Virus record (IMG/VR): IMGVR_UViG_3300035661_000001 | Location: 1 to 64,000 of that record | Strand: one strand, 5' to 3' | Length of the DNA: 64,000 nucleotides | Shown: one piece after another, positions 1 through 64,000 of the stretch | Numbering within the stretch: position 1 is the first letter of the stretch | How the letters are laid out: each line of letters starts with the position of its first letter | Translations under genes and position numbers: made by a program | Notes under the pieces: model-generated | Seen by the model: the letters and a program-made list of their open reading frames with translations, nothing else | Database searches by the model: none | What the model was told of the DNA's origin: nothing

Positions 1-41
1 ACGGAGAATTTCCTCACTTACCTTAACTTAACTTTATGTAT

Positions 42-118
42 GCCCCGGTAGCTCAGCTGGATAGAGCGGCGGACTTCTAAGCCGAAGGTCGGGAGTTCAA
101 ATCTCTCCCGGGGCGCTA
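42..118 (+). tRNA. tRNA-Arg(UCU), copy 1
   Basis: Acceptor GCCCCGG/CCGGGGC, D arm GCTC/GAGC, loop CT-TCT-AA, T arm GGGAG-TTCAAAT-CTCTC; anticodon stem has two mismatches; 3' end G-CTA. Confidence 0.85.
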
Positions 119-168
119 AATTTCAACACGGAGAATTTCCTCACTTACCTTAACTTAACTTTATGTAT

Positions 169-245
169 GCCCCGGTAGCTCAGCTGGATAGAGCGGCGGA
201 CTTCTAAGCCGAAGGTCGGGAGTTCAAATCTCTCCCGGGGCGCTA
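169..245 (+). tRNA. tRNA-Arg(UCU), copy 2 (in the duplicated unit)
   Basis: Identical to 42-118. Confidence 0.7.
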
Positions 246-264
246 AATTTCAACGAGGAATATC

Positions 265-579
265 ATGCAACGATTTACTGCTCGTGGGACACCCATCTTG
301 GAAGCCAATGATCCCAAGGTGCGCGAAGTTGCAAAGATGATATCCGAACTTCTTGGCGCAATGGTTGATCTAGATCGATCAAGCGTGGTTGCAACAGACG
401 TTCTCTACGCGATGTTTCATGACACTCTTTGGGTCCGTGATAGTACCTATGGTGCTTCCGATCCAAAATTGTCGGAAGCAGAACGCGAGGATCGGATCCT
501 CAAAGCTAAACAACAAATCCTGGATGAGGAGCGGTTTTCTCATTACCAGGAAAGATACGTTAGCCACGTCGAAAGGTAA
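265..579 (+). CDS. hypothetical protein
   Basis: GAGGA SD upstream; 104 aa. Confidence 0.8.
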   Translation: MQRFTARGTPILEANDPKVREVAKMISELLGAMVDLDRSSVVATDVLYAMFHDTLWVRDSTYGASDPKLSEAEREDRILKAKQQILDEERFSHYQERYVSHVER

Positions 580-584
580 TAAAA

Positions 585-779
585 ATGCCTCTGGTTGTAA
601 CCATTGCTTTCGCTTGTGTTTTGGTCTGGCTGGTCATCAAGATCGGTCTCGAAGCATTCAAGTGGTTTCTGGTTCTGGCGGCAGTGTGTGTTGGTTTTTG
701 GTTCTTCACCTATGGTGGTGTTAAGATCGAGAAGCCTTCCAACATGCCCGCGTTGCCCACTCTTCCCCTAACCAAGTGA
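585..779 (+). CDS. small membrane protein
   Basis: Two hydrophobic segments; operonic packing. Confidence 0.7.
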   Translation: MPLVVTIAFACVLVWLVIKIGLEAFKWFLVLAAVCVGFWFFTYGGVKIEKPSNMPALPTLPLTK

Positions 780-1108
780 TCTATATGCGTATCATCAAAA
801 TGCTTTGTATGGCAGCTGCCATGACTGTTGCGGCATGTACCGGAGGTTTGAATCAGGAATGTTTCGCTGATGGTTCTTGCAACCATAATCTTCGGTGCGA
901 CGGAACGCGGTGTCGCCTTCCCTTGGCTGCGTCAGCTGAGCCTCCCAAGAGGCGTTGTGCATTTGAGAGCAATTGTTATTGCGTTACCTGCGCAGAACAA
1001 TGTGGACCTCGTGGCATGAAGAGCTGTAACTTCAGCGACACTACTGTCTGGGGAAACAGAACCCCAGCTGTGTGTGAATGTAACGCTGTTGAGAACGTTG
1101 TCAAGTGA
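776..1108 (+). CDS. Cys-rich putative lipoprotein
   Basis: Signal peptide with lipobox-like VAAC, followed by many Cys. Confidence 0.7.
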   Translation: MIYMRIIKMLCMAAAMTVAACTGGLNQECFADGSCNHNLRCDGTRCRLPLAASAEPPKRRCAFESNCYCVTCAEQCGPRGMKSCNFSDTTVWGNRTPAVCECNAVENVVK

Positions 1109-1112
1109 TCAT

Positions 1113-1457
1113 ATGAAAAAATTTTCTTCTTTCTTTTTGGGCATCTTGGACGGATTGTTCGAGAATGGCAATTTCTTTTTGATGCTTTTTTGCAGCTACA
1201 AAGCATATCGTGTCAATGCCGATAATCCTGGCATCACTTGGATGCTCACTGCAATATTCACAATCTCTTGTTGGGTTGTGATTCAAATCAGGACTGAGCG
1301 CCGACGATTGAATGACGATCTTACCATGGTAATTCAAAGTCGTGTGGAAGCTGAAACGCAGCGCGTGTCGCGCGAGATGAGTCTGGTAATTCGTAAATTC
1401 GCGAGTGCGGCGTGGAACGAGGAAGCTCGTGAGCGCATTGCGAATATTAAATGGTAA
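1113..1457 (+). CDS. membrane protein
   Basis: Hydrophobic helices; start moved to the ATG after the previous stop. Confidence 0.65.
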   Translation: MKKFSSFFLGILDGLFENGNFFLMLFCSYKAYRVNADNPGITWMLTAIFTISCWVVIQIRTERRRLNDDLTMVIQSRVEAETQRVSREMSLVIRKFASAAWNEEARERIANIKW

Positions 1458-1508
1458 TCACTATCGGAATTACCGGCAAGATTCAAAATCAATCTGGGAG
1501 ATAAAACC

Positions 1509-1781
1509 ATGTCACGAAAACACAAAGGTCCGACGCAGCCGAGTGTGGAGAGCCAATCTCTTCGCAGTAAGATTAAGAGCTTTCGTAAAAGCTTGCGCGG
1601 TGCAATGGTTGTCGCTTTCGATAAATCTTTCTTCGACTTGACCGGCGAGACGAGCATGAAGCGCGCTCTCTCCAATGGCAAGAATCTCCAGGCTGCTTTC
1701 GTGGCGGCTCGTCATGCGGTTGCCGAAGCCGAGCGTGGTCATCCGATCGTGGACGTTCCGTTTGTCGAGGAAGACGAATGA
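1509..1781 (+). CDS. hypothetical protein
   Basis: ORF with phage-like codon bias; ATGA overlap with next gene. Confidence 0.7.
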   Translation: MSRKHKGPTQPSVESQSLRSKIKSFRKSLRGAMVVAFDKSFFDLTGETSMKRALSNGKNLQAAFVAARHAVAEAERGHPIVDVPFVEEDE

Positions 1782-1981
1782 TTCCCTATCAGTATATTTT
1801 CTTGGCATATCTCTATGGCATCATCTGTGTTGCTTGCCATTTTCTGTTGCCTAAATACAGTAGCATCTTTCGCTTGAGCGATTGGTTTTACTTGGTGGTG
1901 CTTGGATGGATCATCGAACCTTTCGCTTTCATGATTTGGTGGTTGAAACGAACTTCCAAATGGATCGATAACATTTGGTGA
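1778..1981 (+). CDS. small membrane protein (paralog of 1996-2199)
   Basis: Shared YLYG..C, LGW-I-P and WI..W pattern. Confidence 0.75.
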   Translation: MIPYQYIFLAYLYGIICVACHFLLPKYSSIFRLSDWFYLVVLGWIIEPFAFMIWWLKRTSKWIDNIW

Positions 1982-1995
1982 AAGGGCAATAAGCA

Positions 1996-2199
1996 ATGAG
2001 TCCTTTTTATCTTTTGTGTTTTGGATACCTATATGGTGTGGCATGTGCTGCGGCATATACCACGCAATGTAGGCATGCTGAAACTTACAAGATCAGTACC
2101 TGGTTTATGATTTTTATTCTGGGATGGCTGATCTCTCCAATCATGTTTTTTGGCTTGCTTTTTGTCAAAGCACTTGAGTGGATCACTGATCACTGGTGA
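1996..2199 (+). CDS. small membrane protein (paralog of 1778-1981)
   Basis: Same 67-aa length and motifs. Confidence 0.75.
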   Translation: MSPFYLLCFGYLYGVACAAAYTTQCRHAETYKISTWFMIFILGWLISPIMFFGLLFVKALEWITDHW

Positions 2200-2206
2200 A
2201 AAAATC

Positions 2207-2527
2207 ATGTCATATCTGAAGAAGCTTTTCAGCTTAGCGTTTCAGCTCATCGTTGAGAAACCATGCTTCACATGTCCTTTTGACTGTGATTGCGAAAAGC
2301 CCAAGAAGAAACTTCCGCCCGGTCGAGAAGGAATTGTTTTCCTGTGTGGCAATCCCATCGTCACGGTGAAGCGTGAGAAGTTCAGTTGGAAAAGTCGAAA
2401 GCCTGGTCCTCCTATTACCAAGGAGAAGCTTCGATCTATCCTTTATGGTCGCGCAATATCGCGAGCCTTGGAAAAAGCTGCTCGAAAGAAAGCTGCACAG
2501 GAACTATGGAAAACTCTGGGTCTCTGA
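2207..2527 (+). CDS. basic hypothetical protein with CxxCxxxCxC
   Basis: ORF track; start moved to ATG 2207. Confidence 0.65.
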   Translation: MSYLKKLFSLAFQLIVEKPCFTCPFDCDCEKPKKKLPPGREGIVFLCGNPIVTVKREKFSWKSRKPGPPITKEKLRSILYGRAISRALEKAARKKAAQELWKTLGL

Positions 2528-2719
2528 TACCGAACAACAAGTTCCAGTATATTCAGATCAACTTTCCCATCGATAGCGACGAAGCCGTACCCTTCATGAT
2601 CCGAGCCGTAGAGATGGCAGACGATCAAAAGAAAATCGTTCACATACAATCACCCAATGGAATAACAATCCATATCATTCACCCCGAAGACATAACAACG
2701 AACTGAGACATGTCAAGTT

Positions 2720-2920
2720 GTGGTCTTCAAGGAGATCATAATGAAACAGACGCCTCTTTCAATGGAACAATTGTTCCTTTATATGTCTTGGTTTAACGCC
2801 CTGATGGCAGCGGAAAATCCGCCTACAGATGCCTCACCAGAAGATCTGATGAAGCTGATCAGTAAGCTCGACAAAGCTAAATCTATTGCTTTGGATGCCG
2901 GAGTGCCAGGCGTCAAGTAA
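2720..2920 (+). CDS. hypothetical protein
   Basis: ORF; AGGAG SD suggests the true start is ATG 2741. Confidence 0.6.
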   Translation: MVFKEIIMKQTPLSMEQLFLYMSWFNALMAAENPPTDASPEDLMKLISKLDKAKSIALDAGVPGVK

Positions 2921-2958
2921 AGGTTGGGCTGGCTGTTCTACCTAGCTGTAGCATTCAT

Positions 2959-3038
2959 AAGCAATCTATAAAATTCACATCTCCGAGTTCGTGGAGCGAG
3001 ACCCGTCCCGGAGGCTGAGATAATTTTATAGATTGCTT
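2959..3038 (+). ncRNA. Candidate structured RNA closed by a 17-bp perfect stem
   Basis: AAGCAATCTATAAAATT (2959-2975) pairs with AATTTTATAGATTGCTT (3022-3038); GC-rich inner stems. Confidence 0.4.
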
Positions 3039-3125
3039 TGCTGACCCGGCAAACTTCTCTCGACAAAAACTTGGGGGATCTATAGGGGGAAGGTTATCTC
3101 TCTGTGGATCTAAAAGGTCTATGAT

Positions 3126-3422
3126 ATGAAAATCAAGAAAAGTACCGAAGCCAAAGAGCTAGCCCGCGTTTTCCACAAGACCAAGAAGGTCAAGACAGAG
3201 ATTTCTTTGACGTCAGATGGATCTGTCTGGGAACGAACCATCTTCAAAAAGAAGTCTGGGCTGGTTCGAGAGAAGATCAAGGGTCCGTGGATCAAGATTA
3301 ACCGGATGCAACGCCCCGATTCATGGAGAAATCCGTGGTTTGGTTGGGTTGATCTACGCCGAATCTTTTTGACGCTCTTCAAAAACGGAGGCTGGCGTCA
3401 TGATAAAAAGAAAGGCTCTTGA
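3126..3422 (+). CDS. Lys/Trp-rich hypothetical protein
   Basis: ORF track, 98 aa. Confidence 0.65.
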   Translation: MKIKKSTEAKELARVFHKTKKVKTEISLTSDGSVWERTIFKKKSGLVREKIKGPWIKINRMQRPDSWRNPWFGWVDLRRIFLTLFKNGGWRHDKKKGS

Positions 3423-3616
3423 TCTTCGCGATGGAGATCAGGTACAGATTTGATTCCTGAAAATTGATACTTGGACTCCCAGCAGGTGGGAGAATGGTTC
3501 CGTCAGTGGAAGTCCCATCGAGAAAGACGGGGCTGTGAAAGTATCGGTTCTTCTGGAAGACGGAACGTTCTTGTCAAAGTATTCCAGCAAATTGATTCGA
3601 CAACAAGGAGTTACCC

Positions 3617-3847
3617 ATGAGCACCAAAAAGAGTGACCACGATCTTCTGGAAGAGGCTTACACCAAGGGTCGTGCGAAGCACTTCCTTAACAACCTTCTG
3701 ATTCCGATGATCCGTAAGGAAGCAAAGAAGCCTCCCACGGATGATGTGGCGTCGGGTGGCGATACTCAATACTTGGTGACCGCGCTGATCGGTGCTGAGA
3801 AGCACGACGCTCGTGCCGCAAAGACTCGCAAGTTCAACGTGAACTGA
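3617..3847 (+). CDS. hypothetical protein
   Basis: AGGAG SD; biased codons. Confidence 0.75.
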   Translation: MSTKKSDHDLLEEAYTKGRAKHFLNNLLIPMIRKEAKKPPTDDVASGGDTQYLVTALIGAEKHDARAAKTRKFNVN

Positions 3848-4025
3848 GATGAGCAAAGCTCTACTTTTGTTTTGTTTCACGGGTGTCGCAATTTCTGCGG
3901 CATCATCAATGATGCCGGTTGCGCTGCTTCCGTCATTTTTTTCAATCTTCTTCTGGTTGTTATCCATAGCGACGTTCTGCTACACGGCGTATATTGGTTG
4001 GACCGGACGAGGCGTAGTGTAAGCA

Positions 4026-4223
4026 ATGTCATTCATGAACAAGCTTCATGTTTGGGGATCTGCTCCAGTATCCATTCCTCGTTCGCTACTACTAGCAATC
4101 TTTTTGTTTGTGGTGGTGTTGACGATTGGAGCAGCGTCACGATTCGCGGCAGACAGACTACCACCCATCAACTGCCCACCTGCTGTGTGTGAAGTGAAGA
4201 TGGCAAGTAACTCATACCTGTGA
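4026..4223 (+). CDS. small membrane protein
   Basis: One transmembrane helix. Confidence 0.55.
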   Translation: MSFMNKLHVWGSAPVSIPRSLLLAIFLFVVVLTIGAASRFAADRLPPINCPPAVCEVKMASNSYL

Positions 4224-4224
4224 G

Positions 4225-4545
4225 GTGATGATCATGTGGCTTAATTTGCCCATAGCCAATAGTTGGTTGGATCCGCAAAAGGTTGGTGATAAGTATGAAT
4301 CTATCACCAACCCCAACTACATTTTAGAATACGTTTCTACTGACGACGTGCTGGTCAGTGATCCACACTTTATATTCAATGCTTCCACCGGGGCGGAAGT
4401 GATCTTGGATCGCAAGAACTTGACCAAGTATTATCGTCGTTGGGTCGATCCTTATGCCAAGCAAAAGGCTATGGCTTTGAAGGATGGCTGGATCTGGAAA
4501 GACGAAGTGGAGACTCCAACTGTTGGTAACAGGGTGTCATTCTGA
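4225..4545 (+). CDS. hypothetical protein
   Basis: GAGG SD; TGATG overlap with next gene. Confidence 0.7.
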   Translation: MMIMWLNLPIANSWLDPQKVGDKYESITNPNYILEYVSTDDVLVSDPHFIFNASTGAEVILDRKNLTKYYRRWVDPYAKQKAMALKDGWIWKDEVETPTVGNRVSF

Positions 4546-4829
4546 TGTTTATTCAGAGACCATTCTGGAAGAAAGTTGCTGAAGCATCTTCTCGGACAAA
4601 CTCAAACTTGCTGGACGTTTTCAAACGTTTGCATGATCTTCATTCCCCCATCGAAGAAGTGTCTTTCACTGTTCGTCACAGTGGTGATGGTGAAAATGGA
4701 TACTATGAAATCAATGATTTCGAGCACGGCATAGAGTTCGCCAGTTGCTCACGTTGGGAAGCATGGGAACGTATCCTATATCTTTTCGATCCATTCCGTG
4801 GAAAAATTCATGAAGGGGTGGTGCTATGA
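4545..4829 (+). CDS. hypothetical protein
   Basis: Coupled stop/start overlaps on both sides. Confidence 0.7.
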   Translation: MFIQRPFWKKVAEASSRTNSNLLDVFKRLHDLHSPIEEVSFTVRHSGDGENGYYEINDFEHGIEFASCSRWEAWERILYLFDPFRGKIHEGVVL

Positions 4830-5131
4830 GTCAGTTCATTTTGTTTGCGGCGGACCCAACTACCCAACTCCGTAAACTCTACTCTGAAGATCCCGTCACC
4901 GTGGAAGAGGTTCTTGTGATAGCTTCCAGGGGTTATTTTTGGGGTCTTCATTGGAAAGAAGTTTTCAAGCCAGCACGAGCTTGGCTACAGTCTGTTTATA
5001 CAAATGAACAGGAAGAACTTTTGTCCAGAGCTTGGTTTGACGGATTCGATCAAGGGATTAAGGAAAATCCTATGATCAGGTTTCTCAATACCCAGGCTTA
5101 TACTTGCTACGAAATCATCAACAACAAGTGA
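4826..5131 (+). CDS. hypothetical protein
   Basis: ATGA overlap. Confidence 0.7.
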   Translation: MSQFILFAADPTTQLRKLYSEDPVTVEEVLVIASRGYFWGLHWKEVFKPARAWLQSVYTNEQEELLSRAWFDGFDQGIKENPMIRFLNTQAYTCYEIINNK

Positions 5132-5138
5132 GACCAAG

Positions 5139-5294
5139 ATGAACGAAGAGATCGTTGACCCCGTCCCTACTGAAGAAGAGAGTCCTGTGGATTTTCTCAA
5201 GCCAATCGCCATCGAACAGAAAGATGGTGAAACTTTCGAGGAGATGTGCAAGCGTCTTCATCTCAATCCTCATTGCGTCTGCACTTTCAAGTAA
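5139..5294 (+). CDS. small acidic hypothetical protein (51 aa, not in ORF track)
   Basis: MNEEIVDPVPTEEESPVDFLKPIAIEQKDGETFEEMCKRLHLNPHCVCTFK fills the gap between genes. Confidence 0.55.
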   Translation: MNEEIVDPVPTEEESPVDFLKPIAIEQKDGETFEEMCKRLHLNPHCVCTFK

Positions 5295-5304
5295 GGAAAT
5301 ACTC

Positions 5305-5613
5305 ATGAACTCTGCTGTTATTTTCACCACCCGTAAAGAATCGGAAGCCAAGCGATTGCTTCCGATCGTTGCGCGTGGCAACGGTGGCGTCAAAGATTTT
5401 AGCGTGGAGGCTTTGCCTAGCGATAAGCCGACCTACGCCATTATCTACGCCCCTTCTGATGGCATCCTGTCGAATGCGCAGCTTCAAACCTCGCGCTCTG
5501 TCGCCATGATGTCTGGTTTCCTGGAAGGTTTTCTTTCTGCCGAAAGATCCGCCAAGCGAAGCCTCGCCCGAGAGAGTCGTATCCGCGAGCAGCACCGTCG
5601 CGGTCGGCGGTAA
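5305..5613 (+). CDS. hypothetical protein
   Basis: AAGGA SD before ATG 5305. Confidence 0.7.
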   Translation: MNSAVIFTTRKESEAKRLLPIVARGNGGVKDFSVEALPSDKPTYAIIYAPSDGILSNAQLQTSRSVAMMSGFLEGFLSAERSAKRSLARESRIREQHRRGRR

Positions 5614-5640
5614 CCACAACCTGTTTCAAAGGATCAGATA

Positions 5641-5976
5641 ATGAATTTCCGTAATCAGACTTCGTTCAATGCACATGACAGCCGCCAGGTCGTCAGCGAG
5701 ACCGGGCGCGTGGCAGTTGCCCTTGGTGTCAAGCGGAGGTGTGAGCTGGTTCTCAATACCTTGATTCGTCTATGGGGAGGCAACTCCGTCGATGTAACGA
5801 CCCATCTCAAGAGTCGTTTCAATGATAGTTACAGTCAGGGTGATGTGAAGACGGCGATCGATAAGCTCCGTTCCGGCGGTCTTGTTTTTCGTCGTGGTCG
5901 TGGTCGAGCTGCCAAGTTCTATCCGAGCCGCGATGCTCTTGCCAAGTGGCGTGCCCTTCCGAAGAACTCGGTCTGA
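5641..5976 (+). CDS. putative winged-helix DNA-binding protein
   Basis: C-terminal DVKTAIDKLRSGGLVFRRGRG..KFYP resembles a recognition helix plus wing. Confidence 0.55.
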   Translation: MNFRNQTSFNAHDSRQVVSETGRVAVALGVKRRCELVLNTLIRLWGGNSVDVTTHLKSRFNDSYSQGDVKTAIDKLRSGGLVFRRGRGRAAKFYPSRDALAKWRALPKNSV

Positions 5977-5983
5977 ACGTAAT

Positions 5984-6014
5984 GGATAAGGGGCGGCGTT
6001 GCCGCCCCTTATCC
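5984..6014 (+). terminator. GC-rich 14-bp hairpin, terminator-like
   Basis: GGATAAGGGGCGGC-GTT-GCCGCCCCTTATCC after the 5976 stop; no clear U tract. Confidence 0.55.
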
Positions 6015-6034
6015 CAATCACTTTAGGAGCGATT

Positions 6035-6514
6035 ATGGATTTGAAAATGGTTGTTTCCCTTAGCCTTCTTTGTACGGATGTTGAATGGGATAATGTCTGC
6101 CGTATTCGTACTCTGGTGAGTGATGCAACTCTTTCTCCATCAGTCTCCACGACGATCGCCGCATCGGTGCAGGAACCGATCACCGAGGGATTGTCTGATG
6201 GCGAACGGCATCTTATGGATGCAATGTCTCAGGAGACCCATGAAAATGGCAGCACTCCTTTGATGGACTTGTTTGAAAGCGCCCCGCGGCGTCCTGGACG
6301 AAAACCCAACACAACCAGTATCCCTTCGTTGGCTGCCAAATTTCTTTCGGAAAAAAGAGAAGCACCCCGCGATGAGATCGTTGAGTACGTTAAGTTTTAT
6401 CGTCCCGACCTGACTGATAAGCAAGTTCAAAATAATCTTTATATAATGCGTTACAATAAGCGTATCACTACAAATGATAATGGTATGTGGGCGCTGCCCA
6501 TTACAGTTCAGTAA
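6035..6514 (+). CDS. hypothetical protein with possible C-terminal wHTH
   Basis: AGGAG SD; REAPRDEIVEYV...QVQNNLYIM...ITTNDNGMWAL. Confidence 0.6.
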   Translation: MDLKMVVSLSLLCTDVEWDNVCRIRTLVSDATLSPSVSTTIAASVQEPITEGLSDGERHLMDAMSQETHENGSTPLMDLFESAPRRPGRKPNTTSIPSLAAKFLSEKREAPRDEIVEYVKFYRPDLTDKQVQNNLYIMRYNKRITTNDNGMWALPITVQ

Positions 6515-6519
6515 TCACC

Positions 6520-6837
6520 ATGAAGAAAATTTCTTTAGCTCAACCTGTTGTCGAAGAGATGATGTCTATTCTACGATCAACGATCGTGAACGGCTCTGGT
6601 GATAACGATCTGTACATTCAGCAGAGAACAATGCTGGAAATGTTGCAGTGTGGTTTGGATTCGGCTCCGGTCGAGTTGAACCTGAAAAGTGTAATGAGTA
6701 TGCTCGATCAGCATAGCATCACGCCCGAACAGTTCAAGGCTGTTGAGATGTGGTTGATCGATCCTCGCAACCATATTCCAGAGAGAACTTCAAAACAGTT
6801 CCTTGGAAACATGGAAGGAAAAATCAAACATGCTTAG
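6520..6837 (+). CDS. hypothetical protein
   Basis: ORF track; start adjusted. Confidence 0.65.
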   Translation: MKKISLAQPVVEEMMSILRSTIVNGSGDNDLYIQQRTMLEMLQCGLDSAPVELNLKSVMSMLDQHSITPEQFKAVEMWLIDPRNHIPERTSKQFLGNMEGKIKHA

Positions 6838-7030
6838 CGATCTTCTATTGTCAATCATTATCGCTGGTAATGCCATGCTGATGGTTGAGGGTGATACCAA
6901 AACCCTTATCGGAAAAGGTAGCTACATTTTCCTCATGACTTTGGTGATTCTTTATATCCGAAGAATGCTTCGTGGTATCTGGAAAGATGTAGTCTCAATC
7001 GATGAGACACTGAAAAATCTGAAGAAGTAA
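6830..7030 (+). CDS. small membrane protein
   Basis: Two hydrophobic segments. Confidence 0.6.
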   Translation: MLSDLLLSIIIAGNAMLMVEGDTKTLIGKGSYIFLMTLVILYIRRMLRGIWKDVVSIDETLKNLKK

Positions 7031-7113
7031 CCCATCATATAAGTGGTGATGGTAAATATAGCCGCTCAGATTAAACTCTGAGAGTGTAACCTACAAGTTG
7101 AAGGAACTGTCAA

Positions 7114-7389
7114 ATGAGCGACGTTTACAATCTCCTTATCCTTTCTGCTATTACCGCTCAAGAGATCAGGACTTCTGACGATGAAGCTCACAATCCTGAT
7201 TGTACTCACGCCGCTTGCGTGGAAGAGCGAGCAGCACGTGGGATGATGGCATCACTTCCCGAACACAAGAAGAAGCAGTCTTCTTGGCGCTCTTTCATGC
7301 GTGAGCTACGTGATGCTTCCAAAGAGCATAATCTTCCCATCATGGAAGACGACGAGTACAAAGAACTCCTCCGGCGACAAGGTAAGTGA
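7114..7389 (+). CDS. hypothetical protein
   Basis: GAAGGA SD; 91 aa. Confidence 0.65.
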   Translation: MSDVYNLLILSAITAQEIRTSDDEAHNPDCTHAACVEERAARGMMASLPEHKKKQSSWRSFMRELRDASKEHNLPIMEDDEYKELLRRQGK

Positions 7390-7429
7390 AGAGTTGAAGG
7401 TCGACTAGTAGTCTTCCTAAAAAAGGAAT

Positions 7430-7587
7430 ACCGAGGAGAACGACTAGATTGTCGTTGCATGAAAACAAGAAGATAACGGTCCGCAACCGTTCTTGGTATG
7501 AGAATAGTTCTCTTACCAAGTGGTCTCAAAAGTTGGAAGAGATATCTTGTTGGATTGTGCAGGCGGGTGACAATTCCCGCCCTCGGG
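7430..7587 (+). ncRNA. Enlarged tRNA-like RNA (candidate)
   Basis: CCGAGG/CCTCGG acceptor, AACGAC/GTCGTT hairpin, AACAAGA/TCTTGTT-closed multibranch, GCGGG/CCCGC T-like arm. Confidence 0.4.
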
Positions 7588-8254
7588 TTTTTAAATCGAT
7601 AATCATATTTATGATGTCGAGAAAAGGTTGAGCATTTTTTGGTTTGAAATGTTTCATACCAGAAGAGTCGATTATTACTAGCTCAATCTGCTTAGCCAAA
7701 CAGGCTTGGAATTTTCTTCCATCATTGTTTTGGATTGAAGCTAGCTTATCAGGACCATAGATTGGTTCATAGTGGAAGATACGGTTCAGTTCAACCGCAA
7801 GTTTGAGTTCCGGGATATAGATATCCAGCTCGGAGTTGATAGTTTCTTTACCATTAAAAATGAATTCTAGATCTGGATACTTGGTTGTCAGAGCTTGCTC
7901 CAACCATACTTCAAGTCTGGATCTTCTGGTTCCGGCTGTTCTATGAGTATTGTTATATGTTCCGGAACAGCTTTGTGAACAGAAATTATTGCCACTTTTT
8001 GAACGTTTTTTCTCTCTTGTTTGTAGCACAAAAGAAGTTTCACACTGTGTGCAGATAGAATTTTCTCTTCTCTGTTGAGATTGAGAGAAACATTTTCTTC
8101 CACAGTAATGTAACTTATTCATTGAATGTTTGAGCACTTGTTTTATGCGACGAGCCATTGCATAAAACACTTGGTGACATTGTTCGCATTCAAGAGGTAA
8201 GGGTTGTTTAGACAACGCCCGGTCTAGTTCTTCTGTATTAAATAGTGTTTTCAT
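7526..8254 (-). mobile_element. Free-standing homing endonuclease, Zn-finger plus PD-(D/E)XK (Vsr/DUF559-like) domain
   Basis: CxxC and FCSxSC zinc motifs, then ELDIYIPELKLAVELNRIFHY...NDGRK; AT-rich; antisense to neighbours. Confidence 0.75.
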
Positions 8255-8405
8255 ACTATCAATACAAAATTATTGATAGGCGACTCCCGCCCCTGGCTCT
8301 AAGATTTACAAAAGAAAAAGCTTTCGGCTCATAAGAGCAAATGCAGGACTCCCATCTTCTAGATGAGCCCAACCAAGTTCACTAACCCAATAAGGAATAT
8401 CACAC

Positions 8406-8888
8406 ATGAAAAACAATCGCTTCATCGCCAAGTCTCTCGTTCGTATGCCCGACGGCACTCTCGATCTCGACAAGACCAATCAGAAGTACGAGGCTCTCGT
8501 TCTGGCTGCTTATGATGATGAGCTGACCGCCGCCGAGGCACTCGCCAAGAAGACTCACGATGCCAACATCGAGGCGTTCGGAACTGATCTCCAGGAGTAT
8601 CTGAAGACTCGTGCCAAGTGGGATGAAATGTCCGCCAAGCATATCAACGCGGCGTTCGCTCGCTTCGCTCACACCACCAAGGGTGGATGTATTGCCAAGG
8701 GCGTGCTCATCAACATGACGACCGCCGCGATGCTCGCTGCTGCCGAGATCGGTATCTTGGATGTCAAGAAAGCGAGCGAGATGGTCCTGTCGTATATCGA
8801 CGACAACAAGGGCGTGATCTTCTCTATCGAAGCTGGTTCGGGTGGTGGTGTTCGCCTCCTGAAGTCTGAAGAGCCAATTCGGGCTTGA
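8406..8888 (+). CDS. hypothetical protein (similar to 56988-57455)
   Basis: AAGGA SD; strong codon bias; R..DG..D.D and GxGGGV motifs. Confidence 0.8.
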   Translation: MKNNRFIAKSLVRMPDGTLDLDKTNQKYEALVLAAYDDELTAAEALAKKTHDANIEAFGTDLQEYLKTRAKWDEMSAKHINAAFARFAHTTKGGCIAKGVLINMTTAAMLAAAEIGILDVKKASEMVLSYIDDNKGVIFSIEAGSGGGVRLLKSEEPIRA

Positions 8889-9000
8889 TTTTTTCCATCA
8901 GAAGGTTAAGATATGTGCATCAGCGTTAATGATTCGGTTGCGTCGAAGACCAAGATCTACGTAGGACAAAGGTGTCCGTGAAGGGCAGAGTGTCCATGTT

Positions 9001-9741
9001 TTGGCTTATAGCGCCGAGCTAGATGCGTTGGATCCTTCTGGAAAAGGAGCCATGCTGCTGCCCATTCCGAGCAGTGTTCCTTTGACCGAAGATAACTTCA
9101 TTGATACATCTGAGTTCCCTTGGTTCTTGGATGACATTATCAACGCTACCAAAGTTGTTATGAGAACGCTGGGTGAGCCCATGTCGTTTCGCATGTCGAA
9201 AGCATTGGTAATCGATCGTGGAGATGTTACTTATGTTTACGCAGAATCTTTCGCTGCCGCTTGGGGCGCGGTGTCGGAAGTGACCGAGGCTCGTCGACCT
9301 ACCTTCACGCAAGAATTCATTGATGGTTGTACGGCTCTTTACAATGAGCCTATTGCAATCGCTTGTTGGGCTGGATCTGCCAAGATGCAGCCATTGATGA
9401 TCTGGTATGTCCCATCTGATCCGACGACCTTTCGTCTTCCGACGATGGATAGTCATGATGGATCTGCTCCCCGGCGTGGTGAAGTGGATACGGATCACAA
9501 CTTGTCTGTCTCGGCAGGCTCTATGGGAAGAGAGGTAAAGTATTCTGGAGTCATTCCAGATAACGTGAAGTCTCTTCTTTCCACGCGTGTGCATGGAGCT
9601 AAGTTTGAAGGCATGCTGGAAAACGGTGATTGCTTTGTCGATGTTGCTGATGCAGATGCAAAACGGTTTGCGCATATCATTCGCAGGTGGTCGAGCAAAG
9701 ACGATCTGTTGTTCTACGATCGTATGGTTGGTTGGAGCTGA
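9001..9741 (+). CDS. hypothetical protein
   Basis: 246-aa ORF; start uncertain. Confidence 0.75.
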   Translation: MAYSAELDALDPSGKGAMLLPIPSSVPLTEDNFIDTSEFPWFLDDIINATKVVMRTLGEPMSFRMSKALVIDRGDVTYVYAESFAAAWGAVSEVTEARRPTFTQEFIDGCTALYNEPIAIACWAGSAKMQPLMIWYVPSDPTTFRLPTMDSHDGSAPRRGEVDTDHNLSVSAGSMGREVKYSGVIPDNVKSLLSTRVHGAKFEGMLENGDCFVDVADADAKRFAHIIRRWSSKDDLLFYDRMVGWS

Positions 9742-9763
9742 AATAATCTAGGAGAGTAATACC

Positions 9764-10210
9764 ATGAGTAGCGAAATGCTTGATATGTTGAAAGAACAGG
9801 CAGAACGTTTGCTTATGGTACTTCCTGGACATTACCGAGAAGCTCCAATCGAAATCGTTCGGAAACAGATTGGTGATATGTATGATTTCGATTGTCGAAA
9901 TCCAGACATGAGCGCTCGGGGAAAAGCTATTACGCTTAGGATGCTAAGCTGGATAAGCTCCTATGAGTGGATCATGGCAAGCATGACTCCTAAAAATTTG
10001 ATTGATCCGAAACAGTTCGGAATTTTCAGATGGCATGTTAATGCTGGTGATACGTCTTTTGCAATTTTTTGCATAGATGAGTATCACTATCGACAGTTTC
10101 CATTTACGGTTTTCTTTGCGGGGAAAGAGTATACCAAGACCGATTGGAATAGACATATCAATAGGTGCTACTACGCCCTTGTAAATGATGATTTTGTAAG
10201 TTGTTTTTAA
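9764..10210 (+). CDS. hypothetical protein (paralog of 10223-10675)
   Basis: LKEQAERLLMV.PG.Y motif; AGGAG SD. Confidence 0.8.
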   Translation: MSSEMLDMLKEQAERLLMVLPGHYREAPIEIVRKQIGDMYDFDCRNPDMSARGKAITLRMLSWISSYEWIMASMTPKNLIDPKQFGIFRWHVNAGDTSFAIFCIDEYHYRQFPFTVFFAGKEYTKTDWNRHINRCYYALVNDDFVSCF

Positions 10211-10222
10211 CCGGAGAATACC

Positions 10223-10675
10223 ATGATGAAGTTAGACATGTTAGCCAGCCTGAAAGAGCAAGCTGAACGTCTGCTCATGGTCAAGCCTGGTCAATACAAT
10301 TTCAGTCCAATAAACTTCTGTAGAGACCAGATATTGGAAGTGTATCAGCAAAATGTTCGTCATCCTCCGAAAAACGATGATGGTCATCAGGCTCGTTACA
10401 TGGTACTGTTGCTCAATTGGATTGCCGCCTATGAGTGGTGGTCTATCTTGGGTCCCAGAGATAATCCCATGGCATCAGACTATGGTATTTTTTTGGTGAG
10501 CGGAACAGAGAGACACCGAACAATTCAGGTGTATTGCTATGACTTTACGCACTACGACTCAATGCCGGCTGTCGTCAATTACAATGGTTCCAGATTCGGT
10601 CGTACTTTCTGGACCGCAAATACACATCGCGCTACCTATCGAAATGATGCTCCCATCGCACTCGGGATCTGCTGA
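10223..10675 (+). CDS. hypothetical protein (paralog of 9764-10210)
   Basis: LKEQAERLLMV.PG.Y...WI..YEW motif. Confidence 0.8.
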   Translation: MMKLDMLASLKEQAERLLMVKPGQYNFSPINFCRDQILEVYQQNVRHPPKNDDGHQARYMVLLLNWIAAYEWWSILGPRDNPMASDYGIFLVSGTERHRTIQVYCYDFTHYDSMPAVVNYNGSRFGRTFWTANTHRATYRNDAPIALGIC

Positions 10676-10882
10676 GTGAAGTGGTTAAAGTATTCAACAA
10701 CCAAAAACACGATCGTTACTGATCGTGAGTGGGATTATCGTGATAACGATCGTCCTTATTGGAAGTTGAAGAAGACATCATCACATGATGGTAAATATCG
10801 AAATCGTTGTGACGCAGTGATCGCTCGTTGTATTTCTGAGCGAACTGGTCGTATGATTCGTGTAAAACCAAGGAAATTTTAA
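10676..10882 (+). CDS. basic hypothetical protein
   Basis: Abuts both neighbours. Confidence 0.55.
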   Translation: MKWLKYSTTKNTIVTDREWDYRDNDRPYWKLKKTSSHDGKYRNRCDAVIARCISERTGRMIRVKPRKF

Positions 10883-11100
10883 TGGCTGGTAAAGGTGCTA
10901 GAACTGGTAGACGATTACGCCGCGAGCTGTCTCACGGGCGTTTGGTCGAGCTATTGTCTTTTGAAGAAGATCATGAGATTTATTCTTGTGGTCACACTGC
11001 TCCTCTTGGTCCGAAGCGAGAAGGGGAAGCTGGGAAAATCATGAGGCATTGTAAAGAATGTGTAGTTGATATTCCTACGCAAATCTATGATCGCTTCTGA
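10882..11100 (+). CDS. small Zn-ribbon-like protein
   Basis: SCGH...CKEC. Confidence 0.6.
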   Translation: MAGKGARTGRRLRRELSHGRLVELLSFEEDHEIYSCGHTAPLGPKREGEAGKIMRHCKECVVDIPTQIYDRF

Positions 11101-11251
11101 GCGTGCAAAAGAAAAGCAAGCGTCAAGGGATGCTGATGAGCAGGCTCTTGCTTCGGGGGAAAAGACTCGGGAACAGCTCCGTCAAGAGAACGGACTTTTC
11201 TCATCGTTACGTTTTCGTGTCAACATGGCTGATGCCGAGAAGCTTGCATAA
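11066..11251 (+). CDS. hypothetical protein
   Basis: ORF track; start may be ATG 11087. Confidence 0.5.
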   Translation: MIFLRKSMIASERAKEKQASRDADEQALASGEKTREQLRQENGLFSSLRFRVNMADAEKLA

Positions 11252-11268
11252 AATATAACTTAAAATAG

Positions 11269-11454
11269 GTGCTTATGTTTCGTCCATACAAGATAGATAA
11301 AGATGCTTTTCATACTTCCGTTGCCATTGGAGTAGTCTCGGCATTCCTCGGCGGAATCATTGGCATTTGTTTGGATGAAGTCCGCGCCCATCGCGCTGCC
11401 TCTCGCGAAAAAGAAAAGAAGGATCCTCCCGCTCCTCCCGCAACGGAGGGTTGA
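11269..11454 (+). CDS. small membrane protein
   Basis: One transmembrane helix. Confidence 0.55.
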   Translation: MLMFRPYKIDKDAFHTSVAIGVVSAFLGGIIGICLDEVRAHRAASREKEKKDPPAPPATEG

Positions 11455-11455
11455 A

Positions 11456-11653
11456 ATGAGCGACAAAATCAACCTGAGCCAAGAAGCAGAGATAGCTTTC
11501 CGAGCATTGGAGAGCGCAATAGATGATCTTGCTTTTGAAGCCGACAAGTGTGGGGCAGGTTGTTTTGCACATGATGTTCGCGGAGCACTTCTCGATAAGC
11601 TAAATCGTCTAGTTGATGTTTGTGATGTCGTTCATCCAGATAGTGACGAATAA
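11456..11653 (+). CDS. small acidic hypothetical protein
   Basis: GGAGG SD before ATG 11456. Confidence 0.65.
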   Translation: MSDKINLSQEAEIAFRALESAIDDLAFEADKCGAGCFAHDVRGALLDKLNRLVDVCDVVHPDSDE

Positions 11654-11671
11654 AAGTAACGAAAGAAAAAT

Positions 11672-12763
11672 ATGATCTTCTTGGGTTTCATTTCGATTCC
11701 CCTCATCATTATGGTGGTTGCTTTCAAGTTATCAGACAAGATTGATTGGCGTAAGCTAGCAATCATGACGGGTGTCTTGGTGGTGTTCTCAGGATCATCA
11801 ATGGCGATTTGTTACTACGGTAACACGCACGATGTGGAAACATGGAACGGAGTGATTACCGCTAAGGAGAAAGAGAAGGTATCTTGCTCTCACAGCTATA
11901 GCTGCAATTGCCATCAGGTATGTAGCGGTAGTGGTAAAGATCAATCCTGTTCTCAGGTGTGTGATACCTGTTACGAACATTCATATGACGTCAATTGGTT
12001 TGCCAAAACTTCAAATGGCGAACGAGTTGATGTGGCTCGATTGGATAGTCAGGGATTGGATCAGCCTCCCCGTTGGAGTTCTATCTCCATGGGTGAGCCA
12101 ACTTCTATTCCTCATTCTTTCGAGAACTTCATTAAGGGAGCGCCTGGAACTCTCTTTCGTAAGACGGGTCAAGATAAAAAGTTCGCTGTCCCATCTTATC
12201 CAGAAGTGTATGATTATTACCGAATGAATCGCTTGATTGCAGATTCCGGTATGCTATACGATGCTGCCAATTGGAATGCTGATCTTTCACAGATCAATGC
12301 TAGAGTTGGCGCTCGTAAGCAAGTTAATGCTATGGTGATTCTCACCATGCAGCCAAGGGAGTTCTTTTATTCTCTAGAAGAAAAATGGATTGGTGGAAAG
12401 AAAAATGATGCCATCCTAGTGATTGGTGTTGACTCTGACCTCAAACCCATCTGGACCGAAGTAATGGCATGGGTAACTGACGAAACGTTCCGTGTTACAC
12501 TCAAGAATGATATCTTGAGTCTCCCGAAGATTGAGAGGACCTCCGTCCTTTCACTGTTCGAGAAAGACATGATGGAACTTTATCAGCGTAAACCAATGCA
12601 TGATTTCGCTTATCTCAAGGCGAGCATCATTCCAACCACTACTCAGTGGGCGGTTATTCTTTTGATTGGAATCTTGATGACCATTGGTATGTTGTACGTT
12701 GCAATCAACTATGACGACCTTAGTGGATCTCGTCCTCGACGTCGTAATTACTACAGCTACTAA
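11672..12763 (+). CDS. membrane protein with Cys-rich extracytoplasmic segment
   Basis: N- and C-terminal TM helices; CSHSYSCNC...CSQVCDTCYEH. Confidence 0.8.
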   Translation: MIFLGFISIPLIIMVVAFKLSDKIDWRKLAIMTGVLVVFSGSSMAICYYGNTHDVETWNGVITAKEKEKVSCSHSYSCNCHQVCSGSGKDQSCSQVCDTCYEHSYDVNWFAKTSNGERVDVARLDSQGLDQPPRWSSISMGEPTSIPHSFENFIKGAPGTLFRKTGQDKKFAVPSYPEVYDYYRMNRLIADSGMLYDAANWNADLSQINARVGARKQVNAMVILTMQPREFFYSLEEKWIGGKKNDAILVIGVDSDLKPIWTEVMAWVTDETFRVTLKNDILSLPKIERTSVLSLFEKDMMELYQRKPMHDFAYLKASIIPTTTQWAVILLIGILMTIGMLYVAINYDDLSGSRPRRRNYYSY

Positions 12764-12773
12764 GGACTACAGA

Positions 12774-13406
12774 ATGAAGTGGCAAAAGTTTGACAGCAAC
12801 GGTATCATGTCCGACGCCGGATCAGTGACGGTTTCCAAAACCCAATACAAGGTAGGAGTGTCTTTGAAAAATCTCATCATCGGTTCTGTGGTCGTCGCGT
12901 TCGCACTGGTGTCTGGCTGCTCTGCTGTCAGTTATCGAAATGATTTCATCAGCGCGGAGAACGGTCTCACGGCGCAGTATGAGAAAAACCAGAACACTTA
13001 CTCCTCGTATTTCAATACGGTCAAGGAGATGGCTCAGGTTCCGGAGATGTATGCGAAGGATCTCAAGGATGTTTATACCGCTGCCATTCAAGGTCGGTAT
13101 GGCGCTGATGGCTCCAAACAGGTGATGTTGTTTGTCAAGGAACACAATCCTACTTTGGATCCTGCCATGTATCTCCGCATTCAAACGGCGATTGCTTCTG
13201 GTCGTGCCAAGTTCGAGTCGGAGCAGAACGCGCTCCTCGACAAGAAGCGCGTCTATCTGGATAGCACGCAGCGTGCTCCTGGTAGTGTTTTCGCCTGGGC
13301 TATGGGTTTCCCCCGCCTTGACATGAACAAGATTGGTATTGTCATCGACGACAATACTGCCAAGGCTTTCGATACCAAGCGCGCCGAGCCTATCAAGCTT
13401 CGTTGA
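12774..13406 (+). CDS. LemA-like membrane-anchored helical protein
   Basis: TM anchor, then YRNDFISAENGLTAQYEKNQN, coiled-coil, AWAMGFP; resembles phage LemA-like family (from recall). Confidence 0.6.
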   Translation: MKWQKFDSNGIMSDAGSVTVSKTQYKVGVSLKNLIIGSVVVAFALVSGCSAVSYRNDFISAENGLTAQYEKNQNTYSSYFNTVKEMAQVPEMYAKDLKDVYTAAIQGRYGADGSKQVMLFVKEHNPTLDPAMYLRIQTAIASGRAKFESEQNALLDKKRVYLDSTQRAPGSVFAWAMGFPRLDMNKIGIVIDDNTAKAFDTKRAEPIKLR

Positions 13407-13433
13407 TTGCAACTTTTACAGCAGGGAAAAAAT

Positions 13434-13673
13434 ATGATTACGATCATTTGTCTGGGTAGTTTGGCACTGGCAAGCGTGTATGGCACGTTGAAGTCTTCAA
13501 AAGGAAGTCACATCGGCGATGGTTTTGCGACGATCTTCTTCGGACTCATCTCTCTGTTTCTGATCTGTGCTGCACTGGCTGCATTCATTCTGGGTGATGG
13601 TATTGGAGTCTTCATCTGTGGTGGTGTCGTACTCTTGTTTGTCGTCGCGATGATCAAGGTTAAAAACTCCTGA
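13434..13673 (+). CDS. small multi-TM protein
   Basis: Three hydrophobic segments. Confidence 0.7.
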   Translation: MITIICLGSLALASVYGTLKSSKGSHIGDGFATIFFGLISLFLICAALAAFILGDGIGVFICGGVVLLFVVAMIKVKNS

Positions 13674-13674
13674 C

Positions 13675-13887
13675 ATGAAACTCATAGAAATTCTTGAGAT
13701 GTATCTGGAAGAGATCCGGCGAAGCGGTAAGATCGATGCTGACTGCCTTCTGTCAGGAATGGTGGATGAAAGTCTCTTCAATGTAATCTCTGGAGATATT
13801 AGTTCTTCTGGTAGATTCAAAAGAGTTCTTAACAGACGTACCTACGCACGCATGTCGAAACGTAATCTCGGGTACGACAAGAAGTAA
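13675..13887 (+). CDS. hypothetical protein
   Basis: Operonic packing. Confidence 0.6.
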   Translation: MKLIEILEMYLEEIRRSGKIDADCLLSGMVDESLFNVISGDISSSGRFKRVLNRRTYARMSKRNLGYDKK

Positions 13888-14159
13888 TGAGAACTAAGAT
13901 CACTCACGTAGCCATTCGTTTCAATGGAGTGGTGTACTCTTTGCCTGCACCTAACAGACATCACCATGTAATCTGGCATATCGTTCAGACAACTGGATGT
14001 TCATCTGTAGACGTGCGTGAAGATGACCAAGGTTTCTTGGACGAGAGTGGTCGGTACTTGACCCGCAGGGCGGCTTTGGTGTCTGCCCGAATGTACAATC
14101 AAATAAAAAATCCCGACGATATTCGTATGGGCAAATTGTTTTCTGAAGATGTCTGGTAG
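13887..14159 (+). CDS. conserved phage hypothetical protein
   Basis: RHHH...QGFLDESGRYLTR...LFSEDVW pattern typical of a phage family. Confidence 0.75.
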   Translation: MRTKITHVAIRFNGVVYSLPAPNRHHHVIWHIVQTTGCSSVDVREDDQGFLDESGRYLTRRAALVSARMYNQIKNPDDIRMGKLFSEDVW

Positions 14160-14382
14160 TGCTATGAGCGATATAGTTATTCAAGTAGATAGTGGTGATA
14201 GTCATCATGCTATATGCTATTGCGAAGAAGACCAGGGTAGTGGATACACATTCTCTGATGAATATGGAGAGTGTGATTTTTGTTTAGGGTTGTTTGAACC
14301 TGGGACAATGATTTGTGAAAATCCAGCTGGTGGATCTAGGATTTGTCCAGACACAGATGCTGCAAAAGTTTGTGATGTCTAG
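14149..14382 (+). CDS. small acidic Cys-rich protein
   Basis: Overlaps previous stop. Confidence 0.5.
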   Translation: MSGSAMSDIVIQVDSGDSHHAICYCEEDQGSGYTFSDEYGECDFCLGLFEPGTMICENPAGGSRICPDTDAAKVCDV

Positions 14383-14421
14383 AGCTGTTGTGCTCGATAT
14401 CATTTCATAAAGGAAAAACAT

Positions 14422-15534
14422 ATGAGCGCATGGTATTGTCAAGTAGTTTTGATTGAGGCAATTGATAAGCATCCAAATGCCGATTCTTTGTCTATTGCTA
14501 CTGTGCTAGGCGCACATCCAGTCATCATTAAGACTGGTGAATATGAAGTCGGACAGGCTGTTGGGTACATCGGTATTGACACCGTGGTTCCAGCGACTGC
14601 TCAGTTTCATTTCATGAGCCCAGTTGTTCGTGATGCTGATGCCAAGATATTGGGTCATAAGTACGAAGTGGATGAGGTTCCTGAGCGATACCGTATCGTG
14701 AAAGCAAAAAAGATTCGCAGTATTTTTAGCATGGGTCTTCTGGTTCCGGCTCCTGAAGGATTGAGTATCGGCGATTCTATTGTAGATGTTCTCGGTCTGA
14801 CCAAGTGGGAAGAGTCCGAAGAACAGGACGAGATTGCCCATAATAATCCCAAAGTCAGAACCAGAACAGATAAGAAACCTGTTGGTTGGGATATTCCCTT
14901 TTACGATATTAGTTCGGCGAGAAGACACAGTAATCTTTTTCTACCTGATGAGGAGATTGTTCTCCTTGAAAAAGATCATGGATGCAATGCATCATTTTGT
15001 TTTGATGGAGAGAAGCTTTGGAAAAAAAGCCGTAACTTCTTCAAAGCAGATGATGTTACCATCATTGATGGTGAAGGTATGACCCATACGGTATCGAGCA
15101 CTGACCATTGGAGTGAAGCTGCTAGACGATATAATCTGAGAGATAAGCTCGCACCTTTTTCTATGAAGGTTTTCTTTGCAGAATGTGTAGGTCAGGTAAA
15201 AGGTTTCAGGTACGATTCTGAAATTGTGGATGGTCAGCTTCTGACTAAGCTACACTTTTATGATGTATATGATCCGATAGAGCGGCGATATCTTGATTAC
15301 GAAGAGGGTCTTGAAATGATCCTTGCCGCAGGATTGACTCCCAGCAAAGAAATTTATAAGGGACCATGGCTTGGTAATGATAAGATGTTTCCTCTCGGCG
15401 AAGGCAAATCAAGTTGGAATGAAAAGCATGTTCGTGAAGGCTGGGTCATGAAGCCCTTGAAAGAAAGACATGTAGACAAAGTTGGGAGATGGCAATTGAA
15501 GTATGTGTCGGAGGCATATTCTTTGGCTAAGTAA
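14422..15534 (+). CDS. ATP-dependent RNA ligase, DRB0094/Rnl2-like with N-terminal tRNA-binding-like domain
   Basis: IDKHPNADSL N-domain; motif I EKDHGCN, III FFAECVG, IIIa FYDV, IV EGWVMKP, V LKYVSEAY. Confidence 0.9.
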   Translation: MSAWYCQVVLIEAIDKHPNADSLSIATVLGAHPVIIKTGEYEVGQAVGYIGIDTVVPATAQFHFMSPVVRDADAKILGHKYEVDEVPERYRIVKAKKIRSIFSMGLLVPAPEGLSIGDSIVDVLGLTKWEESEEQDEIAHNNPKVRTRTDKKPVGWDIPFYDISSARRHSNLFLPDEEIVLLEKDHGCNASFCFDGEKLWKKSRNFFKADDVTIIDGEGMTHTVSSTDHWSEAARRYNLRDKLAPFSMKVFFAECVGQVKGFRYDSEIVDGQLLTKLHFYDVYDPIERRYLDYEEGLEMILAAGLTPSKEIYKGPWLGNDKMFPLGEGKSSWNEKHVREGWVMKPLKERHVDKVGRWQLKYVSEAYSLAK

Positions 15535-15563
15535 ACGATTAGTGCCGGTTATATTGTTTCTGT

Positions 15564-16127
15564 ATGAATACAATAACCGGCACTATCGAGTTACCACAAA
15601 CCAAAATATGTTATGGCTGCAATTTTTATATCGATCCAAAATGTTTTGGTAAACAGTCATCAGCAAAAGATGGTTTGCAAACGAGATGTAAAGATTGTAA
15701 AAAATTATCTGATGCCAAATACCATTTCTTAAATAGAGATAAGGTATTGGAAACTTCAAAGGCTTATCGAAAAGCCAATAAAGAGAAGATAGCCAAACAT
15801 CAAAAGAAATATGTTGAATCCAATCTTGATAAAATCAAGATCGTAAAACATAATAATTATAAGAGAAATAGAGTAAAACTTCTTAAAAAGAATAAAGAAT
15901 ATCTAGCTTCGCATCCAGAGGTTAGGAAGAGGGCAACTAAGAAGTATTACGATAAAAATAAGCTCTATTACCAAAAAAAGAATCGGGTTGTTGATCCTGT
16001 TCTTTGCACTTTATCTTTTCGTTGGGACACCCCTCTTTGTTGCGGGGAACATTCAGGCGATCATCATATGGACGATCATGTATTTTCTGATTCTTTGTAT
16101 GATCATTGGAGCCTATCTGGCAATTGA
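15564..16127 (+). pseudogene. Truncated homing-endonuclease gene fused out of frame to a membrane-gene remnant
   Basis: CxxC...KDGLQTRCKDCK and Lys-rich linker with no nuclease domain; 15985-16134 in another frame encodes a 2-TM paralog of 16136-16306. Confidence 0.6.
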
Positions 16128-16135
16128 TAATTGAT

Positions 16136-16306
16136 ATGACCAATACAAAAATTGGCGTCATACTGATTGCGGTCTCGATCTATGTAATGGTTTTGATTCC
16201 CATCTTGATGGATCCTAACTCTATCAAAACGGTTGCTCTATGGACTGTGATATACATTCTATTAGGCATCATGGTCTTTGGTGTCTACATGATCATGAAC
16301 GACTGA
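16136..16306 (+). CDS. small 2-TM membrane protein
   Basis: Hydrophobic ORF. Confidence 0.6.
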   Translation: MTNTKIGVILIAVSIYVMVLIPILMDPNSIKTVALWTVIYILLGIMVFGVYMIMND

Positions 16307-16528
16307 TTTGAATTCTATATGAAAATCATCCTTGGAGATAAGTTTGAAGCTCGTAACTGTCCAAGGGCTTGAGCAATACTCACTGTAACCGTGATCAGAT
16401 ATTACGAGCAGACCAAAGGTAAAAAGCACAAAAAACTTATCACTGTTATCGGCGAAGGTTGTGCTTGGCACAATGCCCCTGCCGGTGAATTCAGAAACAG
16501 GAAGTACTGGAGAAAACTTTAAATCACA

Positions 16529-17392
16529 ATGAGTACCGGATATAGTTCACACGACAAGGTTAGCCAGATTCGATATACTCAGCCGCTTCTGTCGGATGAT
16601 GGAGTTATCTTCGATCCGGCTGGGTTGTGGACACCTAAGATTGATGCCAGAAGTCCTGCGTATCATTCTTTGTTCGAGCCTTTCGATTTGGATCAATATC
16701 TGTATCCACGTCCTCCCATCGATATGGGTTTGGTCGAGCATGAAGAATATTCATGTGATGTGAATGTCCTACGTATGCCGATCAAATTTCCTGGTACGAA
16801 CTATCGTATTCCAAAAGAAGTAATTGGGCTTCTCCCTGTTATTCAGAGGGCGGCAGAGTACGAAGCGTTCATCAATCCAAGGCATGCCCAGAGCTTTGCT
16901 CACGTTACTTTTGACACAAGTGAAGTTAAAGCTGGTGAGTTTCATCGTTTCCCTGGCTTTCATGGTGATGGTATTCAAGGAACTAAGCTCACGCCCAAAG
17001 TAGTGGCTGAGCATTCCTATATCATGACTACAAATCCTCCGACGGAGTTCTGTCTTCAGCCCTTCTTTTTGAAGCATCTAGATGAGGCGAAGCACAATTT
17101 TTTTCTGGAGTTCGATCGTCAGGCGAAAGATTGCAACGTATATGGTTCGTTGAGCGGGCATCTGTACCTGATCGATCCGTATATGGTTCACAGAACGCCG
17201 TTGATTACTCATCCGGTTCGGCGAACCTTCATAAGAGTAACCTTCTCTTGTATTGAGTTGCAGCACCCCAAAAATACTTTGAACCCGATGTTCCGAGGTC
17301 AAGAGTATGAGAAGCGCATTGATATTCGTGAACGTCTGACTCGCAATGAGTTTGATGTGCCGCTACATCTGTATGGTCTATCGTTAAAATGA
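16529..17392 (+). CDS. putative 2OG-Fe(II) dioxygenase-like protein
   Basis: GFHGDG (HxD), distal VHRT, RTFIRVT. Confidence 0.6.
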   Translation: MSTGYSSHDKVSQIRYTQPLLSDDGVIFDPAGLWTPKIDARSPAYHSLFEPFDLDQYLYPRPPIDMGLVEHEEYSCDVNVLRMPIKFPGTNYRIPKEVIGLLPVIQRAAEYEAFINPRHAQSFAHVTFDTSEVKAGEFHRFPGFHGDGIQGTKLTPKVVAEHSYIMTTNPPTEFCLQPFFLKHLDEAKHNFFLEFDRQAKDCNVYGSLSGHLYLIDPYMVHRTPLITHPVRRTFIRVTFSCIELQHPKNTLNPMFRGQEYEKRIDIRERLTRNEFDVPLHLYGLSLK

Positions 17393-17549
17393 CAGAGCAA
17401 GAACTTGACATTGGTATTCGTAATCATCAAGAGCTTGAGGAAAGCTGGGTGCATTATAGTAAATTCACTACCACTCAAGCTAATCATCGTACAGATGATC
17501 CCGAAAAAGTAACTTGTCCTTCCTGCCGACGAGCCCTAAAAGTAAAGTA

Positions 17550-17870
17550 ATGAAAAGAATTTTCATAAAGCTGGAAGGTCCGATCAGACCGCGGTGGTTG
17601 TCTTCCGATCCTTTCTGGACCCAAATACGAAGCACAACCTGGAAGCCCGAAGGCGGGGAATTTGTCCACGGAGATAGTTACTTTCCGCAAACTTTTGCGG
17701 TAGTTCGCCACCGACGCAGCGGTGAACTATACGGTATCACACCTTACGTAGATAACTCTGGGTATTACAAAGGTTACATACTTGGTACGATTTTTCTTGT
17801 GAAAGAGATTGATCCTATCTCTCTTGTATTGGACACAGCTCCAGACCAAGAATATTTCATTCTCCAGTAA
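17550..17870 (+). CDS. hypothetical protein
   Basis: TAATG overlap with a small upstream ORF (17389-17550). Confidence 0.6.
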   Translation: MKRIFIKLEGPIRPRWLSSDPFWTQIRSTTWKPEGGEFVHGDSYFPQTFAVVRHRRSGELYGITPYVDNSGYYKGYILGTIFLVKEIDPISLVLDTAPDQEYFILQ

Positions 17871-17874
17871 ATCT

Positions 17875-18144
17875 ATGGATGCAAGAACTCTCTTTTCAAA
17901 ACTCAAAACCGAAACGGTTGATGTTGATTGTCTTAAAGAAGGAGACATTATTCACCTGGACTATTGTATTGCGATAGTCCAATCGGTTACCCATCATGAG
18001 GAAAGTCAGTGGAGAGAATGTATAGAGCTGGAATGGGAGTCTGATGGAGATTCTTCGTCGATCATTTATCCAGCTAATACTCCAGGCTACAATCGTAAAT
18101 GGGCAAGACAGACAATCATTGCCCGTGAATTTCTACGAGAATAA
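17875..18144 (+). CDS. hypothetical protein
   Basis: ORF; start adjusted. Confidence 0.6.
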   Translation: MDARTLFSKLKTETVDVDCLKEGDIIHLDYCIAIVQSVTHHEESQWRECIELEWESDGDSSSIIYPANTPGYNRKWARQTIIAREFLRE

Positions 18145-18630
18145 ATGATGTGGTTTCAGAATCTTGCAGATCGGGAAGAAGCTGGTTGGTTTCAAGAGTT
18201 CCATAGTAATCCCGACAAGTTCGGCGACCTCTGGGCAATGACACCAAGCTATAAACTTCTGCCACCAGAAGGAGAGAATGATATCATTCTTCTCTCTACT
18301 GGAGGGTTTGCTCCCATCCATGATGGTCACATTGACATGATGGAAGCTGCAAAGATTCATATGGAGTCCAAAGGGTTCCGTGTTCGTGGCGGATATGTTT
18401 CTCCTGGTCATGATGGTTACGTCGTGGCACACAAAGGAGTTAAGATCTATGCGCCCGAACGATTGGCTTATGCCAACAACAAACTCAAAAGTCATCCGTG
18501 GATCATGGTTGATCCATGGGAAGCCATCGGTTGTAGTTGCAGTGTTAACTTCACGACGTACAAGAGTTCTATGGTAAGTCTCGAATCATCGTTCGTGGTG
18601 ATATCGAATTCACGGCGTTGGATTGACTGA
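18145..18630 (+). pseudogene. NMN/NaMN adenylyltransferase-like (HxGH) gene, apparently C-terminally truncated
   Basis: LLSTGGFAPIHDGH, GGYVSPGHDGYV, WIMVDPWE; ends soon after VNFTT with no ISST-type motif. Confidence 0.6.
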
Positions 18631-18644
18631 GTAAAAAATAAACA

Positions 18645-19190
18645 ATGTTTGTTTCTAGAACTCTCAAAGAAGATCTTGATACCAAAGGCGTCACTGGCTG
18701 GTTTGTCCACGAGATTTTTTCTCGTGACTATCACAGCGATGGCGAACTGTTGAGCTGGACTTTTCTTCCTTATGTGGCAGGACTTCCAGTTGCAAGAACA
18801 TACCAAGAACGCTGTGGTAACGCTGAGCATTCTCAAGCTCTAGCTGACAGCGCAATGAGACTTTCTCTTCAATGCTTCCAAAAAACCCACGGGTTCAAAA
18901 CTATGGGGAAAGAACTGGAAGAAGTATTGAAGAGAAATTCCAAGTACAGCACTCACAAGTTCTTTGAAGATATTCGACTCAAACATAGTCGAACTATCAT
19001 GGGTGATGTGATTGAGAGATCGTTCTGGTGCAGTCTTCATCGCCATGAAACTTATGGTGCGAAGCCTTTCGGATACAGTCCGATCAAGCAGGCGGCTAGT
19101 GCCGCACATGTATTTTCGGCAGCTTGTCCCATCCTCGGTGACGAAGATGTTTGGACGGAAGCCTTGAATGTTCTGCAATCCTTGAATTGA
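18645..19190 (+). CDS. hypothetical protein
   Basis: 181-aa ORF. Confidence 0.7.
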   Translation: MFVSRTLKEDLDTKGVTGWFVHEIFSRDYHSDGELLSWTFLPYVAGLPVARTYQERCGNAEHSQALADSAMRLSLQCFQKTHGFKTMGKELEEVLKRNSKYSTHKFFEDIRLKHSRTIMGDVIERSFWCSLHRHETYGAKPFGYSPIKQAASAAHVFSAACPILGDEDVWTEALNVLQSLN

Positions 19191-19202
19191 GAAGAGTAGT
19201 TT

Positions 19203-19580
19203 ATGAATTTCAAAAACATGTTGGTCGGTCTCTTCTGTTCTATTGCTGTCGTCGGTTGCGCCGGCGGTGTAGGAGACGGCTGCTGTGGTTGGTCCGGGCG
19301 TGACATCAGCGGTGTTGGTCAGGTGAAGAAAGTTCGTCTTGATACTCCGATCCTTTGCCCGGATTATCATGAGGTTGACATTTCTCTTGGTGTCATGCGC
19401 AATGGTGTAGGCTCGATGTCGACGAATGATATGACGCTGTTCATTCCGGAAAATCTGGTTCCAGAGTTGAAGAAGGCGGCAGAAGCTGGTGCTCTCATTA
19501 ATTTTACTTATGATGAGCGCCGTGCTAGTTGGTGTGTTGGTACCACCGACCGGCTGACTTCATTCAAGTTGGCTCAGTAA
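19203..19580 (+). CDS. putative lipoprotein
   Basis: Signal peptide with VVGC lipobox. Confidence 0.75.
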   Translation: MNFKNMLVGLFCSIAVVGCAGGVGDGCCGWSGRDISGVGQVKKVRLDTPILCPDYHEVDISLGVMRNGVGSMSTNDMTLFIPENLVPELKKAAEAGALINFTYDERRASWCVGTTDRLTSFKLAQ

Positions 19581-19584
19581 AACA

Positions 19585-19899
19585 ATGCCTGAAAATAATT
19601 GGGCACAAGCCATTCGAGATCAAATCAAGAAGGCGGAATACGACACGACGCCTGAGGGTAGGGCAGACATCGCGTTAGATCAGTTGCCACAACAGGTTTA
19701 TCGCGCCAAAAAATCGCGTGAAAAAAGAGTTGTAATCTGTTCCCTTTGGAAATGGAACGGTGAAAAAACGCTTAATGATCTTGTTGGATCTGATAGGATC
19801 ATTGTTCAAAAATTGATGGCTGAAGGATTCAGTCCTTTCATTCATTATAATTATGACGACATGGACGGTGGTAGATACTGCCTTTGTTTGCCGGTGTAG
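19585..19899 (+). CDS. hypothetical protein
   Basis: ORF track. Confidence 0.7.
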   Translation: MPENNWAQAIRDQIKKAEYDTTPEGRADIALDQLPQQVYRAKKSREKRVVICSLWKWNGEKTLNDLVGSDRIIVQKLMAEGFSPFIHYNYDDMDGGRYCLCLPV

Positions 19900-19914
19900 T
19901 GCTTCAAAAGTTTT

Positions 19915-19981
19915 AGGTGGGTTATAGGAACCCTTCTTTCTAATTTACTTAAAATAAAATAGGGTTTCTGCTTCCCCATCT
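19915..19981 (+). ncRNA. Conserved hairpin motif, copy A
   Basis: AGGTGGG-TTAT-AGGAACCCT-TCTTTCTA...AGGGTTTCT-GCTTC-CCCATCT. Confidence 0.75.
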
Positions 19982-19996
19982 TTTAGCGAGGATATA

Positions 19997-20563
19997 ATGG
20001 ATAGTCCGTTCTTTAGCAAGGCTACAATCGTTAACACACTACATCGTCAGGTCAAATGGCTTACCGAAGAAGAATTGTCTTCTCTCGCTGAGCAATATTC
20101 TTATGAAGACAAGGTCTTGCATAGTGGTTGGGGTTTCTGCCACCACATTGTTCATCAGGGCTATCTTCGATCTTTTGTCAACTTTTGCAAGCATAAGTTT
20201 GATTCAAAAGTAAAGAAGCGTCAGACTCCTCCCCAATCAAGAATCAGAGAAGTAATTTCTCGTACCATTGATATGGGAAGTGTTAACATTCCTGATGCAG
20301 AAAAATACGATATTTTTGCCCGATCGATCGATTGGACTATCTATTCAGAGTTCGTGAAGCAAAAGATAGCTCAGAAAAAAGATCTTACGAATGACGAGAA
20401 GCTCACGCTTCTTGTTAAACGTTATCATGAATCTGGGCTTGACGGCAAGATCATGAAATCGTGGAAGTGGCGTTCACAATGGTTGAAATCTATTGACGCC
20501 ATCCATTTAAAAATCGAAGATGAAGAAGACGAGCAGTACGGTTACGGCATGTACGGTGGCTGA
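19997..20563 (+). CDS. hypothetical protein (N-domain shared with 20576-21529)
   Basis: LH.Q..WL.E.E...LA....Y.D....SG..FC..RQ.PP motif. Confidence 0.8.
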   Translation: MDSPFFSKATIVNTLHRQVKWLTEEELSSLAEQYSYEDKVLHSGWGFCHHIVHQGYLRSFVNFCKHKFDSKVKKRQTPPQSRIREVISRTIDMGSVNIPDAEKYDIFARSIDWTIYSEFVKQKIAQKKDLTNDEKLTLLVKRYHESGLDGKIMKSWKWRSQWLKSIDAIHLKIEDEEDEQYGYGMYGG

Positions 20564-20575
20564 GGACAAACAAAA

Positions 20576-21529
20576 ATGACCAACAAATTGACTCCACAGC
20601 AAGATCATTTGGCTAATCAACTGCATGAACAAATGCAATGGCTTCATGAACATGAAATGAGAGATCTAGCCAACATCGTTGGTTATGATGATTGTTTCGC
20701 CTATAGTGGCTTGCTGTTTTGTCGATACGTTGTGCAGAACGATTTGACCAGTACGCTTGTAAAGCAGGCTAGCGTATATACTGATCGAGTTAGTCTTCGA
20801 CAGAATCCACCCATCGATAAGGTGAGAGAGATTCTTCTTGAAGCCTTCCAGTTCAAGGGAGAAGCCGTTGAGACATTCGCAATGGATGTTGATATGAAAG
20901 TCTATGCGGCGATGAATGATGGTATGTCATGTTCGCAGCGAAACAGACGCCGGTTCTTTGAAAAATCTGAAGGCAAAAAACTGGATAAGTTGTTTGAGCT
21001 GATGACACCAGCTCAGATAATGAAAGGTTTGTCTTCCGCTCATTGGCATAAAGCTTTCTTGCAAGCCATCGATTTTGTTTGTGGCAAAGAAGAAATGCCT
21101 CTTCTGTTTGGCGTGAAATCAAATGGAGTGTCTGTGGATCGTGATCTGTTGACTCAACAACGTCATGATGCGCAAGTAACTGCCGCTTCGTTTGCTAGAC
21201 AAAGGCAAGCTGCCATTCATGAAATGGAGCTAGAGGAAATGAAGCGTGACGCTGCTGATCAAAAGAGATTGGCTGAAAAATACGCCGCCGAAGCTGCGGA
21301 AAGAAAACTTGAACAGGTTTCCGAAAAGAAGATTGCTCCTGTTCAACAAGCAGTAGAATCTCCCGCGAAAAGATATAGCAATACAGATCCGTATCAATAT
21401 GATCTGTATTACCAGCAACAGCGCGAGCGACGAGAGAATGGATATGCTAGAGAGCCCGTGAATGAGACCGAGCGTGCTGAAGAGCATGCTTTTACTTGGG
21501 GCAATGGGGCTAGACCTTCCTTCTACTGA
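20576..21529 (+). CDS. hypothetical protein with coiled-coil C-terminus (paralog of 19997-20563)
   Basis: Shared N-domain; A/E/Q/R-rich tail. Confidence 0.8.
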   Translation: MTNKLTPQQDHLANQLHEQMQWLHEHEMRDLANIVGYDDCFAYSGLLFCRYVVQNDLTSTLVKQASVYTDRVSLRQNPPIDKVREILLEAFQFKGEAVETFAMDVDMKVYAAMNDGMSCSQRNRRRFFEKSEGKKLDKLFELMTPAQIMKGLSSAHWHKAFLQAIDFVCGKEEMPLLFGVKSNGVSVDRDLLTQQRHDAQVTAASFARQRQAAIHEMELEEMKRDAADQKRLAEKYAAEAAERKLEQVSEKKIAPVQQAVESPAKRYSNTDPYQYDLYYQQQRERRENGYAREPVNETERAEEHAFTWGNGARPSFY

Positions 21530-21542
21530 GATACAAAAATTT

Positions 21543-21606
21543 TGGTGGGCTATTAGAATCCTTCCTTCTACTCTTTTTAAGCAACAGGGTTCTGGCTTTC
21601 CCATCA
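21543..21606 (+). ncRNA. Conserved hairpin motif, copy B
   Basis: TGGTGGG-CTAT-TAGAATCCT-TCCTTCTA...AGGGTTCTG-GCTTT-CCCATCA. Confidence 0.8.
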
Positions 21607-21618
21607 GTTTCAACTAAC

Positions 21619-21675
21619 ACTGGCTATCAAGGATCTTCCTTCTACTTTGGCGTTTCAGATCCTTGGCTTTCCAGT
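21619..21675 (+). ncRNA. Conserved hairpin motif, copy C
   Basis: ACTGG-CTAT-CAAGGATCT-TCCTTCTA...AGATCCTTG-GCTTT-CCAGT. Confidence 0.8.
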
Positions 21676-21697
21676 TTTTCTACAAAGGCAAAAACAA

Positions 21698-23788
21698 ATG
21701 AACAACGCTGTCAACATTCTTCTTCGTCATAACTACATCGAAATTCCTACTGGTAGTGGCGAATGTTCTGCCCAGGATCTTGCTACGGTACTGAGCAATT
21801 TGTCCTACTATGGACGGGCTCTCAGTGTTGATGCTTATCGGGCAGTGTGCCGATTGTCTCACGAAGAATTGACTCGTTGGTGGATGGTGATTGATAAGCA
21901 GCTCAGCGAGATCACTGGTGATAGTCGCAAAATGGATCGTTTTGTTGTCTATAAGAACTTTCCCAATGAAGTTCTCAGCAAGAGCGAAGCTGACTATTGG
22001 ATCCCCCAGATCCTTATGTATTGGGGTTTCCCTAATGATCTTTTCACTCAGCCCGAGGAGAAGCGCCCTGTCTTCGCAGAGAAGGGCAAGGCAATCGTTT
22101 TGTCCCGTGCTCGGAACGAGAGCCTCAATGATATCTTCGTCGCTTACCTGGCGGTCCCTGCGCGCTGGAAGAGCCATGAGAAAGATGATACTCTCTATCT
22201 GGCGGAGCACCTGCCGTTGCCGGCAGATAAGATTGCGTTCAAAGAGAACCTGATTACGCTTGCTACGCATTTCATTGACAGCAATGTGCCACTGCGAATC
22301 TCTTCGGCTACGGACGTTCTGCGTCTTGCGGTTGGACTGAGCAATGGTGATGTTTCTTTGGTGACGAAAAGCAAGTTCGTTTCTTTCCGTCGTCCCGCCC
22401 GTCGATACTTGTGTACTCTTCTGGAGAATAGTTCCAACCTGAGCGACGATATTGCTCGCCGTCCTGAAATGTTCAAGCGTCTTTTGCACCAGCTTCATCC
22501 TGGTGATTTCATTAAGGCATGCCCTAAGACTTGTGAGGTCATGGATAAGCTTTACTTTAACAAGGTAGAGTCTTATAACTCCAAGATCGAAAAGATGATT
22601 GCCGACAAGAATCCCGAGGTTCTCAAGGTGCTGGCTGGTCGTGCTGGTGAATTCCGCCGCCGTCTGGTTCATATGATTGAAATCTTTGGTGATAAGGCGG
22701 TCAAGGCTTTCAGTGATAAGAAGGTTCTTGCCAAGCTGACCAACGGTCAAGTGGTGGCACTTCGTACCTTCTTGGAGACTGTTAACACGAGATTTCATCG
22801 TGTGTTCCCGCCTGGTGGTAACTGGAACAAGCTTCAGATTGGTGAGGCTAAGTGGGTCGAAGAGACCCATCTCTTGGCACTGATCGAGGTTCTCGGAGAC
22901 GTTCTCAAGGACCGTCTTCCCAAGATCAAGTATCTTGATCCGAAGTCGGCGATGATCAAGTTGCCGAGTAATGGAGACGCAGGCGAGTACACGCGTGGAA
23001 CTTCGTTCCCGATCCCAGAAGGAATGACATTCATCCGTTCGGCAAGCTATTGGAAGATCAGTAGTAAGGGCTACGTCTGGTTTGACAATGGTTGGAACTT
23101 CTTTACTGACGAGTGGAAGAACATGGGTTCTGTCGGTTGGAGAGATCCGTTCTTCGGCGGTGTTGCCAAGAAGGATCGACGCGGGTATCTTACCCGTAGC
23201 AATGAGGATGCTGCGGCAGTCTTCTCTGGTGATCCTACCAATACCAAGGAGATGAAGGGTCGCGCTTGTCAGATGATCGATCTGTATCTGGAGCGATTGA
23301 AGACTGAGGGAGTGCGCTATGCTGTGTGGAACATCCTGGCATACAGCAAGATTCCCTTCTCTGATGCTGAAGATGTGTTCGCTGCCCTTCAGTGGGGCGA
23401 GCATGCAGCAGAAGGAAAGCTGTTCGAGCCGGCGCGATGTCAGGTTGCGTTCCCGCTGACCAGTAAGCAGATGACCAAGTACATCGTGATGATCGATCTT
23501 GAGAAGCGTGAGATGATTTATCTGGATGCTAACTTGGCGGGCGATGTCAGTTCTGCTGGAGCTAATGGCGATCGGTTGGAGAAGACCATGCCTGCGATGG
23601 TTGAGTATCTTCGGTCTCTCCCATCCGTTCATGATCTGTTCATTGAATCAGTTGCTCCGGAAGGTGAGCTGAGCATCATGTATTCCGACAAGGATGTCAA
23701 GCTGGAGGGTGGGAAGGCATTTGTTTTTCGCCCAGAGAATAAAGAAAATCATTATACCAGAGTGGGAATCAATTCTCTACTTACATAA
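21698..23788 (+). CDS. MXAN_6230/SCO0854-like protein with C-terminal TerD-related domain
   Basis: VYKNFPNEV...PQILMYWG, RPEMFKRLLHQLHPG, RAGEFRRRL, then FSGDPTN...ACQMIDLYL...REMIYLD; family recalled, not searched. Confidence 0.65.
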   Translation: MNNAVNILLRHNYIEIPTGSGECSAQDLATVLSNLSYYGRALSVDAYRAVCRLSHEELTRWWMVIDKQLSEITGDSRKMDRFVVYKNFPNEVLSKSEADYWIPQILMYWGFPNDLFTQPEEKRPVFAEKGKAIVLSRARNESLNDIFVAYLAVPARWKSHEKDDTLYLAEHLPLPADKIAFKENLITLATHFIDSNVPLRISSATDVLRLAVGLSNGDVSLVTKSKFVSFRRPARRYLCTLLENSSNLSDDIARRPEMFKRLLHQLHPGDFIKACPKTCEVMDKLYFNKVESYNSKIEKMIADKNPEVLKVLAGRAGEFRRRLVHMIEIFGDKAVKAFSDKKVLAKLTNGQVVALRTFLETVNTRFHRVFPPGGNWNKLQIGEAKWVEETHLLALIEVLGDVLKDRLPKIKYLDPKSAMIKLPSNGDAGEYTRGTSFPIPEGMTFIRSASYWKISSKGYVWFDNGWNFFTDEWKNMGSVGWRDPFFGGVAKKDRRGYLTRSNEDAAAVFSGDPTNTKEMKGRACQMIDLYLERLKTEGVRYAVWNILAYSKIPFSDAEDVFAALQWGEHAAEGKLFEPARCQVAFPLTSKQMTKYIVMIDLEKREMIYLDANLAGDVSSAGANGDRLEKTMPAMVEYLRSLPSVHDLFIESVAPEGELSIMYSDKDVKLEGGKAFVFRPENKENHYTRVGINSLLT

Positions 23789-24328
23789 TGAATGTTTGTA
23801 AACTCTTTCTAGCCAATCAAAAAATTGTTGTTTAGACATATTATGTTTGGCTACGTTGCATGTAAAACAACACGTAACGCAATTCGCCAACGTATGTGAT
23901 AATGAGTTATCAACTCTATCTAAACCATTATAAGTGAACTGATATTGATCATATCGTGGTCTATTTTTGGGACATTTATTAACTGTGTGAGCCGGAGCAC
24001 TACCACAATAGTGGCAATTCATCTGGCTCATTTCAAGAAATTTTTCAAAAGTAATATCTGCTTCACCATAATTATGGTGATAGTAGATGGCATTTGCTGA
24101 AACTATTCTTGGAACTACAAATCTTTTGGTCAAATCAAAATGTTGACCACAATTTTTAATTTCCCCATTACGTAGTAGGGCTCCAAATACAGTATGATAA
24201 TTACCGCAAGAACAAAGGCATTTCCAATATATCTTTTTTCTTTTTGTGTTGCTAAATACTGTATCTGACTTTTCTATTACTGTAAGTAATCCAAATGTTT
24301 TTCCGGTTAAATCTATGAGTTTTGACAT
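23777..24328 (-). mobile_element. HNH homing endonuclease inserted in the 3' end of the TerD-like gene
   Basis: DLTGKTFGLLTVI..WKCLCSCG N-domain; CHYCG...GLDRVDNS...NCVTCCFTCNVAK; AT-rich. Confidence 0.85.
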
Positions 24329-24379
24329 ATCTGTTGTTCTCGTATTGTAATCGTTTACAAAGATAACAGATTATTTATA

Positions 24380-24433
24380 GAAAACAAAGACAACGTCTAC
24401 GATCGAGTTCCGCTCAACAAGTTGTTGGGCTGA
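24380..24433 (+). pseudogene. Displaced ancestral 3' end of the TerD-like gene
   Basis: Encodes ENKDNVYDRVPLNKLLG*, versus the current C-terminus ENKENHYTRVGINSLLT*. Confidence 0.75.
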
Positions 24434-24444
24434 GGTATTCCAAC

Positions 24445-24900
24445 ATGAATATGTATCTCGCGGCTTTGCATCTTACCAAACGTGAAGTATTTGAAAATGC
24501 TATGCGGCGGTTTCAATTCAGACGAGAAGAGAGTCTTCTTGTAATTCATGATGGTAAGATGTGGTTGTTTGAACGTAAAGACAACTCAGTTTCTATCAGA
24601 CCCATCCATGGTTTCGTGGTGGGACTGGTACAGGAGGATTGGAATCCTGATGGCAAAGCCGGCAAATATACCAGACATACCAGATATGTTGCTCAAATAT
24701 CTTGGAAGTCCGGCGGCGAACCAACCGGCAAGTGGTTCTCCCATGAAGTTGATTCAACTATTTCTACAGCCTATGTATTTTGGGAGATGAAGAATCTCAA
24801 TACATTCCTTGATAATTTTGAAGATGATTTCTTCAAATTGAAACAAGGTAAGGAGATATTCCTAGTTCCTGTCACAGTAGAGCTGGGTAAAATATCGTAA
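24445..24900 (+). CDS. hypothetical protein
   Basis: GAGG SD. Confidence 0.7.
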   Translation: MNMYLAALHLTKREVFENAMRRFQFRREESLLVIHDGKMWLFERKDNSVSIRPIHGFVVGLVQEDWNPDGKAGKYTRHTRYVAQISWKSGGEPTGKWFSHEVDSTISTAYVFWEMKNLNTFLDNFEDDFFKLKQGKEIFLVPVTVELGKIS

Positions 24901-24906
24901 AGTTTC

Positions 24907-24992
24907 GGCGGGCTATGAGGGTTCTTCCTTCTAAATTAAAAAGCCTCGGGCTAATAACCCGAATAAAAATCTAGAGCCCTCGCTTCCCCGCT
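24907..24992 (+). ncRNA. Conserved hairpin motif, copy D (extra TCGGG/CCCGA hairpin in the loop)
   Basis: GGCGGG-CTAT-GAGGGTTCT-TCCTTCTA...AGAGCCCTC-GCTTC-CCCGCT. Confidence 0.8.
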
Positions 24993-25012
24993 ATTTTTGT
25001 TTGGAGTATACG

Positions 25013-25243
25013 ATGAGAGAAAGTGGATACTATTGGGTAACATGTTCTATTCTTGGATGTATCCATAATGATCATGATAAACCGCAAGTTGCTTACTACA
25101 ATAGTGAAGACACGGATCAGCCATGGATGTTAATCTATGACGAAAACACTTACAATGAGAGAGACTTCCGTGTGATCGAGAAGGTCTCTTCGCCTCCAAT
25201 TGAAGGTCGCCAGCGTGTAACGCTTGCTTCGCCAATTGGTTGA
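25013..25243 (+). CDS. small conserved phage-type protein
   Basis: GGAG SD; MRESGYYWV...W...W pattern. Confidence 0.7.
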   Translation: MRESGYYWVTCSILGCIHNDHDKPQVAYYNSEDTDQPWMLIYDENTYNERDFRVIEKVSSPPIEGRQRVTLASPIG

Positions 25244-25256
25244 AGGATAAAATTTC

Positions 25257-25319
25257 GGTGGGCTATAAAGATCCTTCCTTCTATTTTGGTTTAAATTTCA
25301 GGGTCTTTGCTTTCCCATC
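25257..25319 (+). ncRNA. Conserved hairpin motif, copy E
   Basis: GGTGGG-CTAT-AAAGATCCT-TCCTTCTA...AGGGTCTTT-GCTTT-CCCATC. Confidence 0.8.
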
Positions 25320-25355
25320 AACACTTAAGCGCTCTTCAAGAAGGAAACGCGATAC

Positions 25356-25688
25356 ATGAGCGGAAACTATCAACGCTGGAGTGCAACGATACGTAACTGG
25401 TTTGAGTTCGTGCTCTCTTTCTGGGAAGACGGAACGGATCTCGATCCGCATGATCATGGCGGATCGTCGGGATATGTTTTTCTTTGGTGGGGTGAACTTC
25501 ATGAAAGATCGTTCGTAGAAGAGAATGGAAAGCTAGTTCAGAAGGATCAACTGGTAATGCGGGGTCCTGCTTTCAATCGAATCACCGCTTCTGATATCCA
25601 TGACGTTAAGGCATGTGGGTTTGCAATGGCGACCCATCTGTACTATCCTCCAATCAAGAACGGTAAGAAATTCAAAAGACCGGAGTAG
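25356..25688 (+). CDS. cysteine dioxygenase-like cupin
   Basis: PHDHGGS..V..GELHE...IHDV...THLYYPP matches the CDO HxH...H...HxYxPP pattern. Confidence 0.75.
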   Translation: MSGNYQRWSATIRNWFEFVLSFWEDGTDLDPHDHGGSSGYVFLWWGELHERSFVEENGKLVQKDQLVMRGPAFNRITASDIHDVKACGFAMATHLYYPPIKNGKKFKRPE

Positions 25689-25741
25689 ATTTTACGTATG
25701 GCAAAGAAGAATTCTTCGAGGCAAGAGACGCAAATCTTGGC

Positions 25742-26071
25742 ATGCGTCGGGTTTCAAGAGCAATGGTCACGGGACTTTCTCTTGATCTTTTAGAAATGGA
25801 TCAACGCATTCAAGTATACTCATTGTATGGGGATCTTGAAGAAGATGTTGGATATATTCCACGTAAGACCGGACTATTTTTTCCTGTAGGCATTCCTTCT
25901 GCAGAGCATGAGATTGCTCATATGGTAGAGATGCGCAACAAGGAAAGATGGACCATGACAGATTTTGGTTTCTCTAAATCAAATGATGAATGGAAATCTA
26001 CAAAAAATTTGTTCGCTGAATTTATATCACCTGAAATAGGAATACAAAATGAAAATTTTGATTTTAGATGA
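25742..26071 (+). CDS. hypothetical protein (start uncertain, possibly truncated)
   Basis: HEIAHMVE (HExxH); overlaps the next gene. Confidence 0.45.
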   Translation: MRRVSRAMVTGLSLDLLEMDQRIQVYSLYGDLEEDVGYIPRKTGLFFPVGIPSAEHEIAHMVEMRNKERWTMTDFGFSKSNDEWKSTKNLFAEFISPEIGIQNENFDFR

Positions 26072-26492
26072 TACTGTCCGACGGCTGAACGTCTTTCGTT
26101 TCTTGTATGAAGAGCAGGGTCATGAAGTTGTAACCGTGATGAAGTATCATGATTGCTTGGATCAATTGGAGTCCTATTTTCATTGGGATCTTTTGCATCT
26201 AGATCATGATCTCGGAGACTTCGTCGTTGATGCCGACTTCTATCTAGATGGCAATAACAAACGCCAATTTTACACTGGCGGTCATATAGTACAAGAGTTG
26301 CTTCGTAAAGTTTGGCTTGGGCATCCTGTCCCCAAACGAGTAATCGTTCACTCTATCAATCCACAAGGTAGGGCGATGAGCGATGATCTGAATAGATATG
26401 GTATTCCTACAACATGGGAGCCGTATGTTGATCCTGGTATTCGGATCCCATCACGAGATGATGGTGGGCTAGAAGAGGATGAAAATGTCTGA
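26049..26492 (+). CDS. cyclic-phosphate-processing receiver-like domain protein
   Basis: KILILDD...LHLDHDLG...TG..IV...IVHSINP.G signature. Confidence 0.75.
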   Translation: MKILILDDTVRRLNVFRFLYEEQGHEVVTVMKYHDCLDQLESYFHWDLLHLDHDLGDFVVDADFYLDGNNKRQFYTGGHIVQELLRKVWLGHPVPKRVIVHSINPQGRAMSDDLNRYGIPTTWEPYVDPGIRIPSRDDGGLEEDENV

Positions 26493-26832
26493 ACGTAAAA
26501 CCGCGCTGCTCTTTTTCCAAAAAGATATCGAAGAAGCTTTCCAGTTTTGGTGTGATAATAGTCAGAAGACTATCGGTCCTTTTCTGTTCCAGACTAGGAT
26601 GCAGTTTGGTTTGGAACTGATCTATTTTCTAGTTCCTACCGTTCCATATCATGGAAACACCAAGCTAGTATGGTCAAAAGCTGTCACAATATCGAAAGAA
26701 GAGCTATCTGAGGCTATGGATCTTTTGATTTGTAGTAGGAATTTGCGTAGCGAGTTTGGCTATTGGTTGAGAATTTCCGCCAACGTCAACGGCGTCGAGA
26801 TTGCTGCGATCCCTCACGATAAAAAGATTTAG
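26479..26832 (+). CDS. hypothetical protein
   Basis: GAGG SD; overlap. Confidence 0.65.
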   Translation: MKMSERKTALLFFQKDIEEAFQFWCDNSQKTIGPFLFQTRMQFGLELIYFLVPTVPYHGNTKLVWSKAVTISKEELSEAMDLLICSRNLRSEFGYWLRISANVNGVEIAAIPHDKKI

Positions 26833-27096
26833 GAATCCTAGAGATTCTAAAAAGAAGTTTGCTGAGTTTCTGTTGGGTAACCCCCGTTTGTCGTTTTCAA
26901 ACGACACATAAAACCAGCGCTCCCATCATCGGGGAGTAAAGGACATGGGCGCCAGGCGAAAGGCTAGCGGCAAATATCGGATAGGAGAATGAAGATTCAA
27001 GGCGTGGCGCTTTCAACCCAGCGTCAGACCAGCGATGATATCATTTTCCAGTGACCTCGATTAAGCGCTGTTAGATCACGAGTACCCACTGCCCAG

Positions 27097-27175
27097 GTGT
27101 TGTGGTGGCTAGGTGCCACGCAGCTTTCCTGTCTCGAAAGCTGAAGACCGGTTCAAATCCGTGGCAACACGCCCA
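27097..27175 (+). ncRNA. Non-canonical tRNA-like RNA, GUC (Asp) loop on an 8-bp anticodon stem
   Basis: GTGTTGT/GCAACAC acceptor; TGGC/GCCA D stem; CAGCTTTC-CTGTCTC-GAAAGCTG; GG-TTCAAAT-CC. Confidence 0.55.
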
Positions 27176-27281
27176 GTTTTAAGTCAACAACTTGACATAT
27201 AATGTCAAGAAATTGTTGTGCATTGTTTGGTGTAAATCTTTTCATTACAGAAGAACAGCTCATGAAAATCGCGAGATTCAA

Positions 27282-27884
27282 ATGAAAAAAATGCCTTGCT
27301 TATTGGCCCGTATTTTTCACGGACCCAATTCTTTCACTCTAACAGATCAGGTCACGCCTGGGTGTGAGTGGGTACTTGATGGTATTGGTATTGCTTCCCG
27401 TAAATGGGATGGCACTGCCTGTGCCATTATTGATGGCATGCTTTACAAACGCTTCGATGCCAAACGAAAACCGGACGGTACCTACAAAGATATTCCAGTA
27501 AGGGCAATCCCTTGCGGTGATGCTGATCCTATTACGGGTCACCATCCTCATTGGGTAGCATTGTCATACAGTGCAAACCAGGATAAGCATCACGTCTCAG
27601 CTTGGATTAACTTCCTGAAAGAAAACAAATACAAAACGCCTACTGATGGAACCTACGAATTGATCGGACCTCCCATCGGAAATAATCCGGAAGGTGTTGA
27701 TCGTATGATGTTCAAACGTCATGGTGATATGGTTCTTGAAGTTCCCAGAACCATTAACGGCATCACCGAGTATCTTGCAACTCATCTCTTGGAAGGTATT
27801 GTGTTCACCAATTTTGATGGTAGGTGTTGCAAGATCCGTCGAAAAGATTTCGGATTTACATGGAATGGTTATGTCAAATCGTGA
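27282..27884 (+). CDS. DUF5565/RLIG1-like ATP-dependent RNA ligase
   Basis: Motif I RKWDGT; LYKRFD; GHHPHWV; DGTYELIGP; EGIVF; KIRRKDFG. Confidence 0.75.
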   Translation: MKKMPCLLARIFHGPNSFTLTDQVTPGCEWVLDGIGIASRKWDGTACAIIDGMLYKRFDAKRKPDGTYKDIPVRAIPCGDADPITGHHPHWVALSYSANQDKHHVSAWINFLKENKYKTPTDGTYELIGPPIGNNPEGVDRMMFKRHGDMVLEVPRTINGITEYLATHLLEGIVFTNFDGRCCKIRRKDFGFTWNGYVKS

Positions 27885-27980
27885 ACCTAGAACAGTGCAA
27901 GATGTAAAGTTCGCATTAACGGTATCGTTGATCTGCGGACTCTTCTGTATCATTTTGATTTTAAGTTATCCTTATCTTTC

Positions 27981-28277
27981 TTGAGGGCGCTCATGTTTGA
28001 CAGAGAAGCCGCCCTTAGAAAGATTCAGATTGTATCACGTTACTCACATAACGGTTATCATTTGATGGTAGGAGATATTGATCTTTCTGTTAGAAAGATA
28101 GATGAAGGTCATAAAATCTATCAGATATCAGCAGTGAGCTGGATTGATCAATACAGTCCAGTTCTTATGTTTGAGGTCGAGGAAATGACTTGTAATCAAG
28201 CCGTAGATCGTTTTCAAGAATACCTGTGTCAGTTTGAATTATCTGACGCACTGTTTGGATGGATTGGTGTGCTATGA
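27981..28277 (+). CDS. hypothetical protein
   Basis: ORF track; start may be ATG 27993. Confidence 0.6.
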   Translation: MRALMFDREAALRKIQIVSRYSHNGYHLMVGDIDLSVRKIDEGHKIYQISAVSWIDQYSPVLMFEVEEMTCNQAVDRFQEYLCQFELSDALFGWIGVL

Positions 28278-28522
28278 GTTTCTCCATAACACATGGTACC
28301 GTTCCCCGAAAAGATCTTTTCAATAGGGCATTGAGTGAAGTATTGCGCCCAAATTATCCAATCCGTTTCCGTAATTGCCCGCGAATGGGTAATGTGGATT
28401 TGGGTGGAGAGCAGTTCTACCTTGAGTTGGTAAGAGCTAAAAAAGATAATACAATAGAATCTTTAGAATGGCTGAGGAGACATTTGTACTTCTTGGATAT
28501 TCATTGGGATAGTCGGCAGTAA
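28259..28522 (+). CDS. hypothetical protein
   Basis: ORF track; likely start ATG 28274. Confidence 0.55.
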   Translation: MDWCAMSFSITHGTVPRKDLFNRALSEVLRPNYPIRFRNCPRMGNVDLGGEQFYLELVRAKKDNTIESLEWLRRHLYFLDIHWDSRQ

Positions 28523-28541
28523 CGGGTTTTTAACCCAAAGG

Positions 28542-30092
28542 ATGGATATGGCTAGTAAGAAAACTGCTCCGGCGGCTAAGAAAGCAAAGCCGGAGCGTGA
28601 TGAGTTTGGTCGTTTCAAAACGAAGCTGGCAGCAATTGTCGGCGTAGCTTCCAAGGTGGTCACGAAGAAAGAGCCTGTCAGTAATAAAATTCTGACGAAG
28701 GATCTTTCAAAACTTTTCAGTCGTGCCAGGGCGAAGAGTGGTAATCCCATTTTCCTTCGTGCGGTCAATCAGCGTACTTCCGATATCAAGGATCGGTACG
28801 GTTATACTTTCTCTTACGGTCGTCTTCTCCCCGAAGCTGATAGGGAAATGATTCTCATTGCTGAGAATGATTACGGAAGTGGATTGTTTTACCTTACGTA
28901 TGAAACCATGATCGGTGCGCAGCGTCGCTCCAGCTATTTCGATGCCAGTTTCGAGTGGGAGCAGATTGATCCTGATCACAAGGATTACCCTGCCCGCATG
29001 GCAGAATACGATGCGAATCGTATTAAGACGTTGAGCACACGTCTTCATTACGACGGCAAGATTGGGTGTGATCCCGAGGTTTTTGTGGAGAGCGCAGCTG
29101 GGAGTATGATCCCTGCATTCCTTTTTCTCCCCAGCAAAGAGAAGCCTGCGCGGACTCCCAATTGGTCGAAGCATTTTAACGGTCATGGTGGAACCACCAT
29201 GTATTGGGATGGATTTCAGGGAGAATACACTACCAAGGCAAATTATTGTCTTGGTTATCATGGCGACTCCATTGCCGCTGGTTTGCGCGGTATCTATGAC
29301 GCAGCTCGAAAAAGGTTCAAGGATAGCAAGCTGAGTCTGCGTTCCGTCTTCCATCTTTCTCCGGAGATTTTGGAAGGTGCTCTCGATGAGCACGTTGCGT
29401 TTGGTTGCATGCCGAGCCTCAACGCATATGGTCTGAAGGTGAATATGCCTCCCGCTCGTGAGGTTCCTTTCCGGTCTGCTGGTGGTCATATCCACTTCGG
29501 TATCGGTAAGAAAAACCATCCCAAGGCTGGGAAAATCGTCAAGGCTCTTGACGCTGTTCTTGGTGTGGCTTGCGTGAGTTTGTTCGCAGAGTTCGATGAT
29601 CCTAATCGTCGCAAGCTGTATGGTTTGCCTGGCGAGTACCGTCTCCCTCCTCACGGCATTGAATACCGTACGTTGTCCAACGCGTGGCTGAGCCACCCGT
29701 TGATCATGAACATGGTGTTCGATCTTGCAAGGAAGGCAGTTATCTTTGGCAAGGATGATTACTTCGAGAAGCATTGGGTTGCTACAGAAGAGGAAGTTAT
29801 CAATTGCATTATCAATTGCGACGTGAAGGCGGCGCATAAGATGATGGAGAGAAACAAGGAAGCATTCCTTCAGTTGCTGAAGGCTTCTTATAGCTCTGCA
29901 CAGCCTGCTGAATTGGAGATGCTATATCAGGTCTTCATCAAGGGCATTCGTTCGGCTATCAAAGACCCTCTCGATCTGACTACCAATTGGCGGTTGGAAA
30001 GCGGTTGGAAGCCTCATTCGGGCGTCGTCGGCGAGCCCAATGCGAGAACCTTCTTGTACAATCGTCGCAACGATAGTGAGTGCAAGATGTGA
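28542..30092 (+). CDS. phiEco32-like COOH-NH2 ligase type 2, copy 1
   Basis: IGCDPEVF, WDGFQGE, FGCMP, FRSAGGHIHFG, RRKLYG.PGEYR, GIEYRTLSN. Confidence 0.9.
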   Translation: MDMASKKTAPAAKKAKPERDEFGRFKTKLAAIVGVASKVVTKKEPVSNKILTKDLSKLFSRARAKSGNPIFLRAVNQRTSDIKDRYGYTFSYGRLLPEADREMILIAENDYGSGLFYLTYETMIGAQRRSSYFDASFEWEQIDPDHKDYPARMAEYDANRIKTLSTRLHYDGKIGCDPEVFVESAAGSMIPAFLFLPSKEKPARTPNWSKHFNGHGGTTMYWDGFQGEYTTKANYCLGYHGDSIAAGLRGIYDAARKRFKDSKLSLRSVFHLSPEILEGALDEHVAFGCMPSLNAYGLKVNMPPAREVPFRSAGGHIHFGIGKKNHPKAGKIVKALDAVLGVACVSLFAEFDDPNRRKLYGLPGEYRLPPHGIEYRTLSNAWLSHPLIMNMVFDLARKAVIFGKDDYFEKHWVATEEEVINCIINCDVKAAHKMMERNKEAFLQLLKASYSSAQPAELEMLYQVFIKGIRSAIKDPLDLTTNWRLESGWKPHSGVVGEPNARTFLYNRRNDSECKM

Positions 30093-30095
30093 TGA

Positions 30096-30143
30096 TTGAA
30101 TGATCTCCGAGGTAGAAATGGTATTACCTCGGAGATCATTCAA
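30096..30143. repeat. 19-bp perfect inverted repeat after ligase 1
   Basis: TTGAATGATCTCCGAGGTA / TACCTCGGAGATCATTCAA with a 10-nt loop. Confidence 0.9.
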
Positions 30144-30299
30144 GTAGGTTGAACGGTGCGAACCCATCTCCGAATATTGAGTGGGAAGTACACCAAACGA
30201 GATGATTAGCAACCTAACGTGGTGAAGGGTTGCAAGTTCCCATCCAGCATAATCTGGATGATTGTTTGCTACAAAGACTTCAACAAAGAGAAAGAACAC

Positions 30300-31718
30300 A
30301 TGACGATCACATATCAGCAGATTTATGAGCAGCGTCTTCACGTCAAGATGACGATTTTCCATCTGAAGGATTCCTTGCTGCCGGAATCCTATGCCATTGA
30401 TGCCAATGGCAAAGCTATGCGCGATGCCGATCATGCTATCCATCGAGCAAAGTCGCTGCCGACTGATGTTATTGCAATTTCGGAAATCTATGCGAACAAG
30501 CAGTATTGGATGGCTCGTCTCATCAACGCCAAGACCGGCTTGCTGATTAATAATTGCCATATCAATCCTGATGATTCTCTCGAAGTGATTTCGGAAGGTC
30601 CGATCGTTGATACTTTCAAAAAGCTCATGGATGATAATTGTCATCATTTCATGATGCATAATTTCACGATCGGTTCCGATCCTGAGATTTTTGTGGAGGA
30701 CGAGGAGGGCGGATGTATTCCCTCTTGGCTGTTCCTTCAAGGCAAGAACGGTACTGATAAGACTTCCAATCTTATGATGTACGGTGGGAAGGGTGCCCAA
30801 AAGATGTATTGGGATGGTTACCAGGCAGAGTTTTGCGTCTTCGCAAATAACTGCAATGAGTACCACACCGACTCGGTGGCTGCTGGTTTGCGCGGCGTTC
30901 ATGATGCTGCCCGAAAGAAGTTTCCCAAATCGAAGCTTTCGGCTACCAGCGTTTTCGATATCTCTTCGGAGATGATGTCGGCCGCTGCTGATGAGCATGT
31001 GGAATTTGGTTGCATGCCGAGCTACAATGCTTATGGTATTGCCCCCAATCTTCCCCCTGGTCGTGAGGTCCCTTTCCGATCCGCTGGTGGTCATATCCAC
31101 TTCGGAACGGGCAAGATGAGCCACGAAGAGGCGAATCCGATTATCAAGACTTTGGATAAGATCTTGGGTGTCGCCTGTGTCAGTTTGTTCGGTGCATTCG
31201 ATTCGCGCAAGCGTCGGCACTTCTACGGTCTTCCTGGTGAATACCGTCTTCCTCCTCATGGCGTGGAATATCGACCGTTGTCGAACGCATGGCTGATCCA
31301 TCCGTTCATCATGAACATCGTGATTGATCTTGCACGTAAGGTGGTCGTTCTTGCTCAGCGTGACTGGGCAGATAAGTGGATCTCTGATGAGGCAGAGGTT
31401 ATTGATACCATCATTCGATGTGATGTGGTAGCGGCTCGTGCCTCGCTGGAGAAGAACAAGAAGTTGTTCAAGCAGCTTCTGAAGGCTTGTTATAGCGAAG
31501 GTACCTACACCTGGGCTGATGAAGATGATATCGAGGCTATCTTCGGTGTCTTCATGAATGGTCTGGAGTCCGCGGTGGAAGATCCGCGCGACTTCGTCAA
31601 GAACTGGAAGCTCGATGCTTCTGATACCAGCGTTGATCGTTGGTTGCCTGGCAACAAGACTTTCAATTGTCGAGCTTCGACTGCGGTTAAGACGCTGCGT
31701 TCTGGCAAGAAGGTCTGA
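30300..31718 (+). CDS. phiEco32-like COOH-NH2 ligase type 2, copy 2
   Basis: IGSDPEIF, WDGYQAE, FGCMP, FRSAGGHIHFG, GVEYRPLSN; different N-terminal domain. Confidence 0.9.
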   Translation: MTITYQQIYEQRLHVKMTIFHLKDSLLPESYAIDANGKAMRDADHAIHRAKSLPTDVIAISEIYANKQYWMARLINAKTGLLINNCHINPDDSLEVISEGPIVDTFKKLMDDNCHHFMMHNFTIGSDPEIFVEDEEGGCIPSWLFLQGKNGTDKTSNLMMYGGKGAQKMYWDGYQAEFCVFANNCNEYHTDSVAAGLRGVHDAARKKFPKSKLSATSVFDISSEMMSAAADEHVEFGCMPSYNAYGIAPNLPPGREVPFRSAGGHIHFGTGKMSHEEANPIIKTLDKILGVACVSLFGAFDSRKRRHFYGLPGEYRLPPHGVEYRPLSNAWLIHPFIMNIVIDLARKVVVLAQRDWADKWISDEAEVIDTIIRCDVVAARASLEKNKKLFKQLLKACYSEGTYTWADEDDIEAIFGVFMNGLESAVEDPRDFVKNWKLDASDTSVDRWLPGNKTFNCRASTAVKTLRSGKKV

Positions 31719-31728
31719 GAGTCTGAGA

Positions 31729-31773
31729 CTAATGATGTCTAACCAATCGAACATATGGGTTAGACATCATTAG
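31729..31773. repeat. 16-bp perfect inverted repeat after ligase 2
   Basis: CTAATGATGTCTAACC / GGTTAGACATCATTAG. Confidence 0.9.
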
Positions 31774-31842
31774 GTTGAATAAACTGAAAGTGTTATAGTT
31801 CGTAAATAAACTTTCGGTATACCAAATCCGTGAGAGATCATC

Positions 31843-32817
31843 ATGACGTTCAAACGTTTGCCGCAATATATGCCACAGATGCAACAAGGACTGCGCATTG
31901 CGGAGCCGCCACCGACCATCCCTGACGTAAAAGCCAGCGATGCCAATCCATCGATCTTTGATGATCCTTGGAATGATGAAGATACTCAACCGGGTCTGGG
32001 ACCTGTAGTACATAAGCCGGAGAACAAAATGTCACAAAAGCCTAGGGAAATCGAACGAAGCAATCTGATGTTCGTGTTCGGAAGATATCGTGAAGGGTTC
32101 AATCTTCACCGTGTCGTCGCACGAGATAAAGGTTTCAAAGGAATTACTCGTACTCTTCCTGAGTTCAAGCTGATCAATATCAACGGAGAGTTTCCTGTTG
32201 TTATTCCTGATGGCAAGGGACGGGTTGTTGGAGAGGTTTATGAATGCGAAAATAGAACTTTCGACTTCATGGATTCTCTGGAAGAGTGTCCTGGAACACA
32301 AAACAGAGTGATCATTTCGTTGGAGAATGGCGCTCGGGCTCATATGTATCTGCTTCCCAAGCATAAAGCTCCTAATCGTGAGGAAGAGATTCCTTCAGGT
32401 GATTGGGTTGAATGGAAGCGTAACGAGCGTTCCAGAGAGAAGGAAAAGAAAGAAAAGTTCATCGCGGCGATGGCGAAGGGTAAAGCTGAAGCTAATCGTA
32501 AGCGAGCCATTGAAGAAGAGCAGGCTGCTCTAGCGGCTGCTCATAGAGTTGCCAATCCTACGAATCATCTGGCTAACTTGTGGGATCCTATTCGTGGCAA
32601 GTGGGAAAAAGTTCCGCCCTCGAATGATACCAAGACCTCTCGTGAGATCACGGTCTATTCTAGTAAGAACGGCAAGAATCATGTTCATGTCTCTGATGTT
32701 GATATGGTTGTACTTCGTGCCAAACTGATATCAGATAATCAGTCTGTCCCGGAAACGGATTCACAAATTCGTAACAAGATCATGTCGATCTATGGTGTCT
32801 GGTTCGAGATTGGTTGA
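31843..32817 (+). CDS. gamma-glutamylcyclotransferase (AIG2-like) domain protein with N- and C-terminal extensions
   Basis: MFVFGRYREG...FPVVI...VVGEVYE...MDSLEE...AHMYL. Confidence 0.75.
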   Translation: MTFKRLPQYMPQMQQGLRIAEPPPTIPDVKASDANPSIFDDPWNDEDTQPGLGPVVHKPENKMSQKPREIERSNLMFVFGRYREGFNLHRVVARDKGFKGITRTLPEFKLININGEFPVVIPDGKGRVVGEVYECENRTFDFMDSLEECPGTQNRVIISLENGARAHMYLLPKHKAPNREEEIPSGDWVEWKRNERSREKEKKEKFIAAMAKGKAEANRKRAIEEEQAALAAAHRVANPTNHLANLWDPIRGKWEKVPPSNDTKTSREITVYSSKNGKNHVHVSDVDMVVLRAKLISDNQSVPETDSQIRNKIMSIYGVWFEIG

Positions 32818-32872
32818 TTGTTAAGAGGCGGTTTGGAGACCGCTTCTTCAATCTTAAGAAAGGATATTTGGA

Positions 32873-33133
32873 ATGTCGGAGACTCGAAATATTAGAGTAC
32901 GAAGAGGTCGCCTGCCGATGCAGATTCATCCCATGAGATCGAAAGAAGATTTCAATACTGCGTGGGAAAAGAAAATGCGTGGTTACGGCGAAGAAAAAAA
33001 ATACCAGACTGATGTTTGGGGATTGTTGAATCGTGATGAGCTGTATGCTAAGTTGTTGGAATTGTCCACATCAAGGGTGATGAATGATCTTTCCAATTAT
33101 CGTGTATGGTGGGATCATCTTTTCTTGTACTGA
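32873..33133 (+). CDS. hypothetical protein
   Basis: AAGGA SD. Confidence 0.65.
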   Translation: MSETRNIRVRRGRLPMQIHPMRSKEDFNTAWEKKMRGYGEEKKYQTDVWGLLNRDELYAKLLELSTSRVMNDLSNYRVWWDHLFLY

Positions 33134-34050
33134 TCTTTGAAACAAGATGCGTTTGAGCATCTTATCAAAATGAAAAGTCTAACCTCTATTGGGTCGATTG
33201 AGTGTCGCGCTTAGATAGATTGAGGTATGTTGTCGATGCGACGGGCGATTGTTCAGAGGCTGAAGCCTCTTGATAGTAGTCTGGGTATGATGTACTATCT
33301 CATGCTATAGGCTGGAATGCTTGTGGTGATTTTTTGGGATGAGCGCTCTCCGCTTACCTACAATGCGCTAGTGAAAATATATCATAACCGGCTTGTAACC
33401 GGGAGTTGCAGACTGTAATGTCTGCGTGCGTAGGCGGGTGTGTGGGTAGCAACAGGCTTGAAGAGTTATTGAATCAATGTTCTATACATTGATTCAACGC
33501 GAGCTATCATCGTGGAATTGGAGTTTTTGTTTGTGTAGAAACATCTTTCTACACCGGGGATTCATACTCTTCGGTTTTGGGTGGTTAGAATCCCCCACAC
33601 AAGTGGAGATTGCAATCGGGTGCAAACCTGTGAACACTTGATTATTTAAACTCATGAATGGATCTATGAACTGCTGGAGTCGCAGCGTAAGTTGTGGCAT
33701 TGAAGGCGCAAAGTTCATAGTGAAAGTAGTGAGGGGGCGGATACCAGAGCCCGGTAAAATCCGTGACTGATTGTTTTGATAAGATGCTCAAGCGCATCTT
33801 GAAAATATTCTGTGCCCGTAGCTCAAAAATCAATTTGATATAATAGGTCACTGTTGACCTGATGCCTTGTGCTATATGGTTACATTTCCGAATGTTCATC
33901 TTATTTGGGATGAGCGTCTTCCTAACACGAAGAAGGTTGTGGATTCGATCTCCGCCGGGCACACCAGTTAGCGTCATCTGTTGGCGAAAATAAACACTCA
34001 AATCAACTTTTAGTTGCAACTAGTAAGTTGCAAAGGATAATAGTTTTCCA
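33134..34050 (+). ncRNA. ~0.9-kb hairpin-dense non-coding region (candidate large ncRNA or ncRNA cluster)
   Basis: No credible + strand ORF in an otherwise dense genome; many stems, including TTGAATCAATGT/ACATTGATTCAA at 33469-33497. Confidence 0.45.
33862..33966 (+). ncRNA. tRNA-like RNA with AAC loop, expanded D domain and CCA end
   Basis: TCTTC-CTAACAC-GAAGA; AGGTT variable loop; GTGGA-TTCGATC-TCCGC; CGGGCAC-A-CCA. Confidence 0.55.
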
Positions 34051-34656
34051 ATGGAATTGAATTTCATCGACCAGTTCAATAAGGATGTTGCAGCGATCGT
34101 TGGGTTTCCGGTAGAGGTTAAAGTTCTCCGTGGATCACTCGATGCCCAAAAAGAATCGCTTGTCCTGGACATGAAAAATGTTTCAGAATACGATTATTCG
34201 ATTCTTCAATCGGAAGAGTATAGAGTAATGGCTTCTCCTGCTCCGGAGCCTACGAGAACGAATGGGTATTGGGATGGCGGCGTCGCTCATTTTTATCTCC
34301 AGTATCTTCCTGGTTGTTGTGGTGTTTGTCTCAGCTATCACGCATTGACCATGCCTAAATTCCAAGGCAAAAAAATCGGATACTTGTGTCGAGTCCTTCG
34401 GCAAAATATCGCCAAGGCGCAGGGATTTAGCACATTGCTTAGTACGGCGACGACCAACAATTATGCTCAAAACAAGTTGATGAAAAGTACTAGCGCGCAG
34501 TCGTTGTACTCTTTTAGAAATGAAAGATCTAGTAACGAGGTTATCATTTCGGCTTTTGATCTTCGTGACAGCCAGACTGATACCGCCCGTATTAGTTTAC
34601 CCGCTGGTAAAAAAACTGATCGTTTGCCTGGCTCAACAATTTTCGCAAGACTATAA
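34051..34656 (+). CDS. GNAT-fold acetyltransferase-like protein 1
   Basis: QYLPGCCG; KFQGKKIG (motif A); N.AQNKLM (motif B). Confidence 0.7.
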   Translation: MELNFIDQFNKDVAAIVGFPVEVKVLRGSLDAQKESLVLDMKNVSEYDYSILQSEEYRVMASPAPEPTRTNGYWDGGVAHFYLQYLPGCCGVCLSYHALTMPKFQGKKIGYLCRVLRQNIAKAQGFSTLLSTATTNNYAQNKLMKSTSAQSLYSFRNERSSNEVIISAFDLRDSQTDTARISLPAGKKTDRLPGSTIFARL

Positions 34657-34765
34657 GCAAGGCTTGCTGATGGATCTACCCATCAAGCAGAGTAAGTTGT
34701 AACAACAAGTGCCGATGTAATCGGCATAAACAAATTTCGACAACTTTAAAGGACATTGTTTTCCA

Positions 34766-35419
34766 ATGCATTTCATTGATAAGTTCTGTGCTGATGTTTC
34801 CGCGATTGTTGGGTTTCCAGTCATGGTTGAAGTTAAACGTGGAGAAGATAGGGACTCAAAAGTCTGGACCAGACTGAATCCAATTAACGTACTGGAGTAC
34901 ATATTTGCTGTTAGCACTTCTGAAGAGTACCGAGTTATCTCGGCGGCTAAAACGACGTCGACCGGTATGAACGGTTATTGGGATGGAAGAGTCTGTAACT
35001 TTTTCCTTCAGTATCTTCCTGGTTGCTGCGGCATTTGCATCAGCTATCATTCAGGAATGAATGGCAAGTTCATGAACAAAGGGCTTGGCAAGGTTATGCG
35101 TAAGCTTCGTGAAGATATTGCTCGTGCCCAAGGATTCAGTACGCTTCTTAGCACTCACACTTCAAACAATGTTCAGCAGAACAAAATCATGAAGAAGACT
35201 GGAGCTATGGCTGTGTATTCTTTTCGCAACGCTCGTTCGCGAAAAGAAGTTATAATCTCTGTCGCTGATCTGAAGAATGCTCAAACGTCGACGGTGAAGG
35301 GCGCCTGGGAACTGCGCCTGGCTGCCGCAGCTGCTGCGGAAAAGGCTTTGATTGCCGAGAAGAAGGCAGCTGGTTTGCCGCAAGCACCGGAAGCTCCTGC
35401 CGAACGCCGGGCAACATGA
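34766..35419 (+). CDS. GNAT-fold acetyltransferase-like protein 2
   Basis: QYLPGCCG; KFMNKGLG; NNVQQNKIM. Confidence 0.7.
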   Translation: MHFIDKFCADVSAIVGFPVMVEVKRGEDRDSKVWTRLNPINVLEYIFAVSTSEEYRVISAAKTTSTGMNGYWDGRVCNFFLQYLPGCCGICISYHSGMNGKFMNKGLGKVMRKLREDIARAQGFSTLLSTHTSNNVQQNKIMKKTGAMAVYSFRNARSRKEVIISVADLKNAQTSTVKGAWELRLAAAAAAEKALIAEKKAAGLPQAPEAPAERRAT

Positions 35420-35700
35420 ATCGTCGAGAAGCTCTTTTGGCTATGGGTTACCATGAATCCAAGCCAGGATTCTGGAACAAGCCCATCGGATATCAGAGCT
35501 TTTCATATCTTGAATCTAGAAACATTTGGACAAACGTTTTCACTTCTTTGCCAGGCAAAGTTAGCGTTTGGGAAAGCAAAAGTTTTTCAGATGATGGATC
35601 AGCTCTTTCTCAATTGAAAGAGTGGGAATGTTGGACCAGAACAGATGTGTCTACTAGAACTGATTCTTCTTTTGAGATTGTAAATCTTCTCGATTTATGA
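35416..35700 (+). CDS. hypothetical protein
   Basis: ATGA overlap. Confidence 0.65.
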   Translation: MNRREALLAMGYHESKPGFWNKPIGYQSFSYLESRNIWTNVFTSLPGKVSVWESKSFSDDGSALSQLKEWECWTRTDVSTRTDSSFEIVNLLDL

Positions 35701-35706
35701 GAAAAT

Positions 35707-36234
35707 ATGAATATCATTTCTTATTGTAAAGCGGATCTTGAAAAGATCCTTGGGTTCCCCGTAAAAATCATGTTCAGAAAACAAGGTGAAAACTCTTGCC
35801 TACTGACTATGTCTGATTTGGATTATATCAAGTTGGAAGAAAAGCCTATTACTTTCGAAGTAAAAATGGCGGATTCACCTAAACCTTCCAGGGAAAATGG
35901 ATGGTTTGATGGTTGGATTAGCACCTGGACTCTCCAACAGTTGCCGGGTTGTTGTGGAGTGTTGTTGTCCACTGGTAGCAATGTGGGGAATAAGTTTCGT
36001 GGAAAAGGCGTAGCATTGCGTCTTAACATGTTCAGACAGCATATTGCTCACAGCCAAGGTTACGCGATGTTAATGTGTACAGACGTCGCTAGCAACGAAC
36101 CGCAGAACAAGGTTCTCCAGAAAAATGGTTGGAAAAGGTTGTTTCAGTTTTTGAATTGGAGAACCCAAAACAAAATCAACATCTCAATATGTGAGATTCC
36201 GATAAACCCGAAGCACTTCGGATCCAGTAAATAA
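35707..36234 (+). CDS. GNAT-fold acetyltransferase-like protein 3
   Basis: QQLPGCCG; KFRGKGVA; SNEPQNKVLQKNGW. Confidence 0.75.
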   Translation: MNIISYCKADLEKILGFPVKIMFRKQGENSCLLTMSDLDYIKLEEKPITFEVKMADSPKPSRENGWFDGWISTWTLQQLPGCCGVLLSTGSNVGNKFRGKGVALRLNMFRQHIAHSQGYAMLMCTDVASNEPQNKVLQKNGWKRLFQFLNWRTQNKINISICEIPINPKHFGSSK

Positions 36235-36329
36235 AACTGGAAAGTGCAATCCGGGGAAATTTGTGTGCTATGCCTGTGCTAGGTTATAGCAATTGTGTGT
36301 CATTAATCATCAAACAAGAGAGAATAAAA

Positions 36330-36713
36330 ATGTCGAAGTTCATGTATCTCCGTGCCAGCCGCTCGGAGCAGCCTGTCGGTTGTGTTGCATTCAGCGTCGA
36401 GGGTGATACCCTGTCGTATCAGTTGTCGGTTCTGAATCCTGCCGATAAGTTCGATCGTACCAAGGGTCGAACTATTGCCGGTGGTCGGCTTGCCACTCGA
36501 CCCATCTCGGTGGGCGTGCCTGGATTGGCTGATATGGATCATCACGAGATCCTTACTGCTGTGATGCAGTGTGTGGCGAGCACGGATGGCGCTCCGACCC
36601 GAGCAGTTGAAGTTGCTGGACGTTGGCTTACCAATAACACGCCTACCGATGATGAGGATGGTGGGGCGGCTGTTGCGGTGGTGAACCACGGCGTCAGTTG
36701 CTGCGCGCATTGA
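36330..36713 (+). CDS. conserved phage hypothetical protein
   Basis: SVLNPADKFDRTKGRTIA.GRL motif. Confidence 0.7.
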   Translation: MSKFMYLRASRSEQPVGCVAFSVEGDTLSYQLSVLNPADKFDRTKGRTIAGGRLATRPISVGVPGLADMDHHEILTAVMQCVASTDGAPTRAVEVAGRWLTNNTPTDDEDGGAAVAVVNHGVSCCAH

Positions 36714-36776
36714 TTGACTCATGAATAGGAAGATTTGTATTGCTCCTTTTAGATATATGTATCTGAGGAGCAATAC

Positions 36777-37377
36777 ATGTCTGATGATAAGGTTAAACAT
36801 AGAGAATATCAGAAAAGATATCGAAATAAAAACAAGCATAAAATTAAAGAATATGATTTGAATCATAGAGAAGATTTAAATGCAAAAGCCAAGTTAAGAA
36901 ATAAAAAGTATCGTGATTCTCATAAAGAAGAGTTAGCAGAGAAGCGAAGACTCGCGTCTGTAGAAGAAAAATCTGCAACATCTAAAAAGAATTATTTGCG
37001 ATTGAAGCGCCGGAAGAAAAATAATCCGACACTTAGATTGCGATTAAACATTTCTACAGCCATTGGAAAAGCTCTTCGAGCTAAAGATGGTTCTAAGAAT
37101 GGAAATTCTGTTTTTAAAATACCTCTCTTATTCAATTGACGAATTACGATCCCATCTGGAAAGTGGGTTTGAATCTTGGATGAATTGGGATAATTATGGT
37201 TCGCCAACCTTCAAAGAAAGAAGGTGGAATATTGATCCGCAATCTGTTTTAACTTATACTTCTATGGAAGATGAAAACTTCAAGAAGTGTTGGGATCTTA
37301 CTAATCTTCGAGCAATTGATGCTATTAAGAATAGTAAGAAAGGTAATAAAATAAATTTCGTCTGTTCATCAGAATAG
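36777..37377 (+). pseudogene. Frameshifted HNH-type homing endonuclease
   Basis: RLRLNISTAI ORF joins the HLES.F..WMNWDNYG...W.ID...NLRAI ORF through a +1 shift near TTTTTAAAA (~37111-37119); the DHI.P His is missing. Confidence 0.7.
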
Positions 37378-37787
37378 ACTTTGGTCTTGGAGTACCCGTC
37401 AATACGATTGATCCAAGAGATAAGTCCGTGAGGACCCTATCAAGTTCAAAGTGAGATGTGATGCACGTAGTCGAGAGTGTTGTCTGTGAAACAGAGGGAA
37501 GGTTTCTATGCGTAAAAACATAGGGATGGCGTTCGCTGGGTTACAGACTGGACGATGATGCTAACATCGAAAAAATCTTTGATGTGTGATACCGAGATTG
37601 CTACGTCCACCGAGTGGTGAAATCTCTGGCAGAGTTGAATAAGTAGGTCGCGTTGGGTTAGATTTAAGAACCAAGTCCAAACTGGTTCTATTCTAATTTG
37701 GTGGGTGAGGAGAGGCAGCTCGACCGAATACTGACATTGCCAGATACTAAGTGCAAAATTTAACTTTTTGCCGTAGCGCTGTGATTT
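37378..37787 (+). ncRNA. 410-nt non-coding region, candidate structured RNA
   Basis: No ORF of 60 aa or more; several local stems (TCTTGG/CCAAGA, AGAACCA/TGGTTCT). Confidence 0.3.
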
Positions 37788-37979
37788 ATGAATAAAATAA
37801 CTTGCTTTCTAGTTGCGCTAGCTCTTTTTGTGACAGGCTGTGATGATAGTCGAGATGTCGCAGAAACAAATCAGAAAAAACAAGATGTACTACGGGATGC
37901 TCAGCAATGGGTCAAAGACTCTAAACTAGACGCAACTGTAACTTGTGTAATCGGATGTATACAGGAAGCTGTGATGTAA
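37788..37979 (+). CDS. small lipoprotein
   Basis: LFVTGC lipobox. Confidence 0.6.
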   Translation: MNKITCFLVALALFVTGCDDSRDVAETNQKKQDVLRDAQQWVKDSKLDATVTCVIGCIQEAVM

Positions 37980-38015
37980 TCCCTAAGGATCCTCGACCAC
38001 CCATTCTTTTATGGT

Positions 38016-38303
38016 GTGATAGCAGGGGTTGTCGCGTTGACTATGAAAGATAGTTCCGTAGACTTGAATAAGCTAAGCATTCTTCTATGTCTAGCTTTTC
38101 AAGAGAGCGAAGGTCCTTTTTATCTTCTTGTAAAAGATCTCGTTGGCAATGTTACCCGCGCCCGGTTAATGAAGAGTGAAGCAAAACTTCTTTCTTTAAA
38201 TCCATCGGTAGCTGAGATCGATATTGCGGAACCACTATCAGATAGAAGACATAAAGAAAGATGGACGTCCTTCAGAAGGATTGCCATTCGTAAACTTATT
38301 TAA
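38016..38303 (+). CDS. hypothetical protein
   Basis: ORF track; likely start ATG 38043. Confidence 0.55.
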   Translation: MIAGVVALTMKDSSVDLNKLSILLCLAFQESEGPFYLLVKDLVGNVTRARLMKSEAKLLSLNPSVAEIDIAEPLSDRRHKERWTSFRRIAIRKLI

Positions 38304-38318
38304 CACGAAAGAACTCCT

Positions 38319-38708
38319 ATGATCGTAAGAGTAAGGCTAATCTTGGAAACGAATTTCCCGGAATGTCAAGACGATGTTTGTCCCCATCGTAAAGACTGTG
38401 GTAATCATAGTACCGCCGGAGAATTCCGCGTGGAAGAAGGTTCGACGCCTGATTTGAAATTAATGCCAGATGGTACTTGGGAATGTTCTCAACGTCCAGT
38501 TGCTCGCGGTAGGGGAGCAGTCATGCATGGCGACTCTGATACCAGGAGTGATAAACAAATATTTCTTGACGCGTTGCAAGATTTGTTTGATTCAGAAGAC
38601 AACGAAGGCTGTGAAGATGATTTGACCGTTGTCTCGAAGAGCGCGGTTGAGAAATTAAAAGATCTTTATCCTGTCAACTCTTGGGTTGATGAGGATTTGG
38701 ATTGTTAA
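38319..38708 (+). CDS. hypothetical protein
   Basis: ORF track. Confidence 0.65.
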   Translation: MIVRVRLILETNFPECQDDVCPHRKDCGNHSTAGEFRVEEGSTPDLKLMPDGTWECSQRPVARGRGAVMHGDSDTRSDKQIFLDALQDLFDSEDNEGCEDDLTVVSKSAVEKLKDLYPVNSWVDEDLDC

Positions 38709-38979
38709 AGAGGTAATTCAAATGGTAAAGAATGGTTTGCGACTGATGGACATGGATGAAAACAGAAGAGAGTGGTGTGTGAGAAATTTCTCCGCGGCAC
38801 TAGCTGAGTGTGTCAGACGTGATTGTGTTATGGATATGGCTACGTCGGATGTAGCTGTTTATCTGGAATATCTGAATGGCACACCGGCGGCGGTTGAAGA
38901 TTGTGAAGCTATTGGTAAACTGATGCCTGGACATCAGGATGGTGGCGCATATCATGCGGGTTCTTTGGAACAGTCGTAA
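38686..38979 (+). CDS. hypothetical protein
   Basis: GAGG SD suggests start ATG 38722. Confidence 0.65.
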   Translation: MMRIWIVKEVIQMVKNGLRLMDMDENRREWCVRNFSAALAECVRRDCVMDMATSDVAVYLEYLNGTPAAVEDCEAIGKLMPGHQDGGAYHAGSLEQS

Positions 38980-39032
38980 GATGTCCTAAAGTTTTTTGGA
39001 TGATCTACTAGAACCGAAAGACGAATAATATT

Positions 39033-39136
39033 GATGAGGTAGTTCAAGGGCAGAACACCACCTAGCCATACATGGTAGTTCTATATGGTGAAAGTGGATT
39101 TAAGATGTGTTGGTTCAACTCCAATCCTCATCTCCG
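39033..39136 (+). tRNA. tRNA-like gene with large anticodon-loop insertion (identity unresolved)
   Basis: GATGAGG/CCTCATC acceptor; GTTC/GAAC D arm; CCAC/GTGG stem around 32 nt; GTTGG-TTCAACT-CCAAT. Confidence 0.6.
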
Positions 39137-39304
39137 AAATTGTATTATAATATGGAGGATTCCATCAGCGAGAGCAGTTCACCTTCAGTGGTAAATGGAT
39201 AAAATCCCCCCAGACACAATTTGCTCAAACTGTGTTATTGTTTTTGGTAACAAAAGCATTGACCCCTGAATGACCCAGGGTTGTATTGTGATACGTTTCT
39301 GGCA

Positions 39305-39389
39305 AGACATGATGCACAAACTAGTGTTGTGCTATTTGGTAGACCGTGAAAAAATATGCGGTTGGTGGGTCCGAGTCCCATCATGTCTA
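39305..39389 (+). ncRNA. Non-canonical tRNA-like fold
   Basis: AGACATG/CATGTCT acceptor; GCAC/GTGC D stem; ACCGTG/TGCGGT arm with A-rich loop; GTGGG-TCCGAGT-CCCAT. Confidence 0.5.
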
Positions 39390-39506
39390 CGACTGCTAAC
39401 ATAGTTAGGCGGCTTAAAAATCCGCATGGAGAGATCCATGAATAATACGGGGTTGCAAACCTAGGATAAGTCTGTGGCACATTTCCAAGTTAGCTGCGAC
39501 GCCACT

Positions 39507-39582
39507 GTTGAGGTAGCTCAATCTTGTAGAGCTATGAGGTGAACTCTCATGGTTGCTGGGTCGATACCAGCCCTCGACACTA
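39507..39582 (+). tRNA. tRNA-Phe(GAA)-like with atypical G32, C37 and G54
   Basis: GTTGAGG/CCTCGAC; GCTC/GAGC; ATGAG-GTGAACT-CTCAT; GCTGG-GTCGATA-CCAGC; A-CTA. Confidence 0.7.
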
Positions 39583-39584
39583 AT

Positions 39585-39662
39585 GGATCTTAATAAACCA
39601 TGGTGTTCCCGGCGGCCACTTTAGCTTGGGGTGCGCCGGTTCGATTCCGGCTGGATCCACTA
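39585..39662 (+). ncRNA. Degenerate tRNA-like fold
   Basis: GGATCT/GGATCC acceptor; GCCGG-TTCGATT-CCGGC T arm; A-CTA; irregular D and anticodon arms. Confidence 0.5.
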
Positions 39663-39683
39663 TTCCTACACAAAGGATATAAA

Positions 39684-40025
39684 ATGAAAAATGAAATCGA
39701 GGAAATAAAAGATATCGAACCAGATGCTTGGCTCGAAAATCTTTATCAATTGTGCTCGTCTGGAAATCGAAGTGCCGCTGTGGATCTAGTTCTCTATACC
39801 TTTGACGATCTGCTGTATGCGCGTAACGTTTCAATGTGTAACGAGCTTTTGAAAAGAGTTGACGTTGATCGCCTCCTTACCGAAGTGTCGCTTGCTTTTC
39901 TGATGGAGACCTTCCGTGCAAGGCATGCGTTGGTAGAACGCGCCGGACTTTATTGTAGAATACATGATAAGTTCCAAAAAAGTTTTCCGGACAGAGTTGT
40001 ATCATTGATTGGTAATTTGAAATGA
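39684..40025 (+). CDS. hypothetical helical protein
   Basis: AAGGA SD before ATG 39684. Confidence 0.7.
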   Translation: MKNEIEEIKDIEPDAWLENLYQLCSSGNRSAAVDLVLYTFDDLLYARNVSMCNELLKRVDVDRLLTEVSLAFLMETFRARHALVERAGLYCRIHDKFQKSFPDRVVSLIGNLK

Positions 40026-40300
40026 AACATACAGTAGGTGGACCGTTGACAGATCGTGGGGTTGAACTTGGTGGAGTTTGGCCAGGAGATCCTGATTACA
40101 GTTTTACTTCACTGATTGTTTCAACTATTGATTCTATGAACCTAAAGAAAAAGGTAGTTAGTTTCACTAGGTTATGCGAGGCTGTTGGTACATGGTCCCC
40201 ACACAATGATCCTGGCGCTCCGGTATATCGTCTTATGAGTTACGGTCCTCATAATGTACGAGTAGCATTAACTAGATTCGGTTATCAGGTCATAAAATGA
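40022..40300 (+). CDS. hypothetical protein
   Basis: ATGA overlaps. Confidence 0.65.
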   Translation: MKHTVGGPLTDRGVELGGVWPGDPDYSFTSLIVSTIDSMNLKKKVVSFTRLCEAVGTWSPHNDPGAPVYRLMSYGPHNVRVALTRFGYQVIK

Positions 40301-40710
40301 AAAGTATTTGTTTCTTTCTACCACTCATTGCCGCAATAGCTGGTTGTGGTAACAATCTAATCGCCAATCCTTGCGCGAGTGTAGATTCGGAATACAAAGT
40401 TGTGTACACTCAGCTTAGTGGTAACTGCGGTGAACTCGCCGAGTCAACTGTGACAATCAGCTCATCGGGAACTGTCGAAGGAACTTCCAGTTTCGATTGT
40501 AAATCATACGAAGATAATGCTTGCAAGCAAGATGCTGTCGAGTGTGAATATCCTGTTGGTGATGATGTTCATAGCCTGACTACCCATCTTACTTTCGATA
40601 AAGATGGAAAAACCGCTTCTGGCTTCGGAAGCCTTGTCATATTCACTGATGGTAAAGTGAAGTGTGATTCCACATATCTGATTCAGTACTACAGAAAAGA
40701 TGATAAGTAA
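40297..40710 (+). CDS. putative lipoprotein
   Basis: AIAGC lipobox; paired Cys. Confidence 0.75.
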   Translation: MKSICFFLPLIAAIAGCGNNLIANPCASVDSEYKVVYTQLSGNCGELAESTVTISSSGTVEGTSSFDCKSYEDNACKQDAVECEYPVGDDVHSLTTHLTFDKDGKTASGFGSLVIFTDGKVKCDSTYLIQYYRKDDK

Positions 40711-40731
40711 TTCTTAACATATTATGTATGG

Positions 40732-40829
40732 TGATGGTATTTTGCGATTGTAATTCATAGTTTAAGCTATGAGTGGAGCAAGTATTGGGACTAAATCGCG
40801 TGATATGGGTTCGATTCCCATACTATCAT
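40732..40829 (+). ncRNA. tRNA-like RNA lacking a D stem
   Basis: TGATGGT/ACTATCA acceptor; GCGATT/AATCGC helix enclosing a CTCATAG-type hairpin; ATGGG-TTCGATT-CCCAT. Confidence 0.5.
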
Positions 40830-40848
40830 CATATGTAATTTTTGTTTT

Positions 40849-40924
40849 GGGGCGTTGGCGAAATGGCAAGCGCGACGGTTTTAAGAACCGTTAAGTGAGG
40901 GTTCGAGTCCCTCACGCCCTACTA
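40849..40924 (+). tRNA. tRNA-Leu(UAA) with short (5-nt) variable loop
   Basis: GGGGCGT/ACGCCCT; GCG/CGC D arm; ACGGT-TTTAAGA-ACCGT; GAGGG-TTCGAGT-CCCTC; A-CTA. Confidence 0.85.
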
Positions 40925-40925
40925 T

Positions 40926-41002
40926 GGTCCGTTAGCTCAGTTGGTTAGAGCGCCAGTCTTATAAGCAGGAGGTCGCTGGTTCAATCCCAGCACGGACTAC
41001 CA
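40926..41002 (+). tRNA. tRNA-Ile(UAU)
   Basis: GGTCCGT/ACGGACT; canonical D and T arms; loop CT-TAT-AA; ACCA end; one A-A mismatch in the anticodon stem. Confidence 0.9.
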
Positions 41003-41023
41003 ATTCACATTTAAAGGAATTTT

Positions 41024-41215
41024 ATGGGTATAATTTTCGTAATTATTTTGTATTTTATTCCAACTATTATTGCTATGTTCAGAAGGCATAGTAACAGTCT
41101 TGCTATTGGAGCAATCAATTTGCTTCTTGGTTGGACTGTAATTAGTTGGGTCTCGGCTCTTGTATGGAGCCTTACAGATAATACTCTTTCCAAGGAAGAA
41201 TATTGGGGAAAATGA
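41024..41215 (+). CDS. imm: superinfection immunity protein (T4 Imm family)
   Basis: LYFIPTIIA..R.H.N..AI..INLLLGWTVI.WV.ALVWSL. Confidence 0.9.
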   Translation: MGIIFVIILYFIPTIIAMFRRHSNSLAIGAINLLLGWTVISWVSALVWSLTDNTLSKEEYWGK

Positions 41216-41406
41216 ATAGATTAAAAAATTTGTTTAACGCGCACAATAATAAGGCACAGGGCTTAGCAATTTATACTGTAGGTACAGTTGTTTTACTTGT
41301 TGGTACAGTTGGGTTATTAGCTAGTAACGGCAATAACAATACAAACATCACTCAACAGATTCCAGCTCCGATTGAATCTGCGCCAGCACCAAAATTAATC
41401 ACCTGA
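41203..41406 (+). CDS. small membrane-anchored protein
   Basis: One TM; similar to the N-terminus of 41456-41977. Confidence 0.55.
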   Translation: MGKMNRLKNLFNAHNNKAQGLAIYTVGTVVLLVGTVGLLASNGNNNTNITQQIPAPIESAPAPKLIT

Positions 41407-41455
41407 TCCTTCAAAGAAAAAAAGCATTTAAGAGTTTTGAAAAAGTTTTTCAAAC

Positions 41456-41977
41456 TTGGATTTGTTCAGTCAAGTAAAGTATAAAATGGAAAATAAAATG
41501 GATAATAAAAACCCAATTATTTGGGGCATCTATGTTGTGGGCGGAGCAATCGTATTAGGTGCTACATGTGGATTGATTAGCAACTATAATGATACTGAAG
41601 CTGCAAATGAACATCAAGCAGCACTTGATACTCCGAGTTTGTATCATGAACCGCCTTCTGTTACTTCTATTCCAGAAGTAACAATACTTCATGAAGACAT
41701 TGGTAAAAATCTAGATGCTGATATTGCAAAAGCATCACGCTGTATTTGGTATTGTGTTGTAGCCAATTCAGGTAATGGAGAAGCTACAGGAGATTGTACG
41801 GCACAAAGATGCGCAAAGATGGAATCCCTTGGATATGCAGCAATCAATTTATGTATGAATGAATGCGCTAATATGAAATATGAAATTGATTGTGTACCTC
41901 TAACGCCTGAAGATGCTGCGGCAGATAAAAAATGTGGCAAGAGTGACTCGTGTCGTTTACGATATTTTTCTAAGTGA
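41456..41977 (+). CDS. membrane-anchored Cys-rich protein
   Basis: TM, then a C-terminal domain with about 10 Cys; start probably ATG 41486 or 41498. Confidence 0.7.
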   Translation: MDLFSQVKYKMENKMDNKNPIIWGIYVVGGAIVLGATCGLISNYNDTEAANEHQAALDTPSLYHEPPSVTSIPEVTILHEDIGKNLDADIAKASRCIWYCVVANSGNGEATGDCTAQRCAKMESLGYAAINLCMNECANMKYEIDCVPLTPEDAAADKKCGKSDSCRLRYFSK

Positions 41978-42131
41978 TTGAGTCGAGAATTAAATGAAAA
42001 AGTTTTTTGGAGCACTTGAGATGCTCTTTCCATCTTCTTGTAGTATTGCAAGAAATACCTATATACAATTTTTCGCTTAATACATTAACAATTTTGTATA
42101 GCGTAATTTTTACCTTTTCCTTTGTCTTCAT
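41970..42131 (-). pseudogene. GIY-YIG homing endonuclease remnant
   Basis: LYKIVN...KLYIGIS...RRWKEHLK, then stops after about 53 aa. Confidence 0.75.
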
Positions 42132-42173
42132 ACATGTCAATATATCACTATTGATAGAAAGATGCGATAAATA

Positions 42174-43190
42174 ATGAGAGCTGATATTGTGATTGATTTG
42201 GTGAACGGTGACTCCGGAAAAGGAAAAGTAACACATCATCTCCTTGGAGAATCTATCAGGAACAATGTTCCATATACTCATGCTGTCCGGTATGGAGGAT
42301 CGTCCAACGCCGGACATTCGATCTATCACAATGAAAAGAAGTTCGTTACCCATTTGATTCCTGCCGGAGTCTTTTTTGGTATCCGATCAGTCATTGGTCC
42401 TGGATGTGTTTTGAATGTCAAGGCTTTTTTTGATGAGCTTAATGATCTCAAAATTAATGGTATCGACTGTGATAGACTTGTTAAGATTGCGCATAACAGT
42501 CATATCGTGACTGATGAACATCTTAAAGAGGATGGTCTTGATACCAAAATCGGTACGACTAAGCGCGGCGTCGGTCCAGCTTACCGTGATAAGTATGGTA
42601 GAACTGGTGTCCGTGCTGAGTCTATTCCTGAGTTGAAGCCTTATCTGATTGATTTTCTTGATGAGATTTTCGATGAGTCCAAGGGAGAAGCCAACCTCAT
42701 GTTGGAAGGTGCACAGGGACATTACCTGGACCCCATCTTCGGAGACTATCCGTACGTTACTAGTTCTCATTGTGGTGTTGGTGGAGCCATCATCAATGGA
42801 GTTCCGCATACGGCGATTGATATGGTGTTCGGCGCTTGCAAAGCATACGATACTTATGTCGGTGCGAAGAAGTTTGAACCAGATGGTGATGATGTTCTAC
42901 CATTGCTTCGTAAGGTCGGGTCCGAGTTCGGAGCAACGACTGGAAGACCAAGACAGTGTAACTATTTGAATCTGACTTCTCTTCGTCGAGCTTGTGAAGT
43001 GAATGACGTTACCCATCTGGTAGTATCGAAGATGGATGTTCTTCAGGAAGTGAATGTTTGGAAAGTTATCTGTGGTAGTAAGCTTATCGATATGGGTAAT
43101 GAAGATGACTTCAAAAGAATCGTGCATGGGTATGTTAATTCCAAAGGTGACAGAGACGTAATCTTCTCTTACACGCCACACGGAATTTGA
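42174..43190 (+). CDS. purA: adenylosuccinate synthetase (short form)
   Basis: GDSGKGK, NAGHS, HLIPAG, GTTKRGVGP.Y, EGAQG, YPYVTSS, GATTGRPR. Confidence 0.95.
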   Translation: MRADIVIDLVNGDSGKGKVTHHLLGESIRNNVPYTHAVRYGGSSNAGHSIYHNEKKFVTHLIPAGVFFGIRSVIGPGCVLNVKAFFDELNDLKINGIDCDRLVKIAHNSHIVTDEHLKEDGLDTKIGTTKRGVGPAYRDKYGRTGVRAESIPELKPYLIDFLDEIFDESKGEANLMLEGAQGHYLDPIFGDYPYVTSSHCGVGGAIINGVPHTAIDMVFGACKAYDTYVGAKKFEPDGDDVLPLLRKVGSEFGATTGRPRQCNYLNLTSLRRACEVNDVTHLVVSKMDVLQEVNVWKVICGSKLIDMGNEDDFKRIVHGYVNSKGDRDVIFSYTPHGI

Positions 43191-43210
43191 TAGCTGAGAC
43201 GATGACAGCA

Positions 43211-43305
43211 GCCACTATAGCTCTCAAGGGACTAAGAGCATTGCATCCTGGTGTTACTTTTGTTTCGGATGTAAGATGCGGGTTCGAGCCCCGTTAGTGG
43301 CGCCG
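43211..43305 (+). tRNA. tRNA-like gene with 24-nt anticodon loop (17-nt insertion)
   Basis: GCCACTA/TAGTGGC; GCTC/GAGC; TTGCA(TCC)/(GGA)TGTAA; GCGGG-TTCGAGC-CCCGT. Confidence 0.65.
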
Positions 43306-43446
43306 TGGGGTAAATCCTGTTCTGGAAACAGAATGTAAATGGATGACCCCGCACTAATTTTGATGCGTGGGACTTGGCGGTCTACAGGATGCTCATCACA
43401 CTAATGGATGCAGGGGCGATTCCTGCCCTCGCTACTAAGAGGAAAC

Positions 43447-43950
43447 ATGAAACAGATACAGTCTTTCGCTTGTGATTTCTGTCGATACATAGACGCTGAT
43501 GCTAGGTCTATGGCATGGCATGAAAAAGATCATCAACGCGAAATAGACAGACGCGCAGCGAGAGTAGCAACTGGACAGATAACAATTGGGCAGATCATTC
43601 AAAAATGTGAAATGCTTCCTGATCTTCCAGTTGTAGTGCATTGTGCATTGGTAGAGTTTGATGGCGTGTACCCATCAGAGCCTGACAGTTATCGTGGTTA
43701 CTACGATGAGCTAGCCATTGACATCAGTAGAGATAAAGAAGTTACTTTGAGTACCTTCATAGAATGGATGGTAGACTCTCTTCACCAGGTATATTCTGGT
43801 CATAAAGGTGGCGAGTATAATATGTGTGAAGATACTTTCGTATGGCTAGCCGGATGTGGTGAGAGCACAGGCATCGCTGTCACAGATGTTTGTTTGTCTC
43901 CTGACGGAGATATCATACGTTTGGTGTGCAACAAGATTGCTGATCTGTAA
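43447..43950 (+). CDS. hypothetical protein
   Basis: GAGGA SD; CxxC; SYRGYYDELA...GHKGG motif. Confidence 0.75.
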   Translation: MKQIQSFACDFCRYIDADARSMAWHEKDHQREIDRRAARVATGQITIGQIIQKCEMLPDLPVVVHCALVEFDGVYPSEPDSYRGYYDELAIDISRDKEVTLSTFIEWMVDSLHQVYSGHKGGEYNMCEDTFVWLAGCGESTGIAVTDVCLSPDGDIIRLVCNKIADL

Positions 43951-44350
43951 ATTTTGAAATCGGCATGGATTGAAACGAACCCTTTCGAGGGACAGATGAG
44001 ATTACGTAACGCTGGATGCCCATTAATGGGTTATAGAAATATAGCAGCCCAGCTTGCGTTTTCAGGGCGTCCAATCCTGAAAATCATTTGCAATGACTCC
44101 TAAAAACCAGGGTGGTCGCCCTGGGCGATTTGTGCCGATAAAGAGCCGCTGACACTCCCGATCACCTGTGGGTTCGAGTCCCACTCCATTCTTGGTATCA
44201 AGAATGGCTTGGCGGAAATTGGGATACGCGAGGATCAAAACACGATTCTCGATTGGGAAATCGAAGCGGCACGACCGTGGTAAGGGGGCATCTTCCCGCC
44301 ACATCTATGGGAGGGGAGAGATTCTCTCCTCTCCCCTCCCATGGGTCGAG
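43951..44350 (+). ncRNA. Structured non-coding region with a T arm and 3' acceptor upstream of a Leu-type 5' half
   Basis: GTGGG-TTCGAGT-CCCAC-TCCATTC (44168-44191), then GAATGGC-TTGGCGGAAATTGGGATACGCG (44202-44230); 14-bp GC hairpin at 44307-44342. Confidence 0.5.
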
Positions 44351-44485
44351 TTTAACTATACAAAAATCATTTACGGAATGCCTATGATACATCAACTGGC
44401 ATCACTTCCGTTAATGCTAGATTTTTTCCAATTGCCCGCACTGTGGGCTATAATTTTCCTGCTCCTTCGTTTGAGAAAAAAAATC

Positions 44486-45148
44486 ATGAAAAGCAAAATC
44501 CTCAGTGCTCTCAACCCGGTAGTTCATCAGTATCCCATGCGGTTGTTGCCGACGCCGGTTAAAGATGCATTGGTTACAAAATTGTTTACCAGCAAGCTGA
44601 TCACGGCTTTGCCGCACCATGTAATGGTAGATAATGATAAGACCTGGATGTATTATCAGGTTCCCAAACCTACTTGTACTTCTTTTTGTTTGGAGATCAA
44701 CCTTGCCAACAAGGCAGTTGGTTTTCATATTGGAGAGTATGAAGGTGCTTATAACGAACGCAATGTTGATAGCGATCGCACAAAGAGACCTCTCGAAAAA
44801 GATAAGGTCATCATCAAAGGTTATCTTCTCCAGCGAAATCATAGAAATGAACTTCTGCAAGAGAACATCAGGATTACGTTTCACCCATCTCAAATGGTGA
44901 AGATTCACGCTCAGGTTGAGCTGAGTTCTCGTGACCGGCAGATTCTTTTTTGTTACGGTTTTCTCCGTGATGGTTATGCCAGACGCGAAGCACTGTCCCG
45001 TCTGAACGTTGAGAAAATAGAACTGGAGAGCCTGACTCTCAGGGGTCTTATCAAGAAAACTAGCAATGGTCATTTGTTGACAGCTTTGGGCGAAGCTAAT
45101 CGTCTTCCGGTTTCCAAAGACAATAATGTAGCCATTGATCAATGGTGA
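44486..45148 (+). CDS. hypothetical protein with C-terminal wHTH-like region (paralog of 45177-45833)
   Basis: KGY..FHPS...LS.R.R..ALSRLN motif shared. Confidence 0.75.
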   Translation: MKSKILSALNPVVHQYPMRLLPTPVKDALVTKLFTSKLITALPHHVMVDNDKTWMYYQVPKPTCTSFCLEINLANKAVGFHIGEYEGAYNERNVDSDRTKRPLEKDKVIIKGYLLQRNHRNELLQENIRITFHPSQMVKIHAQVELSSRDRQILFCYGFLRDGYARREALSRLNVEKIELESLTLRGLIKKTSNGHLLTALGEANRLPVSKDNNVAIDQW

Positions 45149-45176
45149 TGTTCGCCCACGGGGCAGAGGTTAAAAT

Positions 45177-45833
45177 ATGAGATATCCGATCGCTAAGCTT
45201 CCAAAAGCCATCGAAATGGTAATCGATTATGAACTTTGCTCTCGTCGCAAGTATCGTAAGCCTATTACCATTAAGGTCGATACTGCCGAAACATTCAATT
45301 ACTATTGCAAAGGGATTCAAAACAAGATTGGATTTGTTATTGATCTATCTTTGATTCTTAAGCAAGCTCCGATTGATCCTGGGCTGATGAATCGGCTACA
45401 AGCCATCAAAGGTAAATCCGTTGCCAACTATGGCATTCAATGGGGGTCTGCTAACGGTGATCTTTCTGTTGGCAGTGGCATAGTAAACACTGATAAGACT
45501 CTTCGACCAATTAATCCTGGAACAGTTATTGTTAAAGGATACGTAGGTCGCACTGATCACATCATATCAGCGACGGCATTTTTTCATCCTAGCAATGCTA
45601 TGCCGATCATTGAAGACATATCTCTGTCTGATCGTGAACGAATGTTGATGTTTGTTTTTGCCAAGTTGAGCGGAACCGAGCAGGCAGTTGCCTTGTCACG
45701 TTTGAACACCACCTATGATGAGATAGCTGCTTTGTTTAAAAAACAAGCTATTCGACATAATCATGGCGGATATGAAATTACTATGGTTGGAATGTCCGCG
45801 GCTTCAGAATATCCAGAAATGGATAGGTGGTAA
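45177..45833 (+). CDS. hypothetical protein (paralog of 44486-45148)
   Basis: KGY..FHPS...LSDRER..ALSRLN. Confidence 0.75.
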   Translation: MRYPIAKLPKAIEMVIDYELCSRRKYRKPITIKVDTAETFNYYCKGIQNKIGFVIDLSLILKQAPIDPGLMNRLQAIKGKSVANYGIQWGSANGDLSVGSGIVNTDKTLRPINPGTVIVKGYVGRTDHIISATAFFHPSNAMPIIEDISLSDRERMLMFVFAKLSGTEQAVALSRLNTTYDEIAALFKKQAIRHNHGGYEITMVGMSAASEYPEMDRW

Positions 45834-45988
45834 ATGAAACAGTTAATCATTGGGGAAAAGACCCATCGTTCTTTAATTTCAGCTCTGGTTGATCTGGAAA
45901 TTTTCCTTATCGCAGAACATGAATCAACAGATGAAGTAAAGATTCTGTTGGCAACAGTCAGAGCAGCTAAAGACATCGAGACCAAAAA

Positions 45989-46387
45989 ATGAATCCTCAA
46001 ATCTTCATGATGTACAACCGGGCTATGGATTACTCGAATGATGATTCTCTGCCCGAGTATCTTCGCCGTGCTTTTCAGAAGATTGCCAATTTGATTTCTG
46101 AAGGGAATGCTCTTCAAGCACTTGAGCAGCTATGTCAGTTCCGTGCTCTAGAAAAACTTTGGAAGGGGAATTTCAAACCTTTTGAAGAGAGTTCGGATGA
46201 ACTCGCCGTCGCAATGATTTCAGCAGCTCAAAGTACGGATGTACTGAATCAGATCAAAAAGAGCATGGGACCGTGGGCAGTAACTCCAATTCCTGTCGTA
46301 ATGTTCAGGGCTCGTGAGATTAGTTTGAAGGCTATTTCTGAAGGAAAGAAAGCTCTTGCCGAAGAGAAATTGGCTAAGGAGATATAA
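45989..46387 (+). CDS. hypothetical helical protein
   Basis: ORF track. Confidence 0.7.
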   Translation: MNPQIFMMYNRAMDYSNDDSLPEYLRRAFQKIANLISEGNALQALEQLCQFRALEKLWKGNFKPFEESSDELAVAMISAAQSTDVLNQIKKSMGPWAVTPIPVVMFRAREISLKAISEGKKALAEEKLAKEI

Positions 46388-46389
46388 AT

Positions 46390-46830
46390 ATGCCAGTCAG
46401 AATCGATCATGATTATGATGACGACGACAATGAGTCCTTGTCAAAACGTTATGGCTTGGATAAACGAACAGTTCATATGTTGCCGGCTAAATGCCCAGAA
46501 TATCCTAGTTCGGTACAAATCCCCTTTGTTTATCCTCAGTATGATCCTGAGGTGAATCGAGATGCAAATAAGGCATGGCTAGGAATGAATAACAGTAATA
46601 GTGGTGGTAGTGGTTATGGACGCAATTATGCCAATACTCCTTATTGGAGACGGTATGCTGCTATCCTGGAAAAAAATGGACGTAGAGCCTTCGCCAAGAT
46701 TGTAATCCAGGAAGACCTGGAACCTTGGGCAAAGAAGAGAGGCTTTTCTATTTTGAAACAATTTAGAATGCACGGGTCCATTAACGAAAAAATGGAGAAG
46801 ACGGAGTTTAGCAGAAGTGATCCCAAGTAA
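46390..46830 (+). CDS. hypothetical protein
   Basis: AGGAG SD. Confidence 0.7.
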   Translation: MPVRIDHDYDDDDNESLSKRYGLDKRTVHMLPAKCPEYPSSVQIPFVYPQYDPEVNRDANKAWLGMNNSNSGGSGYGRNYANTPYWRRYAAILEKNGRRAFAKIVIQEDLEPWAKKRGFSILKQFRMHGSINEKMEKTEFSRSDPK

Positions 46831-47077
46831 AAGTTCTTACCTCCAAGAATGGATTGAGTTGTATAGAGGGCATGTTTTGGATTGTGCCCGGCTCGCAGCA
46901 TGGCTTACCATAGAGATGGCTCGTGAACACATTCAATTGAGAATGGATCATGCACCTGGGACCTATGAATGGGCGATCTATTATCATGTTCTCCCATCTT
47001 CAGGAGAACGAGTTGATCCTAAAAAAGAAGTGATCACCAAATTGATAAAAAAATTCTTGGAGGAAGAAAATGAATAA
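46817..47077 (+). CDS. hypothetical protein
   Basis: GGAG SD; overlap. Confidence 0.6.
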   Translation: MIPSKSSYLQEWIELYRGHVLDCARLAAWLTIEMAREHIQLRMDHAPGTYEWAIYYHVLPSSGERVDPKKEVITKLIKKFLEEENE

Positions 47078-47334
47078 CTATCAAAGCCTTATTGTCAAGG
47101 TTGGATCAACTAGTATTCATAAAGTAAATCCAGTTCGATCCGCGTTTCGAGACATGGTTCCTAATCAAACACTTGTGATTGGTGAGCCTGCCGACACCGG
47201 GTATCTGAGATGCCATACGGCATGAAAGAAACTATGCAGGGCGCAACCAACAGAGCAGAAGCTGTGTGGAGTCCCGGTATTATTTCTTTTGGAATTGAAG
47301 GTGGAATGATTGATCTACCGAATCTTTCTCCTTT

Positions 47335-47778
47335 TTGGAAAAGATTTATTTCTTATCTGGAGACTACGGCAGACATATCATGTTGATGAACATCGATTCA
47401 ATGTGCGATTCTGAGGCTGGATTAAAAATCTTTAGGGAGTACGACAGAAGAGGATCCGTTGCTTATTGTGATTTTAAGAACGATCATGAAGAAATATATC
47501 TTTGGAAATTAGCTCCAATGATCAACGACGCTACCAAGCTAGGCATTCCTGCTTATGTCTCTGTCCTCTACAGAGATCCTGTAGTCTGCTACTACATCAT
47601 TCCTCTTAATGACATCTGCAAAGCTATTCCAACCATGAGCAAACCAAAGTTCTTATCTGAGACCAACTATATTAAGTTCCTGCATTATATGAGGAAGATT
47701 CAAGTTGATCCAAAAGTTCTTGAAGGAAAGAATTCAATCGTGCCAGCAAATCTACCACTACCAAACATAAAGAGATAA
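47335..47778 (+). CDS. hypothetical protein
   Basis: ORF track; start uncertain. Confidence 0.6.
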   Translation: MEKIYFLSGDYGRHIMLMNIDSMCDSEAGLKIFREYDRRGSVAYCDFKNDHEEIYLWKLAPMINDATKLGIPAYVSVLYRDPVVCYYIIPLNDICKAIPTMSKPKFLSETNYIKFLHYMRKIQVDPKVLEGKNSIVPANLPLPNIKR

Positions 47779-47779
47779 T

Positions 47780-48109
47780 ATGAAAAAACTAATCGCCTTC
47801 TTTCTAATCGCTACTTCAACTCTTGCTTGCGCTCTTACCGTCATTGTCGAGGAACCTTGTTTAACCTGCTCTGATGCAATCCTTGGAGCTACCTTGACCG
47901 AAGTTAACGCTTGCTCAGGTTCCTTGGAACTTTGGCAAACCTACAAGAGCCAAGTTTGCGAACCTGACTCTCTGTGCGTTGTCTATTGCATCAAAAGCTT
48001 ATGCAATGATAAAGCGCCTTCTCCAGATTGCAGATCATGCGCTAGATTTGGAACCGTTGAAGTTCCACAACAAGATTTTAACTATGCAACCTGCAACGCA
48101 GATAAATAG
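47780..48109 (+). CDS. secreted or lipoprotein, Cys-rich
   Basis: Signal peptide TLAC, about 10 Cys. Confidence 0.7.
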   Translation: MKKLIAFFLIATSTLACALTVIVEEPCLTCSDAILGATLTEVNACSGSLELWQTYKSQVCEPDSLCVVYCIKSLCNDKAPSPDCRSCARFGTVEVPQQDFNYATCNADK

Positions 48110-48413
48110 GGAACCATATGAAACTCACTCGACCAATCTTTATAACTCTCTTATCAGCTAACGTTCTCAGCATCGCGCTTAGCCTTGCTCAGTTAATCAG
48201 GCTAATCTAATTAATCCGTCTATCATCATTCATCATGGCGCCCATTCGGGCGCTTATCATCAGCGTAATCGGTGTAATATTGAGGTTTACCGGCAGCTGA
48301 AGTTTTGTTCAGTGGATCATTTAATGTTCAGGTAGCCGTTTCTACTAAGAGGAAGCGGCGCCTGAGATTAATCTAAAAAAAAGTGTTGACCTTGGTTCCG
48401 GCGCTTCACAGAG

Positions 48414-48698
48414 ATGATTGGGAATTCTTTCTCTGTTCCCAAAATTTATCTTTGCATGGCAGTTGTTGCAATGAAAGATACCAATGGGAAAATATACTAC
48501 TCAACATCCGCGGGAATGCAATTTCCTGCCTGGGTTGTAGAGCAAGCTCAAAAAAATAACATAACTACTGGTCAAGCTTTAGTTAATGTTTATGGAGGGG
48601 ATCCGACGGACCCTCGTAGTATTGTTTCATTTGGCAGGACCCATCGAAGTGATTCGATTGAGGAAGCTGTTAAATTGGTAATGTATAACGTTTTCTGA
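48414..48698 (+). CDS. hypothetical protein
   Basis: ORF track; likely start ATG 48456. Confidence 0.5.
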   Translation: MIGNSFSVPKIYLCMAVVAMKDTNGKIYYSTSAGMQFPAWVVEQAQKNNITTGQALVNVYGGDPTDPRSIVSFGRTHRSDSIEEAVKLVMYNVF

Positions 48699-48716
48699 TT
48701 AACAGGAAGAAAAATC

Positions 48717-49367
48717 ATGAAAGTTCAAATCGAAGGTAGTTCGGGTGATGTTCGCGGTCTGTTCAATGACGCAGCTGCGGCTAAAGAACTGGCGCTCGCT
48801 CAGCTTCAGTTTACCTCTTTGCAAAAAGAACTTGCCGTTTCTGATTCCAAACTGACAGAATCTACCCAGGAAGTGGATGCTCTCAGAAAGAATTTGAGCC
48901 TGGCAGCTCAGAAATGGGGCGATGCAAGCAGTGGACTGAATGCTTTGCGCATGGAGTTGGGTTCCAAGAACGCGCACATTGCCGGTCAAGATGCAGAGAT
49001 TCAGAGACTCAAGTTCGTGATGAGCGATCCCGTTAAACTTTCTGATGATCAAGAGGCTCATGTGGAAGAGCTATATCAGAAGATGGTGGAACAGTACAAC
49101 ATCAAACCTTTGTTGGTCGCCACGGATGCTCCGGGAAATAAACCGATCAGCGCAGAATATGTTATCACCACCATTTTTGATTGCTTGGCTAATGGAGATA
49201 AGATTGGTGCTTGCAAAGAAATTCGTGCAGCATCTGGTATGCCTTTGGTGAGAACCAAGAAAATGATTGAAGCCGCGCTTTTTGCTTTTGGTTGCAAGGT
49301 TAATGAGAAGGGCATCCCGCAACCGACCGTCGTTATCAGACCCAGGTCTGCTGAAAAGACGGAATAA
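48717..49367 (+). CDS. coiled-coil protein with ribosomal bL12 C-terminal-like domain
   Basis: GDKIGACKEIRAASGMPLVRTKKMIE resembles the bL12 CTD (K...IK.VR..TG.GL..AK..VE). Confidence 0.7.
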   Translation: MKVQIEGSSGDVRGLFNDAAAAKELALAQLQFTSLQKELAVSDSKLTESTQEVDALRKNLSLAAQKWGDASSGLNALRMELGSKNAHIAGQDAEIQRLKFVMSDPVKLSDDQEAHVEELYQKMVEQYNIKPLLVATDAPGNKPISAEYVITTIFDCLANGDKIGACKEIRAASGMPLVRTKKMIEAALFAFGCKVNEKGIPQPTVVIRPRSAEKTE

Positions 49368-49773
49368 GATTTGCCAAAAAATTGGGGGCATGATGAATGT
49401 TCCCCGGTTTAGGCAATTATGGAATAGCTTCTGGCGAAGAGAGAGAGAGAGCAGCTTTGTTGCCGCATTTATCAGCTAGTGGAAGTTTTCTAGAGATGAA
49501 TATTAATCTTTAGCAGTTTGATCCATCGGTAATGATAAGTGTTAGATCGTTGAAAACGGAAGAAGTTATTTGTCCAAGCTGATTGTCGTGACCAAGAAGA
49601 AAAATACGTTGTGTTAGGCACCGCGATGTGAAAATCCGGGCGGGCTTCATTGTCCGCCAACGTACCAATGATGTGGCTAAGATGCTGGGATGATATCCCG
49701 GAGATGTAAGTATCCAGTCTTACTATTCTAGGTTTCTTCTAATAAGCCGCATTGTTTTTAAAGAGAATAATAT

Positions 49774-50001
49774 ATGTCTACCTCACATGGTGTAGAACCA
49801 ATTTCAAAACCGAATGATAGCCCTTGTGGCATCTGTGGCGGAGAAAATAATAACTACGATGACTGCGGTTTTTTCTACGTCTTAAGTGATACAGTGCATC
49901 CTAATTGTACTGATTATGAAACCTGGGATAAAGAAAAGCTTGGCAAATCTTTTTATGTCCCTACTTGTGGATGCGTTGAGTTCTATACTTCGGAGCGATA
50001 A
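49774..50001 (+). CDS. small Zn-binding protein
   Basis: CGICG...C...HPNC...CGC. Confidence 0.6.
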   Translation: MSTSHGVEPISKPNDSPCGICGGENNNYDDCGFFYVLSDTVHPNCTDYETWDKEKLGKSFYVPTCGCVEFYTSER

Positions 50002-50462
50002 TGAGTAAAAAAGACACGGCCAAAGAAGCTATCGCTAAACGGCGTGATAGTCAAATGGAAAAAATGCCTATCATCAAAAATGGTAAAGGCTATCCGGGTA
50101 AAATAGGTCAAGAAAAACCTACTCCACCTGTCATGTTACCCATCCGTGCAGTCGCCCCGCCGCCACCTGAAAGGGCTATCAAGCCAGAACAAAAACAGGA
50201 AGTCATTCAGGCTCTATTAGATGCTTGGTTGAAGTTCCCCTACTTAAGATTAGGTCAACTAGTTTGCTTGGCTTCTGATCTTTCTTCTCCATTCTACGTG
50301 GAAGATGGAACGCTTAAAGCAACATTGCTTGGTTTTGATCATCAAAAAATTCGTTGTGACAGTTTGTCCCATAGTCGCACTATGCAGTGTACTATGGAAT
50401 ACGGTCATGATGACGACCGTCATTTCAACCATTTGGTTGGGATGGCTTGGAAACGTTTTTAA
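50001..50462 (+). CDS. hypothetical protein
   Basis: AWLKFPYLRLGQLV motif; C-terminal Cys/His cluster. Confidence 0.7.
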   Translation: MSKKDTAKEAIAKRRDSQMEKMPIIKNGKGYPGKIGQEKPTPPVMLPIRAVAPPPPERAIKPEQKQEVIQALLDAWLKFPYLRLGQLVCLASDLSSPFYVEDGTLKATLLGFDHQKIRCDSLSHSRTMQCTMEYGHDDDRHFNHLVGMAWKRF

Positions 50463-50477
50463 CTAGGAGATCATTTC

Positions 50478-50903
50478 GTGACTATCTATCCTCGCCATAC
50501 TGTATACATTGTGGATACAAAACGTCTTCCATTCGAGCCTTCAATGGTTGATGTGTTGGAGGGATACGCTTACTTCAAAGATAAGTATCAAGCGCTCCCT
50601 TCTGAGATTGTGTTCGAGGAAAGAAATGATAACGACGCATCTCGCTGCAAATGCTGCGGAGATCGTGGCGTAACATATTCTGCCATGGTTTTTTCTCGTT
50701 CGGTATTCAACGAGAATTATGATGCAGAAGTTCTTGCTTGGAGAAAAGCCATCGCAGAGCGCGATCAGCTTGTTCAAGCAGCGGCGCTGAAGTTAAAGAT
50801 CGAAAATGATTCCAAGTTGGCTCGTTTGGCATGGAAGGGTCTTCATAGGCAAGAAAGAATTACCAGAAAAGATCTCGGACGTTCAACCCTTTTGCGGGGT
50901 TAA
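50478..50903 (+). CDS. hypothetical protein
   Basis: AGGAG SD. Confidence 0.7.
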   Translation: MTIYPRHTVYIVDTKRLPFEPSMVDVLEGYAYFKDKYQALPSEIVFEERNDNDASRCKCCGDRGVTYSAMVFSRSVFNENYDAEVLAWRKAIAERDQLVQAAALKLKIENDSKLARLAWKGLHRQERITRKDLGRSTLLRG

Positions 50904-50908
50904 ACATA

Positions 50909-51369
50909 TTGATTTATAAATCAATATGTTTAACAAGTAGAGCTGTCCGCCATGAAGTAACAAGAGTTTCTAACTCTTTTAGAGAGGCATTTCATTTAAG
51001 ATGGTTAGCCCTCCAACTAATTACCCAAACATTTCCTTTAATGTATCCTTTTGATGCATCAATTCTATCTAATGATGGACTAGAATTTGAACGTTGTTTT
51101 TCAGATATAGATAAAGGTATATTGAAAATTGGGCAAAGGGTGGGAACGATAATATCGCTAAGTTCAATAGAAAATTCTATACCAGCTTTTTTGGCTCTTG
51201 CTTTAGCGCGCTGATAAAGTACCTTACTAGTATCTTTACTTACCCATCGAGTATAACGTGTGCGTCTAGCAGCAGGAGAAGAAGACGGAGATTTTTTCCA
51301 CCATCCAGGATGATTTTTCTTCCACTGACGATGATGCTCTCTTTTTTCTTCAGGATTTTTATTTTGCAT
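50909..51369 (-). pseudogene. HNH homing endonuclease with in-frame TGA near the C-terminus
   Basis: CPIF...SPSLDRID..KGYIKGNVWVISWRANHLK*NASLKELE; the reading frame continues after the stop at 50992-50994. Confidence 0.75.
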
Positions 51370-51427
51370 GAATGCTTTATATCATAATCCAATTTAAGTT
51401 TAAAACTCTCAACAAAAGATAAATAAA

Positions 51428-52042
51428 ATGTCGAAATCTATTTCTTTGAAGATGTTTCTCAATCGCGCCGTGCATGCCAAAAGTGCTGAGGCTTTTTTGG
51501 AAGGTCATAGAGAATGGCTGGAGAATGGCGAACTGGCTGACGAGGCAATGCCCATTCTGGCAAAATTGGATGCCAAGGAAGTTCTTCCGGCTCCTAGCCT
51601 GGAAGCTTTGTGTCAGCTTGCTGCCAGCCATATGATCGCTCAGTTCAACTCTGAGCCAATCGATCAGGGTGAGCGCCAGTCGCGATCCTCGAAACCTTAT
51701 GTTGCTGTCATCAAGAATGCCTTGGGCAATGTTGTTGTCGTGAAGGATGGCAATAAAGAAAAAGAACTTCGTTCTGGTTTCGATCGTCTTCAGGATGCTG
51801 AAGGTTGGGTTCAGCGGCGACTTTCCGAGACTAGCTCCATTTGGAATGGTGAAGTGACCTGCGCCAAGGTTCTTGATAAGGATGGCGCTCCGGTTGTTTT
51901 CAAGACTACCCGTGAGAATGCTATTCGTGCCCAGGCTCCCAAGAAGAAGAGTGCATTCATGCACACTCGTCGTGGTAGCGGTGGACTTTCCAATACCAAG
52001 GTTCCTGTCAATCCTACCCACGTTCGTTTCTCGCGAGGTTAA
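51428..52042 (+). CDS. hypothetical protein
   Basis: 204 aa; strong codon bias. Confidence 0.8.
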   Translation: MSKSISLKMFLNRAVHAKSAEAFLEGHREWLENGELADEAMPILAKLDAKEVLPAPSLEALCQLAASHMIAQFNSEPIDQGERQSRSSKPYVAVIKNALGNVVVVKDGNKEKELRSGFDRLQDAEGWVQRRLSETSSIWNGEVTCAKVLDKDGAPVVFKTTRENAIRAQAPKKKSAFMHTRRGSGGLSNTKVPVNPTHVRFSRG

Positions 52043-52044
52043 AG

Positions 52045-52374
52045 ATGAGGAGTTTTTATTTTGTACTTCTTGTTGGTTTGGCTGGGTGCCAGCTCAATAC
52101 ACCACCTCAGCCTGGCTGGCATATTCAGAACAACACGGTTTGTTTCTCTGATCGTGCGGGGGTCGCTTCATGGAAGCATTGTGCTTCTCTGAGTGCAGAT
52201 CAAAAGACGAATTGTCAGTCGAGAAGTTTGACCGATCAATTCGGTCATCCGTTTGACAGGACGCCGGTTGATGTGTTCTACCATTCTCCCAATGGTGTGT
52301 CCAAAGTGAAAGTCATCTCTGGAGAATACCAGGATAAAGAATTCTACTGCCCTACCGAACGGGTATGGAAGTAA
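52045..52374 (+). CDS. putative lipoprotein
   Basis: GLAGC lipobox. Confidence 0.7.
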   Translation: MRSFYFVLLVGLAGCQLNTPPQPGWHIQNNTVCFSDRAGVASWKHCASLSADQKTNCQSRSLTDQFGHPFDRTPVDVFYHSPNGVSKVKVISGEYQDKEFYCPTERVWK

Positions 52375-52375
52375 T

Positions 52376-52600
52376 ATGAGCTGTCCATTTGATGTTGCGT
52401 GGGTTGGTTCTTGTAATTGGGAAAGTGTCAAGAATCATCCCATGTGCGAAAATCATATCGGTCTTAAATGTACTGTTTGTGGAAAGCAAGCGTACAAAGA
52501 ATGTTCTTACATTTCAGATAAGCTTTGTCGAGCGCTGCTTTGTAAGACGTGCAAGCACGAACATGTTCGTGCGAAAATAAACCAAAAACCTGCTCCGTAA
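52376..52600 (+). CDS. small Cys-rich Zn-finger protein
   Basis: Several CxxC. Confidence 0.6.
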   Translation: MSCPFDVAWVGSCNWESVKNHPMCENHIGLKCTVCGKQAYKECSYISDKLCRALLCKTCKHEHVRAKINQKPAP

Positions 52601-52627
52601 ATAGGAAGCAAACAATAAAGGATCAAT

Positions 52628-52996
52628 TTGAGTAAAGTGTTTGTATATGGATCACTTCGTCAGGGCGGGTCTCTGAACGGAGTTCTCTATAATTCTGAAT
52701 GTGTTTCACAAGTTCGTACCAAGCCTGAATACACTTTGTACTCGCTAGGTGCTTTTCCATGCCTATGCGCTGGCGGGAAGCAAGCAGTACTCGGAGAAGT
52801 GTACGAGGTTTCAAAAGAAAAACTGGATCATCTAGATCGTATTGAGGGGCATCCGTATCTGTATGTCCGAACTCCAATCGTTCTGGAAGATAATACAGAA
52901 GCAGAAGTCTATCTCTTTCCTCAAGAGCCATTGAACAACGAAGTTGTTGAGGGTGGAGATTGGATTAAGTTTCAAGGATCAATCGATATCTTCTGA
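52628..52996 (+). CDS. gamma-glutamylcyclotransferase (AIG2/YtfP-like)
   Basis: VFVYGSLRQG...FPCL...VLGEVYEV...LDRIEGHP..YVR. Confidence 0.9.
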   Translation: MSKVFVYGSLRQGGSLNGVLYNSECVSQVRTKPEYTLYSLGAFPCLCAGGKQAVLGEVYEVSKEKLDHLDRIEGHPYLYVRTPIVLEDNTEAEVYLFPQEPLNNEVVEGGDWIKFQGSIDIF

Positions 52997-53004
52997 GGAT
53001 TTAT

Positions 53005-53442
53005 ATGAAATATGATTCTCCACAAAATCTACAAGATGCGTTAGGGGCGGGCAGATCATATCCAACTTGTGATAGTTGGTATCCTTCTATTGGTCGAGGG
53101 CACTATCATAAACCAAAAGTTTTTGAGGAGTGTGAGTGCTGGGAATGCCAAACGATCCCTCGTGACAAACGCCAAGTAATGGCTGCTTATGATTGGGAAA
53201 AAGGAGGATTAGTAAAGTCGTTCATAACGATTTATAATACTGTCCAATACTTTAACCCTAAGTACTATCCTAAAGGATCAACGCCACCTCCTTACATAGC
53301 AAGGGTTTCTTTTTGGGGAGATGACGATTTTGGAATGGAGAAATTTTTTGAGTATGAAGAAGATGCGCGTTATTTCGTATGTCACCTACCTTCGTACATT
53401 TCTAAGGAATTTTTATTTGATAATGGTTTTTTAACAATATAA
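53005..53442 (+). CDS. hypothetical protein
   Basis: GAGG SD; CECWEC; W.GDDDFGME. Confidence 0.7.
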   Translation: MKYDSPQNLQDALGAGRSYPTCDSWYPSIGRGHYHKPKVFEECECWECQTIPRDKRQVMAAYDWEKGGLVKSFITIYNTVQYFNPKYYPKGSTPPPYIARVSFWGDDDFGMEKFFEYEEDARYFVCHLPSYISKEFLFDNGFLTI

Positions 53443-53449
53443 AAATTCC

Positions 53450-54010
53450 TTAGACAAAATGTTTGATAGTAACAAGTCTGCATAAACGAATAAATTCTTC
53501 AGATGTTAAATCAGATTTTCCTGCATTGATGGAAGTTAGTACCCATTGCAAATTGTCAATAGTATTTAATCCTCCTTTGCATTTTGGAATAATATGATCT
53601 AAACTTGCATTTTGTCCAACGATAAGCTGTTCTCCGGTATAAAAACATTTACCTTCTTGTTTGTCCCATAACTTTTTAATCGCTTCAACATTGGAAGTAG
53701 CTCCAGTGATTTGAGATGATTTTTGTAACCACCAACATGTTTCACAGTTTGTGATCCCGGGTATAGCAATACCTGTGGCGCAGTTACCACATAATCCTTT
53801 GGATCTTCGTGATGCGCGACGATCTTTCCAAGATGCATTACGTTTTTGCAAACAAAAATCACAATAGATAGATCCATTTTTTCTGATCGTTGGACGATTA
53901 TTCGGGCAACTTATACATAATCCAAATTTTTTTCTTTCGTCATTTTTACTTTTTTGATATGATGTTTGTTGCTCAACAACATCATTGTTTTGTTTTTCAA
54001 TCACATTCAA
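53450..54010 (-). mobile_element. HNH homing endonuclease with N-terminal Cys repeats
   Basis: GLCISC, GLCGNC; CFYTG...SLDHIIPKCKGG.N.IDNLQWV...N.GK. Confidence 0.85.
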
Positions 54011-54040
54011 CCATATAACATAAGGACAATATATATATAT

Positions 54041-54766
54041 ATGTGTGGCATTTCAGCTTACAGTGGTATCACCGATCCCAATGCTCGTACCATTCTGACT
54101 TCTTCTCTTGGGTCAGCTATTGTTTCGCGAGGCTTTGGTGGAGCTGGCTTTGTCAGCCTGGACGGTCAAGGCGGCGTTTTCCATCAGCGAACGATTGACC
54201 ATTGGCGCAAAGCCGATGAAGCTTTTATTCAGGCAGCGGCGGAGCATGAAACGTGTATGATGCACTCTCGTGGTCCGATGTCGAAGGTTGACACTGATGT
54301 TCATCCTTTTCCCATCGTTCGTAACGATCAGATCGTTATGTGGGGCGCTCACAATGGTATGTTCGATGATGGTTGGGGTAGTGCCCGAGCCAACGGTCGA
54401 CACATCACCGTGGATAGCATGGAGCTGTTCGAGCTTTTGGCTGACGGTCGTGTTGCCGATATGTCGAAGCTCCGTGGTTGGGGCGTCATTACTTGGGTGA
54501 CTTCTGATGATCCCAATACGATCAAGATCTGTCGTCTGAATGGTAGTAGCGAACTGGTTGCAGCCCATCTGGAAGAGGGCGGTGTGGTGATTGCTTCGAC
54601 CAAGGATATCTTGAAATTCGGAGTCTCTACGGCTCAGCTGAATATTCGAGAGATGATTCCTATGACGATTGGTCGTACCTATCTCATGAGCAATGGCAAT
54701 ATCACTCGTACTGACGAGGGCGTTACTCTCAAAGAAGAGTACATGGGTTGGGGTTCGTACGATTGA
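54041..54766 (+). CDS. class II (Ntn) glutamine amidotransferase-like protein
   Basis: Starts MCGI (Cys nucleophile); RG..GAG; HSR; AHNGM; DSM. Confidence 0.85.
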   Translation: MCGISAYSGITDPNARTILTSSLGSAIVSRGFGGAGFVSLDGQGGVFHQRTIDHWRKADEAFIQAAAEHETCMMHSRGPMSKVDTDVHPFPIVRNDQIVMWGAHNGMFDDGWGSARANGRHITVDSMELFELLADGRVADMSKLRGWGVITWVTSDDPNTIKICRLNGSSELVAAHLEEGGVVIASTKDILKFGVSTAQLNIREMIPMTIGRTYLMSNGNITRTDEGVTLKEEYMGWGSYD

Positions 54767-54812
54767 TTCGTTGAACTGAAATCAAATTCAAAACTGAAAG
54801 ATAGTTAATCTC

Positions 54813-55154
54813 GTGAAAGAATATACTGGTGGACTCCGTGCCGCGGGCAGCAAAGCTACTCAGAAGTTTGATCCGGCGGGCTTGGAAGATCTGACGGCTG
54901 TTATTGATCAGGTGCGAACTCGCTCTGAAGAATTGACTGCTCAGATCAATGCACTAAGGGAAGCTTCCCAACGTGGTTCGGAGTTCGCTATGTATATGAG
55001 AGCTAAGGCTCGGTTCATGACCGATCTTGAGTTTCTTTTCTTTCATGCTTCCGGTACGCTGCGTAAGACCGCCGAACTTAACTACGACTACAAGAGGTCT
55101 CTTGTTCTTGAACGAGTAGCTTTCGATTTTGGATATGGTTTTGCGATGGTATGA
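54813..55154 (+). CDS. hypothetical protein
   Basis: ORF track; GTG start. Confidence 0.65.
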   Translation: MKEYTGGLRAAGSKATQKFDPAGLEDLTAVIDQVRTRSEELTAQINALREASQRGSEFAMYMRAKARFMTDLEFLFFHASGTLRKTAELNYDYKRSLVLERVAFDFGYGFAMV

Positions 55155-55470
55155 TCTTAGCCATCAGGTTAATGATTGGGACGCGGTTCAACCAGAAGTT
55201 TTGGAAGTAAATCGACGTAACAGCATTATCCATGATGCATATAAAAAATGGCAAGGCACAGTTAATTTCAAGCATAACGAACTGTGTCGGGAGGGCGTAC
55301 TCATTGAAGTTGTGAATGCTAGAGGAGAAATTTCTCAGTTTCTCATTGGTAGTATAAATGAGTCGGGTGGCGTTGGTAGTGATCATGGCTTCATTGATGA
55401 TAGTGATATCATCAAAAGATGCTGTGTAGTTTGGTCAAAAGAAAAAGGAAAAGAGTTGAGTCATGAGTAG
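55129..55470 (+). CDS. hypothetical protein
   Basis: FLIGSINESGG motif. Confidence 0.6.
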   Translation: MDMVLRWYDLSHQVNDWDAVQPEVLEVNRRNSIIHDAYKKWQGTVNFKHNELCREGVLIEVVNARGEISQFLIGSINESGGVGSDHGFIDDSDIIKRCCVVWSKEKGKELSHE

Positions 55471-55647
55471 CAAGATCAAGGCGCGCCAGGATAAGAAGCC
55501 CAAGAGATTTATTCCCGATTATTCCCCTGAAAAAGGAGCATCAAAGGCGCGAAGAGCGAACAACACCCATCACAGTAGAGAAGATAAGCGAGAGGGTAAC
55601 CGCCGTGACTGGCGGAACTTTGAAGGTCGTTAATAGGTAGAGGGGTT

Positions 55648-56331
55648 ATGAGCGAGTCAGTAGAATCTATTCTTGATAGAGTACAGAGAAATACTATTGC
55701 TGTACGCCATACCTTAATTGGTAAGGGTTGGTTTACTGCGCTCGAAGCTATGGAACTCGGAGCCAGTCTCCACAAAGGCAAACGAAAAGATGGAAAGACT
55801 CCTGAGTTTTTTCATCAGATTGAAATTGCTGGGTTTCTACTGACCATCGCTGATATGCTTCTGTATCCTGAAGATACGATTGCGGTTTCTTTTCTGCACG
55901 ATGCTCCAGAAGATTATGATATTGGATTCGAAGAACTAGAATCTAAATTCAATGGTAGAATCGCCCGAGCAACTAAGCTGATTACTAAGACCCATCGTGG
56001 TAAAAAGGTCCTGCCAGAAGTATACTTCTCTGAAATGGTGGATGATGCAATCTCTTCTGTAGTAAAAGGAGTGGACAGAATTCATAATCAAGGAAGTATG
56101 TTGGGAGTCTTCCCTCGTGCTAAACAAGATCTTTATGTGGATGAGACTACAAATCTTATTCTTCCTATGCTCAAGAACGCTAGGAAGAAACATTTCAGGC
56201 AATATAATGCCTACATGAACATCATGTTCGTGTTGAAAGGGCAGCTCAGCATGATTGCTGCAATGCATGCCGCTTTAGATAAGGAAGAAGAGCATGCCGC
56301 TTTAGATAAGGAAGAAGAGCATGGCGCTTGA
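55648..56331 (+). CDS. HD-domain hydrolase, RelA/SpoT-HD (Mesh1/SAH)-like
   Basis: H.G.RKDG.TP...H...LHDAPED...VK..DRIHN. Confidence 0.85.
   Translation: MSESVESILDRVQRNTIAVRHTLIGKGWFTALEAMELGASLHKGKRKDGKTPEFFHQIEIAGFLLTIADMLLYPEDTIAVSFLHDAPEDYDIGFEELESKFNGRIARATKLITKTHRGKKVLPEVYFSEMVDDAISSVVKGVDRIHNQGSMLGVFPRAKQDLYVDETTNLILPMLKNARKKHFRQYNAYMNIMFVLKGQLSMIAAMHAALDKEEEHAALDKEEEHGA
56265..56323 (+). repeat. 27-bp in-frame tandem duplication (HAALDKEEE x2)
   Basis: GCATGCCGCTTTAGATAAGGAAGAAGA occurs twice. Confidence 0.95.
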
Positions 56332-56941
56332 TAGATATACGCACGATAGACGCGAGCAAACATCAGATGCTATGATTGCTTTTGCAAAGAGCTTGCAAAA
56401 ACTGATTTCTCTGAAGTATGGTGGCAATTGTATTCTTCGTTTGGAATATGAAACAGCTCCCTATGGAACAGAGAGCGCAGAGGTCATGGTCTTTGTTCAA
56501 AGAGATGAAGACGAGGGTTTCTATTTCCTTAACAACGTACAGATAAATACTTTGGATGACGCGATTCAAGTTTGGTCCATGGCTTGTGCAAATGTGATTA
56601 AACCGATCGCTTCAGATGAAAAGCGAGAAGATGATTTCGAGGAGCTTGGAGCGGAAGCAATTCCTACTTCTCTGGAAGAAATTCTAGATGCTTACGGTCC
56701 TTCTGATGACAAAGGAACTCATGACAACGATGATGATCGTGAATCAATCGTTACTGAATTCTTGAATTCAAGAAGAGAAAAAGATACTCTTGAGGAAAGC
56801 GAAGAGCCAACCATTTATGAAGAGTATCACGGTCAAACTTTGGAGTTGAAGCCGCCTCGTGATGATGACCCATCAGATAACGAGGGGCTAGAAGATGTGA
56901 CGGATGATGAGCAGAATCAGCATGGTGCTGAAGCCGCGTAA
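56321..56941 (+). CDS. highly acidic hypothetical protein
   Basis: D/E-rich C-terminal half. Confidence 0.75.
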   Translation: MALDRYTHDRREQTSDAMIAFAKSLQKLISLKYGGNCILRLEYETAPYGTESAEVMVFVQRDEDEGFYFLNNVQINTLDDAIQVWSMACANVIKPIASDEKREDDFEELGAEAIPTSLEEILDAYGPSDDKGTHDNDDDRESIVTEFLNSRREKDTLEESEEPTIYEEYHGQTLELKPPRDDDPSDNEGLEDVTDDEQNQHGAEAA

Positions 56942-56987
56942 TCGATGTCAGTAATTGAACCACATGGTTCAGAAAGATTGTATCAAT

Positions 56988-57455
56988 ATGAGTGAGATTT
57001 CGTACGAAACCCTTACGGCTTACGCTGTGAGAAATGCCGATGGTAAGGTTGATTTTGATTCTACCATCAAGAAGTTCAGTACTCGTCTCGTCGAGTTCGA
57101 GGCTGCGGTGGAGAAGGAGGAGGGTGCTATTGCTTCGGCAGTGACCGACACTTTCGACAAGTTGCTTGCGGACGAGGCGACCAAGGGCATGAATCAGAAC
57201 ATGGACACCATCGTGTTCCTGGCTGTTCAGGCACTGGCTCCCAATGCCGGTAACTACAAGATTCTGTCCGACAGAATCAAGAACTGGCTCCGCATCAATT
57301 CGGATCAGCCGAAGAAGATGTCTGAGGATGGTAAGACCGTGCTGGTTGAGGCTGAGAAGCCCCGTACCCGCATGTTCGGTATCTTCAAGGGTAAGGGCGG
57401 CGGCGTGAAGCGCTGGTCGGATTTCCCGGAGACTGCTGTCAAGCCTGAGGAGTGA
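56988..57455 (+). CDS. hypothetical protein (similar to 8406-8888)
   Basis: RNADGKVDFD...GKGGGV; strong codon bias. Confidence 0.8.
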   Translation: MSEISYETLTAYAVRNADGKVDFDSTIKKFSTRLVEFEAAVEKEEGAIASAVTDTFDKLLADEATKGMNQNMDTIVFLAVQALAPNAGNYKILSDRIKNWLRINSDQPKKMSEDGKTVLVEAEKPRTRMFGIFKGKGGGVKRWSDFPETAVKPEE

Positions 57456-57469
57456 TTCGATCAGAGATA

Positions 57470-57498
57470 GGGAGCGGAACTACTTCTGCTCCCATTTT
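57470..57498 (+). terminator. Rho-independent terminator
   Basis: GGGAGCGGA-ACTACT-TCTGCTCCC-ATTTT. Confidence 0.65.
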
Positions 57499-57499
57499 C

Positions 57500-57576
57500 G
57501 GGAAGATAATTCAAAAAGAGACATAGAACATCGGTGGTCGACCGAGATGGTAGTTCAATCCTATCTCTTCCCTCTA
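57500..57576 (+). ncRNA. Non-canonical tRNA-like fold with short anticodon arm
   Basis: GGGAAGA/TCTTCCC; TCGGT-GGTCG-ACCGA; GGTAG-TTCAATC-CTATC; T-CTA. Confidence 0.55.
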
Positions 57577-57713
57577 TGTGCGTTGGTCTAAACGATGACA
57601 ACATGTAGTACCATAACTAGTAGCTGCAAGCCCCCTCTAGTTATCGTGCTACTGAGTTCACTAGGGCAAGAGTGCTTGCAAACTCTAATAACAGAAGAGC
57701 CCTGTTACGCACA
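57577..57713 (+). ncRNA. Enlarged tRNA-like fold
   Basis: TGTGCGT/ACGCACA acceptor; GTC/GAC D stem; long ATAACTAG/CTAGTTAT arm; AACAG/CTGTT T-like arm. Confidence 0.45.
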
Positions 57714-57832
57714 TTTTAACTTAAAGGCTTTTTAACAATGGAGCCCTGACAAGTTAAACCGACGGGCAAGAATCCGTGCGGATTTAACAGTTGTCATTAA
57801 ATCAAACGTTCGAGGACACCTATCGTTGTTAG

Positions 57833-57960
57833 CGCTGACATAGTGGTGTGACATTCGGGAGAGCCCGCGCCCTCAAAGATAGAGGGTGGAGATATATTAG
57901 GGTTTTGGAAGCCCAACCTCTGACCGGGGTGTAATGAGGTTCGATCCCTCAATGTATCGC
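57833..57960 (+). ncRNA. Enlarged tRNA-like fold with several hairpins
   Basis: AGCG..ACAT/ATGT..CGCT closing stem; TGAGG-TTCGATC-CCTCA T arm. Confidence 0.4.
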
Positions 57961-57968
57961 TGATGAAT

Positions 57969-58069
57969 GTTATGTTGAGCGGGATTGCTCACGAGGTAGC
58001 TCCTTGTATCGCGGTTCGAGTCCGCGTTGGTCCCAGGGCGGGTATGTGGTTCGAATCCATTACATGACT
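57969..58069 (+). ncRNA. tRNA-like fold containing a nested acceptor plus T-arm module
   Basis: Outer GTTATGT/ACATGAC with GTGG-TTCGAAT-CCAT; inner GGGATTG/TGGTCCC with CGCGG-TTCGAGT-CCGCG. Confidence 0.5.
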
Positions 58070-58116
58070 TTCATCTTCAATTAAACAACAGTTCTTACCC
58101 AGAATTTGGAAATGAA

Positions 58117-58407
58117 ATGATTCCCAAGGAAGAAGATTACGTTCCCGGTGATTTGGTTTATAAGAGCGCGAGGTGGGCGGCAGCTTATCCTACGTGGAAT
58201 GTTTCGCGTGGAGTCATTATGACTTCTAGAAAATCTATAGTGCTTGATAGTTCTCTTGGAGCTAGCGACCGAAACATGTATCAAGAAAGATACGGAAAAC
58301 AGGAATGGTATCCTTGTTTTGAAATCCTCATCGCTACACCTCAAGGGAATTATCGAATTAGCCAATTCGGATTTAACAAGGACAATGAGGAGGAGCACTC
58401 GAAATGA
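58117..58407 (+). CDS. hypothetical protein (SH3-like)
   Basis: YVPGDLVY...GVI pattern. Confidence 0.6.
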   Translation: MIPKEEDYVPGDLVYKSARWAAAYPTWNVSRGVIMTSRKSIVLDSSLGASDRNMYQERYGKQEWYPCFEILIATPQGNYRISQFGFNKDNEEEHSK

Positions 58408-58898
58408 GTAAGTTGGAAAAGAGCTTTGAAAAAGCTTACAAGCAGTATGGTACGAAAATTGCTGGTAAAGTGAAGACCGCATATGATTCCGTCGGGGATC
58501 CAGCAAAACATGCGGTCGGTGCCAAGGCATTGGTTGAGGCTATCGCCATCTCTGATGCAAATGGTATTCCCTTCACCTCTCAAGTAGTTACAATAGGTAA
58601 TTACTTGATGCTGGCTGACAATCAGTACATTCCTGAGTCTTATTTTATCAAGTTCAAGGAGCTTGATAATAACAAGGCTTCCGCAGTAACTTCGGTCACC
58701 GTCGAAGCTCTGAACAAATATACTCCTCCTAGTAATTTCAACGAGCACTATGATGACGATGGCGAAGATTATGACGATGAGGATGATGAGGATGAGGATG
58801 ATGAGGATGATGAGGATGAGGATGAGGATGAGGATGAGGATGAGGATGAGGATGAGGAGGATGAGGAGGATGATGATTACGATGATGAAGAAGAGTGA
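58404..58898 (+). CDS. protein with a ~50-residue Asp/Glu C-terminal tract
   Basis: GAGGAG SD; tail DDDGEDYDDEDDEDED...EEE. Confidence 0.85.
   Translation: MSKLEKSFEKAYKQYGTKIAGKVKTAYDSVGDPAKHAVGAKALVEAIAISDANGIPFTSQVVTIGNYLMLADNQYIPESYFIKFKELDNNKASAVTSVTVEALNKYTPPSNFNEHYDDDGEDYDDEDDEDEDDEDDEDEDEDEDEDEDEDEEDEEDDDYDDEEE
58777..58880 (+). repeat. (GAGGAT)n/(GAT)n coding microsatellite
   Basis: Near-perfect GAGGAT and GAT units. Confidence 0.9.
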
Positions 58899-58977
58899 TT
58901 CAGATCAAGCAATAACCATCTGAGTTACTAACAGATTCAAACTAATAACAATCAATCAGAAAATTGGAACACAGATT

Positions 58978-60180
58978 ATGCTTGAACAACTAGTGGAAAT
59001 GGGCAACAACGCTCCCCGCGTATTTGTTTACAGCACCGGAGCTGGTGCTGGTATTCAAGAAAAGATCTGGAGAACACTGGGCTGTTCTAATTTTCTGATT
59101 GGCTGCGGTTTTCCATATGCCGGATCTCAAACTAGTAAATACATAGGATATACTCCAGAACGATTTGTAAATGGAGATGTTGCTATGGAACTGGCAATGG
59201 CAGCTTACATTGAAGCTTATGAGCCAGGTAGAAAAACTATTGGTGTTGGATTAAGTTGCTCGGTCGCCTCTCTAGAAGCACACAAGGGAGCCCATCGCAT
59301 CATTGCTTCCAGCTTCTCTGATAATGAATGTTTGACTTTCGCCGCCGAGATTCCTAAAGGATATGGTTTAGGTCAACGTGTGACCGATGGTAATTTGGCT
59401 GATGAGATTGGTGTTGCAACTATTCTCAAAGCCGCAGGTCTTTGGAGCGAAAACCAAATGATCGCCTCTTCTATTCATCCAGAAGCTAACATGGAAATCA
59501 TACCTCCTCTGAGCGAAGGTGATATAAAACCAACCTCATATTTCATGAGGTATTCTCCTGTGAATACTGCTGATCGAGCCAAGGAACTGATTCTCTCTCG
59601 GTCGTTGTTCTCTGCAAATGGTTCAAGAATGTCTGAGAGCAAAGTTGATGACAGCAAGGTAATTCATTATCCTGGCAGTTTCAATCCTTTGCACTTCGGT
59701 CATATTGATGGATCTGAAGCTATCAGACAAACAGCAGCCAAACGGTTTGGCGAGTGTCGAGATATCGTTTTTGATACCGTTGCTAATCCTCCGCACAAAG
59801 CTGCGCCAACTGCCGCTCAATTGCTTGACAAGATCGCAATGATGCGTGGTAGGAATTTTTGCCTCACTTCTAATGATCCCTTGTTTATCGACAAGGCTAG
59901 GAAACATCCTGGTGCATGGTTCGGTCTCGGAGCCGATATGCTGATTACTATGCTGGACCCCAAGTGGGGTGTAGATCCAATAGAACTTCTTGCTGAGCTT
60001 CAAAAGCTTAATGTTAAGATATTTGTTTTGGGTCGTTGTGTCAAAGGAGAGTTCATCACTTTGGAAGACATTGTCGTTTCCAATAAGGTGATGTTGATGC
60101 CGTATCTTGACACTCTATTGATTTCTGTTCCTGGAAGGTGGGATATTAGTTCGACGGAAATTCGAGCTAGATCCAATTAA
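58978..60180 (+). CDS. CinA/PncC-like domain fused to NadD-like (HxGH) adenylyltransferase
   Basis: N-domain STGAGAG...PY...A.ELAMAAY...GVGLSC...G.HR; C-domain YPGSFNPLHFGH, FGLGAD, DISSTEIR. Confidence 0.8.
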   Translation: MLEQLVEMGNNAPRVFVYSTGAGAGIQEKIWRTLGCSNFLIGCGFPYAGSQTSKYIGYTPERFVNGDVAMELAMAAYIEAYEPGRKTIGVGLSCSVASLEAHKGAHRIIASSFSDNECLTFAAEIPKGYGLGQRVTDGNLADEIGVATILKAAGLWSENQMIASSIHPEANMEIIPPLSEGDIKPTSYFMRYSPVNTADRAKELILSRSLFSANGSRMSESKVDDSKVIHYPGSFNPLHFGHIDGSEAIRQTAAKRFGECRDIVFDTVANPPHKAAPTAAQLLDKIAMMRGRNFCLTSNDPLFIDKARKHPGAWFGLGADMLITMLDPKWGVDPIELLAELQKLNVKIFVLGRCVKGEFITLEDIVVSNKVMLMPYLDTLLISVPGRWDISSTEIRARSN

Positions 60181-60356
60181 TCAGGTACTGATAAAAAAGA
60201 AACATATCGTTATGATGAATGTCTTATATTAAATATTAATATACAATAGGACGTTTATTGTATCGGTATGGGGTGGCACCGGAGCAGTCGGATTACGTGC
60301 GACTATTAGTTTGGTAGAACTAGTAGGTGGTTTAATTGCCCCGGCGCCATCATCTT

Positions 60357-60428
60357 ATCTAGGTAGCTCAATGGCAGAGCTTCGCATCTAAGCGAAAGAC
60401 ATGAGTTCGATCCTCATCCTAGAACCTA
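60357..60428 (+). tRNA. tRNA-like gene with 6-nt anticodon loop AUCUAA (CUA, or UCU with a deletion)
   Basis: TCTAGG/CCTAGA; GCTC-AATGGCA-GAGC; TTCGC-ATCTAA-GCGAA; ATGAG-TTCGATC-CTCAT; C-CTA. Confidence 0.7.
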
Positions 60429-60454
60429 ATAAACGAACGAAATGGTGATAAAAA

Positions 60455-60706
60455 ATGGAATATGAATGTATCGTGACTAATCGTGGCACTCCCGAGATGT
60501 GGCGAGTCAAACATAAACCTTGTCAGCGGGTATTCGCTATCTGCACAGATGGTGATAAAGTATATCTAACTGGTACCCATCCACCAATCTATCAAAACAA
60601 TGATGGATATAGTTTGGAAAAATCAGAAGGATCAATTGAAGTATATCCGCCAGGAGCTTGGTTTACTATTGAGTTCTTCAATGAATACTACATCAAAGAT
60701 TGTTGA
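60455..60706 (+). CDS. hypothetical protein
   Basis: ORF track. Confidence 0.6.
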   Translation: MEYECIVTNRGTPEMWRVKHKPCQRVFAICTDGDKVYLTGTHPPIYQNNDGYSLEKSEGSIEVYPPGAWFTIEFFNEYYIKDC

Positions 60707-60738
60707 AACTTGTCTTTCTCTTTGAAAGAAAATAAAAA

Positions 60739-61710
60739 ATGAAATCATTTGTGTCTGCATTGGCTGCATGTGTTTTGCTTTTTCCAGCCGAAGTTAGGGC
60801 GGAAGATAGGACGCTGAATGATTTCACATTCAGCGTTCCATTCAATGCTGATCCTGGTTTCATTGAAAACCGTTTTGGATTCAAACAACTTGTCACGCCT
60901 AGCCTACCCATCAGTGGCGGACTCACTGCTTTTACTATGGGCGAACAGGTTGCTGTAGACATTAAACTTCATGATTATATTGGAGTATCCGGCAAGTTCT
61001 TGGGCTCATTTCAGGCGGGTGGATCATCGGCAGGAGATGATTATCATCTTGCTGCCGGATATGCTATCAAAGCAGATGGCAGTATCAATGTAAAATTCTT
61101 TAGAGCTGAAGAAATCGGTGCTCAATGGATTTTTCATATCAAAGCTTCTTATCGAAAAAATCAAGGTATACTCGCTGATACTGGTGGCGTTGCCATTAAT
61201 TTCGATAATGACTATTACAAGGACCTTGTTGGTAAGAAGAATATCAAACCAGAAGAAGTTGCCGATCATTTCAAAGCTGATCTGAAGAAGACTTTGAAAG
61301 AAAGTTTGTCGAAACTGACTACTGGTAGTCAAGCCACCTATGTTTCAGGTGGAGGATCTGTTTCTTGGATTGAGACGTTCAACCATAATTTTGCCATGCA
61401 GGCATCATCTGGTTTGATGATAGGTCCGAATACAATCAAAATTGGAGATGTGGAATCTCCAGCCATTCAATCCGTCGAATATAGTGCTGGCATCGCTGGC
61501 TATGTTTCTTTGGATCCTATTACTCCAATCACGTTTTGTATTGAATACGAACATACTGTGGTTCCAGGAAGTAAAAATAATCTTGTTCTGGCAAGTCTAA
61601 TCTTCAATAAAAAGAATTCCCCAATTGCAGTAACGGCAAGTGCTGGTAGATATTCTATTGGAGATGAGAACACTCCCATCGGTGCGGTGGGTATAGACTT
61701 ATACTTCTAA
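60739..61710 (+). CDS. putative outer-membrane beta-barrel protein
   Basis: Signal peptide ending EVRA; amphipathic alternating strands; terminal GIDLYF. Confidence 0.65.
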   Translation: MKSFVSALAACVLLFPAEVRAEDRTLNDFTFSVPFNADPGFIENRFGFKQLVTPSLPISGGLTAFTMGEQVAVDIKLHDYIGVSGKFLGSFQAGGSSAGDDYHLAAGYAIKADGSINVKFFRAEEIGAQWIFHIKASYRKNQGILADTGGVAINFDNDYYKDLVGKKNIKPEEVADHFKADLKKTLKESLSKLTTGSQATYVSGGGSVSWIETFNHNFAMQASSGLMIGPNTIKIGDVESPAIQSVEYSAGIAGYVSLDPITPITFCIEYEHTVVPGSKNNLVLASLIFNKKNSPIAVTASAGRYSIGDENTPIGAVGIDLYF

Positions 61711-61723
61711 ACAAAAGGTTAAT

Positions 61724-62071
61724 ATGTATCTCAGCATAGATATGGATAACTATCCATTGCCGCTCTTGCCAATGTCTCGTGACTTGGTTGATAAGTTAAT
61801 CGAACTACGTGTCGTGACTCTGATGATGTCTTCAGAGGAAGAGGATTTGAATTTCCTCCGCGCACATGAAGTAGAAATTGATCCAGCTCATTCAATCATA
61901 ATTGAGCTGGGATGGAAACGTCCCCGAGGCGCACATGGACTTGATGTGGACTTTTCCATCTATGAAACAGGAGCCACAACAGATGAAGCTATCGAGATCG
62001 CTATTAATCAGTTTCAATTTCATCTGGAACATTTTCCAGACGATCCTCTCAATACTTTTAAGGAGATCTAG
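61724..62071 (+). CDS. acidic hypothetical protein
   Basis: AAGG SD. Confidence 0.7.
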   Translation: MYLSIDMDNYPLPLLPMSRDLVDKLIELRVVTLMMSSEEEDLNFLRAHEVEIDPAHSIIIELGWKRPRGAHGLDVDFSIYETGATTDEAIEIAINQFQFHLEHFPDDPLNTFKEI

Positions 62072-62075
62072 AAAA

Positions 62076-62819
62076 ATGTCTTTCCGAATTGTTCCGTATA
62101 AAAAGGGCAGTGAAGGTGCAAAGCTGCTTGCCTTGAAGATGACCGAGATTAGTGGTAAGAAGGTTGCCGCCGGTGATCCTAGCTATGACCATCGCAACCT
62201 TCTTTGGGGAACTACAAAGTATCCCTTGCTGAATTTGCAGCCAGCTGCAAGTATCGCTATTGCTCAGAACAAATTGAGCACGCTCAACAAGCTGAAACAG
62301 TCTGACGTTTCTGTTCCTGAATTCACTACTCTCAGAGCAACGGCAGAGGAGTGGATTAGAAACGGCACGGTAGTCGTGGCTCGCACGCTACTGAACGCTT
62401 CTGAGGGGCGTGGAATCGTTGTTTGTCGTACGGTTGAGGAACTTGTTCCGGCGCCTTTGTATGTCAAGCTGGTTACCAAGGATAAAGAATTCAGAGTTCA
62501 TGCCTGTAATGGTGTGGCTATTGATTTGCAGGAGAAGCGTCGCCGTAATGGAGCGCGTAATCCTGATGGCTCACGAATTGACGGTATGATTCGCAATATC
62601 GACAATAACTGGGTTTTTTGCAGGAACGGTATTGCTGAGCCCCGAGGACTGAGAGATCTGGGTATTAAAGCCGTTCAAGCCCTGGGTCTGCTGTTTGGTG
62701 CAGTGGATATCATTTACAACAGCCAGACCGGGCTAATGTATGTTTTGGAAGTTAATACCGCGCCTGGATTGTGTGAAAGCACCGCGACTCGGTATGCTCA
62801 GGCGTTTCTGGCGCTGTGA
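62076..62819 (+). CDS. ATP-grasp ligase (phiEco32/RimK-like)
   Basis: NKLSTL..L..VPEF...R..GRGI...KEFRVH...FGAVDII...VLEVNTAPGL. Confidence 0.9.
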   Translation: MSFRIVPYKKGSEGAKLLALKMTEISGKKVAAGDPSYDHRNLLWGTTKYPLLNLQPAASIAIAQNKLSTLNKLKQSDVSVPEFTTLRATAEEWIRNGTVVVARTLLNASEGRGIVVCRTVEELVPAPLYVKLVTKDKEFRVHACNGVAIDLQEKRRRNGARNPDGSRIDGMIRNIDNNWVFCRNGIAEPRGLRDLGIKAVQALGLLFGAVDIIYNSQTGLMYVLEVNTAPGLCESTATRYAQAFLAL

Positions 62820-62893
62820 GTAAATGACTCCCTGGATCTGTCCGATCCATTCATTGAGGTGACAACTCATAGGGAGTTCTAAGGAATTGTAAT

Positions 62894-64000
62894 ATGGACG
62901 AAGACGAGGATGACATTGAACAAGTAGATGCGCCAGCACCAGCTGAGGTGCCAGCTCCAATCGCCCAACCTGCCCAGCAAGTAGTTGAGAGAGGCGGCTT
63001 TGCAGCTTTCCAAGCCGCATTGGTTGCGGCAGGCGAAGCTGCCAGAGTAGTTAATCGCAACGTCATGAATTGGGGACGTATTGAGGAAGCAGATCGGCAA
63101 GTAGATCAACTTCTTGAGGAAGAGGAACAGCTTGTCGATGAAGCTTTTCATGAAGCGGAACATCGACGTCTTCATGATATAGAAGCGGGTCAAGTTCGAC
63201 CACGAGGCATAAATTGGTTTAGAGAGCTGGCTGTTAACGGCGGTGTCTTCGGCAGAGAAATTGCACCGAGACAAGCGGTTCCACAACCTGCGCTACCAGG
63301 ACCATATGTGCCATATGTAGCGTATCAGGAACGAGTACAAGATCCAATCTTCATCAACGACGACGATATACAACGAGCAGCAGCAAGACTTAGGGAACAA
63401 TTGAATGTTCCCGATCCATTCAACGAGGAAGACCCAAGAGCGGTAGGAAATGATATGAATTACGATCAATTGGTGAGACGTTTTCCAGCTTTGACTGATC
63501 GGTATCTTCCCGATCTTTCCAACCGGAACAACGCAGCCCGAGCACTTCAGCAGTTCGATCTCGATCAGTCTGGTAATGCTGTGGAGCGTGATCTGGAGCG
63601 TAATGCCCTCACCCTTTACCTCGCCGGTCATGCTCAGGCAGCTAACATCAACTATGCTTGGTGTGCCGAATGTGAGATGATGATTGGATTTGAAAATCAT
63701 ACTCACTGTCCGTTTTGTACCTATGCCATGGTTGAGCGTGGTGAGGGTGAGGCTCGTGGATCTCATCATCGAGATGGTTGTGCCAATTGTGGCGAATGCT
63801 GTCGAGTGAAGGGTCACCAGCACTGTCCTTCTTGTGATGCCCACATGGAACGAGGTTGTCGTTATTGTGGTAAGTGCGCAGCATGTTGTGCATGTGTCCT
63901 GTGCACTGTGGCGGGTTGCCAGTACATGCAGGAATGTGAGGATTGCAAGAAGTGCTATGAACACTGCACTTGTGTGGCAGTTGCATCTTCTGATCCCACT
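62894..64000 (+). CDS. Partial large protein with acidic N-terminus and Cys-rich CxxC array (probable amidoligase N-terminus), cut by window end
   Basis: 369 open codons from ATG 62894 (AAGGA SD): MDEDEDDIEQ...CAEC...CPFC...CANCGECC...CPSC...CRYCGKC; absent from the ORF track because it has no stop in the window. Confidence 0.8.
   Translation, partial: MDEDEDDIEQVDAPAPAEVPAPIAQPAQQVVERGGFAAFQAALVAAGEAARVVNRNVMNWGRIEEADRQVDQLLEEEEQLVDEAFHEAEHRRLHDIEAGQVRPRGINWFRELAVNGGVFGREIAPRQAVPQPALPGPYVPYVAYQERVQDPIFINDDDIQRAAARLREQLNVPDPFNEEDPRAVGNDMNYDQLVRRFPALTDRYLPDLSNRNNAARALQQFDLDQSGNAVERDLERNALTLYLAGHAQAANINYAWCAECEMMIGFENHTHCPFCTYAMVERGEGEARGSHHRDGCANCGECCRVKGHQHCPSCDAHMERGCRYCGKCAACCACVLCTVAGCQYMQECEDCKKCYEHCTCVAVASSDPT

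What the first reader, a model, noticed from the sequence alone, without database searches (positions are those of the whole stretch)
14422..27884. RNA-repair constellation: two unrelated RNA ligases, a cyclic-phosphate receiver-like protein and a TerD-like protein
Seen: DRB0094/Rnl2-like ligase (14422), DUF5565/RLIG1-like ligase (27282, RKWDGT...EGIVF...KIRRKD), receiver-like LDHDLG protein (26049) and MXAN_6230/TerD-like gene, interleaved with five conserved RNA hairpins and a tRNA-like RNA. Established: 5'-P/3'-OH ligases need 2',3'-cyclic-phosphate healing, and phages repair tRNAs cut by host anticodon nucleases (T4 Pnk/Rnl1 versus PrrC). No Pnkp, RtcB or Ro60/TROVE gene is visible here. 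Inference: a healing-and-sealing anti-defence module in which the receiver-like protein replaces Pnkp.
Basis: partly seen in the sequence, partly recalled or inferred. Interest (0 to 1): 0.72.

Follow-up and report, generated by a model that had tools for sequence, protein, structure and literature searches.

The report
Megaphage RNA-ligase cluster, not one module
A 452-kb phage carries two extra RNA-joining enzymes beside a tRNA-shaped RNA, but the proposed repair module is really several independent gene sets, and the phage has a standard T4-type healing enzyme elsewhere; the hairpins belong to a widespread RNA element, absent from Rfam, that travels with the TerD-like gene.

Summary

The genome encodes a canonical T4-type Pnkp (kinase plus HAD phosphatase) and a T4 Rnl1-type ligase about 170 kb away. 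Pnkp is conserved in the two related ~440-kb phages, so cRec does not replace Pnkp.

Co-occurrence also fails. Of 50 viral contigs with the RLIG1-type ligase, 4 have cRec, 2 have Pnkp and 4 have another RNA ligase.

What three related megaphages share is the Rnl5 ligase and a ~290-nt noncoding RNA, ending in a tRNA-like cloverleaf, upstream of the RLIG1 ligase.

The hairpins and the TerD-like gene form a separate module. The RNA motif (86 covariance-model hits in 52 viral loci, 16 of 18 pairs covarying, no Rfam match) sits beside and co-oriented with TerD-like genes and tRNA arrays. The two relatives that lack the gene also lack the motif.

The repair genes are a new member of a known kind. 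The RNA motif and the ncRNA are the new items.

The parts
14422..15534 (+). Rnl5-type (DraRnl/NgrRnl-like) ATP-dependent RNA ligase: N-terminal OB fold plus C-terminal nucleotidyltransferase; motif I EKDHG
   Evidence: Pfam PF21189 and PF09414; phrog_968; NgrRnl PDB hits to the N-terminal domain at E 0.002; homologs in G001 and G002 at 49% and 43% identity
18145..18630 (+). Cytidylyltransferase-like (NMN adenylyltransferase-like) protein; context gene. The G001 homolog is fused to a PRTase domain
   Evidence: TIGR00482 E 1.5e-5, below cut-off; L008 homolog has CTP_transf_like plus Pribosyltran
19906..19985 (+). RNA motif copy 1 (outer helix P1, CUAU/GCUUU internal loop, inner helix P2, invariant CUUCCUUCUA)
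   Evidence: 85.6 bits
21534..21610 (+). RNA motif copy 2, first of a tandem pair upstream of the TerD-like gene
   Evidence: 85.1 bits
21608..21681 (+). RNA motif copy 3, ends 17 nt before the ATG of the TerD-like gene
   Evidence: 73.2 bits; sequence
21698..23788 (+). TerD-like protein (phrog_33734): helical-repeat N-terminal part plus C-terminal TerD beta-sandwich; no RING domain
23777..24328 (-). HNH / endonuclease VII-type homing endonuclease; not part of the repair set
   Evidence: phrog_374 and phrog_1035, E 2e-13
24897..24997 (+). RNA motif copy 4 (extra hairpin inserted in the apical loop)
   Evidence: 75.6 bits
25247..25324 (+). RNA motif copy 5, upstream of the cupin gene 25356-25688
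   Evidence: 87.6 bits; cupin CDO_I E 7e-7
26049..26492 (+). cRec (cyclic-phosphate-processing receiver) domain protein; acidic residues ILDD and LDHD
   Evidence: PF20274, 39.3 bits; phrog_1479; sequence; 72% identical homolog in G001
26479..26832 (+). 117-aa ORF overlapping the cRec stop codon; co-conserved with cRec in G001; function unknown
   Evidence: no family and no fold
26891..27184 (+). Conserved ~290-nt noncoding RNA: multi-helix 5' domain plus 3' tRNA-like domain; found only in G000, G001 and G002, always upstream of the RLIG1-type gene
   Evidence: alignment and RNAalifold, 24 of 66 pairs compensatory; nhmmer E 1e-68 to 2e-71, one copy per genome; no Rfam hit
27097..27175 (+). tRNA-like cloverleaf: 7-bp acceptor, D arm, anticodon arm with loop CUGUCUC (GUC, U37), GGUUCAAAUCC T loop
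   Evidence: relaxed ARAGORN; MFE cloverleaf, z -2.3; compensatory changes in acceptor and anticodon stems read
27282..27884 (+). RLIG1 (C12orf29/DUF5565)-type 5'-P/3'-OH RNA ligase; invariant K41-x-D-G, E126, E171-G, K184
28542..30092 (+). phiEco32-like COOH-NH2 ligase (context; tandem paralogs follow)
   Evidence: PF14395 E 8e-15; paralog repeats; syntenic in G001 and G002

Best explanation
The stretch is a mosaic accessory region of a ~452-kb megaphage, not one operon.

(1) Sealing unit. An Rnl5-type ligase, and an RLIG1-type ligase preceded by a ~290-nt structured RNA ending in a tRNA-like cloverleaf, are shared with two related ~440-kb phages. Both enzymes are ATP-dependent ligases that join 5'-phosphate to 3'-hydroxyl ends. 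They most likely add sealing capacity for broken tRNA or other RNA to a canonical T4-type Pnkp-Rnl1 healing-and-sealing pair encoded ~170 kb away. Pnkp acting in trans would supply the kinase and the 2',3'-cyclic/3'-phosphatase activities.

(2) cRec unit. The cRec protein and its overlapping 117-aa partner ORF are an optional accessory, present in two of the three relatives. As predicted by Iyer et al. 2021, cRec may open 2',3'-cyclic phosphates or cyclic ADP-ribose derivatives. It supplements Pnkp rather than replacing it.

(3) TerD unit. The TerD-like protein and the five hairpins are an independent inserted module. The hairpin is an 80-nt RNA element that travels with TerD-like genes and tRNA arrays in many phages. 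It most likely acts as a cis-regulatory or processing element, or as the protein's RNA partner.

Shown here: gene identities, RNA structures, and distributions. Inferred: every activity and the anti-defence role.
For: - Ligase identities.
- cRec.
- Canonical Pnkp at 188343-189287 (AAA_33 plus HAD_PNKP E 4e-40), Rnl1-type ligase (phrog_562 E 1e-42) at 192428-193642, and a split PF09414 ligase near 196 kb. Pnkp homologs in G001 and G002.
- Synteny: G002 has cupin, Rnl5, a small ORF, the ncRNA, RLIG and COOH-NH2 ligase. G001 has Rnl5 ... cRec, partner ORF, ncRNA, ~1 kb, RLIG.
- ncRNA conserved with compensatory pairs.
- RLIG1 enzymes ligate tRNA halves in the anticodon loop, and viral RLIG1 is predicted to be anti-defence (PMC11494293). 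DUF5565 neighbourhoods are enriched in tRNA genes and RNA ligases (PMC10364804). cRec-ligase linkage in jumbo phages is described in PMC7824862.
- Independence of the TerD unit: the motif is found in 52 viral loci and 39 of them carry a TerD-like gene. All 61 copies in those loci are co-oriented with the gene. Ten of 11 further motif contigs have the gene elsewhere, while G001 and G002 lack both.
Against: - No activity, expression or transcript boundary was measured.
- Distance (170 kb) does not prove that Pnkp serves these ligases.
- Most phages with the RLIG1-type ligase have no Pnkp, cRec or second ligase. RLIG1 may therefore act on ends that need no healing, or in a role other than repair.
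- Only three genomes carry the ncRNA, so covariation support is thin.
- The genome has very uneven GC (30-58%). An assembly chimera was excluded only indirectly, by the presence of both gene sets in two other ~440-kb contigs.
Confidence: 0.65

Rival explanations
1. One reading: a self-contained healing-and-sealing anti-defence module. cRec opens the 2',3'-cyclic phosphate in place of Pnkp, and the two ligases seal the break.
For: cRec is a predicted cyclic-phosphate phosphoesterase linked to RNA ligases in some jumbo phages (PMC7824862). In G000 and G001, cRec lies 0.8-1.7 kb upstream of RLIG on the same strand.
Against: - A canonical Pnkp and Rnl1 are present and conserved.
- No 5' kinase lies in the region, and cRec cannot supply one.
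- G002 keeps both ligases and the ncRNA but has no cRec.
- cRec occurs in only 4 of 50 RLIG-bearing contigs. In three of those it lies 22-136 kb away, beside a sigma factor, a helicase or a GNAT gene.
Confidence: 0.08
2. The RLIG1-type ligase works on a dedicated phage RNA. The adjacent ~290-nt ncRNA (or its tRNA-Asp-like domain) would be its substrate, guide or decoy. For example, it could be a nuclease-bait tRNA mimic that is cut and resealed, or an RNA matured by ligation. On this reading the ligase does not perform general host-tRNA repair.
For: - The ncRNA is always upstream of RLIG in the three genomes, whatever else differs.
- The GUC anticodon loop with the unusual U37 is conserved.
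- An unrelated RLIG phage (L053) has a real tRNA-Asp(GTC), also with U37, 87 nt downstream of RLIG.
- RLIG1 enzymes act in anticodon loops (PMC11494293).
Against: - Forty-eight other RLIG loci have no such RNA.
- The adjacency could simply reflect co-transcription or shared ancestry among three relatives.
- The 3' CCA is not conserved.
Confidence: 0.15
3. The TerD-like protein plus the hairpin RNAs is a Ro60/Y-RNA-like ribonucleoprotein, with a helical ring that binds a structured RNA encoded in tandem next to the gene. It would cooperate with the ligases in RNA quality control, so the 'missing' Ro60 would in fact be present in disguise.
For: - Ro60 chains are the best non-TerD PDB matches of the whole model (Z 4.0-5.6, 200-300 residues aligned).
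- For the helical domain alone, Ro60 of Thermus phage phiLo ranks first of 48,161 chains (Z 7.7). Deinococcus Rsr scores Z 6.8 and Xenopus Ro scores Z 6.0. These three cover most of the domain, where nearly all the other listed matches align about 130 residues or fewer.
- The tandem, co-oriented RNAs beside the gene and near tRNAs mimic rsr-Y RNA loci.
Against: - The Z values lie within the stated noise range for helical models, the rmsd is 10-14 A, and Foldseek gives E 0.35.
- Pfam TROVE is absent genome-wide.
- AFDB clusters point to TerD families and a ZorC EH-domain cluster, not TROVE.
- The motif matches no Y RNA family.
- The module is absent from G001 and G002, which keep the ligases.
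Confidence: 0.12

Closest known systems
Phage T4 Pnkp + Rnl1 tRNA repair (counter to the PrrC anticodon nuclease)
   Same: The same genome encodes a kinase plus HAD-phosphatase Pnkp and an Rnl1-type ligase. The window's ligases need the same 5'-P/3'-OH ends.
   Different: The T4-type pair lies ~170 kb from the finding. The window's ligases belong to other families (Rnl5, RLIG1), and no healing enzyme of the T4 type lies beside them.
Rnl5 ligases (Deinococcus DraRnl, Naegleria NgrRnl)
   Same: N-terminal OB fold followed by the nucleotidyltransferase domain, with no C-terminal domain. PDB hits are to NgrRnl.
   Different: Only ~28% identical to annotated phage homologs. Motif I reads KDHG. Activity on nicked duplex RNA has not been tested.
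RLIG1 / C12orf29 (human; Yasminevirus RLIG1, PDB 9C6L)
   Same: Profile match at E 2e-20 across the whole domain. The motif I lysine and both catalytic glutamates are conserved.
   Different: Minimal ~190-200-aa phage form with an invariant ITGHHPHW insert. It scores below the Pfam RLIG1 gathering threshold. It is preceded by a dedicated structured RNA in this lineage only.
cRec-containing RNA-repair / NAD-ADPr neighbourhoods of jumbo phages (Iyer et al. 2021, PMC7824862)
   Same: A cRec domain protein lies near RNA ligases in a jumbo phage. An NMNAT-like gene is in the same region.
   Different: The linkage is loose and is not conserved in the nearest relative. cRec is translationally coupled to an unknown 117-aa ORF.
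Bacterial Ro60 (Rsr) with adjacent Y RNAs (YrlA/YrlB)
   Same: The TerD-like gene is flanked by tandem co-oriented structured RNAs of ~80-100 nt, often beside tRNAs. There is a weak whole-domain structural resemblance of its helical part to Ro60.
   Different: There is no TROVE sequence signal, a TerD sandwich where Ro60 has a vWA domain, and no similarity of the RNA to Y RNA families. The structural scores lie in the noise range.

Membership tests
Rnl5 RNA ligase | N-terminal OB-fold domain followed by an RNA-ligase nucleotidyltransferase domain | tested here: met
   PF21189 residues 10-73 and PF09414 residues 177-362, both above cut-off
Rnl5 RNA ligase | Motif I lysine nucleophile (KxHG/KxDG) | tested here: met
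   EKDHG at the start of the PF09414 match, read from the translation
Rnl5 RNA ligase | Seals 3'-OH/5'-P nicks in duplex RNA | not testable with these tools
   Needs an enzyme assay
RLIG1 (C12orf29/DUF5565) | Sequence-profile relationship to a solved, active RLIG1 | tested here: met
   Profile A2 against 9c6l: E 2.3e-20, profile positions 20-185 of 187
RLIG1 (C12orf29/DUF5565) | Pfam PF17720 gathering threshold | tested here: not met
   12.9 bits against 25; the phage form is about 60% of the model length
RLIG1 (C12orf29/DUF5565) | Catalytic Lys (KxDG), ATP-binding Glu and metal-binding Glu | tested here: met
   K41, D43, G44, E126, E171 and K184 are invariant in 24 homologs and aligned to the 9c6l motifs
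cRec domain (PF20274) | Pfam model above cut-off, with the receiver-type acidic residues | tested here: met
   39.3 bits against 27; ILDD and LDHD in the sequence
cRec domain (PF20274) | Conserved operonic linkage to an RNA ligase | tested here: inconclusive
   Near RLIG in G000 and G001. Absent from G002. Lies 22-136 kb from RLIG in three other jumbo phages
T4-type healing-and-sealing module | Polynucleotide 5' kinase and 3'/cyclic phosphatase next to the ligase | tested here: not met
   None in the window. Pnkp is at genome position 188343-189287
TerD domain proteins | TerD beta-sandwich | tested here: met
   VIA Z 13.8-16.8 to five TerD-type entries (four annotated TerD or TerD homologues) over residues ~437-634. 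Pfam TerD in 5 of 28 homologs, but not in the window protein itself
MXAN_6230/SCO0854 RING family | NCBIfam cut-off and a C-terminal RING domain | tested here: not met
   159.8 bits against 600, matching only model positions 385-733 of 842. No RING family was found by Pfam
Ro60/TROVE | TROVE sequence family | tested here: not met
   PF05731 has no match in the genome
Ro60/TROVE | HEAT-repeat toroid fold | tested here: inconclusive
   Ro60 is the top-ranked match, but at Z 7.7 with rmsd 10 A; Foldseek E 0.35
tRNA | Detection by tRNA models | tested here: not met
   No ARAGORN call at default settings. No Rfam tRNA hit at E<=10. The element is therefore 'tRNA-like' only
Any Rfam family (80-nt motif and 290-nt ncRNA) | Covariance-model match | tested here: not met
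   No relevant hits at E<=10 or E<=1 in the window, L009, L127, L101 or L160

The most novel reading that the evidence does not exclude
The 80-nt hairpin is a new, widespread class of phage RNA that is the dedicated partner of the TerD-like protein family. It could be a Y-RNA-like ligand of a Ro60-like helical ring carrying a TerD domain, or a riboswitch- or operator-type leader. It is embedded in tRNA arrays, so phages would carry a previously unrecognised RNP acting on tRNA transcripts. In this megaphage that RNP sits among four families of RNA ligase.
Probability: 0.2. Interest if true: 0.8.

Novelty: new variant of a known kind. Interest (0 to 1): 0.55.

Why it matters
- It corrects an attractive but wrong inference. 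cRec is not a Pnkp substitute here, which is relevant to how cRec proteins are annotated.
- One phage is shown to stack four RNA-ligase families (Rnl1, Rnl2-like, Rnl5, RLIG1) on one Pnkp. This makes it a good system for asking why ligases are not redundant.
- A natural candidate RNA partner for a viral RLIG1 is identified.
- A strongly covarying RNA family is defined that is absent from Rfam and tied to TerD-like genes and tRNA arrays. This gives the long-enigmatic TerD domain a testable link to RNA.

Tried and rejected
- Nucleotide search of GenBank phages found nothing.
- tmRNA, an intron-containing tRNA, and every Rfam family were rejected for the 290-nt RNA.
- Pattern scans for more ncRNA homologs in IMG/VR and in metagenomes returned only G001, G002 and chance tRNA matches.
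- blastp clustering of the neighbours of 51 RLIG loci gave no recurrent partner gene.
- cRec neighbourhoods in three other jumbo phages show no ligase.
- The 117-aa cRec partner has no family and no confident fold.
- A sigma-70 promoter reading of the hairpins was rejected, because the variable 7-mer covaries with a distal strand.
- The DUF805b hit on the opposite strand was judged to be chance.
- Pairing of the CUUCCUUCUA loop with downstream Shine-Dalgarno sequences was looked at by eye only and is left open.
- A chimeric assembly was considered because of the 30-58% GC swings. It was discounted because G001 and G002 hold both gene sets.
- The helical domain of the TerD-like protein gave no Pfam family.

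Full report
**Setting.** The window is the first 64 kb of a single 451,956-bp viral contig with direct terminal repeats, rated 100% complete and carrying 41 tRNA genes. No GenBank phage is similar at the nucleotide level. Two IMG/VR contigs of 446.5 kb (G001) and 432.8 kb (G002) are its nearest relatives; their proteins are 43-72% identical to those of the region.

**Observation: proteins.**
- ORF 14422-15534 has a PHA02142 OB fold followed by the RNA_ligase domain, hits phrog_968, and matches the N-terminal domain of Naegleria NgrRnl. This is the Rnl5 (DraRnl/DRB0094) architecture, with motif I reading EKDHG.
- ORF 27282-27884 scores only E 0.048 on Pfam RLIG1. It matches phrog_14301 'RNA ligase' end to end at E 5e-53. 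A profile of 24 phage homologs hits the crystal-structure sequence of Yasminevirus RLIG1 (9c6l) at E 2e-20. K-x-D-G, both catalytic glutamates and motif V lysine are invariant.
- ORF 26049-26492 is a cREC_REC domain protein scoring above the Pfam cut-off.
- ORF 21698-23788 matches the MXAN_6230/SCO0854 model only partially and lacks the RING domain. A model with pLDDT 80.6 shows a C-terminal TerD sandwich (Z up to 16.8), and 5 of 28 homologs pass Pfam TerD.

**Observation: RNAs.** The 'five hairpins' are five copies of one ~80-nt element, with a sixth copy at 117.85 kb. The element has two nested helices and invariant GGCUAU, CUUCCUUCUA and UUUCC. Eleven of 18 pairs show compensatory change among the six copies, and sliding the partner columns destroys the signal. 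The tRNA-like RNA lies at 27097-27175. It is below the default ARAGORN and Rfam thresholds but folds to a cloverleaf by minimum free energy.

**The key inference fails.** Searching the whole genome found no RtcB and no TROVE. It did find a 314-aa protein at 188343-189287 with an AAA_33 kinase and a HAD_PNKP phosphatase domain (E 4e-40), which is a canonical T4-type Pnkp. Four kilobases further on lies a T4 Rnl1-type ligase (phrog_562, E 1e-42), and near 196 kb there is a further, split, PF09414 ligase. Both related megaphages have Pnkp homologs at 55-56% identity. This also argues that the low-GC and high-GC parts of the contig belong to one genome. The phage therefore already has the standard kinase/phosphatase healing enzyme. 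cRec has no kinase function and does not need to replace anything.

**Co-occurrence.**
- In G002 the order is cupin, Rnl5, a 61-aa ORF, the ncRNA, RLIG, then COOH-NH2 ligases. Its genome has no cRec.
- In G001 the order is Rnl5..., cRec, the 117-aa partner ORF, the ncRNA, ~1 kb, then RLIG.
- Among 50 viral contigs with an RLIG homolog (21 of them at least 90% complete), cRec occurs in 4, Pnkp in 2 and another PF09414 ligase in 4. These are jumbo or near-jumbo contigs of 189-447 kb.
- In three of the four cRec-positive contigs, cRec lies 22-136 kb from RLIG, beside a sigma factor, a helicase or an acetyltransferase.
- Clustering all neighbours of RLIG gave no recurrent partner.

The 'constellation' is therefore lineage-specific juxtaposition. 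What the three relatives share is Rnl5 plus the ncRNA-RLIG pair.

**The ncRNA.** A ~290-nt noncoding stretch (26891-27184) is conserved in the three megaphages, one copy each (nhmmer E 1e-68 to 2e-71). It always lies upstream of RLIG, by ~100 nt in G000 and G002 and by ~1 kb in G001. RNAalifold predicts several helices, with 24 of 66 pairs keeping the pair through changes on both sides. The 3' domain has these features:
- a 7-bp acceptor stem whose sequence differs in each genome (GUGUUGU/GCAACAC, GGCGUUU/GAACGCU, GCGUGUU/GACACGU);
- a D arm with GG;
- a 6-bp anticodon stem with compensatory changes;
- a conserved NYGUCUC loop, i.e. a GUC anticodon followed by an unusual U37;
- a GGUUCRAAUCC T loop.

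A terminal CCA is not conserved. Nothing in Rfam matches, and scans of IMG/VR and metagenomes found no further members. In a distant RLIG phage (L053) a bona fide tRNA-Asp(GTC), also with U37, lies 87 nt downstream of RLIG. This fits the published enrichment of tRNA genes near DUF5565 genes (PMC10364804) and the anticodon-loop ligation activity of RLIG1 enzymes (PMC11494293). Whether the RNA is a substrate, a decoy, or simply co-transcribed is unknown.

**The hairpins and the TerD-like gene are a separate module.** By my estimate, roughly half could be chance for a collection of this size. The covariance model then found 86 matches (72 distinct) in 52 of the 80 loci returned. Of cells in the alignment, 92% are paired, 16 of 18 pairs show double changes, and the covariation score is 0.75 against 0.19 when shuffled and 0.12-0.16 when slid. 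The alignment is model-fitted, so these numbers lean towards the structure.

tblastn with all region proteins against these loci returned essentially one protein: homologs of the 713-aa TerD-like ORF (21647-23788), in 39 of the 52 loci. All 61 motif copies in those loci are co-oriented with the gene. Forty-six are upstream, often ending within tens of nucleotides of the start, and arrays of two to five copies are common. Ten of 11 further motif-bearing contigs have the gene elsewhere. The exception is 27% complete. G001 and G002 lack both the motif and the gene. Twenty-seven of 86 copies lie within 300 nt of a co-oriented tRNA, some only 3-14 nt away. The sixth copy in this genome follows tRNA-Arg. 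Rfam has no such family, and a full-text search for the sequence strings or for TerD with RNA motifs found nothing. The hairpins are thus not ligase-specific.

**What the TerD-like protein might be.** AFDB clusters with the same architecture are named TerD family proteins. One cluster matching residues 1-441 is named a ZorC EH-domain protein. Among solved structures, Ro60 proteins are the best matches after TerD (Z 4.0-5.6). For the helical domain folded alone, Ro60 of Thermus phage phiLo ranks first of 48,161 chains (Z 7.7), with Deinococcus Rsr and Xenopus Ro also covering most of the domain. These values are within the tool's stated noise for helical repeats, the rmsd exceeds 10 A, and Foldseek is non-significant. 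I treat Ro60-likeness as a lead only. It is attractive because tandem co-oriented RNAs next to the gene and near tRNAs is how bacterial rsr-Y RNA loci look.

**Mechanism, as far as it can be stated.**
- Shown: the phage has four ligase families and one Pnkp. There is a conserved ncRNA-RLIG unit, a cRec-ORF pair with overlapping reading frames, and a TerD-like gene with its RNA element.
- Inferred from family knowledge: nucleases that leave 2',3'-cyclic phosphate and 5'-OH ends are countered by Pnkp (kinase and phosphatase), and the product is sealed by Rnl1, RLIG1 (single-stranded anticodon loops) or Rnl5 (nicks in duplex regions). cRec may add a cyclic-phosphodiesterase or ADPr-cyclic-phosphate step (PMC7824862).
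- Because most RLIG phages lack any healing enzyme, RLIG1 may mainly reseal 5'-P/3'-OH breaks or rely on host enzymes.

**Novelty.** cRec-ligase neighbourhoods in jumbo phages, viral RLIG1 as a predicted anti-defence ligase, and the DUF5565-tRNA association are all published (PMC7824862, PMC11494293, PMC10364804). On its own terms the finding is another member of a known kind, with its distinctive inference refuted. New here, to the extent the held libraries show, are the ncRNA with a tRNA-like end coupled to RLIG1 and the 80-nt RNA family coupled to TerD-like genes.

Noticed in passing
whole genome G000 (window = 1-64000): GC content is strongly uneven: ~44% for 1-70 kb, ~30-36% for 70-410 kb, 54-58% for 410-440 kb, and ~47% at the end. 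A chimeric assembly was discounted only indirectly: G001 and G002 carry homologs of genes from the 1-70-kb and 70-410-kb parts, and the 410-440-kb part was not checked.
   Followed up: partly
G000:80119-80195: tRNA with anticodon CUA (an amber suppressor, labelled Pyl by ARAGORN) among the 41 tRNAs. This raises the possibility of TAG recoding in part of the genome.
   Followed up: no
G000 ~195.5-196.6 kb (L004:900-1902): Only the C-terminal half of a PF09414 RNA ligase is an intact ORF. A 148-aa ORF on the opposite strand sits where the N-terminal half should be, which suggests a split or intron/endonuclease-interrupted ligase gene.
   Followed up: partly
window 23777-24328 (-): An HNH/endonuclease VII-type gene on the opposite strand overlaps the last 12 nt of the TerD-like gene. 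It is probably a homing endonuclease insertion. A second endonuclease-like ORF (phrog_2340) directly follows the Rnl5 gene at 15564-16127.
   Followed up: no
window 28542-31750; L008:11709-15005; L009:11121-15536: Tandem paralogs of a phiEco32-like COOH-NH2 ligase (repeat spacing ~1605 nt) follow RLIG in all three megaphages, in 2-3 copies.
   Followed up: no
L053:255-974: In a distantly related small phage contig, the RLIG homolog is followed after 87 nt by a canonical tRNA-Asp(GTC). Its anticodon loop CUGUCUA has U at position 37, the same oddity as in the megaphage tRNA-like RNA.
   Followed up: partly
L100, L118, L101, L105, L127/L149: The 80-nt RNA motif directly abuts tRNA genes (3-14 nt) on either side within tRNA arrays, always on the same strand. 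This suggests co-transcription and perhaps a processing role.
   Followed up: partly
window 21698-23020 (residues 1-441 of the TerD-like protein): The predicted structure matches an AFDB cluster named 'Zorya protein ZorC EH domain-containing protein' at E 2e-25 and 27% identity. This is a possible link between this phage family and a defence-system component.
   Followed up: no
L008:3461-4723: The G001 homolog of the window's 161-aa cytidylyltransferase-like protein (18145-18630) is a 420-aa fusion with a phosphoribosyltransferase domain. This hints at nucleotide/NAD-type metabolite synthesis in the same accessory region.
   Followed up: no
window 42-243 and G000:451744-451945: Tandem duplicate tRNA-Arg(TCT) genes sit inside the terminal repeat, so the repeat that defines the genome ends is built of tRNA copies.
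   Followed up: no

What the first reader, a model, noticed from the sequence alone, without database searches (positions are those of the whole stretch)
19915..25319. Five intergenic copies of a covarying RNA hairpin around the TerD-like gene (candidate new cis-element or Y-RNA-like family)
Seen: A 19915-19981, B 21543-21606, C 21619-21675, D 24907-24992 and E 25257-25319 share one architecture: outer stem (GGUGGG/CCCAUC type), asymmetric loop YUAU opposite GCUUY, an exactly 9-bp inner stem, UCYUUCUA, then a variable loop. The inner stems differ in sequence (AGGAACCCU/AGGGUUUCU, UAGAAUCCU/AGGGUUCUG, CAAGGAUCU/AGAUCCUUG, GAGGGUUCU/AGAGCCCUC, AAAGAUCCU/AGGGUCUUU) yet all pair, some through G-U pairs, which indicates selection on RNA rather than DNA structure. 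Copies sit in intergenic gaps 15-36 nt upstream of starts (B and C in tandem before the TerD-like gene). Established: bacterial Y RNAs have a bulged protein-binding helix plus a pyrimidine-rich loop and occur in RNA-repair neighbourhoods. Inference: a protein-bound RNA regulon or excised sRNA set tied to the TerD-like protein and RNA ligases. No Ro60 gene is in the window, so the binder may be the TerD-like protein or the 19997/20576 paralogs.
Basis: partly seen in the sequence, partly recalled or inferred. Interest (0 to 1): 0.9.

Follow-up and report, generated by a model that had tools for sequence, protein, structure and literature searches.

The report
New hairpin RNA partnered with TerD-fold protein
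The five hairpins are real members of a large, apparently undescribed family of structured RNAs that, in jumbo phages and many bacteria, almost always lies beside one uncharacterised 700-residue protein gene; some relatives carry a tRNA-like module like bacterial Y RNAs, so this looks like a second, Ro60-independent Y-RNA-type RNA-protein particle.

Summary
Observation confirmed. Five + strand copies (19915-19981, 21543-21606, 21617-21677, 24906-24993, 25256-25320) share one fold. It has a 5-7 bp outer stem ending in two G-C pairs and an internal loop (CUA opposite NUUU).

The family has over 250 copies in about 100 viral contigs. A model built only from loci found through the protein recovers exactly these five copies in the window. 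Covariation is strong: 94-95% of cells pair, against 40-58% in slid controls, and 12-14 of 16 pairs show compensatory changes. Rfam 15 and the literature searches hold no match.

The RNA tracks the 696-aa gene at 21698-23788, an alpha-solenoid plus a TerD-fold domain with no Pfam family. The gene is present in 78 of 98 RNA-first loci, and the RNA in 38 of 45 protein-first bacterial loci. No other neighbour is conserved.

Three bacterial loci carry the RNA on the opposite strand. Five have a sigma-70-like promoter ending 4-7 nt before the hairpin. Phage arrays abut tRNA genes. Fourteen relatives carry a permuted tRNA-like module that matches Rfam YrlA below threshold.

Best reading: a processed or independently transcribed small RNA bound by the adjacent protein, analogous to Y RNA and Ro60 but not a member of that family. 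Binding itself is untested.

The parts
19915..19981 (+). Hairpin RNA copy A. Outer stem 19916-19921 pairs with 19975-19980. Internal loop UUA opposite CUUC. Inner stem 19925-19934 pairs with 19961-19970. Loop starts UCUUUCUA at 19935-19942.
   Evidence: R1 74.9 bits; R2 48.1 bits; MFE fold z -3.0
21543..21606 (+). Hairpin RNA copy B, first of a tandem pair upstream of the TerD-fold gene. It starts 13 nt after the stop of ORF 20576-21529.
   Evidence: R1 77.2 bits; R2 55.1 bits; fold z -2.7
21617..21677 (+). Hairpin RNA copy C, 10 nt after B. It ends 20 nt before the ATG at 21698. The outer stem has only 5 bp.
   Evidence: R1 69.7 bits; R2 54.5 bits; fold z -3.2
21698..23788 (+). Partner gene of 696 aa. 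N-terminal alpha-solenoid (about residues 1-410), TerD-fold beta-sandwich (about 430-620) and a small C-terminal alpha/beta part. It is uncharacterised (phrog_33734; no Pfam family).
   Evidence: AF2 pLDDT 87, pTM 0.85. Foldseek matches TerD structures 3ibz and 2qz7 at E 1e-4, TM 0.64-0.69. PHROG match. No Pfam match. Homologue present in 78 of 98 RNA-first loci. 2,397 50%-identity clusters at E<=1e-3.
24906..24993 (+). Hairpin RNA copy D, downstream of the gene. An HNH gene on the minus strand and ORF 24445-24900 lie in between. Its apex carries an extra small hairpin.
   Evidence: R1 71.9 bits; R2 57.0 bits; fold z -2.5
25256..25320 (+). Hairpin RNA copy E, between ORF 25013-25243 and ORF 25356-25688.
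   Evidence: R1 86.7 bits; R2 57.7 bits; fold z -3.0

Best explanation
The hairpins are genes for small structured RNAs of about 60-140 nt. They are either transcribed from their own promoter or cut out of a polycistronic or tRNA-containing transcript. I propose that each RNA is bound by the protein encoded next to it (alpha-solenoid plus TerD-fold domain) to form an RNA-protein particle.

The inferred protein-recognition site has three parts: the two invariant G-C pairs with the CUA / NUUU internal loop; the conserved U.G wobble pairs; and the invariant single-stranded UCCUUCUA. The 10-bp inner stem holds these elements exactly one helical turn apart, on one face of the helix.

The apex is a free, exchangeable module: a plain A/U-rich loop, an extra hairpin, or a permuted tRNA-like domain. 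By analogy with Y RNA and Ro60, I infer that this module presents the particle to, or tethers it to, tRNA-handling or RNA-repair factors.

Shown: the structure, its strand, the family, the gene linkage, and independent transcription signals in some bacteria. Inferred: physical binding, processing and the downstream role.
For: 1. Structure under selection as RNA.
- 94.6% of cells pair in 122 distinct phage sequences, against 40-50% when the partner is slid; 14 of 16 pairs show double changes.
- 95.2% pair and 12 of 16 show double changes in 45 sequences from loci found through the protein.
- MAFFT plus RNAalifold gives the same fold without the model.
- U.G pairs are conserved at inner-stem positions 1 and 7. 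These would be A.C mismatches on the other strand.

2. Linkage to the gene.
- RNA-first scan: 98 loci hold the structure, 78 also hold the gene, and 210 of 212 hairpins are on the gene's strand, mostly within 250 nt upstream or 400 nt downstream.
- Protein-first scan: 38 of 45 bacterial loci from 6 phyla have a hairpin within about 230 nt of the gene.
- The hairpins persist when the protein is only 24-26% identical: LR745208, the gut contig MT835874 and, in degenerate form, Mycobacterium phage WXIN. They are also present in Xanthomonas phages XacN1 and Xoo-sp13.
- No other gene is conserved next to it.

3. A separate RNA rather than an mRNA leader.
- In bacteria 24 loci have it downstream, 11 upstream and 3 on the opposite strand (L123, L130, L142).
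- Sigma-70-like promoters end 4-7 nt before the hairpin in 5 of 41 cases, against 0.42 expected. One is a perfect TTGACA-17-TATAAT in L155.
- In 15 phage loci the array starts 1-22 nt from a tRNA gene on the same strand, 7 times tRNA-Lys. Spacers within arrays are mostly about 5-17 nt.

4. Modular, Y-RNA-like design.
- 14 of 199 unique hairpins carry a T-arm / closed acceptor hairpin / D-arm module.
- The four such modules included in the Rfam scan match YrlA at 34-40 bits, E 2e-5 to 1.5e-3, and ARAGORN calls no tRNA there.
- Chen et al. 2014 (PMC4201824) describe the same pairing of a tRNA-like Y RNA with a plain hairpin Y RNA that has a pyrimidine-rich loop.

5. RNA-metabolism genes recur nearby in phages. 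These are an RNA ligase in the window, Thg1-like genes in 11 loci, and a tRNA nucleotidyltransferase plus tRNAs in RpAliso.
Against: No experiment or expression data shows that the RNA accumulates or that the protein binds it.

The protein has no recognised RNA-binding domain. Its N-terminal domain gives only weak ARM/HEAT-type matches (E>0.03), and TerD domains are not known to bind RNA.

In the window itself no promoter or terminator signal stands out. Four of the five copies sit 15-35 nt before a start codon, which would also suit a cis role.

Most bacterial cases lack a detectable sigma-70-like promoter. The scan is crude, and many of these genomes use other promoter types.

Conserved adjacency alone cannot separate 'bound by' from 'regulates' or 'is a substrate of'.
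Confidence: 0.55

Rival explanations
1. The hairpins act in cis on the mRNA. They are operators or stability elements in the untranslated regions flanking the TerD-fold gene and its neighbours. The encoded protein, or a host factor, binds them to control translation or decay of the transcript (autoregulation).
For: In the window four copies end 15-35 nt before a start codon. In phages 210 of 212 copies are on the gene's strand, and about half of the arrays are followed by an ORF start within 50 nt. No promoter or terminator stands out in the window. Binding of a protein to its own mRNA would also give tight linkage.
Against: In the unbiased bacterial set the hairpin is downstream of the gene in 24 of 38 loci and on the opposite strand in 3. 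Promoters are placed to start transcription at the hairpin. Arrays of up to 4 copies, continuity with tRNA arrays and tRNA-like apical modules are hard to explain for an operator. The hairpin does not include the Shine-Dalgarno sequence.
Confidence: 0.2
2. The RNAs are decoys or substrates for tRNA-directed enzymes, for example host anticodon nucleases or tRNA repair and modification enzymes. The neighbouring protein is a co-factor of that pathway rather than a direct stoichiometric binder.
For: Some members carry tRNA-like modules. The arrays lie next to tRNA genes. Thg1-like, CCA-adding and RNA ligase genes lie nearby in some phages. Copy number is expanded in jumbo phages.
Against: Only 14 of 199 unique copies have the tRNA-like module, and none in the window does. 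The invariant parts are the stem frame and UCCUUCUA, not tRNA features. The repair genes are not conserved neighbours, whereas the TerD-fold gene is. Bacterial loci usually hold a single plain hairpin.
Confidence: 0.12
3. It is an RNA antitoxin or inhibitor, working like a type III toxin-antitoxin pair. The structured RNA neutralises a harmful activity of the adjacent protein.
For: The module has two components, an RNA plus a protein, with no other conserved partner. It is scattered across phyla and phages as if moved horizontally. In phages there are tandem RNA units directly upstream of the gene.
Against: The units are not near-identical direct repeats. Bacteria usually have a single copy, often downstream. 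The protein has no similarity to ToxN/AbiQ-type endoribonucleases and gives no PADLOC match. There is no terminator between the RNA and the gene.
Confidence: 0.08
4. It is a general phage mRNA processing or transcription signal, such as a T7-type RNase III site, a terminator, a promoter stem-loop cassette, or a DNA-level hairpin or recombination site.
For: The two stems with an asymmetric internal loop in intergenic gaps resemble T7 RNase III sites (from general knowledge). Variable small ORFs lie between copies in the window.
Against: The copies are confined to the neighbourhood of one gene: five within 5.4 kb of a 64-kb window and none elsewhere. The element is present as a single copy in bacteria. 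There is no consistent U-tract after the stem. Conserved U.G pairs and strand specificity argue against a double-stranded DNA signal.
Confidence: 0.05

Closest known systems
Bacterial Y RNAs with Ro60/Rsr: YrlA (Rfam RF02553) and the YrlB/Yrn2-type hairpin Y RNAs (Chen et al. 2014, PMC4201824)
   Same: - Small RNAs are encoded in one to several copies beside a single large helical-repeat protein gene.
- The 5' and 3' ends form a stem with a conserved internal loop, and the distal module is variable.
- One subtype carries a permuted tRNA-like domain (T-arm, closed acceptor stem, D-arm, YUAY before the variable loop). Another is a plain long hairpin with a pyrimidine-rich loop.
- The loci occur in bacteria and large phages, sometimes near RNA-repair genes.
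- The 'GG-CUA-stem ... stem-4 nt-CC' frame resembles the middle of the YrlA consensus.
   Different: - The neighbouring protein is not Ro60. It has no TROVE or vWA domain by Pfam or Foldseek, and has a TerD-fold domain instead.
- The Ro60-binding motif GNCGAAN0-1G is absent (0 of 199).
- UCCUUCUA and the fixed 10-bp stem have no counterpart in Y RNAs.
- The window copies give no YrlA match at all, and relatives reach only 30-40 bits against a threshold of 69.
T7-type RNase III processing signals in phage polycistronic mRNAs
   Same: They are intergenic, lie on the sense strand, and consist of two helical segments separated by an asymmetric internal loop, just upstream of ribosome-binding sites.
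   Different: RNase III sites are spread along the genome and are not tied to one gene. This element lies only beside the TerD-fold gene, also occurs as a single copy in bacteria, has its own promoters in some, and carries an invariant loop sequence and tRNA-like inserts.
Type III toxin-antitoxin systems (ToxI/ToxN, CptIN, TenpIN)
   Same: Tandem structured RNA units lie directly beside the protein gene they partner. The module has two components and is mobile between hosts and phages.
   Different: Type III antitoxins are near-identical direct repeats of 34-37 nt upstream of a small endoribonuclease, with a terminator in between. Here the units differ in sequence, are often single or downstream, and the protein is a 700-aa solenoid/TerD-fold protein.
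Tandem-hairpin riboswitches and protein-sponge RNAs (guanidine-II mini-ykkC; CsrB/RsmZ)
   Same: They are repeated hairpins with invariant loop nucleotides and variable stems.
   Different: Riboswitches sit in 5' leaders of the regulated gene. This RNA is mostly downstream in bacteria and sometimes antisense-oriented. Sponge RNAs are not tied to the gene of their protein partner.
MXAN_6230/SCO0854 RING-domain protein family (NCBIfam NF041916). This concerns the protein only.
   Same: Residues of about 290-640 of the window protein and of three bacterial homologues align with profile positions 385-735 (145-217 bits).
   Different: The scores are far below the family cut-off of 600 bits. No RING domain was detected by Pfam in the proteins studied here. 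Whether the RING family also has a partner RNA was not examined.

Membership tests
Y RNA / YrlA (Rfam RF00019, RF02553) | Encoded next to a Ro60/Rsr (TROVE + vWA) gene and bound by it | tested here: not met
   The conserved neighbour has no Pfam TROVE or vWA match, even at E<=10 or across 58 homologues. Foldseek of the full-length model and of the N-domain model lists no Ro60 among the top 50 PDB matches. The window has no other ORF >=450 aa apart from the two COOH-NH2 ligase genes and opposite-strand shadow ORFs over the partner and ligase genes.
Y RNA / YrlA (Rfam RF00019, RF02553) | Ro60-binding motif on the 5' strand (GNCGAAN0-1G in bacteria; GGUCCGA in animals) | tested here: not met
   0 of 199 unique hairpins have it in the 5' 44 nt. 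The motif definition is from PMC4201824.
Y RNA / YrlA (Rfam RF00019, RF02553) | Scores at or above the Rfam gathering threshold (69 bits for YrlA) | tested here: not met
   The window copies give no match at E<=10. tRNA-like relatives reach 30-40 bits, and only over the tRNA-like part. The YrlA matches in the window itself are artefacts of adjacent tRNAs.
Y RNA / YrlA (Rfam RF00019, RF02553) | Permuted tRNA-like module (T-arm, closed acceptor stem, D-arm) | tested here: inconclusive
   Present in 14 of 199 unique relatives from 12 loci, and ARAGORN calls no tRNA there. Absent from all five window copies.
Y RNA / YrlA (Rfam RF00019, RF02553) | Physical association with the partner protein, and dependence on it for stability | not testable with these tools
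   Needs immunoprecipitation or a gel-shift.
TerD domain proteins (Pfam PF02342) | TerD beta-sandwich fold | tested here: met
   Foldseek matches 3ibz and 2qz7 at E 1e-4, probability 1.00, TM (target) 0.64-0.69, over about 170-200 residues of the C-terminal half.
TerD domain proteins (Pfam PF02342) | Sequence match to the Pfam TerD model | tested here: not met
   No Pfam match for the window protein or for 57 homologues.
Cis-regulatory 5' leader or riboswitch | Always upstream of the regulated gene and on its strand | tested here: not met
   Protein-first bacterial loci: 24 downstream, 11 upstream, 3 on the opposite strand.
Type III toxin-antitoxin | Near-identical tandem direct repeats upstream of a ToxN/AbiQ-type endoribonuclease | tested here: not met
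   The copies differ in stem sequence. The protein fold is a solenoid plus TerD. No PADLOC match.
T7-type RNase III sites / dispersed intergenic stem-loops (PeSL-like) | Distributed among many intergenic regions of the genome | tested here: not met
   Only five copies, all within 5.4 kb around one gene in a 64-kb window, with the full model and no filters. Linkage to the gene holds in 78 of 98 and 38 of 45 loci.

The most novel reading that the evidence does not exclude
This is a previously unrecognised class of RNA-protein particle, present in at least six bacterial phyla and expanded in jumbo phages. A solenoid/TerD-fold protein, unrelated to Ro60, uses a Y-RNA-like adaptor RNA whose exchangeable apex (including a tRNA mimic) directs it to tRNA or RNA-repair machinery. 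It would be a convergent or anciently diverged counterpart of Ro60 and Y RNA, and the first RNA-linked role for a TerD-fold domain.
Probability: 0.4. Interest if true: 0.9.

Novelty: new variant of a known kind. Interest (0 to 1): 0.85.

Why it matters
If the RNA and the protein form a particle, Y-RNA-type adaptor RNAs are not a peculiarity of Ro60. They would be a more general design that bacteria and large phages have used at least twice.

It would give a first functional handle on a protein family of about 2,400 sequence clusters that has no annotation. It would also connect the long-enigmatic TerD fold to RNA.

The system is experimentally reachable. The motif and the gene are present in cultured Xanthomonas jumbo phages (XacN1, Xoo-sp13) and in cultured bacteria (Neolewinella persica, Mesorhizobium, Pararhizobium, Dactylosporangium, Virgisporangium).

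The RNA itself is strongly covarying, has a fixed-length stem and an invariant octamer, and is a good target for structural work and for Rfam.

Tried and rejected
- Rfam. Gathering and permissive scans of the window, of the finding region and of 18 bacterial loci gave nothing over the hairpins. The only overlap was a chance DUF805b match on the wrong strand at 17 bits.
- Anti-Shine-Dalgarno idea (loop UCCUUC pairing with the downstream ribosome-binding site). I compared the loop by eye with the sequence upstream of the starts in the window. Complementarity is 4-5 nt at best and inconsistent. Many copies have no gene downstream. Dropped.
- Terminator idea. There is no consistent U-run after the outer stem and no excess of terminator-like sites at the copies.
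- Extra conserved structure in the apex. Beyond UCCUUCUA(A) the loop is A/U-rich and not conserved, and nested hairpins are idiosyncratic.
- Ro60 kinship of the protein. The PDB sequence search gave no match for the single sequence and only two weak chance matches (E 0.14 and 0.68) for the profile. Pfam gave nothing. The N-domain model matched only generic ARM/HEAT solenoids.
- Conserved neighbours. All-against-all clustering of ORFs in 122 phage-derived and 45 bacterial loci found none besides the partner gene. Thg1-like genes occur in 11 phage loci only.
- The window's 287-aa ORF 16529-17392 is not the XacN1 'nucleotidyltransferase'.
- Literature. Searches for the motif sequence, TerD with RNA motifs, jumbo-phage structured RNAs and SCO0854/MXAN_6230 found no prior description.
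- Eighteen of the 116 pattern-matched viral loci had no structural hit and are probably chance matches of the 16-base pattern.


Full report
**The observation**

The window equals the first 64 kb of a 452-kb IMG/VR contig, IMGVR_UViG_3300035661_000001. Loci L002 and L093 are identical to it. It has seven tRNA genes and many small ORFs, as in a jumbo phage.

The five elements lie on the + strand at 19915-19981 (A), 21543-21606 (B), 21617-21677 (C), 24906-24993 (D) and 25256-25320 (E). Each folds alone into the same shape, with z-scores of -2.5 to -3.2 against dinucleotide shuffles. From base to apex the shape is:
- an outer stem of 5-7 bp ending in two G-C pairs;
- an internal loop of 3 nt (CUA; UUA in A) opposite 4 nt (CUUY);
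- a loop that starts UCYUUCUA.

The core pattern occurs five times without mismatch in the window and nowhere else. A covariance model of the five (R1) finds only them.

**A large family**

A 16-base pattern scan of viral contigs returned 116 loci. R1 found 220 + 33 significant matches in them. An independent regular-expression and pairing scanner found 256 in 98 loci. The other 18 loci are probably chance pattern matches.

On the 150 best matches (122 distinct):
- 94.6% of cells form standard pairs, against 40-50% when the 3' partner is slid by 1-3 columns;
- 14 of 16 pairs show changes on both sides;
- no shuffle reaches the observed covariation score.

The consensus is NNNN-GG-CUA-U-N7-CU-UCCUUCUA-(variable apex, about 11-139 nt)-AG-N7-(G/A)-(C/A)UUU-CC-NNNN. 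G+C ranges from 18 to 58% in the phage copies. The inner stem length is constant, because the scanner that demands exactly 10 pairs finds as many copies as the model does.

**The partner gene**

tblastn of the window's ORFs against these loci showed that only one is shared: the 696-aa product of 21698-23788, found in 79 loci. Of the 98 loci with a structural hit, 78 hold this gene. Most of the rest are short fetched stretches, or carry the hairpins near a locus edge.

Of 212 hairpins in loci with the gene, 210 are on its strand. 136 lie upstream, mostly within 250 nt, in tandem arrays. 74 lie downstream on the same strand, mostly within 400 nt, and some start a few bases before the stop codon. 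Arrays hold 1-4 copies, with spacers mostly about 5-17 nt.

The ATG at 21698 is the likely start. Homologues align from residues 1-5, and the alternative TTG at 21647 lies inside hairpin C.

**An ascertainment-free test**

A scan of one genome per bacterial and archaeal species, using the protein alignment alone, gave 45 loci. They come from Cyanobacteria, Myxococcota, Actinomycetota (Dactylosporangium, Virgisporangium), Bacteroidota, Rhizobiales, Chloroflexota and others, several on megabase chromosomes of isolates.

R1 finds a hairpin within about 230 nt of the gene in 38 of the 45. These 45 hairpins, a few of them from phage records, again show 95.2% pairing and 12 of 16 compensatory pairs. 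MAFFT plus RNAalifold, without any model, returns the same structure.

Model R2 was built only from this set. With filters off it finds exactly the five window copies (48-58 bits) and nothing else.

The motif is also upstream of the homologue in the cultured Xanthomonas phages XacN1 and Xoo-sp13. It persists where the protein is only 24-26% identical: the gut contig MT835874, the uncultured phage LR745208 and, in degenerate form, Mycobacterium phage WXIN.

**RNA, not DNA; a separate RNA, not a leader**

Two positions of the inner stem are predominantly U.G, and a third is often G.U. On the complementary strand these would be A.C mismatches.

In the bacterial set the hairpin is downstream of the gene in 24 loci, upstream in 11 and on the opposite strand in 3 (L123, L130, L142). 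This rules out an obligatory 5' leader.

In L123 and L130 the only sigma-70-like site in the region sits on the hairpin's strand, with its -10 box ending 6-7 nt before the hairpin. Over all 41 bacterial hairpins, 5 have such a site ending 4-7 nt upstream, where 0.42 would be expected. One is a perfect TTGACA-17-TATAAT squeezed between the stop codon and the hairpin in L155.

In 15 phage loci the array begins 1-22 nt from a tRNA gene on the same strand, seven times tRNA-Lys. In L066 it begins three bases after the tRNA's CCA end. This fits co-transcription with tRNAs and release by tRNA-end processing, which is an inference.

In the window itself no promoter or terminator signal exceeds chance. 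There the copies are probably parts of a long + strand transcript.

**tRNA-like members**

The longest apical inserts (about 94-107 nt) contain a T-arm (GGUUCGAGUCC type), then a closed hairpin, then a D-arm (AGCUCAGUCGGUAGAGC type). This is a circularly permuted cloverleaf.

Rfam's YrlA model ('Y RNA-like') matches four of these modules at 34-40 bits (E 2e-5 to 1.5e-3; threshold 69). It aligns over the tRNA-like part and a preceding GGGGAA-CUAU element. ARAGORN calls no tRNA there.

Fourteen of 199 unique hairpins, from 12 loci, have this module. Ruegeria phage RpAliso has one upstream of its homologue. None of the five window copies has it; copy D has a small extra hairpin.

Chen et al. 2014 describe this combination for Ro60. 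[quoted passage not shown]

**The protein**

AlphaFold2 with 58 homologues gives a confident model (pLDDT 87, pTM 0.85). It is all-alpha to about residue 410, then a beta-sandwich at about 430-620, then a small alpha/beta end.

Foldseek matches the sandwich to the TerD crystal structures 3ibz and 2qz7 (E 1e-4, TM 0.64-0.69). No Pfam model matches this protein or any of 57 relatives.

A separate model of the N-terminal domain (pLDDT 85) matches only generic ARM/HEAT solenoids weakly, such as MO25, importin-alpha and FANCI (E>0.03). Ro60 does not appear.

Full-length structural relatives exist in Lactobacillus phage LpeD and Campylobacter phage IBB35, and Campylobacter phage CP21 gives a partial match. 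NCBIfam shows sub-threshold homology of residues of about 290-640 to the MXAN_6230/SCO0854 RING-domain family. PADLOC shows nothing.

A search of 1.84 billion representative proteins gives 2,397 clusters at E<=1e-3 and 1,120 at E<=1e-30. Every source name seen is 'hypothetical protein'.

**Neighbourhood**

Clustering of all ORFs in the loci shows no other conserved neighbour, in phages or in bacteria. RNA-metabolism genes recur loosely in phages:
- an RNA ligase at 14422-15534 in the window;
- Thg1-like genes in 11 loci;
- a tRNA nucleotidyltransferase and tRNAs around the RpAliso gene.

The small ORFs between the window's hairpins (19997, 20576, 24445, 25013, 25356) have no homologue in other loci. 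They look like insertions into an array that in relatives is usually uninterrupted.

**Interpretation**

Established here: a real, strand-specific, strongly covarying RNA structure; a family of hundreds of copies; near-obligate linkage to one protein gene across phages and six bacterial phyla; and signals of independent transcription in some bacteria.

Inferred: the adjacent protein binds the RNA. Two invariant elements, the GG/CUA/NUUU/CC loop region and UCCUUCUA, are held exactly one helical turn apart by a stem whose sequence is free but whose length is fixed. This is what a protein that reads both elements at once would select for.

The exchangeable apex, sometimes a tRNA mimic, makes the design parallel to Y RNAs, which tether Ro60 to other factors. 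I put this reading at about 0.55. The rivals are:
- a cis-acting element on the mRNA (0.2), weakened by downstream and antisense placement and by the promoters;
- a decoy or substrate for tRNA enzymes (0.12);
- an antitoxin-like inhibitor (0.08);
- a general processing or DNA signal (0.05).

**Comparison and novelty**

It works like Y RNA and Ro60 but fails the membership tests: no TROVE protein, no Ro60-binding motif (0 of 199) and no Rfam threshold match.

Rfam 15 has no family for it. Full-text searches for the motif, for the protein family and for related terms found no description. Absence from these sources is not proof that it is unpublished.

I rate it a new variant of a known kind, a Y-RNA-type adaptor RNA with a different protein. 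There is a fair chance that it is a distinct class of particle.

Noticed in passing
window 23777-24328 (- strand): An HNH/endonuclease VII-like ORF lies convergent with the partner gene and overlaps its last 12 nt. Among the fetched loci it is found essentially only in this contig. It is probably a homing-endonuclease insertion between the gene and its downstream hairpins.
   Followed up: partly
window 19997-20563 and 20576-21529: These two ORFs are paralogs (28% identity over 107 aa, E 1e-14). They have no Pfam or PHROG match and no homologue in any related locus. Like 24445, 25013 and 25356, they seem to be inserted between hairpins of an array that is usually uninterrupted.
   Followed up: partly
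window 42-116 and 169-243: Two tandem tRNA-Arg(TCT) genes with the same length and the same Rfam score. They produce a spurious sub-threshold YrlA match across the pair.
   Followed up: partly
window 60357-60426; 43211-43302: ARAGORN reports the tRNA at 60357 with an undetermined two-base anticodon. Only Rfam sees the 92-nt tRNA-like match at 43211 (32 bits). These may be unusual or interrupted tRNAs.
   Followed up: no
window 14422-15534: An RNA ligase (PF09414 with a PHA02142 OB domain) lies about 4 kb upstream of hairpin A. It is not a conserved neighbour of the module.
   Followed up: partly
window 28542-30092, 30219-31718, 31843-32817: Two paralogous phiEco32-like COOH-NH2 ligase genes are followed by a gamma-glutamyl cyclotransferase-like gene.
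   Followed up: no
L100 4740-4810: A skipping-rope RNA (RF02924, above threshold) lies directly before a tRNA-Gln and a three-hairpin array upstream of the partner gene. A 2026 preprint reports this RNA to be a tRNA mimic.
   Followed up: no
L001 4738-5049: A phage-encoded tmRNA is followed by tRNA-Gln, tRNA-Trp and tRNA-Lys, then the hairpin array and the partner gene. The same tRNA order recurs in L066.
   Followed up: no
L092 3622-4479 and 10 other loci: Thg1-like (tRNA-His guanylyltransferase family) genes lie next to the module in a subset of phage contigs.
   Followed up: partly
L137 5157-5223 (- strand): A Transposase-2 RNA (RF03015) lies just after the hairpin in Dactylosporangium cerinum. 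This hints at a mobile context.
   Followed up: no
partner protein residues about 290-640: There is sub-threshold homology to the NCBIfam MXAN_6230/SCO0854 RING-domain family. Whether that family also has a partner RNA is unknown.
   Followed up: no

What the first reader, a model, noticed from the sequence alone, without database searches (positions are those of the whole stretch)
23735..24433. Homing endonuclease inserted into a gene's 3' end and supplied a recoded replacement C-terminus
Seen: the TerD-like gene ends ENKENHYTRVGINSLLT* (23735-23788, AT-rich codons, overlapping the HNH stop on the other strand). Beyond the HNH gene sits ENKDNVYDRVPLNKLLG* (24380-24433) in the C-ending codon style of the host gene, 10 of 17 residues identical. 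Inference: intron-free homing in which the element repairs the gene it interrupts, and the recoded junction protects it from re-cutting. The cut site should lie near 23730.
Basis: partly seen in the sequence, partly recalled or inferred. Interest (0 to 1): 0.6.

Follow-up and report, generated by a model that had tools for sequence, protein, structure and literature searches.

The report
Homing endonuclease carrying a spare gene tail
A selfish HNH endonuclease gene sits inside the end of a jumbo-phage gene and keeps that gene whole by bringing its own copy of the last 17 codons, leaving the original tail behind as a dead relic; the design is known from fungal mitochondria and recurs here in several phage genes.

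Summary
Gene A (21647/21695..23788, +) ends in an AT-rich 17-codon tail. A 183-aa PacI-like HNH gene (23777..24328, -) overlaps its stop by 12 nt. A second, GC-rich copy of the tail (24380..24433) lies just beyond, 10/17 residues identical.

The closest HNH-free relative (80% identical protein, locus L021) ends in the relic-type tail and is colinear with the window once 23735..24379 (645 nt) is removed. A second relative (L020) has a host gene only 76% identical in DNA but carries the same tail plus HNH at 98.7% identity, switching at 23735.

Two more gene A lineages carry related HNH genes at the same spot. One is a clean tail replacement with HNH-free siblings; the other has a partial relic. 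The same family shows the same design in a DNA methylase gene (six contigs) and in a cytidylyltransferase-like gene.

So this is a mobile cassette of surrogate gene tail plus homing endonuclease. Untested: cleavage, the cut site, and whether the recoding protects. It matches the 'mobile ORF with inserted C-terminus' of fungal mitochondria; four paper searches found no phage description. Interest is moderate.

The parts
21647..23734 (+). Host-derived body of gene A. The ORF runs from 21647; the probable ATG is at 21695. PHROG 33734, function unknown. The C-terminal domain has a TerD-like fold.
   Evidence: This part is 76.1% nt identical to L020. GC3 is 0.56.
23735..24379 (.). Mobile cassette of 645 nt (3 x 215, so in frame): surrogate tail, HNH gene and HNH upstream region. 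The left edge may lie up to about 20 nt further left (23714-23735).
   Evidence: There is a GC trough. Identity to L020 is 98.7% from 23735 onward, against 76.1% before it. Removing this segment makes the window colinear with the HNH-free locus L021.
23735..23788 (+). Surrogate (cassette-borne) tail of gene A: ENKENHYTRVGINSLLT plus stop. This is the tail now translated.
   Evidence: It is identical in P0005/L020. GC3 is 0.24. In the model it forms a strand and a short helix of the TerD-like domain.
23777..24328 (-). PacI-like HNH endonuclease gene (183 aa, intact), convergent with gene A and overlapping its last 12 nt.
   Evidence: Pfam HNH E 0.006, below the cut-off. PHROGs HNH / endonuclease VII at 2e-13 and 3e-13. 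Family profile against PacI 3ldy at E 7e-8. Conserved CxYCG...YNGLDRVD...NCVxCCxxCNxAK.
24329..24379 (-). Upstream (5') region of the HNH gene and right end of the cassette, AT-rich.
   Evidence: A promoter-like match at 24399..24370 is not above chance.
24380..24433 (+). Relic of the native tail: ENKDNVYDRVPLNKLLG plus stop. It has no start codon and is no longer joined to gene A. Its last bases hold the GAGG ribosome-binding site of the next gene.
   Evidence: It is colinear with the L021 tail, with 27 nt identical. It is closest to the P0006 tail among 118 family tails. GC3 is 0.71.
24445..24900 (+). Downstream gene (151 aa). Its homologue follows gene A directly in the HNH-free relative.

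Best explanation
**What it is.** A free-standing homing endonuclease cassette is inserted in frame into the 3' end of gene A, after the Pro codon of the conserved FRP|ENK motif. The cassette (23735..24379) has three parts:
- a surrogate copy of the last 17 codons plus stop, so gene A still makes a full-length protein;
- a PacI-like HNH endonuclease gene on the opposite strand, overlapping that stop;
- the upstream region of the HNH gene.

The native tail is pushed 645 nt downstream and survives as an untranslated relic. The relic still carries the ribosome-binding site of the next gene.

**How it probably works (inferred).** In a mixed infection the enzyme cuts the HNH-free allele in or next to the tail-coding sequence. 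The candidate site is the conserved stretch shared by empty alleles, around TTC CGA CCG GAG AAC AAG. The break is repaired from the carrier genome. The gene body serves as the left homology arm, and the native tail or downstream DNA as the right arm, so the cassette is copied in.

The carrier would be immune because its copy of the site is split by the insert and differs at many, mostly synonymous, positions. The surrogate tail does the job that self-splicing does for intron- or intein-borne endonucleases: it makes insertion into a coding sequence harmless.
For: **Shown**
1. Presence/absence polymorphism at this exact site. HNH-free L021 is colinear with the window minus 23735..24379.
2. Horizontal movement of tail plus HNH as one unit. 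Against L020 the host gene is 76.1% identical (1550/2037) and the cassette part 98.7% (235/238), switching at 23735.
3. The relic is native. It has the host's GC3 and is closest to the tail of the nearest HNH-free relative. The new tail has the HNH gene's GC3 and resembles tails of other family lineages.
4. Lineage B (HNH 56% identical). A 674-nt cassette replaces the 61-nt native tail between flanks that are 98.8% and 95.9% identical to HNH-free siblings. Two carriers with gene A 72-89% identical share an 850-nt tract at 100%.
5. Lineage C (HNH 51% identical). Same position, with a partial relic ...KPMDLNSILKQ* next to the HNH start.
6. The same HNH family shows the same design in other genes. 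In an N6_N4 DNA methylase gene on six contigs, the gene body is 55-62% identical, the surrogate tail 98-99%, the HNH 97-100% (one more distant contig, L186, gives 87-89% and 80-81%), and the relic 57-64% between different hosts, i.e. host-specific. A cytidylyltransferase-like gene in L077 has a 30-codon relic that keeps its ATGA overlap with the next gene.
7. The element is not an intron or intein. The HNH gene is on the opposite strand and there is no Rfam intron.
8. The tail is a structured part of the TerD-like domain, so it plausibly has to be kept.
9. Empty alleles of lineages A and B share a 23-nt identical stretch across the insertion point. All carriers differ there.
Against: - No biochemical or read-level evidence.
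- Cleavage, the cut site and the immunity of the carrier are inferred.
- The L020 contig breaks inside the HNH gene, so the right junction in the second lineage-A host is unseen.
- The nearest HNH-free allele is only 80% identical in protein.
- Lineage B has no relic, and there the co-converted tract reaches beyond the cassette. The tail could therefore be seen as ordinary co-converted flank.
- The family has DR where classical HNH enzymes have the DH general base. PacI, the solved relative, shares this, but activity here is untested.
- One close HNH relative (P0126, L031) is not next to gene A.
- Six paralogues in this genome show no flank duplication.
Confidence: 0.85

Rival explanations
1. 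Ordinary intronless homing with hitch-hiking flank. In the donor phage the HNH gene simply lay downstream of an AT-rich gene A. The new tail is co-converted donor DNA with no dedicated role. The relic in the window is the scar of one sloppy (illegitimate) right-hand junction.
For: In lineage B the native tail is cleanly replaced, and the 100%-identical tract extends about 50 nt left and 130 nt right of the cassette. Free-standing phage endonucleases are known to drag flanking markers and can cut far from their genes (PMC2988022).
Against: The tail overlaps the HNH reading frame by 12 nt in lineage A and 37 nt in lineage B. Identity to L020 switches exactly at the start of the tail. In the methylase group the same surrogate tail rides with the HNH across hosts only 55-62% identical, each keeping its own relic. 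Relics recur in four independent contexts, which one-off sloppy junctions do not predict.
Confidence: 0.25
2. The HNH gene is a decayed or domesticated resident, no longer mobile (for example a nuclease used by the phage for another purpose). The tail duplication is an old fossil.
For: No activity data exist. The classical general-base His is absent. The genome holds six more paralogues, which could serve the phage.
Against: The ORF is intact in all lineages. The cassette is 98.7-100% identical between diverged hosts. Carrier and empty siblings have near-identical flanks. The relic shows no faster decay than the host gene: about 78% identity to L021 by my count of the alignment, against 76-80% for the gene.
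Confidence: 0.1
3. Local tandem duplication of the gene's end (or a transposon-like target-site duplication), followed by divergence in place. The HNH gene landed between the copies later.
For: There are two homologous 54-nt segments in direct orientation flanking the insert.
Against: The copies are only 46% identical in DNA, while the cassette is 98.7% identical to its copy in another host. The GC3 of the new tail equals that of the HNH gene, not that of the host. The new tail is found in a different host background.
Confidence: 0.03

Closest known systems
Mobile endonuclease ORFs (mORFs) that carry a foreign C-terminus in fungal mitochondria: Allomyces macrogynus atp6; Glomus sp. atp6, atp9, cox2 and nad3 (Beaudet et al. 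2013, PMC3630166, which cites Paquin et al. 1994)
   Same: The order of parts is the same: gene core, inserted C-terminus in frame, endonuclease ORF, then the native C*-terminus left downstream. The native relic is closer to relatives than the inserted copy is. Replacement is partial or complete, depending on the case. The inserted end is read as horizontally acquired.
   Different: Here the genome is a phage, not a mitochondrion. The enzyme is a PacI-like HNH, not LAGLIDADG or GIY-YIG. In gene A the endonuclease gene is on the opposite strand and overlaps the host stop codon, so it cannot be fused to or co-translated with the host gene.
Intronless homing by free-standing endonucleases of T4-like phages: SegF, SegG, SegB, MobE (Edgell, Gibb and Belfort 2010, PMC2988022)
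   Same: A free-standing endonuclease gene is present or absent between related phages. It is copied with flanking DNA by break repair. The carrier is protected by sequence differences at the target.
   Different: T4 elements sit between genes, and their cut sites may lie hundreds to thousands of bases from the gene. Here the element sits inside a coding sequence and supplies the displaced coding end. The insertion point seems to coincide with the likely target, as for intron-borne enzymes.
MobE insertion that splits nrdA of phage Aeh1 into two genes (Friedrich et al. 2007, cited in PMC2988022; recalled from memory beyond the citation)
   Same: An HNH-family free-standing endonuclease is inserted inside a phage coding sequence without loss of gene function.
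   Different: In Aeh1 the host gene is split into two polypeptides that reassemble. Here the gene stays in one piece and the displaced end is discarded.
Restriction endonuclease PacI (PDB 3ldy)
   Same: It is the closest solved sequence relative of the HNH family (profile E 7e-8). It shares the two zinc CxxC pairs and the GxDRxD...CxxCNxxK core.
   Different: PacI is a restriction enzyme of 142 aa. The phage proteins have an extra N-terminal Cys-rich region (LxGKxFGxLxV...CxCxCG) and behave as mobile genes.

Membership tests
HNH (His-Me finger) endonucleases, PacI-like subgroup | Sequence match to the HNH / beta-beta-alpha-metal core, with paired Cys zinc sites and the conserved Asn | tested here: met
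   Pfam HNH E 0.006, below the curated cut-off. PHROGs HNH / endonuclease VII at 2e-13 and 3e-13. Family profile against PacI 3ldy at E 7e-8. Invariant C105, C108, C153/C154, C157, N158 and K161.
HNH (His-Me finger) endonucleases, PacI-like subgroup | General-base histidine of the first 'H' | tested here: inconclusive
   All members have DR (invariant D137 R138) where classical HNH enzymes have DH. PacI aligns with the same GVDRSD. From memory, PacI is thought to use a tyrosine instead.
HNH (His-Me finger) endonucleases, PacI-like subgroup | Metal-dependent DNA cleavage | not testable with these tools
   Needs expression and an in vitro assay.
Free-standing homing endonuclease genes (intronless homing) | Present or absent at the same site in otherwise related genomes | tested here: met
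   Window against L021. L025-L030 against L032-L036, with flanks 98.8% and 95.9% identical.
Free-standing homing endonuclease genes (intronless homing) | The element is much more similar between hosts than its flanks are (horizontal spread, co-conversion) | tested here: met
   98.7% against 76.1%. 100% over 850 nt against 72-89%. In the methylase group, 97-100% against 55-62%.
Free-standing homing endonuclease genes (intronless homing) | Not housed in a self-splicing intron or an intein | tested here: met
   The HNH gene is on the opposite strand to gene A. No Rfam family reaches threshold in 23000..25000.
Free-standing homing endonuclease genes (intronless homing) | The enzyme cuts the element-free allele and spares the carrier; super-Mendelian inheritance in mixed infection | not testable with these tools
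   Only a candidate target is inferred: the 23-nt stretch shared by empty alleles of lineages A and B and altered in all carriers.
Mitochondrial-type mORF elements with an inserted C-terminus | Inserted C-terminus in frame with the gene core, followed by an endonuclease ORF, followed by a native C-terminal relic that is closer to relatives | tested here: met
   The definition is taken from PMC3630166.
Mitochondrial-type mORF elements with an inserted C-terminus | LAGLIDADG or GIY-YIG endonuclease in an organelle genome, ORF co-oriented with or fused to the host gene | tested here: not met
   Here it is a PacI-like HNH in a 452-kb phage genome, antisense to gene A. It works like an mORF but is not a member of those lineages.
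TerD domain proteins (gene A) | Match to Pfam TerD | tested here: not met
   No Pfam family, even at E 10, for residues 400-696.
TerD domain proteins (gene A) | TerD-type beta-sandwich fold | tested here: met
   Model pLDDT 86. Foldseek hits 3ibz, 2kxt and 2qz7 at E 4e-6 to 4e-5, TM 0.65-0.70 by target.

The most novel reading that the evidence does not exclude
PacI-like HNH homing endonucleases of phages may have a general third way, beside introns and inteins, to live inside coding sequences: each cassette carries a surrogate 3' end of its target gene. The native end is left as a host-specific relic that doubles as the right-hand homology arm, so the cut site and the insertion site coincide. 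At least three unrelated target genes show this design (TerD-like gene A, an N6/N4 DNA methylase, a cytidylyltransferase-like gene). This would be a class of phage mobile element that has not been described as such, and a routine source of chimeric gene ends and short pseudogene relics in phage genomes.
Probability: 0.45. Interest if true: 0.7.

Novelty: new member of a known kind. Interest (0 to 1): 0.55.

Why it matters
Homing endonucleases were thought to need an intron, an intein or an intergenic site to avoid killing their host gene. This finding shows a third route in phages.

- **Annotation.** It explains a class of puzzles: short orphan ORF fragments next to HNH genes, and genes whose last codons have foreign codon usage.
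- **Testable target.** It gives a concrete, cheap-to-test candidate target site for an uncharacterised PacI-like enzyme family. Such enzymes are of interest as rare cutters.
- **Gene evolution.** These cassettes swap gene ends between phages that are only 55-76% identical in DNA, which is a mechanism of local mosaicism.
- **Protein function.** The conserved C-terminal strand and helix of the TerD-like domain appear to be needed, since every cassette replaces them.

Tried and rejected
**Searches that gave nothing**
- Exact-pattern scans of IMG/VR for the new tail, the relic and the 23-nt candidate target: 0 hits each.
- Metagenome scan for the HNH 5' end, to recover the right junction of the L020-type phage: 0 hits.
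- The second metagenome scan gave only HNH relatives at 42% identity or less, though these yielded the methylase cases.
- Ten IMG/VR gene A homologues (53% identity or less), plus XacN1 and Xoo-sp13: no HNH nearby and ordinary tails.
- 78 IMG/VR HNH relatives: none lies next to gene A.
- Four paper searches found no phage description of a tail-carrying HNH cassette. This library lacks most subscription journals.

**Ideas rejected**
- Group I intron or intein: rejected.
- A T4-type late promoter TATAAATA at the cassette's right end: the motif is not enriched (2 found, 1.8 expected), so dropped.
- Sigma-70-like promoters and terminators in the region: not above chance.
- Target-site duplication or tandem duplication: rejected.
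- The six other HNH paralogues of this genome: no flank duplication.
- L156: a high flank score, but it comes from an HTH domain shared by the HNH protein and its neighbour, not from a tail duplication.

**A lead only, and a step not taken**
- A 4-2-4 palindrome (TCCG NN CGGA) within the candidate target is preserved in several empty alleles and broken in carriers. It is about what chance allows, so it is kept only as a lead.
- An HNH-free sibling of lineage C was not sought, so one costly protein search was left unused.
Full report
**1. The observation**

The window is the first 64 kb of a 451,956-bp IMG/VR jumbo-phage genome.

- Gene A (ORF 21647..23788; probable ATG at 21695, 696 aa) ends ...AFVFRPENKENHYTRVGINSLLT*.
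- A 183-aa ORF on the other strand (23777..24328) overlaps its last 12 nt.
- 24380..24433 reads ENKDNVYDRVPLNKLLG*, with no start codon in frame.
- The two tails share 10/17 residues and 25/54 nt.

GC drops from about 0.50 to 0.30 across 23720..24380. GC3 is 0.56 in the gene body, 0.24 in the new tail, 0.23 in the HNH gene and 0.71 in the relic.

A six-frame comparison of the two flanks scores 50. Unrelated flank pairs give a median of 29 and a 95th percentile of 36-40.

**2. The genes**

*Gene A.* It has no Pfam family. It belongs to PHROG 33734, function unknown. Homologues include XacN1 ORF396 and Xoo-sp13_353, and there are more than 600 metagenomic relatives.

A model of its last 300 residues (pLDDT 86) matches TerD structures 3ibz, 2kxt and 2qz7. 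The last 17 residues form a strand and a short helix of that domain. Every family member ends with a tail of the same length and pattern.

*The minus-strand ORF.* It is an HNH nuclease:
- Pfam E 0.006, below the cut-off;
- PHROGs HNH / endonuclease VII at 2e-13 and 3e-13;
- a family profile against restriction enzyme PacI (3ldy) at E 7e-8.

The family keeps two Cys pairs and the Asn/Lys of the core. It has DR where classical HNH enzymes have DH, as PacI does.

**3. The decisive comparison (lineage A)**

The word-based protein search found two close relatives of gene A.

*P0006* (80% identical; locus L021) has no HNH gene.
- It ends ...FRPENKDNDNYTRVPLNKLLG*, the relic type.
- It is followed 9 nt later by the homologue of the window's 151-aa gene.
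- The window with 23735..24379 removed aligns colinearly with L021, in frame, through tail, stop, ribosome-binding site and next gene.

*P0005* (82% identical; locus L020) has the identical new tail and the same HNH 3' part.
- Its DNA is 76.1% identical to the window across the host gene (1550/2037).
- It is 98.7% identical (235/238) from 23735 to the contig end.
- The last host-type difference is at 23734.

Among 118 family tails the relic is nearest to P0006's. The new tail is nearest to tails of other lineages. So the tail and the HNH gene move together between diverged phages, and the relic is this phage's own tail.

**4. Two more gene A lineages**

*Lineage B* (HNH P0125, 56% identical).
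- In L025-L030 the HNH gene is convergent with gene A and overlaps it by 37 nt.
- The HNH-free siblings are L032-L036.
- Flanks are 98.8% and 95.9% identical. A 674-nt cassette replaces exactly the 61-nt native tail, with no relic.
- Two carriers whose gene A is 72-89% identical share an 850-nt tract at 100%. This tract extends beyond the cassette on both sides, which is co-conversion.

*Lineage C* (HNH P0127, 51% identical; L024). The HNH gene is in the same position, and a partial relic ...KPMDLNSILKQ* sits right next to its start.

*The candidate target.* Empty alleles of lineages A and B share 23 identical nucleotides over the codons V-F-R-P-E-N-K. Every carrier differs there, mostly at synonymous positions.

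**5. The same design in other genes**

I scanned 122 loci of the wider HNH family for flank duplication.

*DNA methylase group.* Six contigs show an N6_N4 DNA methylase gene (Pfam 3e-27) that ends in a cassette-borne tail of about 45 residues. It is followed by a co-oriented HNH gene and then a relic of the native tail.

| Segment | Nucleotide identity between contigs |
|---|---|
| Methylase body | 55-62% |
| Surrogate tail | 98-99% |
| HNH gene | 97-100% |
| Relic (different hosts) | 57-64% |

One more distant contig (L186) gives 87-89% for the tail and 80-81% for the HNH gene. The relics are host-specific.

*L077.* A cytidylyltransferase-like gene shows the same design. Its 30-codon relic still overlaps the next gene's start by ATGA.

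*L138.* This may be a further case.

The six HNH paralogues elsewhere in this genome are plain intergenic genes without duplication.

**6. Mechanism**

Shown: this is a mobile cassette made of surrogate tail plus HNH gene. It is present or absent at one site, is far more conserved than its flanks, and leaves or replaces the native tail.

Inferred: the enzyme cuts the empty allele in or near the conserved FRPENK codons. Repair copies the cassette from a co-infecting carrier. The carrier is immune because the site is split and recoded.

In lineage B, the carrier and empty alleles differ systematically only in the 61-nt tail. An active enzyme's target must therefore overlap that tail or its junctions.

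Where a relic is present, it provides homology directly next to the insert, and its end supplies the next gene's ribosome-binding site. The surrogate tail plays the role that splicing plays for intron-borne enzymes.

**7. Comparison with known systems**

- The order of parts is that of fungal mitochondrial 'mobile ORFs' with an inserted C-terminus and a native C*-terminal relic (PMC3630166).
- Spread by break repair with co-conversion is the intronless homing of T4-like phages, whose elements sit between genes and may cut far away (PMC2988022).
- What differs here: a phage genome, a PacI-like HNH enzyme, and antisense overlap with the host stop codon.

Four paper searches found no phage description, but that library is incomplete. 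I file it as a new member of a known kind.

**8. Limits**

- The L020 contig ends inside the HNH gene.
- The left edge of the cassette is only bounded to 23714-23735. The window and L020 share GTT TTT CGC where L021 has GTC TTC CGA.
- The origin of the AT-rich tail is unresolved.

Noticed in passing
whole genome G000 (window = 1..64000): There is strong compositional heterogeneity. GC is about 0.44 in 1-70 kb, about 0.32 in 80-410 kb, and 0.54-0.58 in 410-440 kb. The HNH cassette matches the AT-rich bulk, while gene A lies in a GC-rich arm. This could reflect mosaic ancestry or a chimeric assembly.
   Followed up: partly
window 21548, 21622, 24911, 25261 (+ strand); also L032:6087-6490 and the L024 intergenic region: A bipartite motif, GG[CG][CT]AT, then 4-10 nt, then T[CT]CTTCTA, occurs only four times in the 452-kb genome. 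All four flank the gene A module. The core TTCCTTCTA occurs 5 times in the window against 0.8 expected, and 0 of 100 shuffles reach 5. Three copies lie right after gene A in lineage B. It is probably a promoter or regulatory site tied to this module.
   Followed up: partly
G000: 190562-191134, 191920-192426, 269112-269714, 175829-176806, 102368-103123, 156593-156694: There are six further PacI-like HNH paralogues in the same phage (27-38% identical to the window's). Two lie about 800 nt apart. None shows flank duplication.
   Followed up: yes
L165, L170, L177, L179, L186, L194 (metagenome contigs); L077 (IMG/VR): HNH cassettes with surrogate tails sit in an N6_N4 DNA methylase gene and in a cytidylyltransferase-like gene. 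Each host keeps its own relic. L138 may be another case, with the relic fused in frame to the HNH C-terminus.
   Followed up: partly
window 21647..23788 and relatives: Gene A belongs to a large family of jumbo-phage proteins of about 700 aa (PHROG 33734; more than 600 hits at E <= 1e-20). It has an unannotated N-terminal 400 residues and a C-terminal TerD-like domain that Pfam does not detect.
   Followed up: partly
window 26049..26492 and 25356..25688: Precomputed Pfam hits are reported for neighbouring genes in the sibling contigs: cREC_REC (147 aa) and a weak CDO_I hit (110 aa).
   Followed up: no
G000 176600-177500 (locus L005): A small GC-rich island (0.57-0.61) sits inside the AT-rich bulk, next to an HNH paralogue. 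It holds a tRNA-Leu gene.
   Followed up: partly
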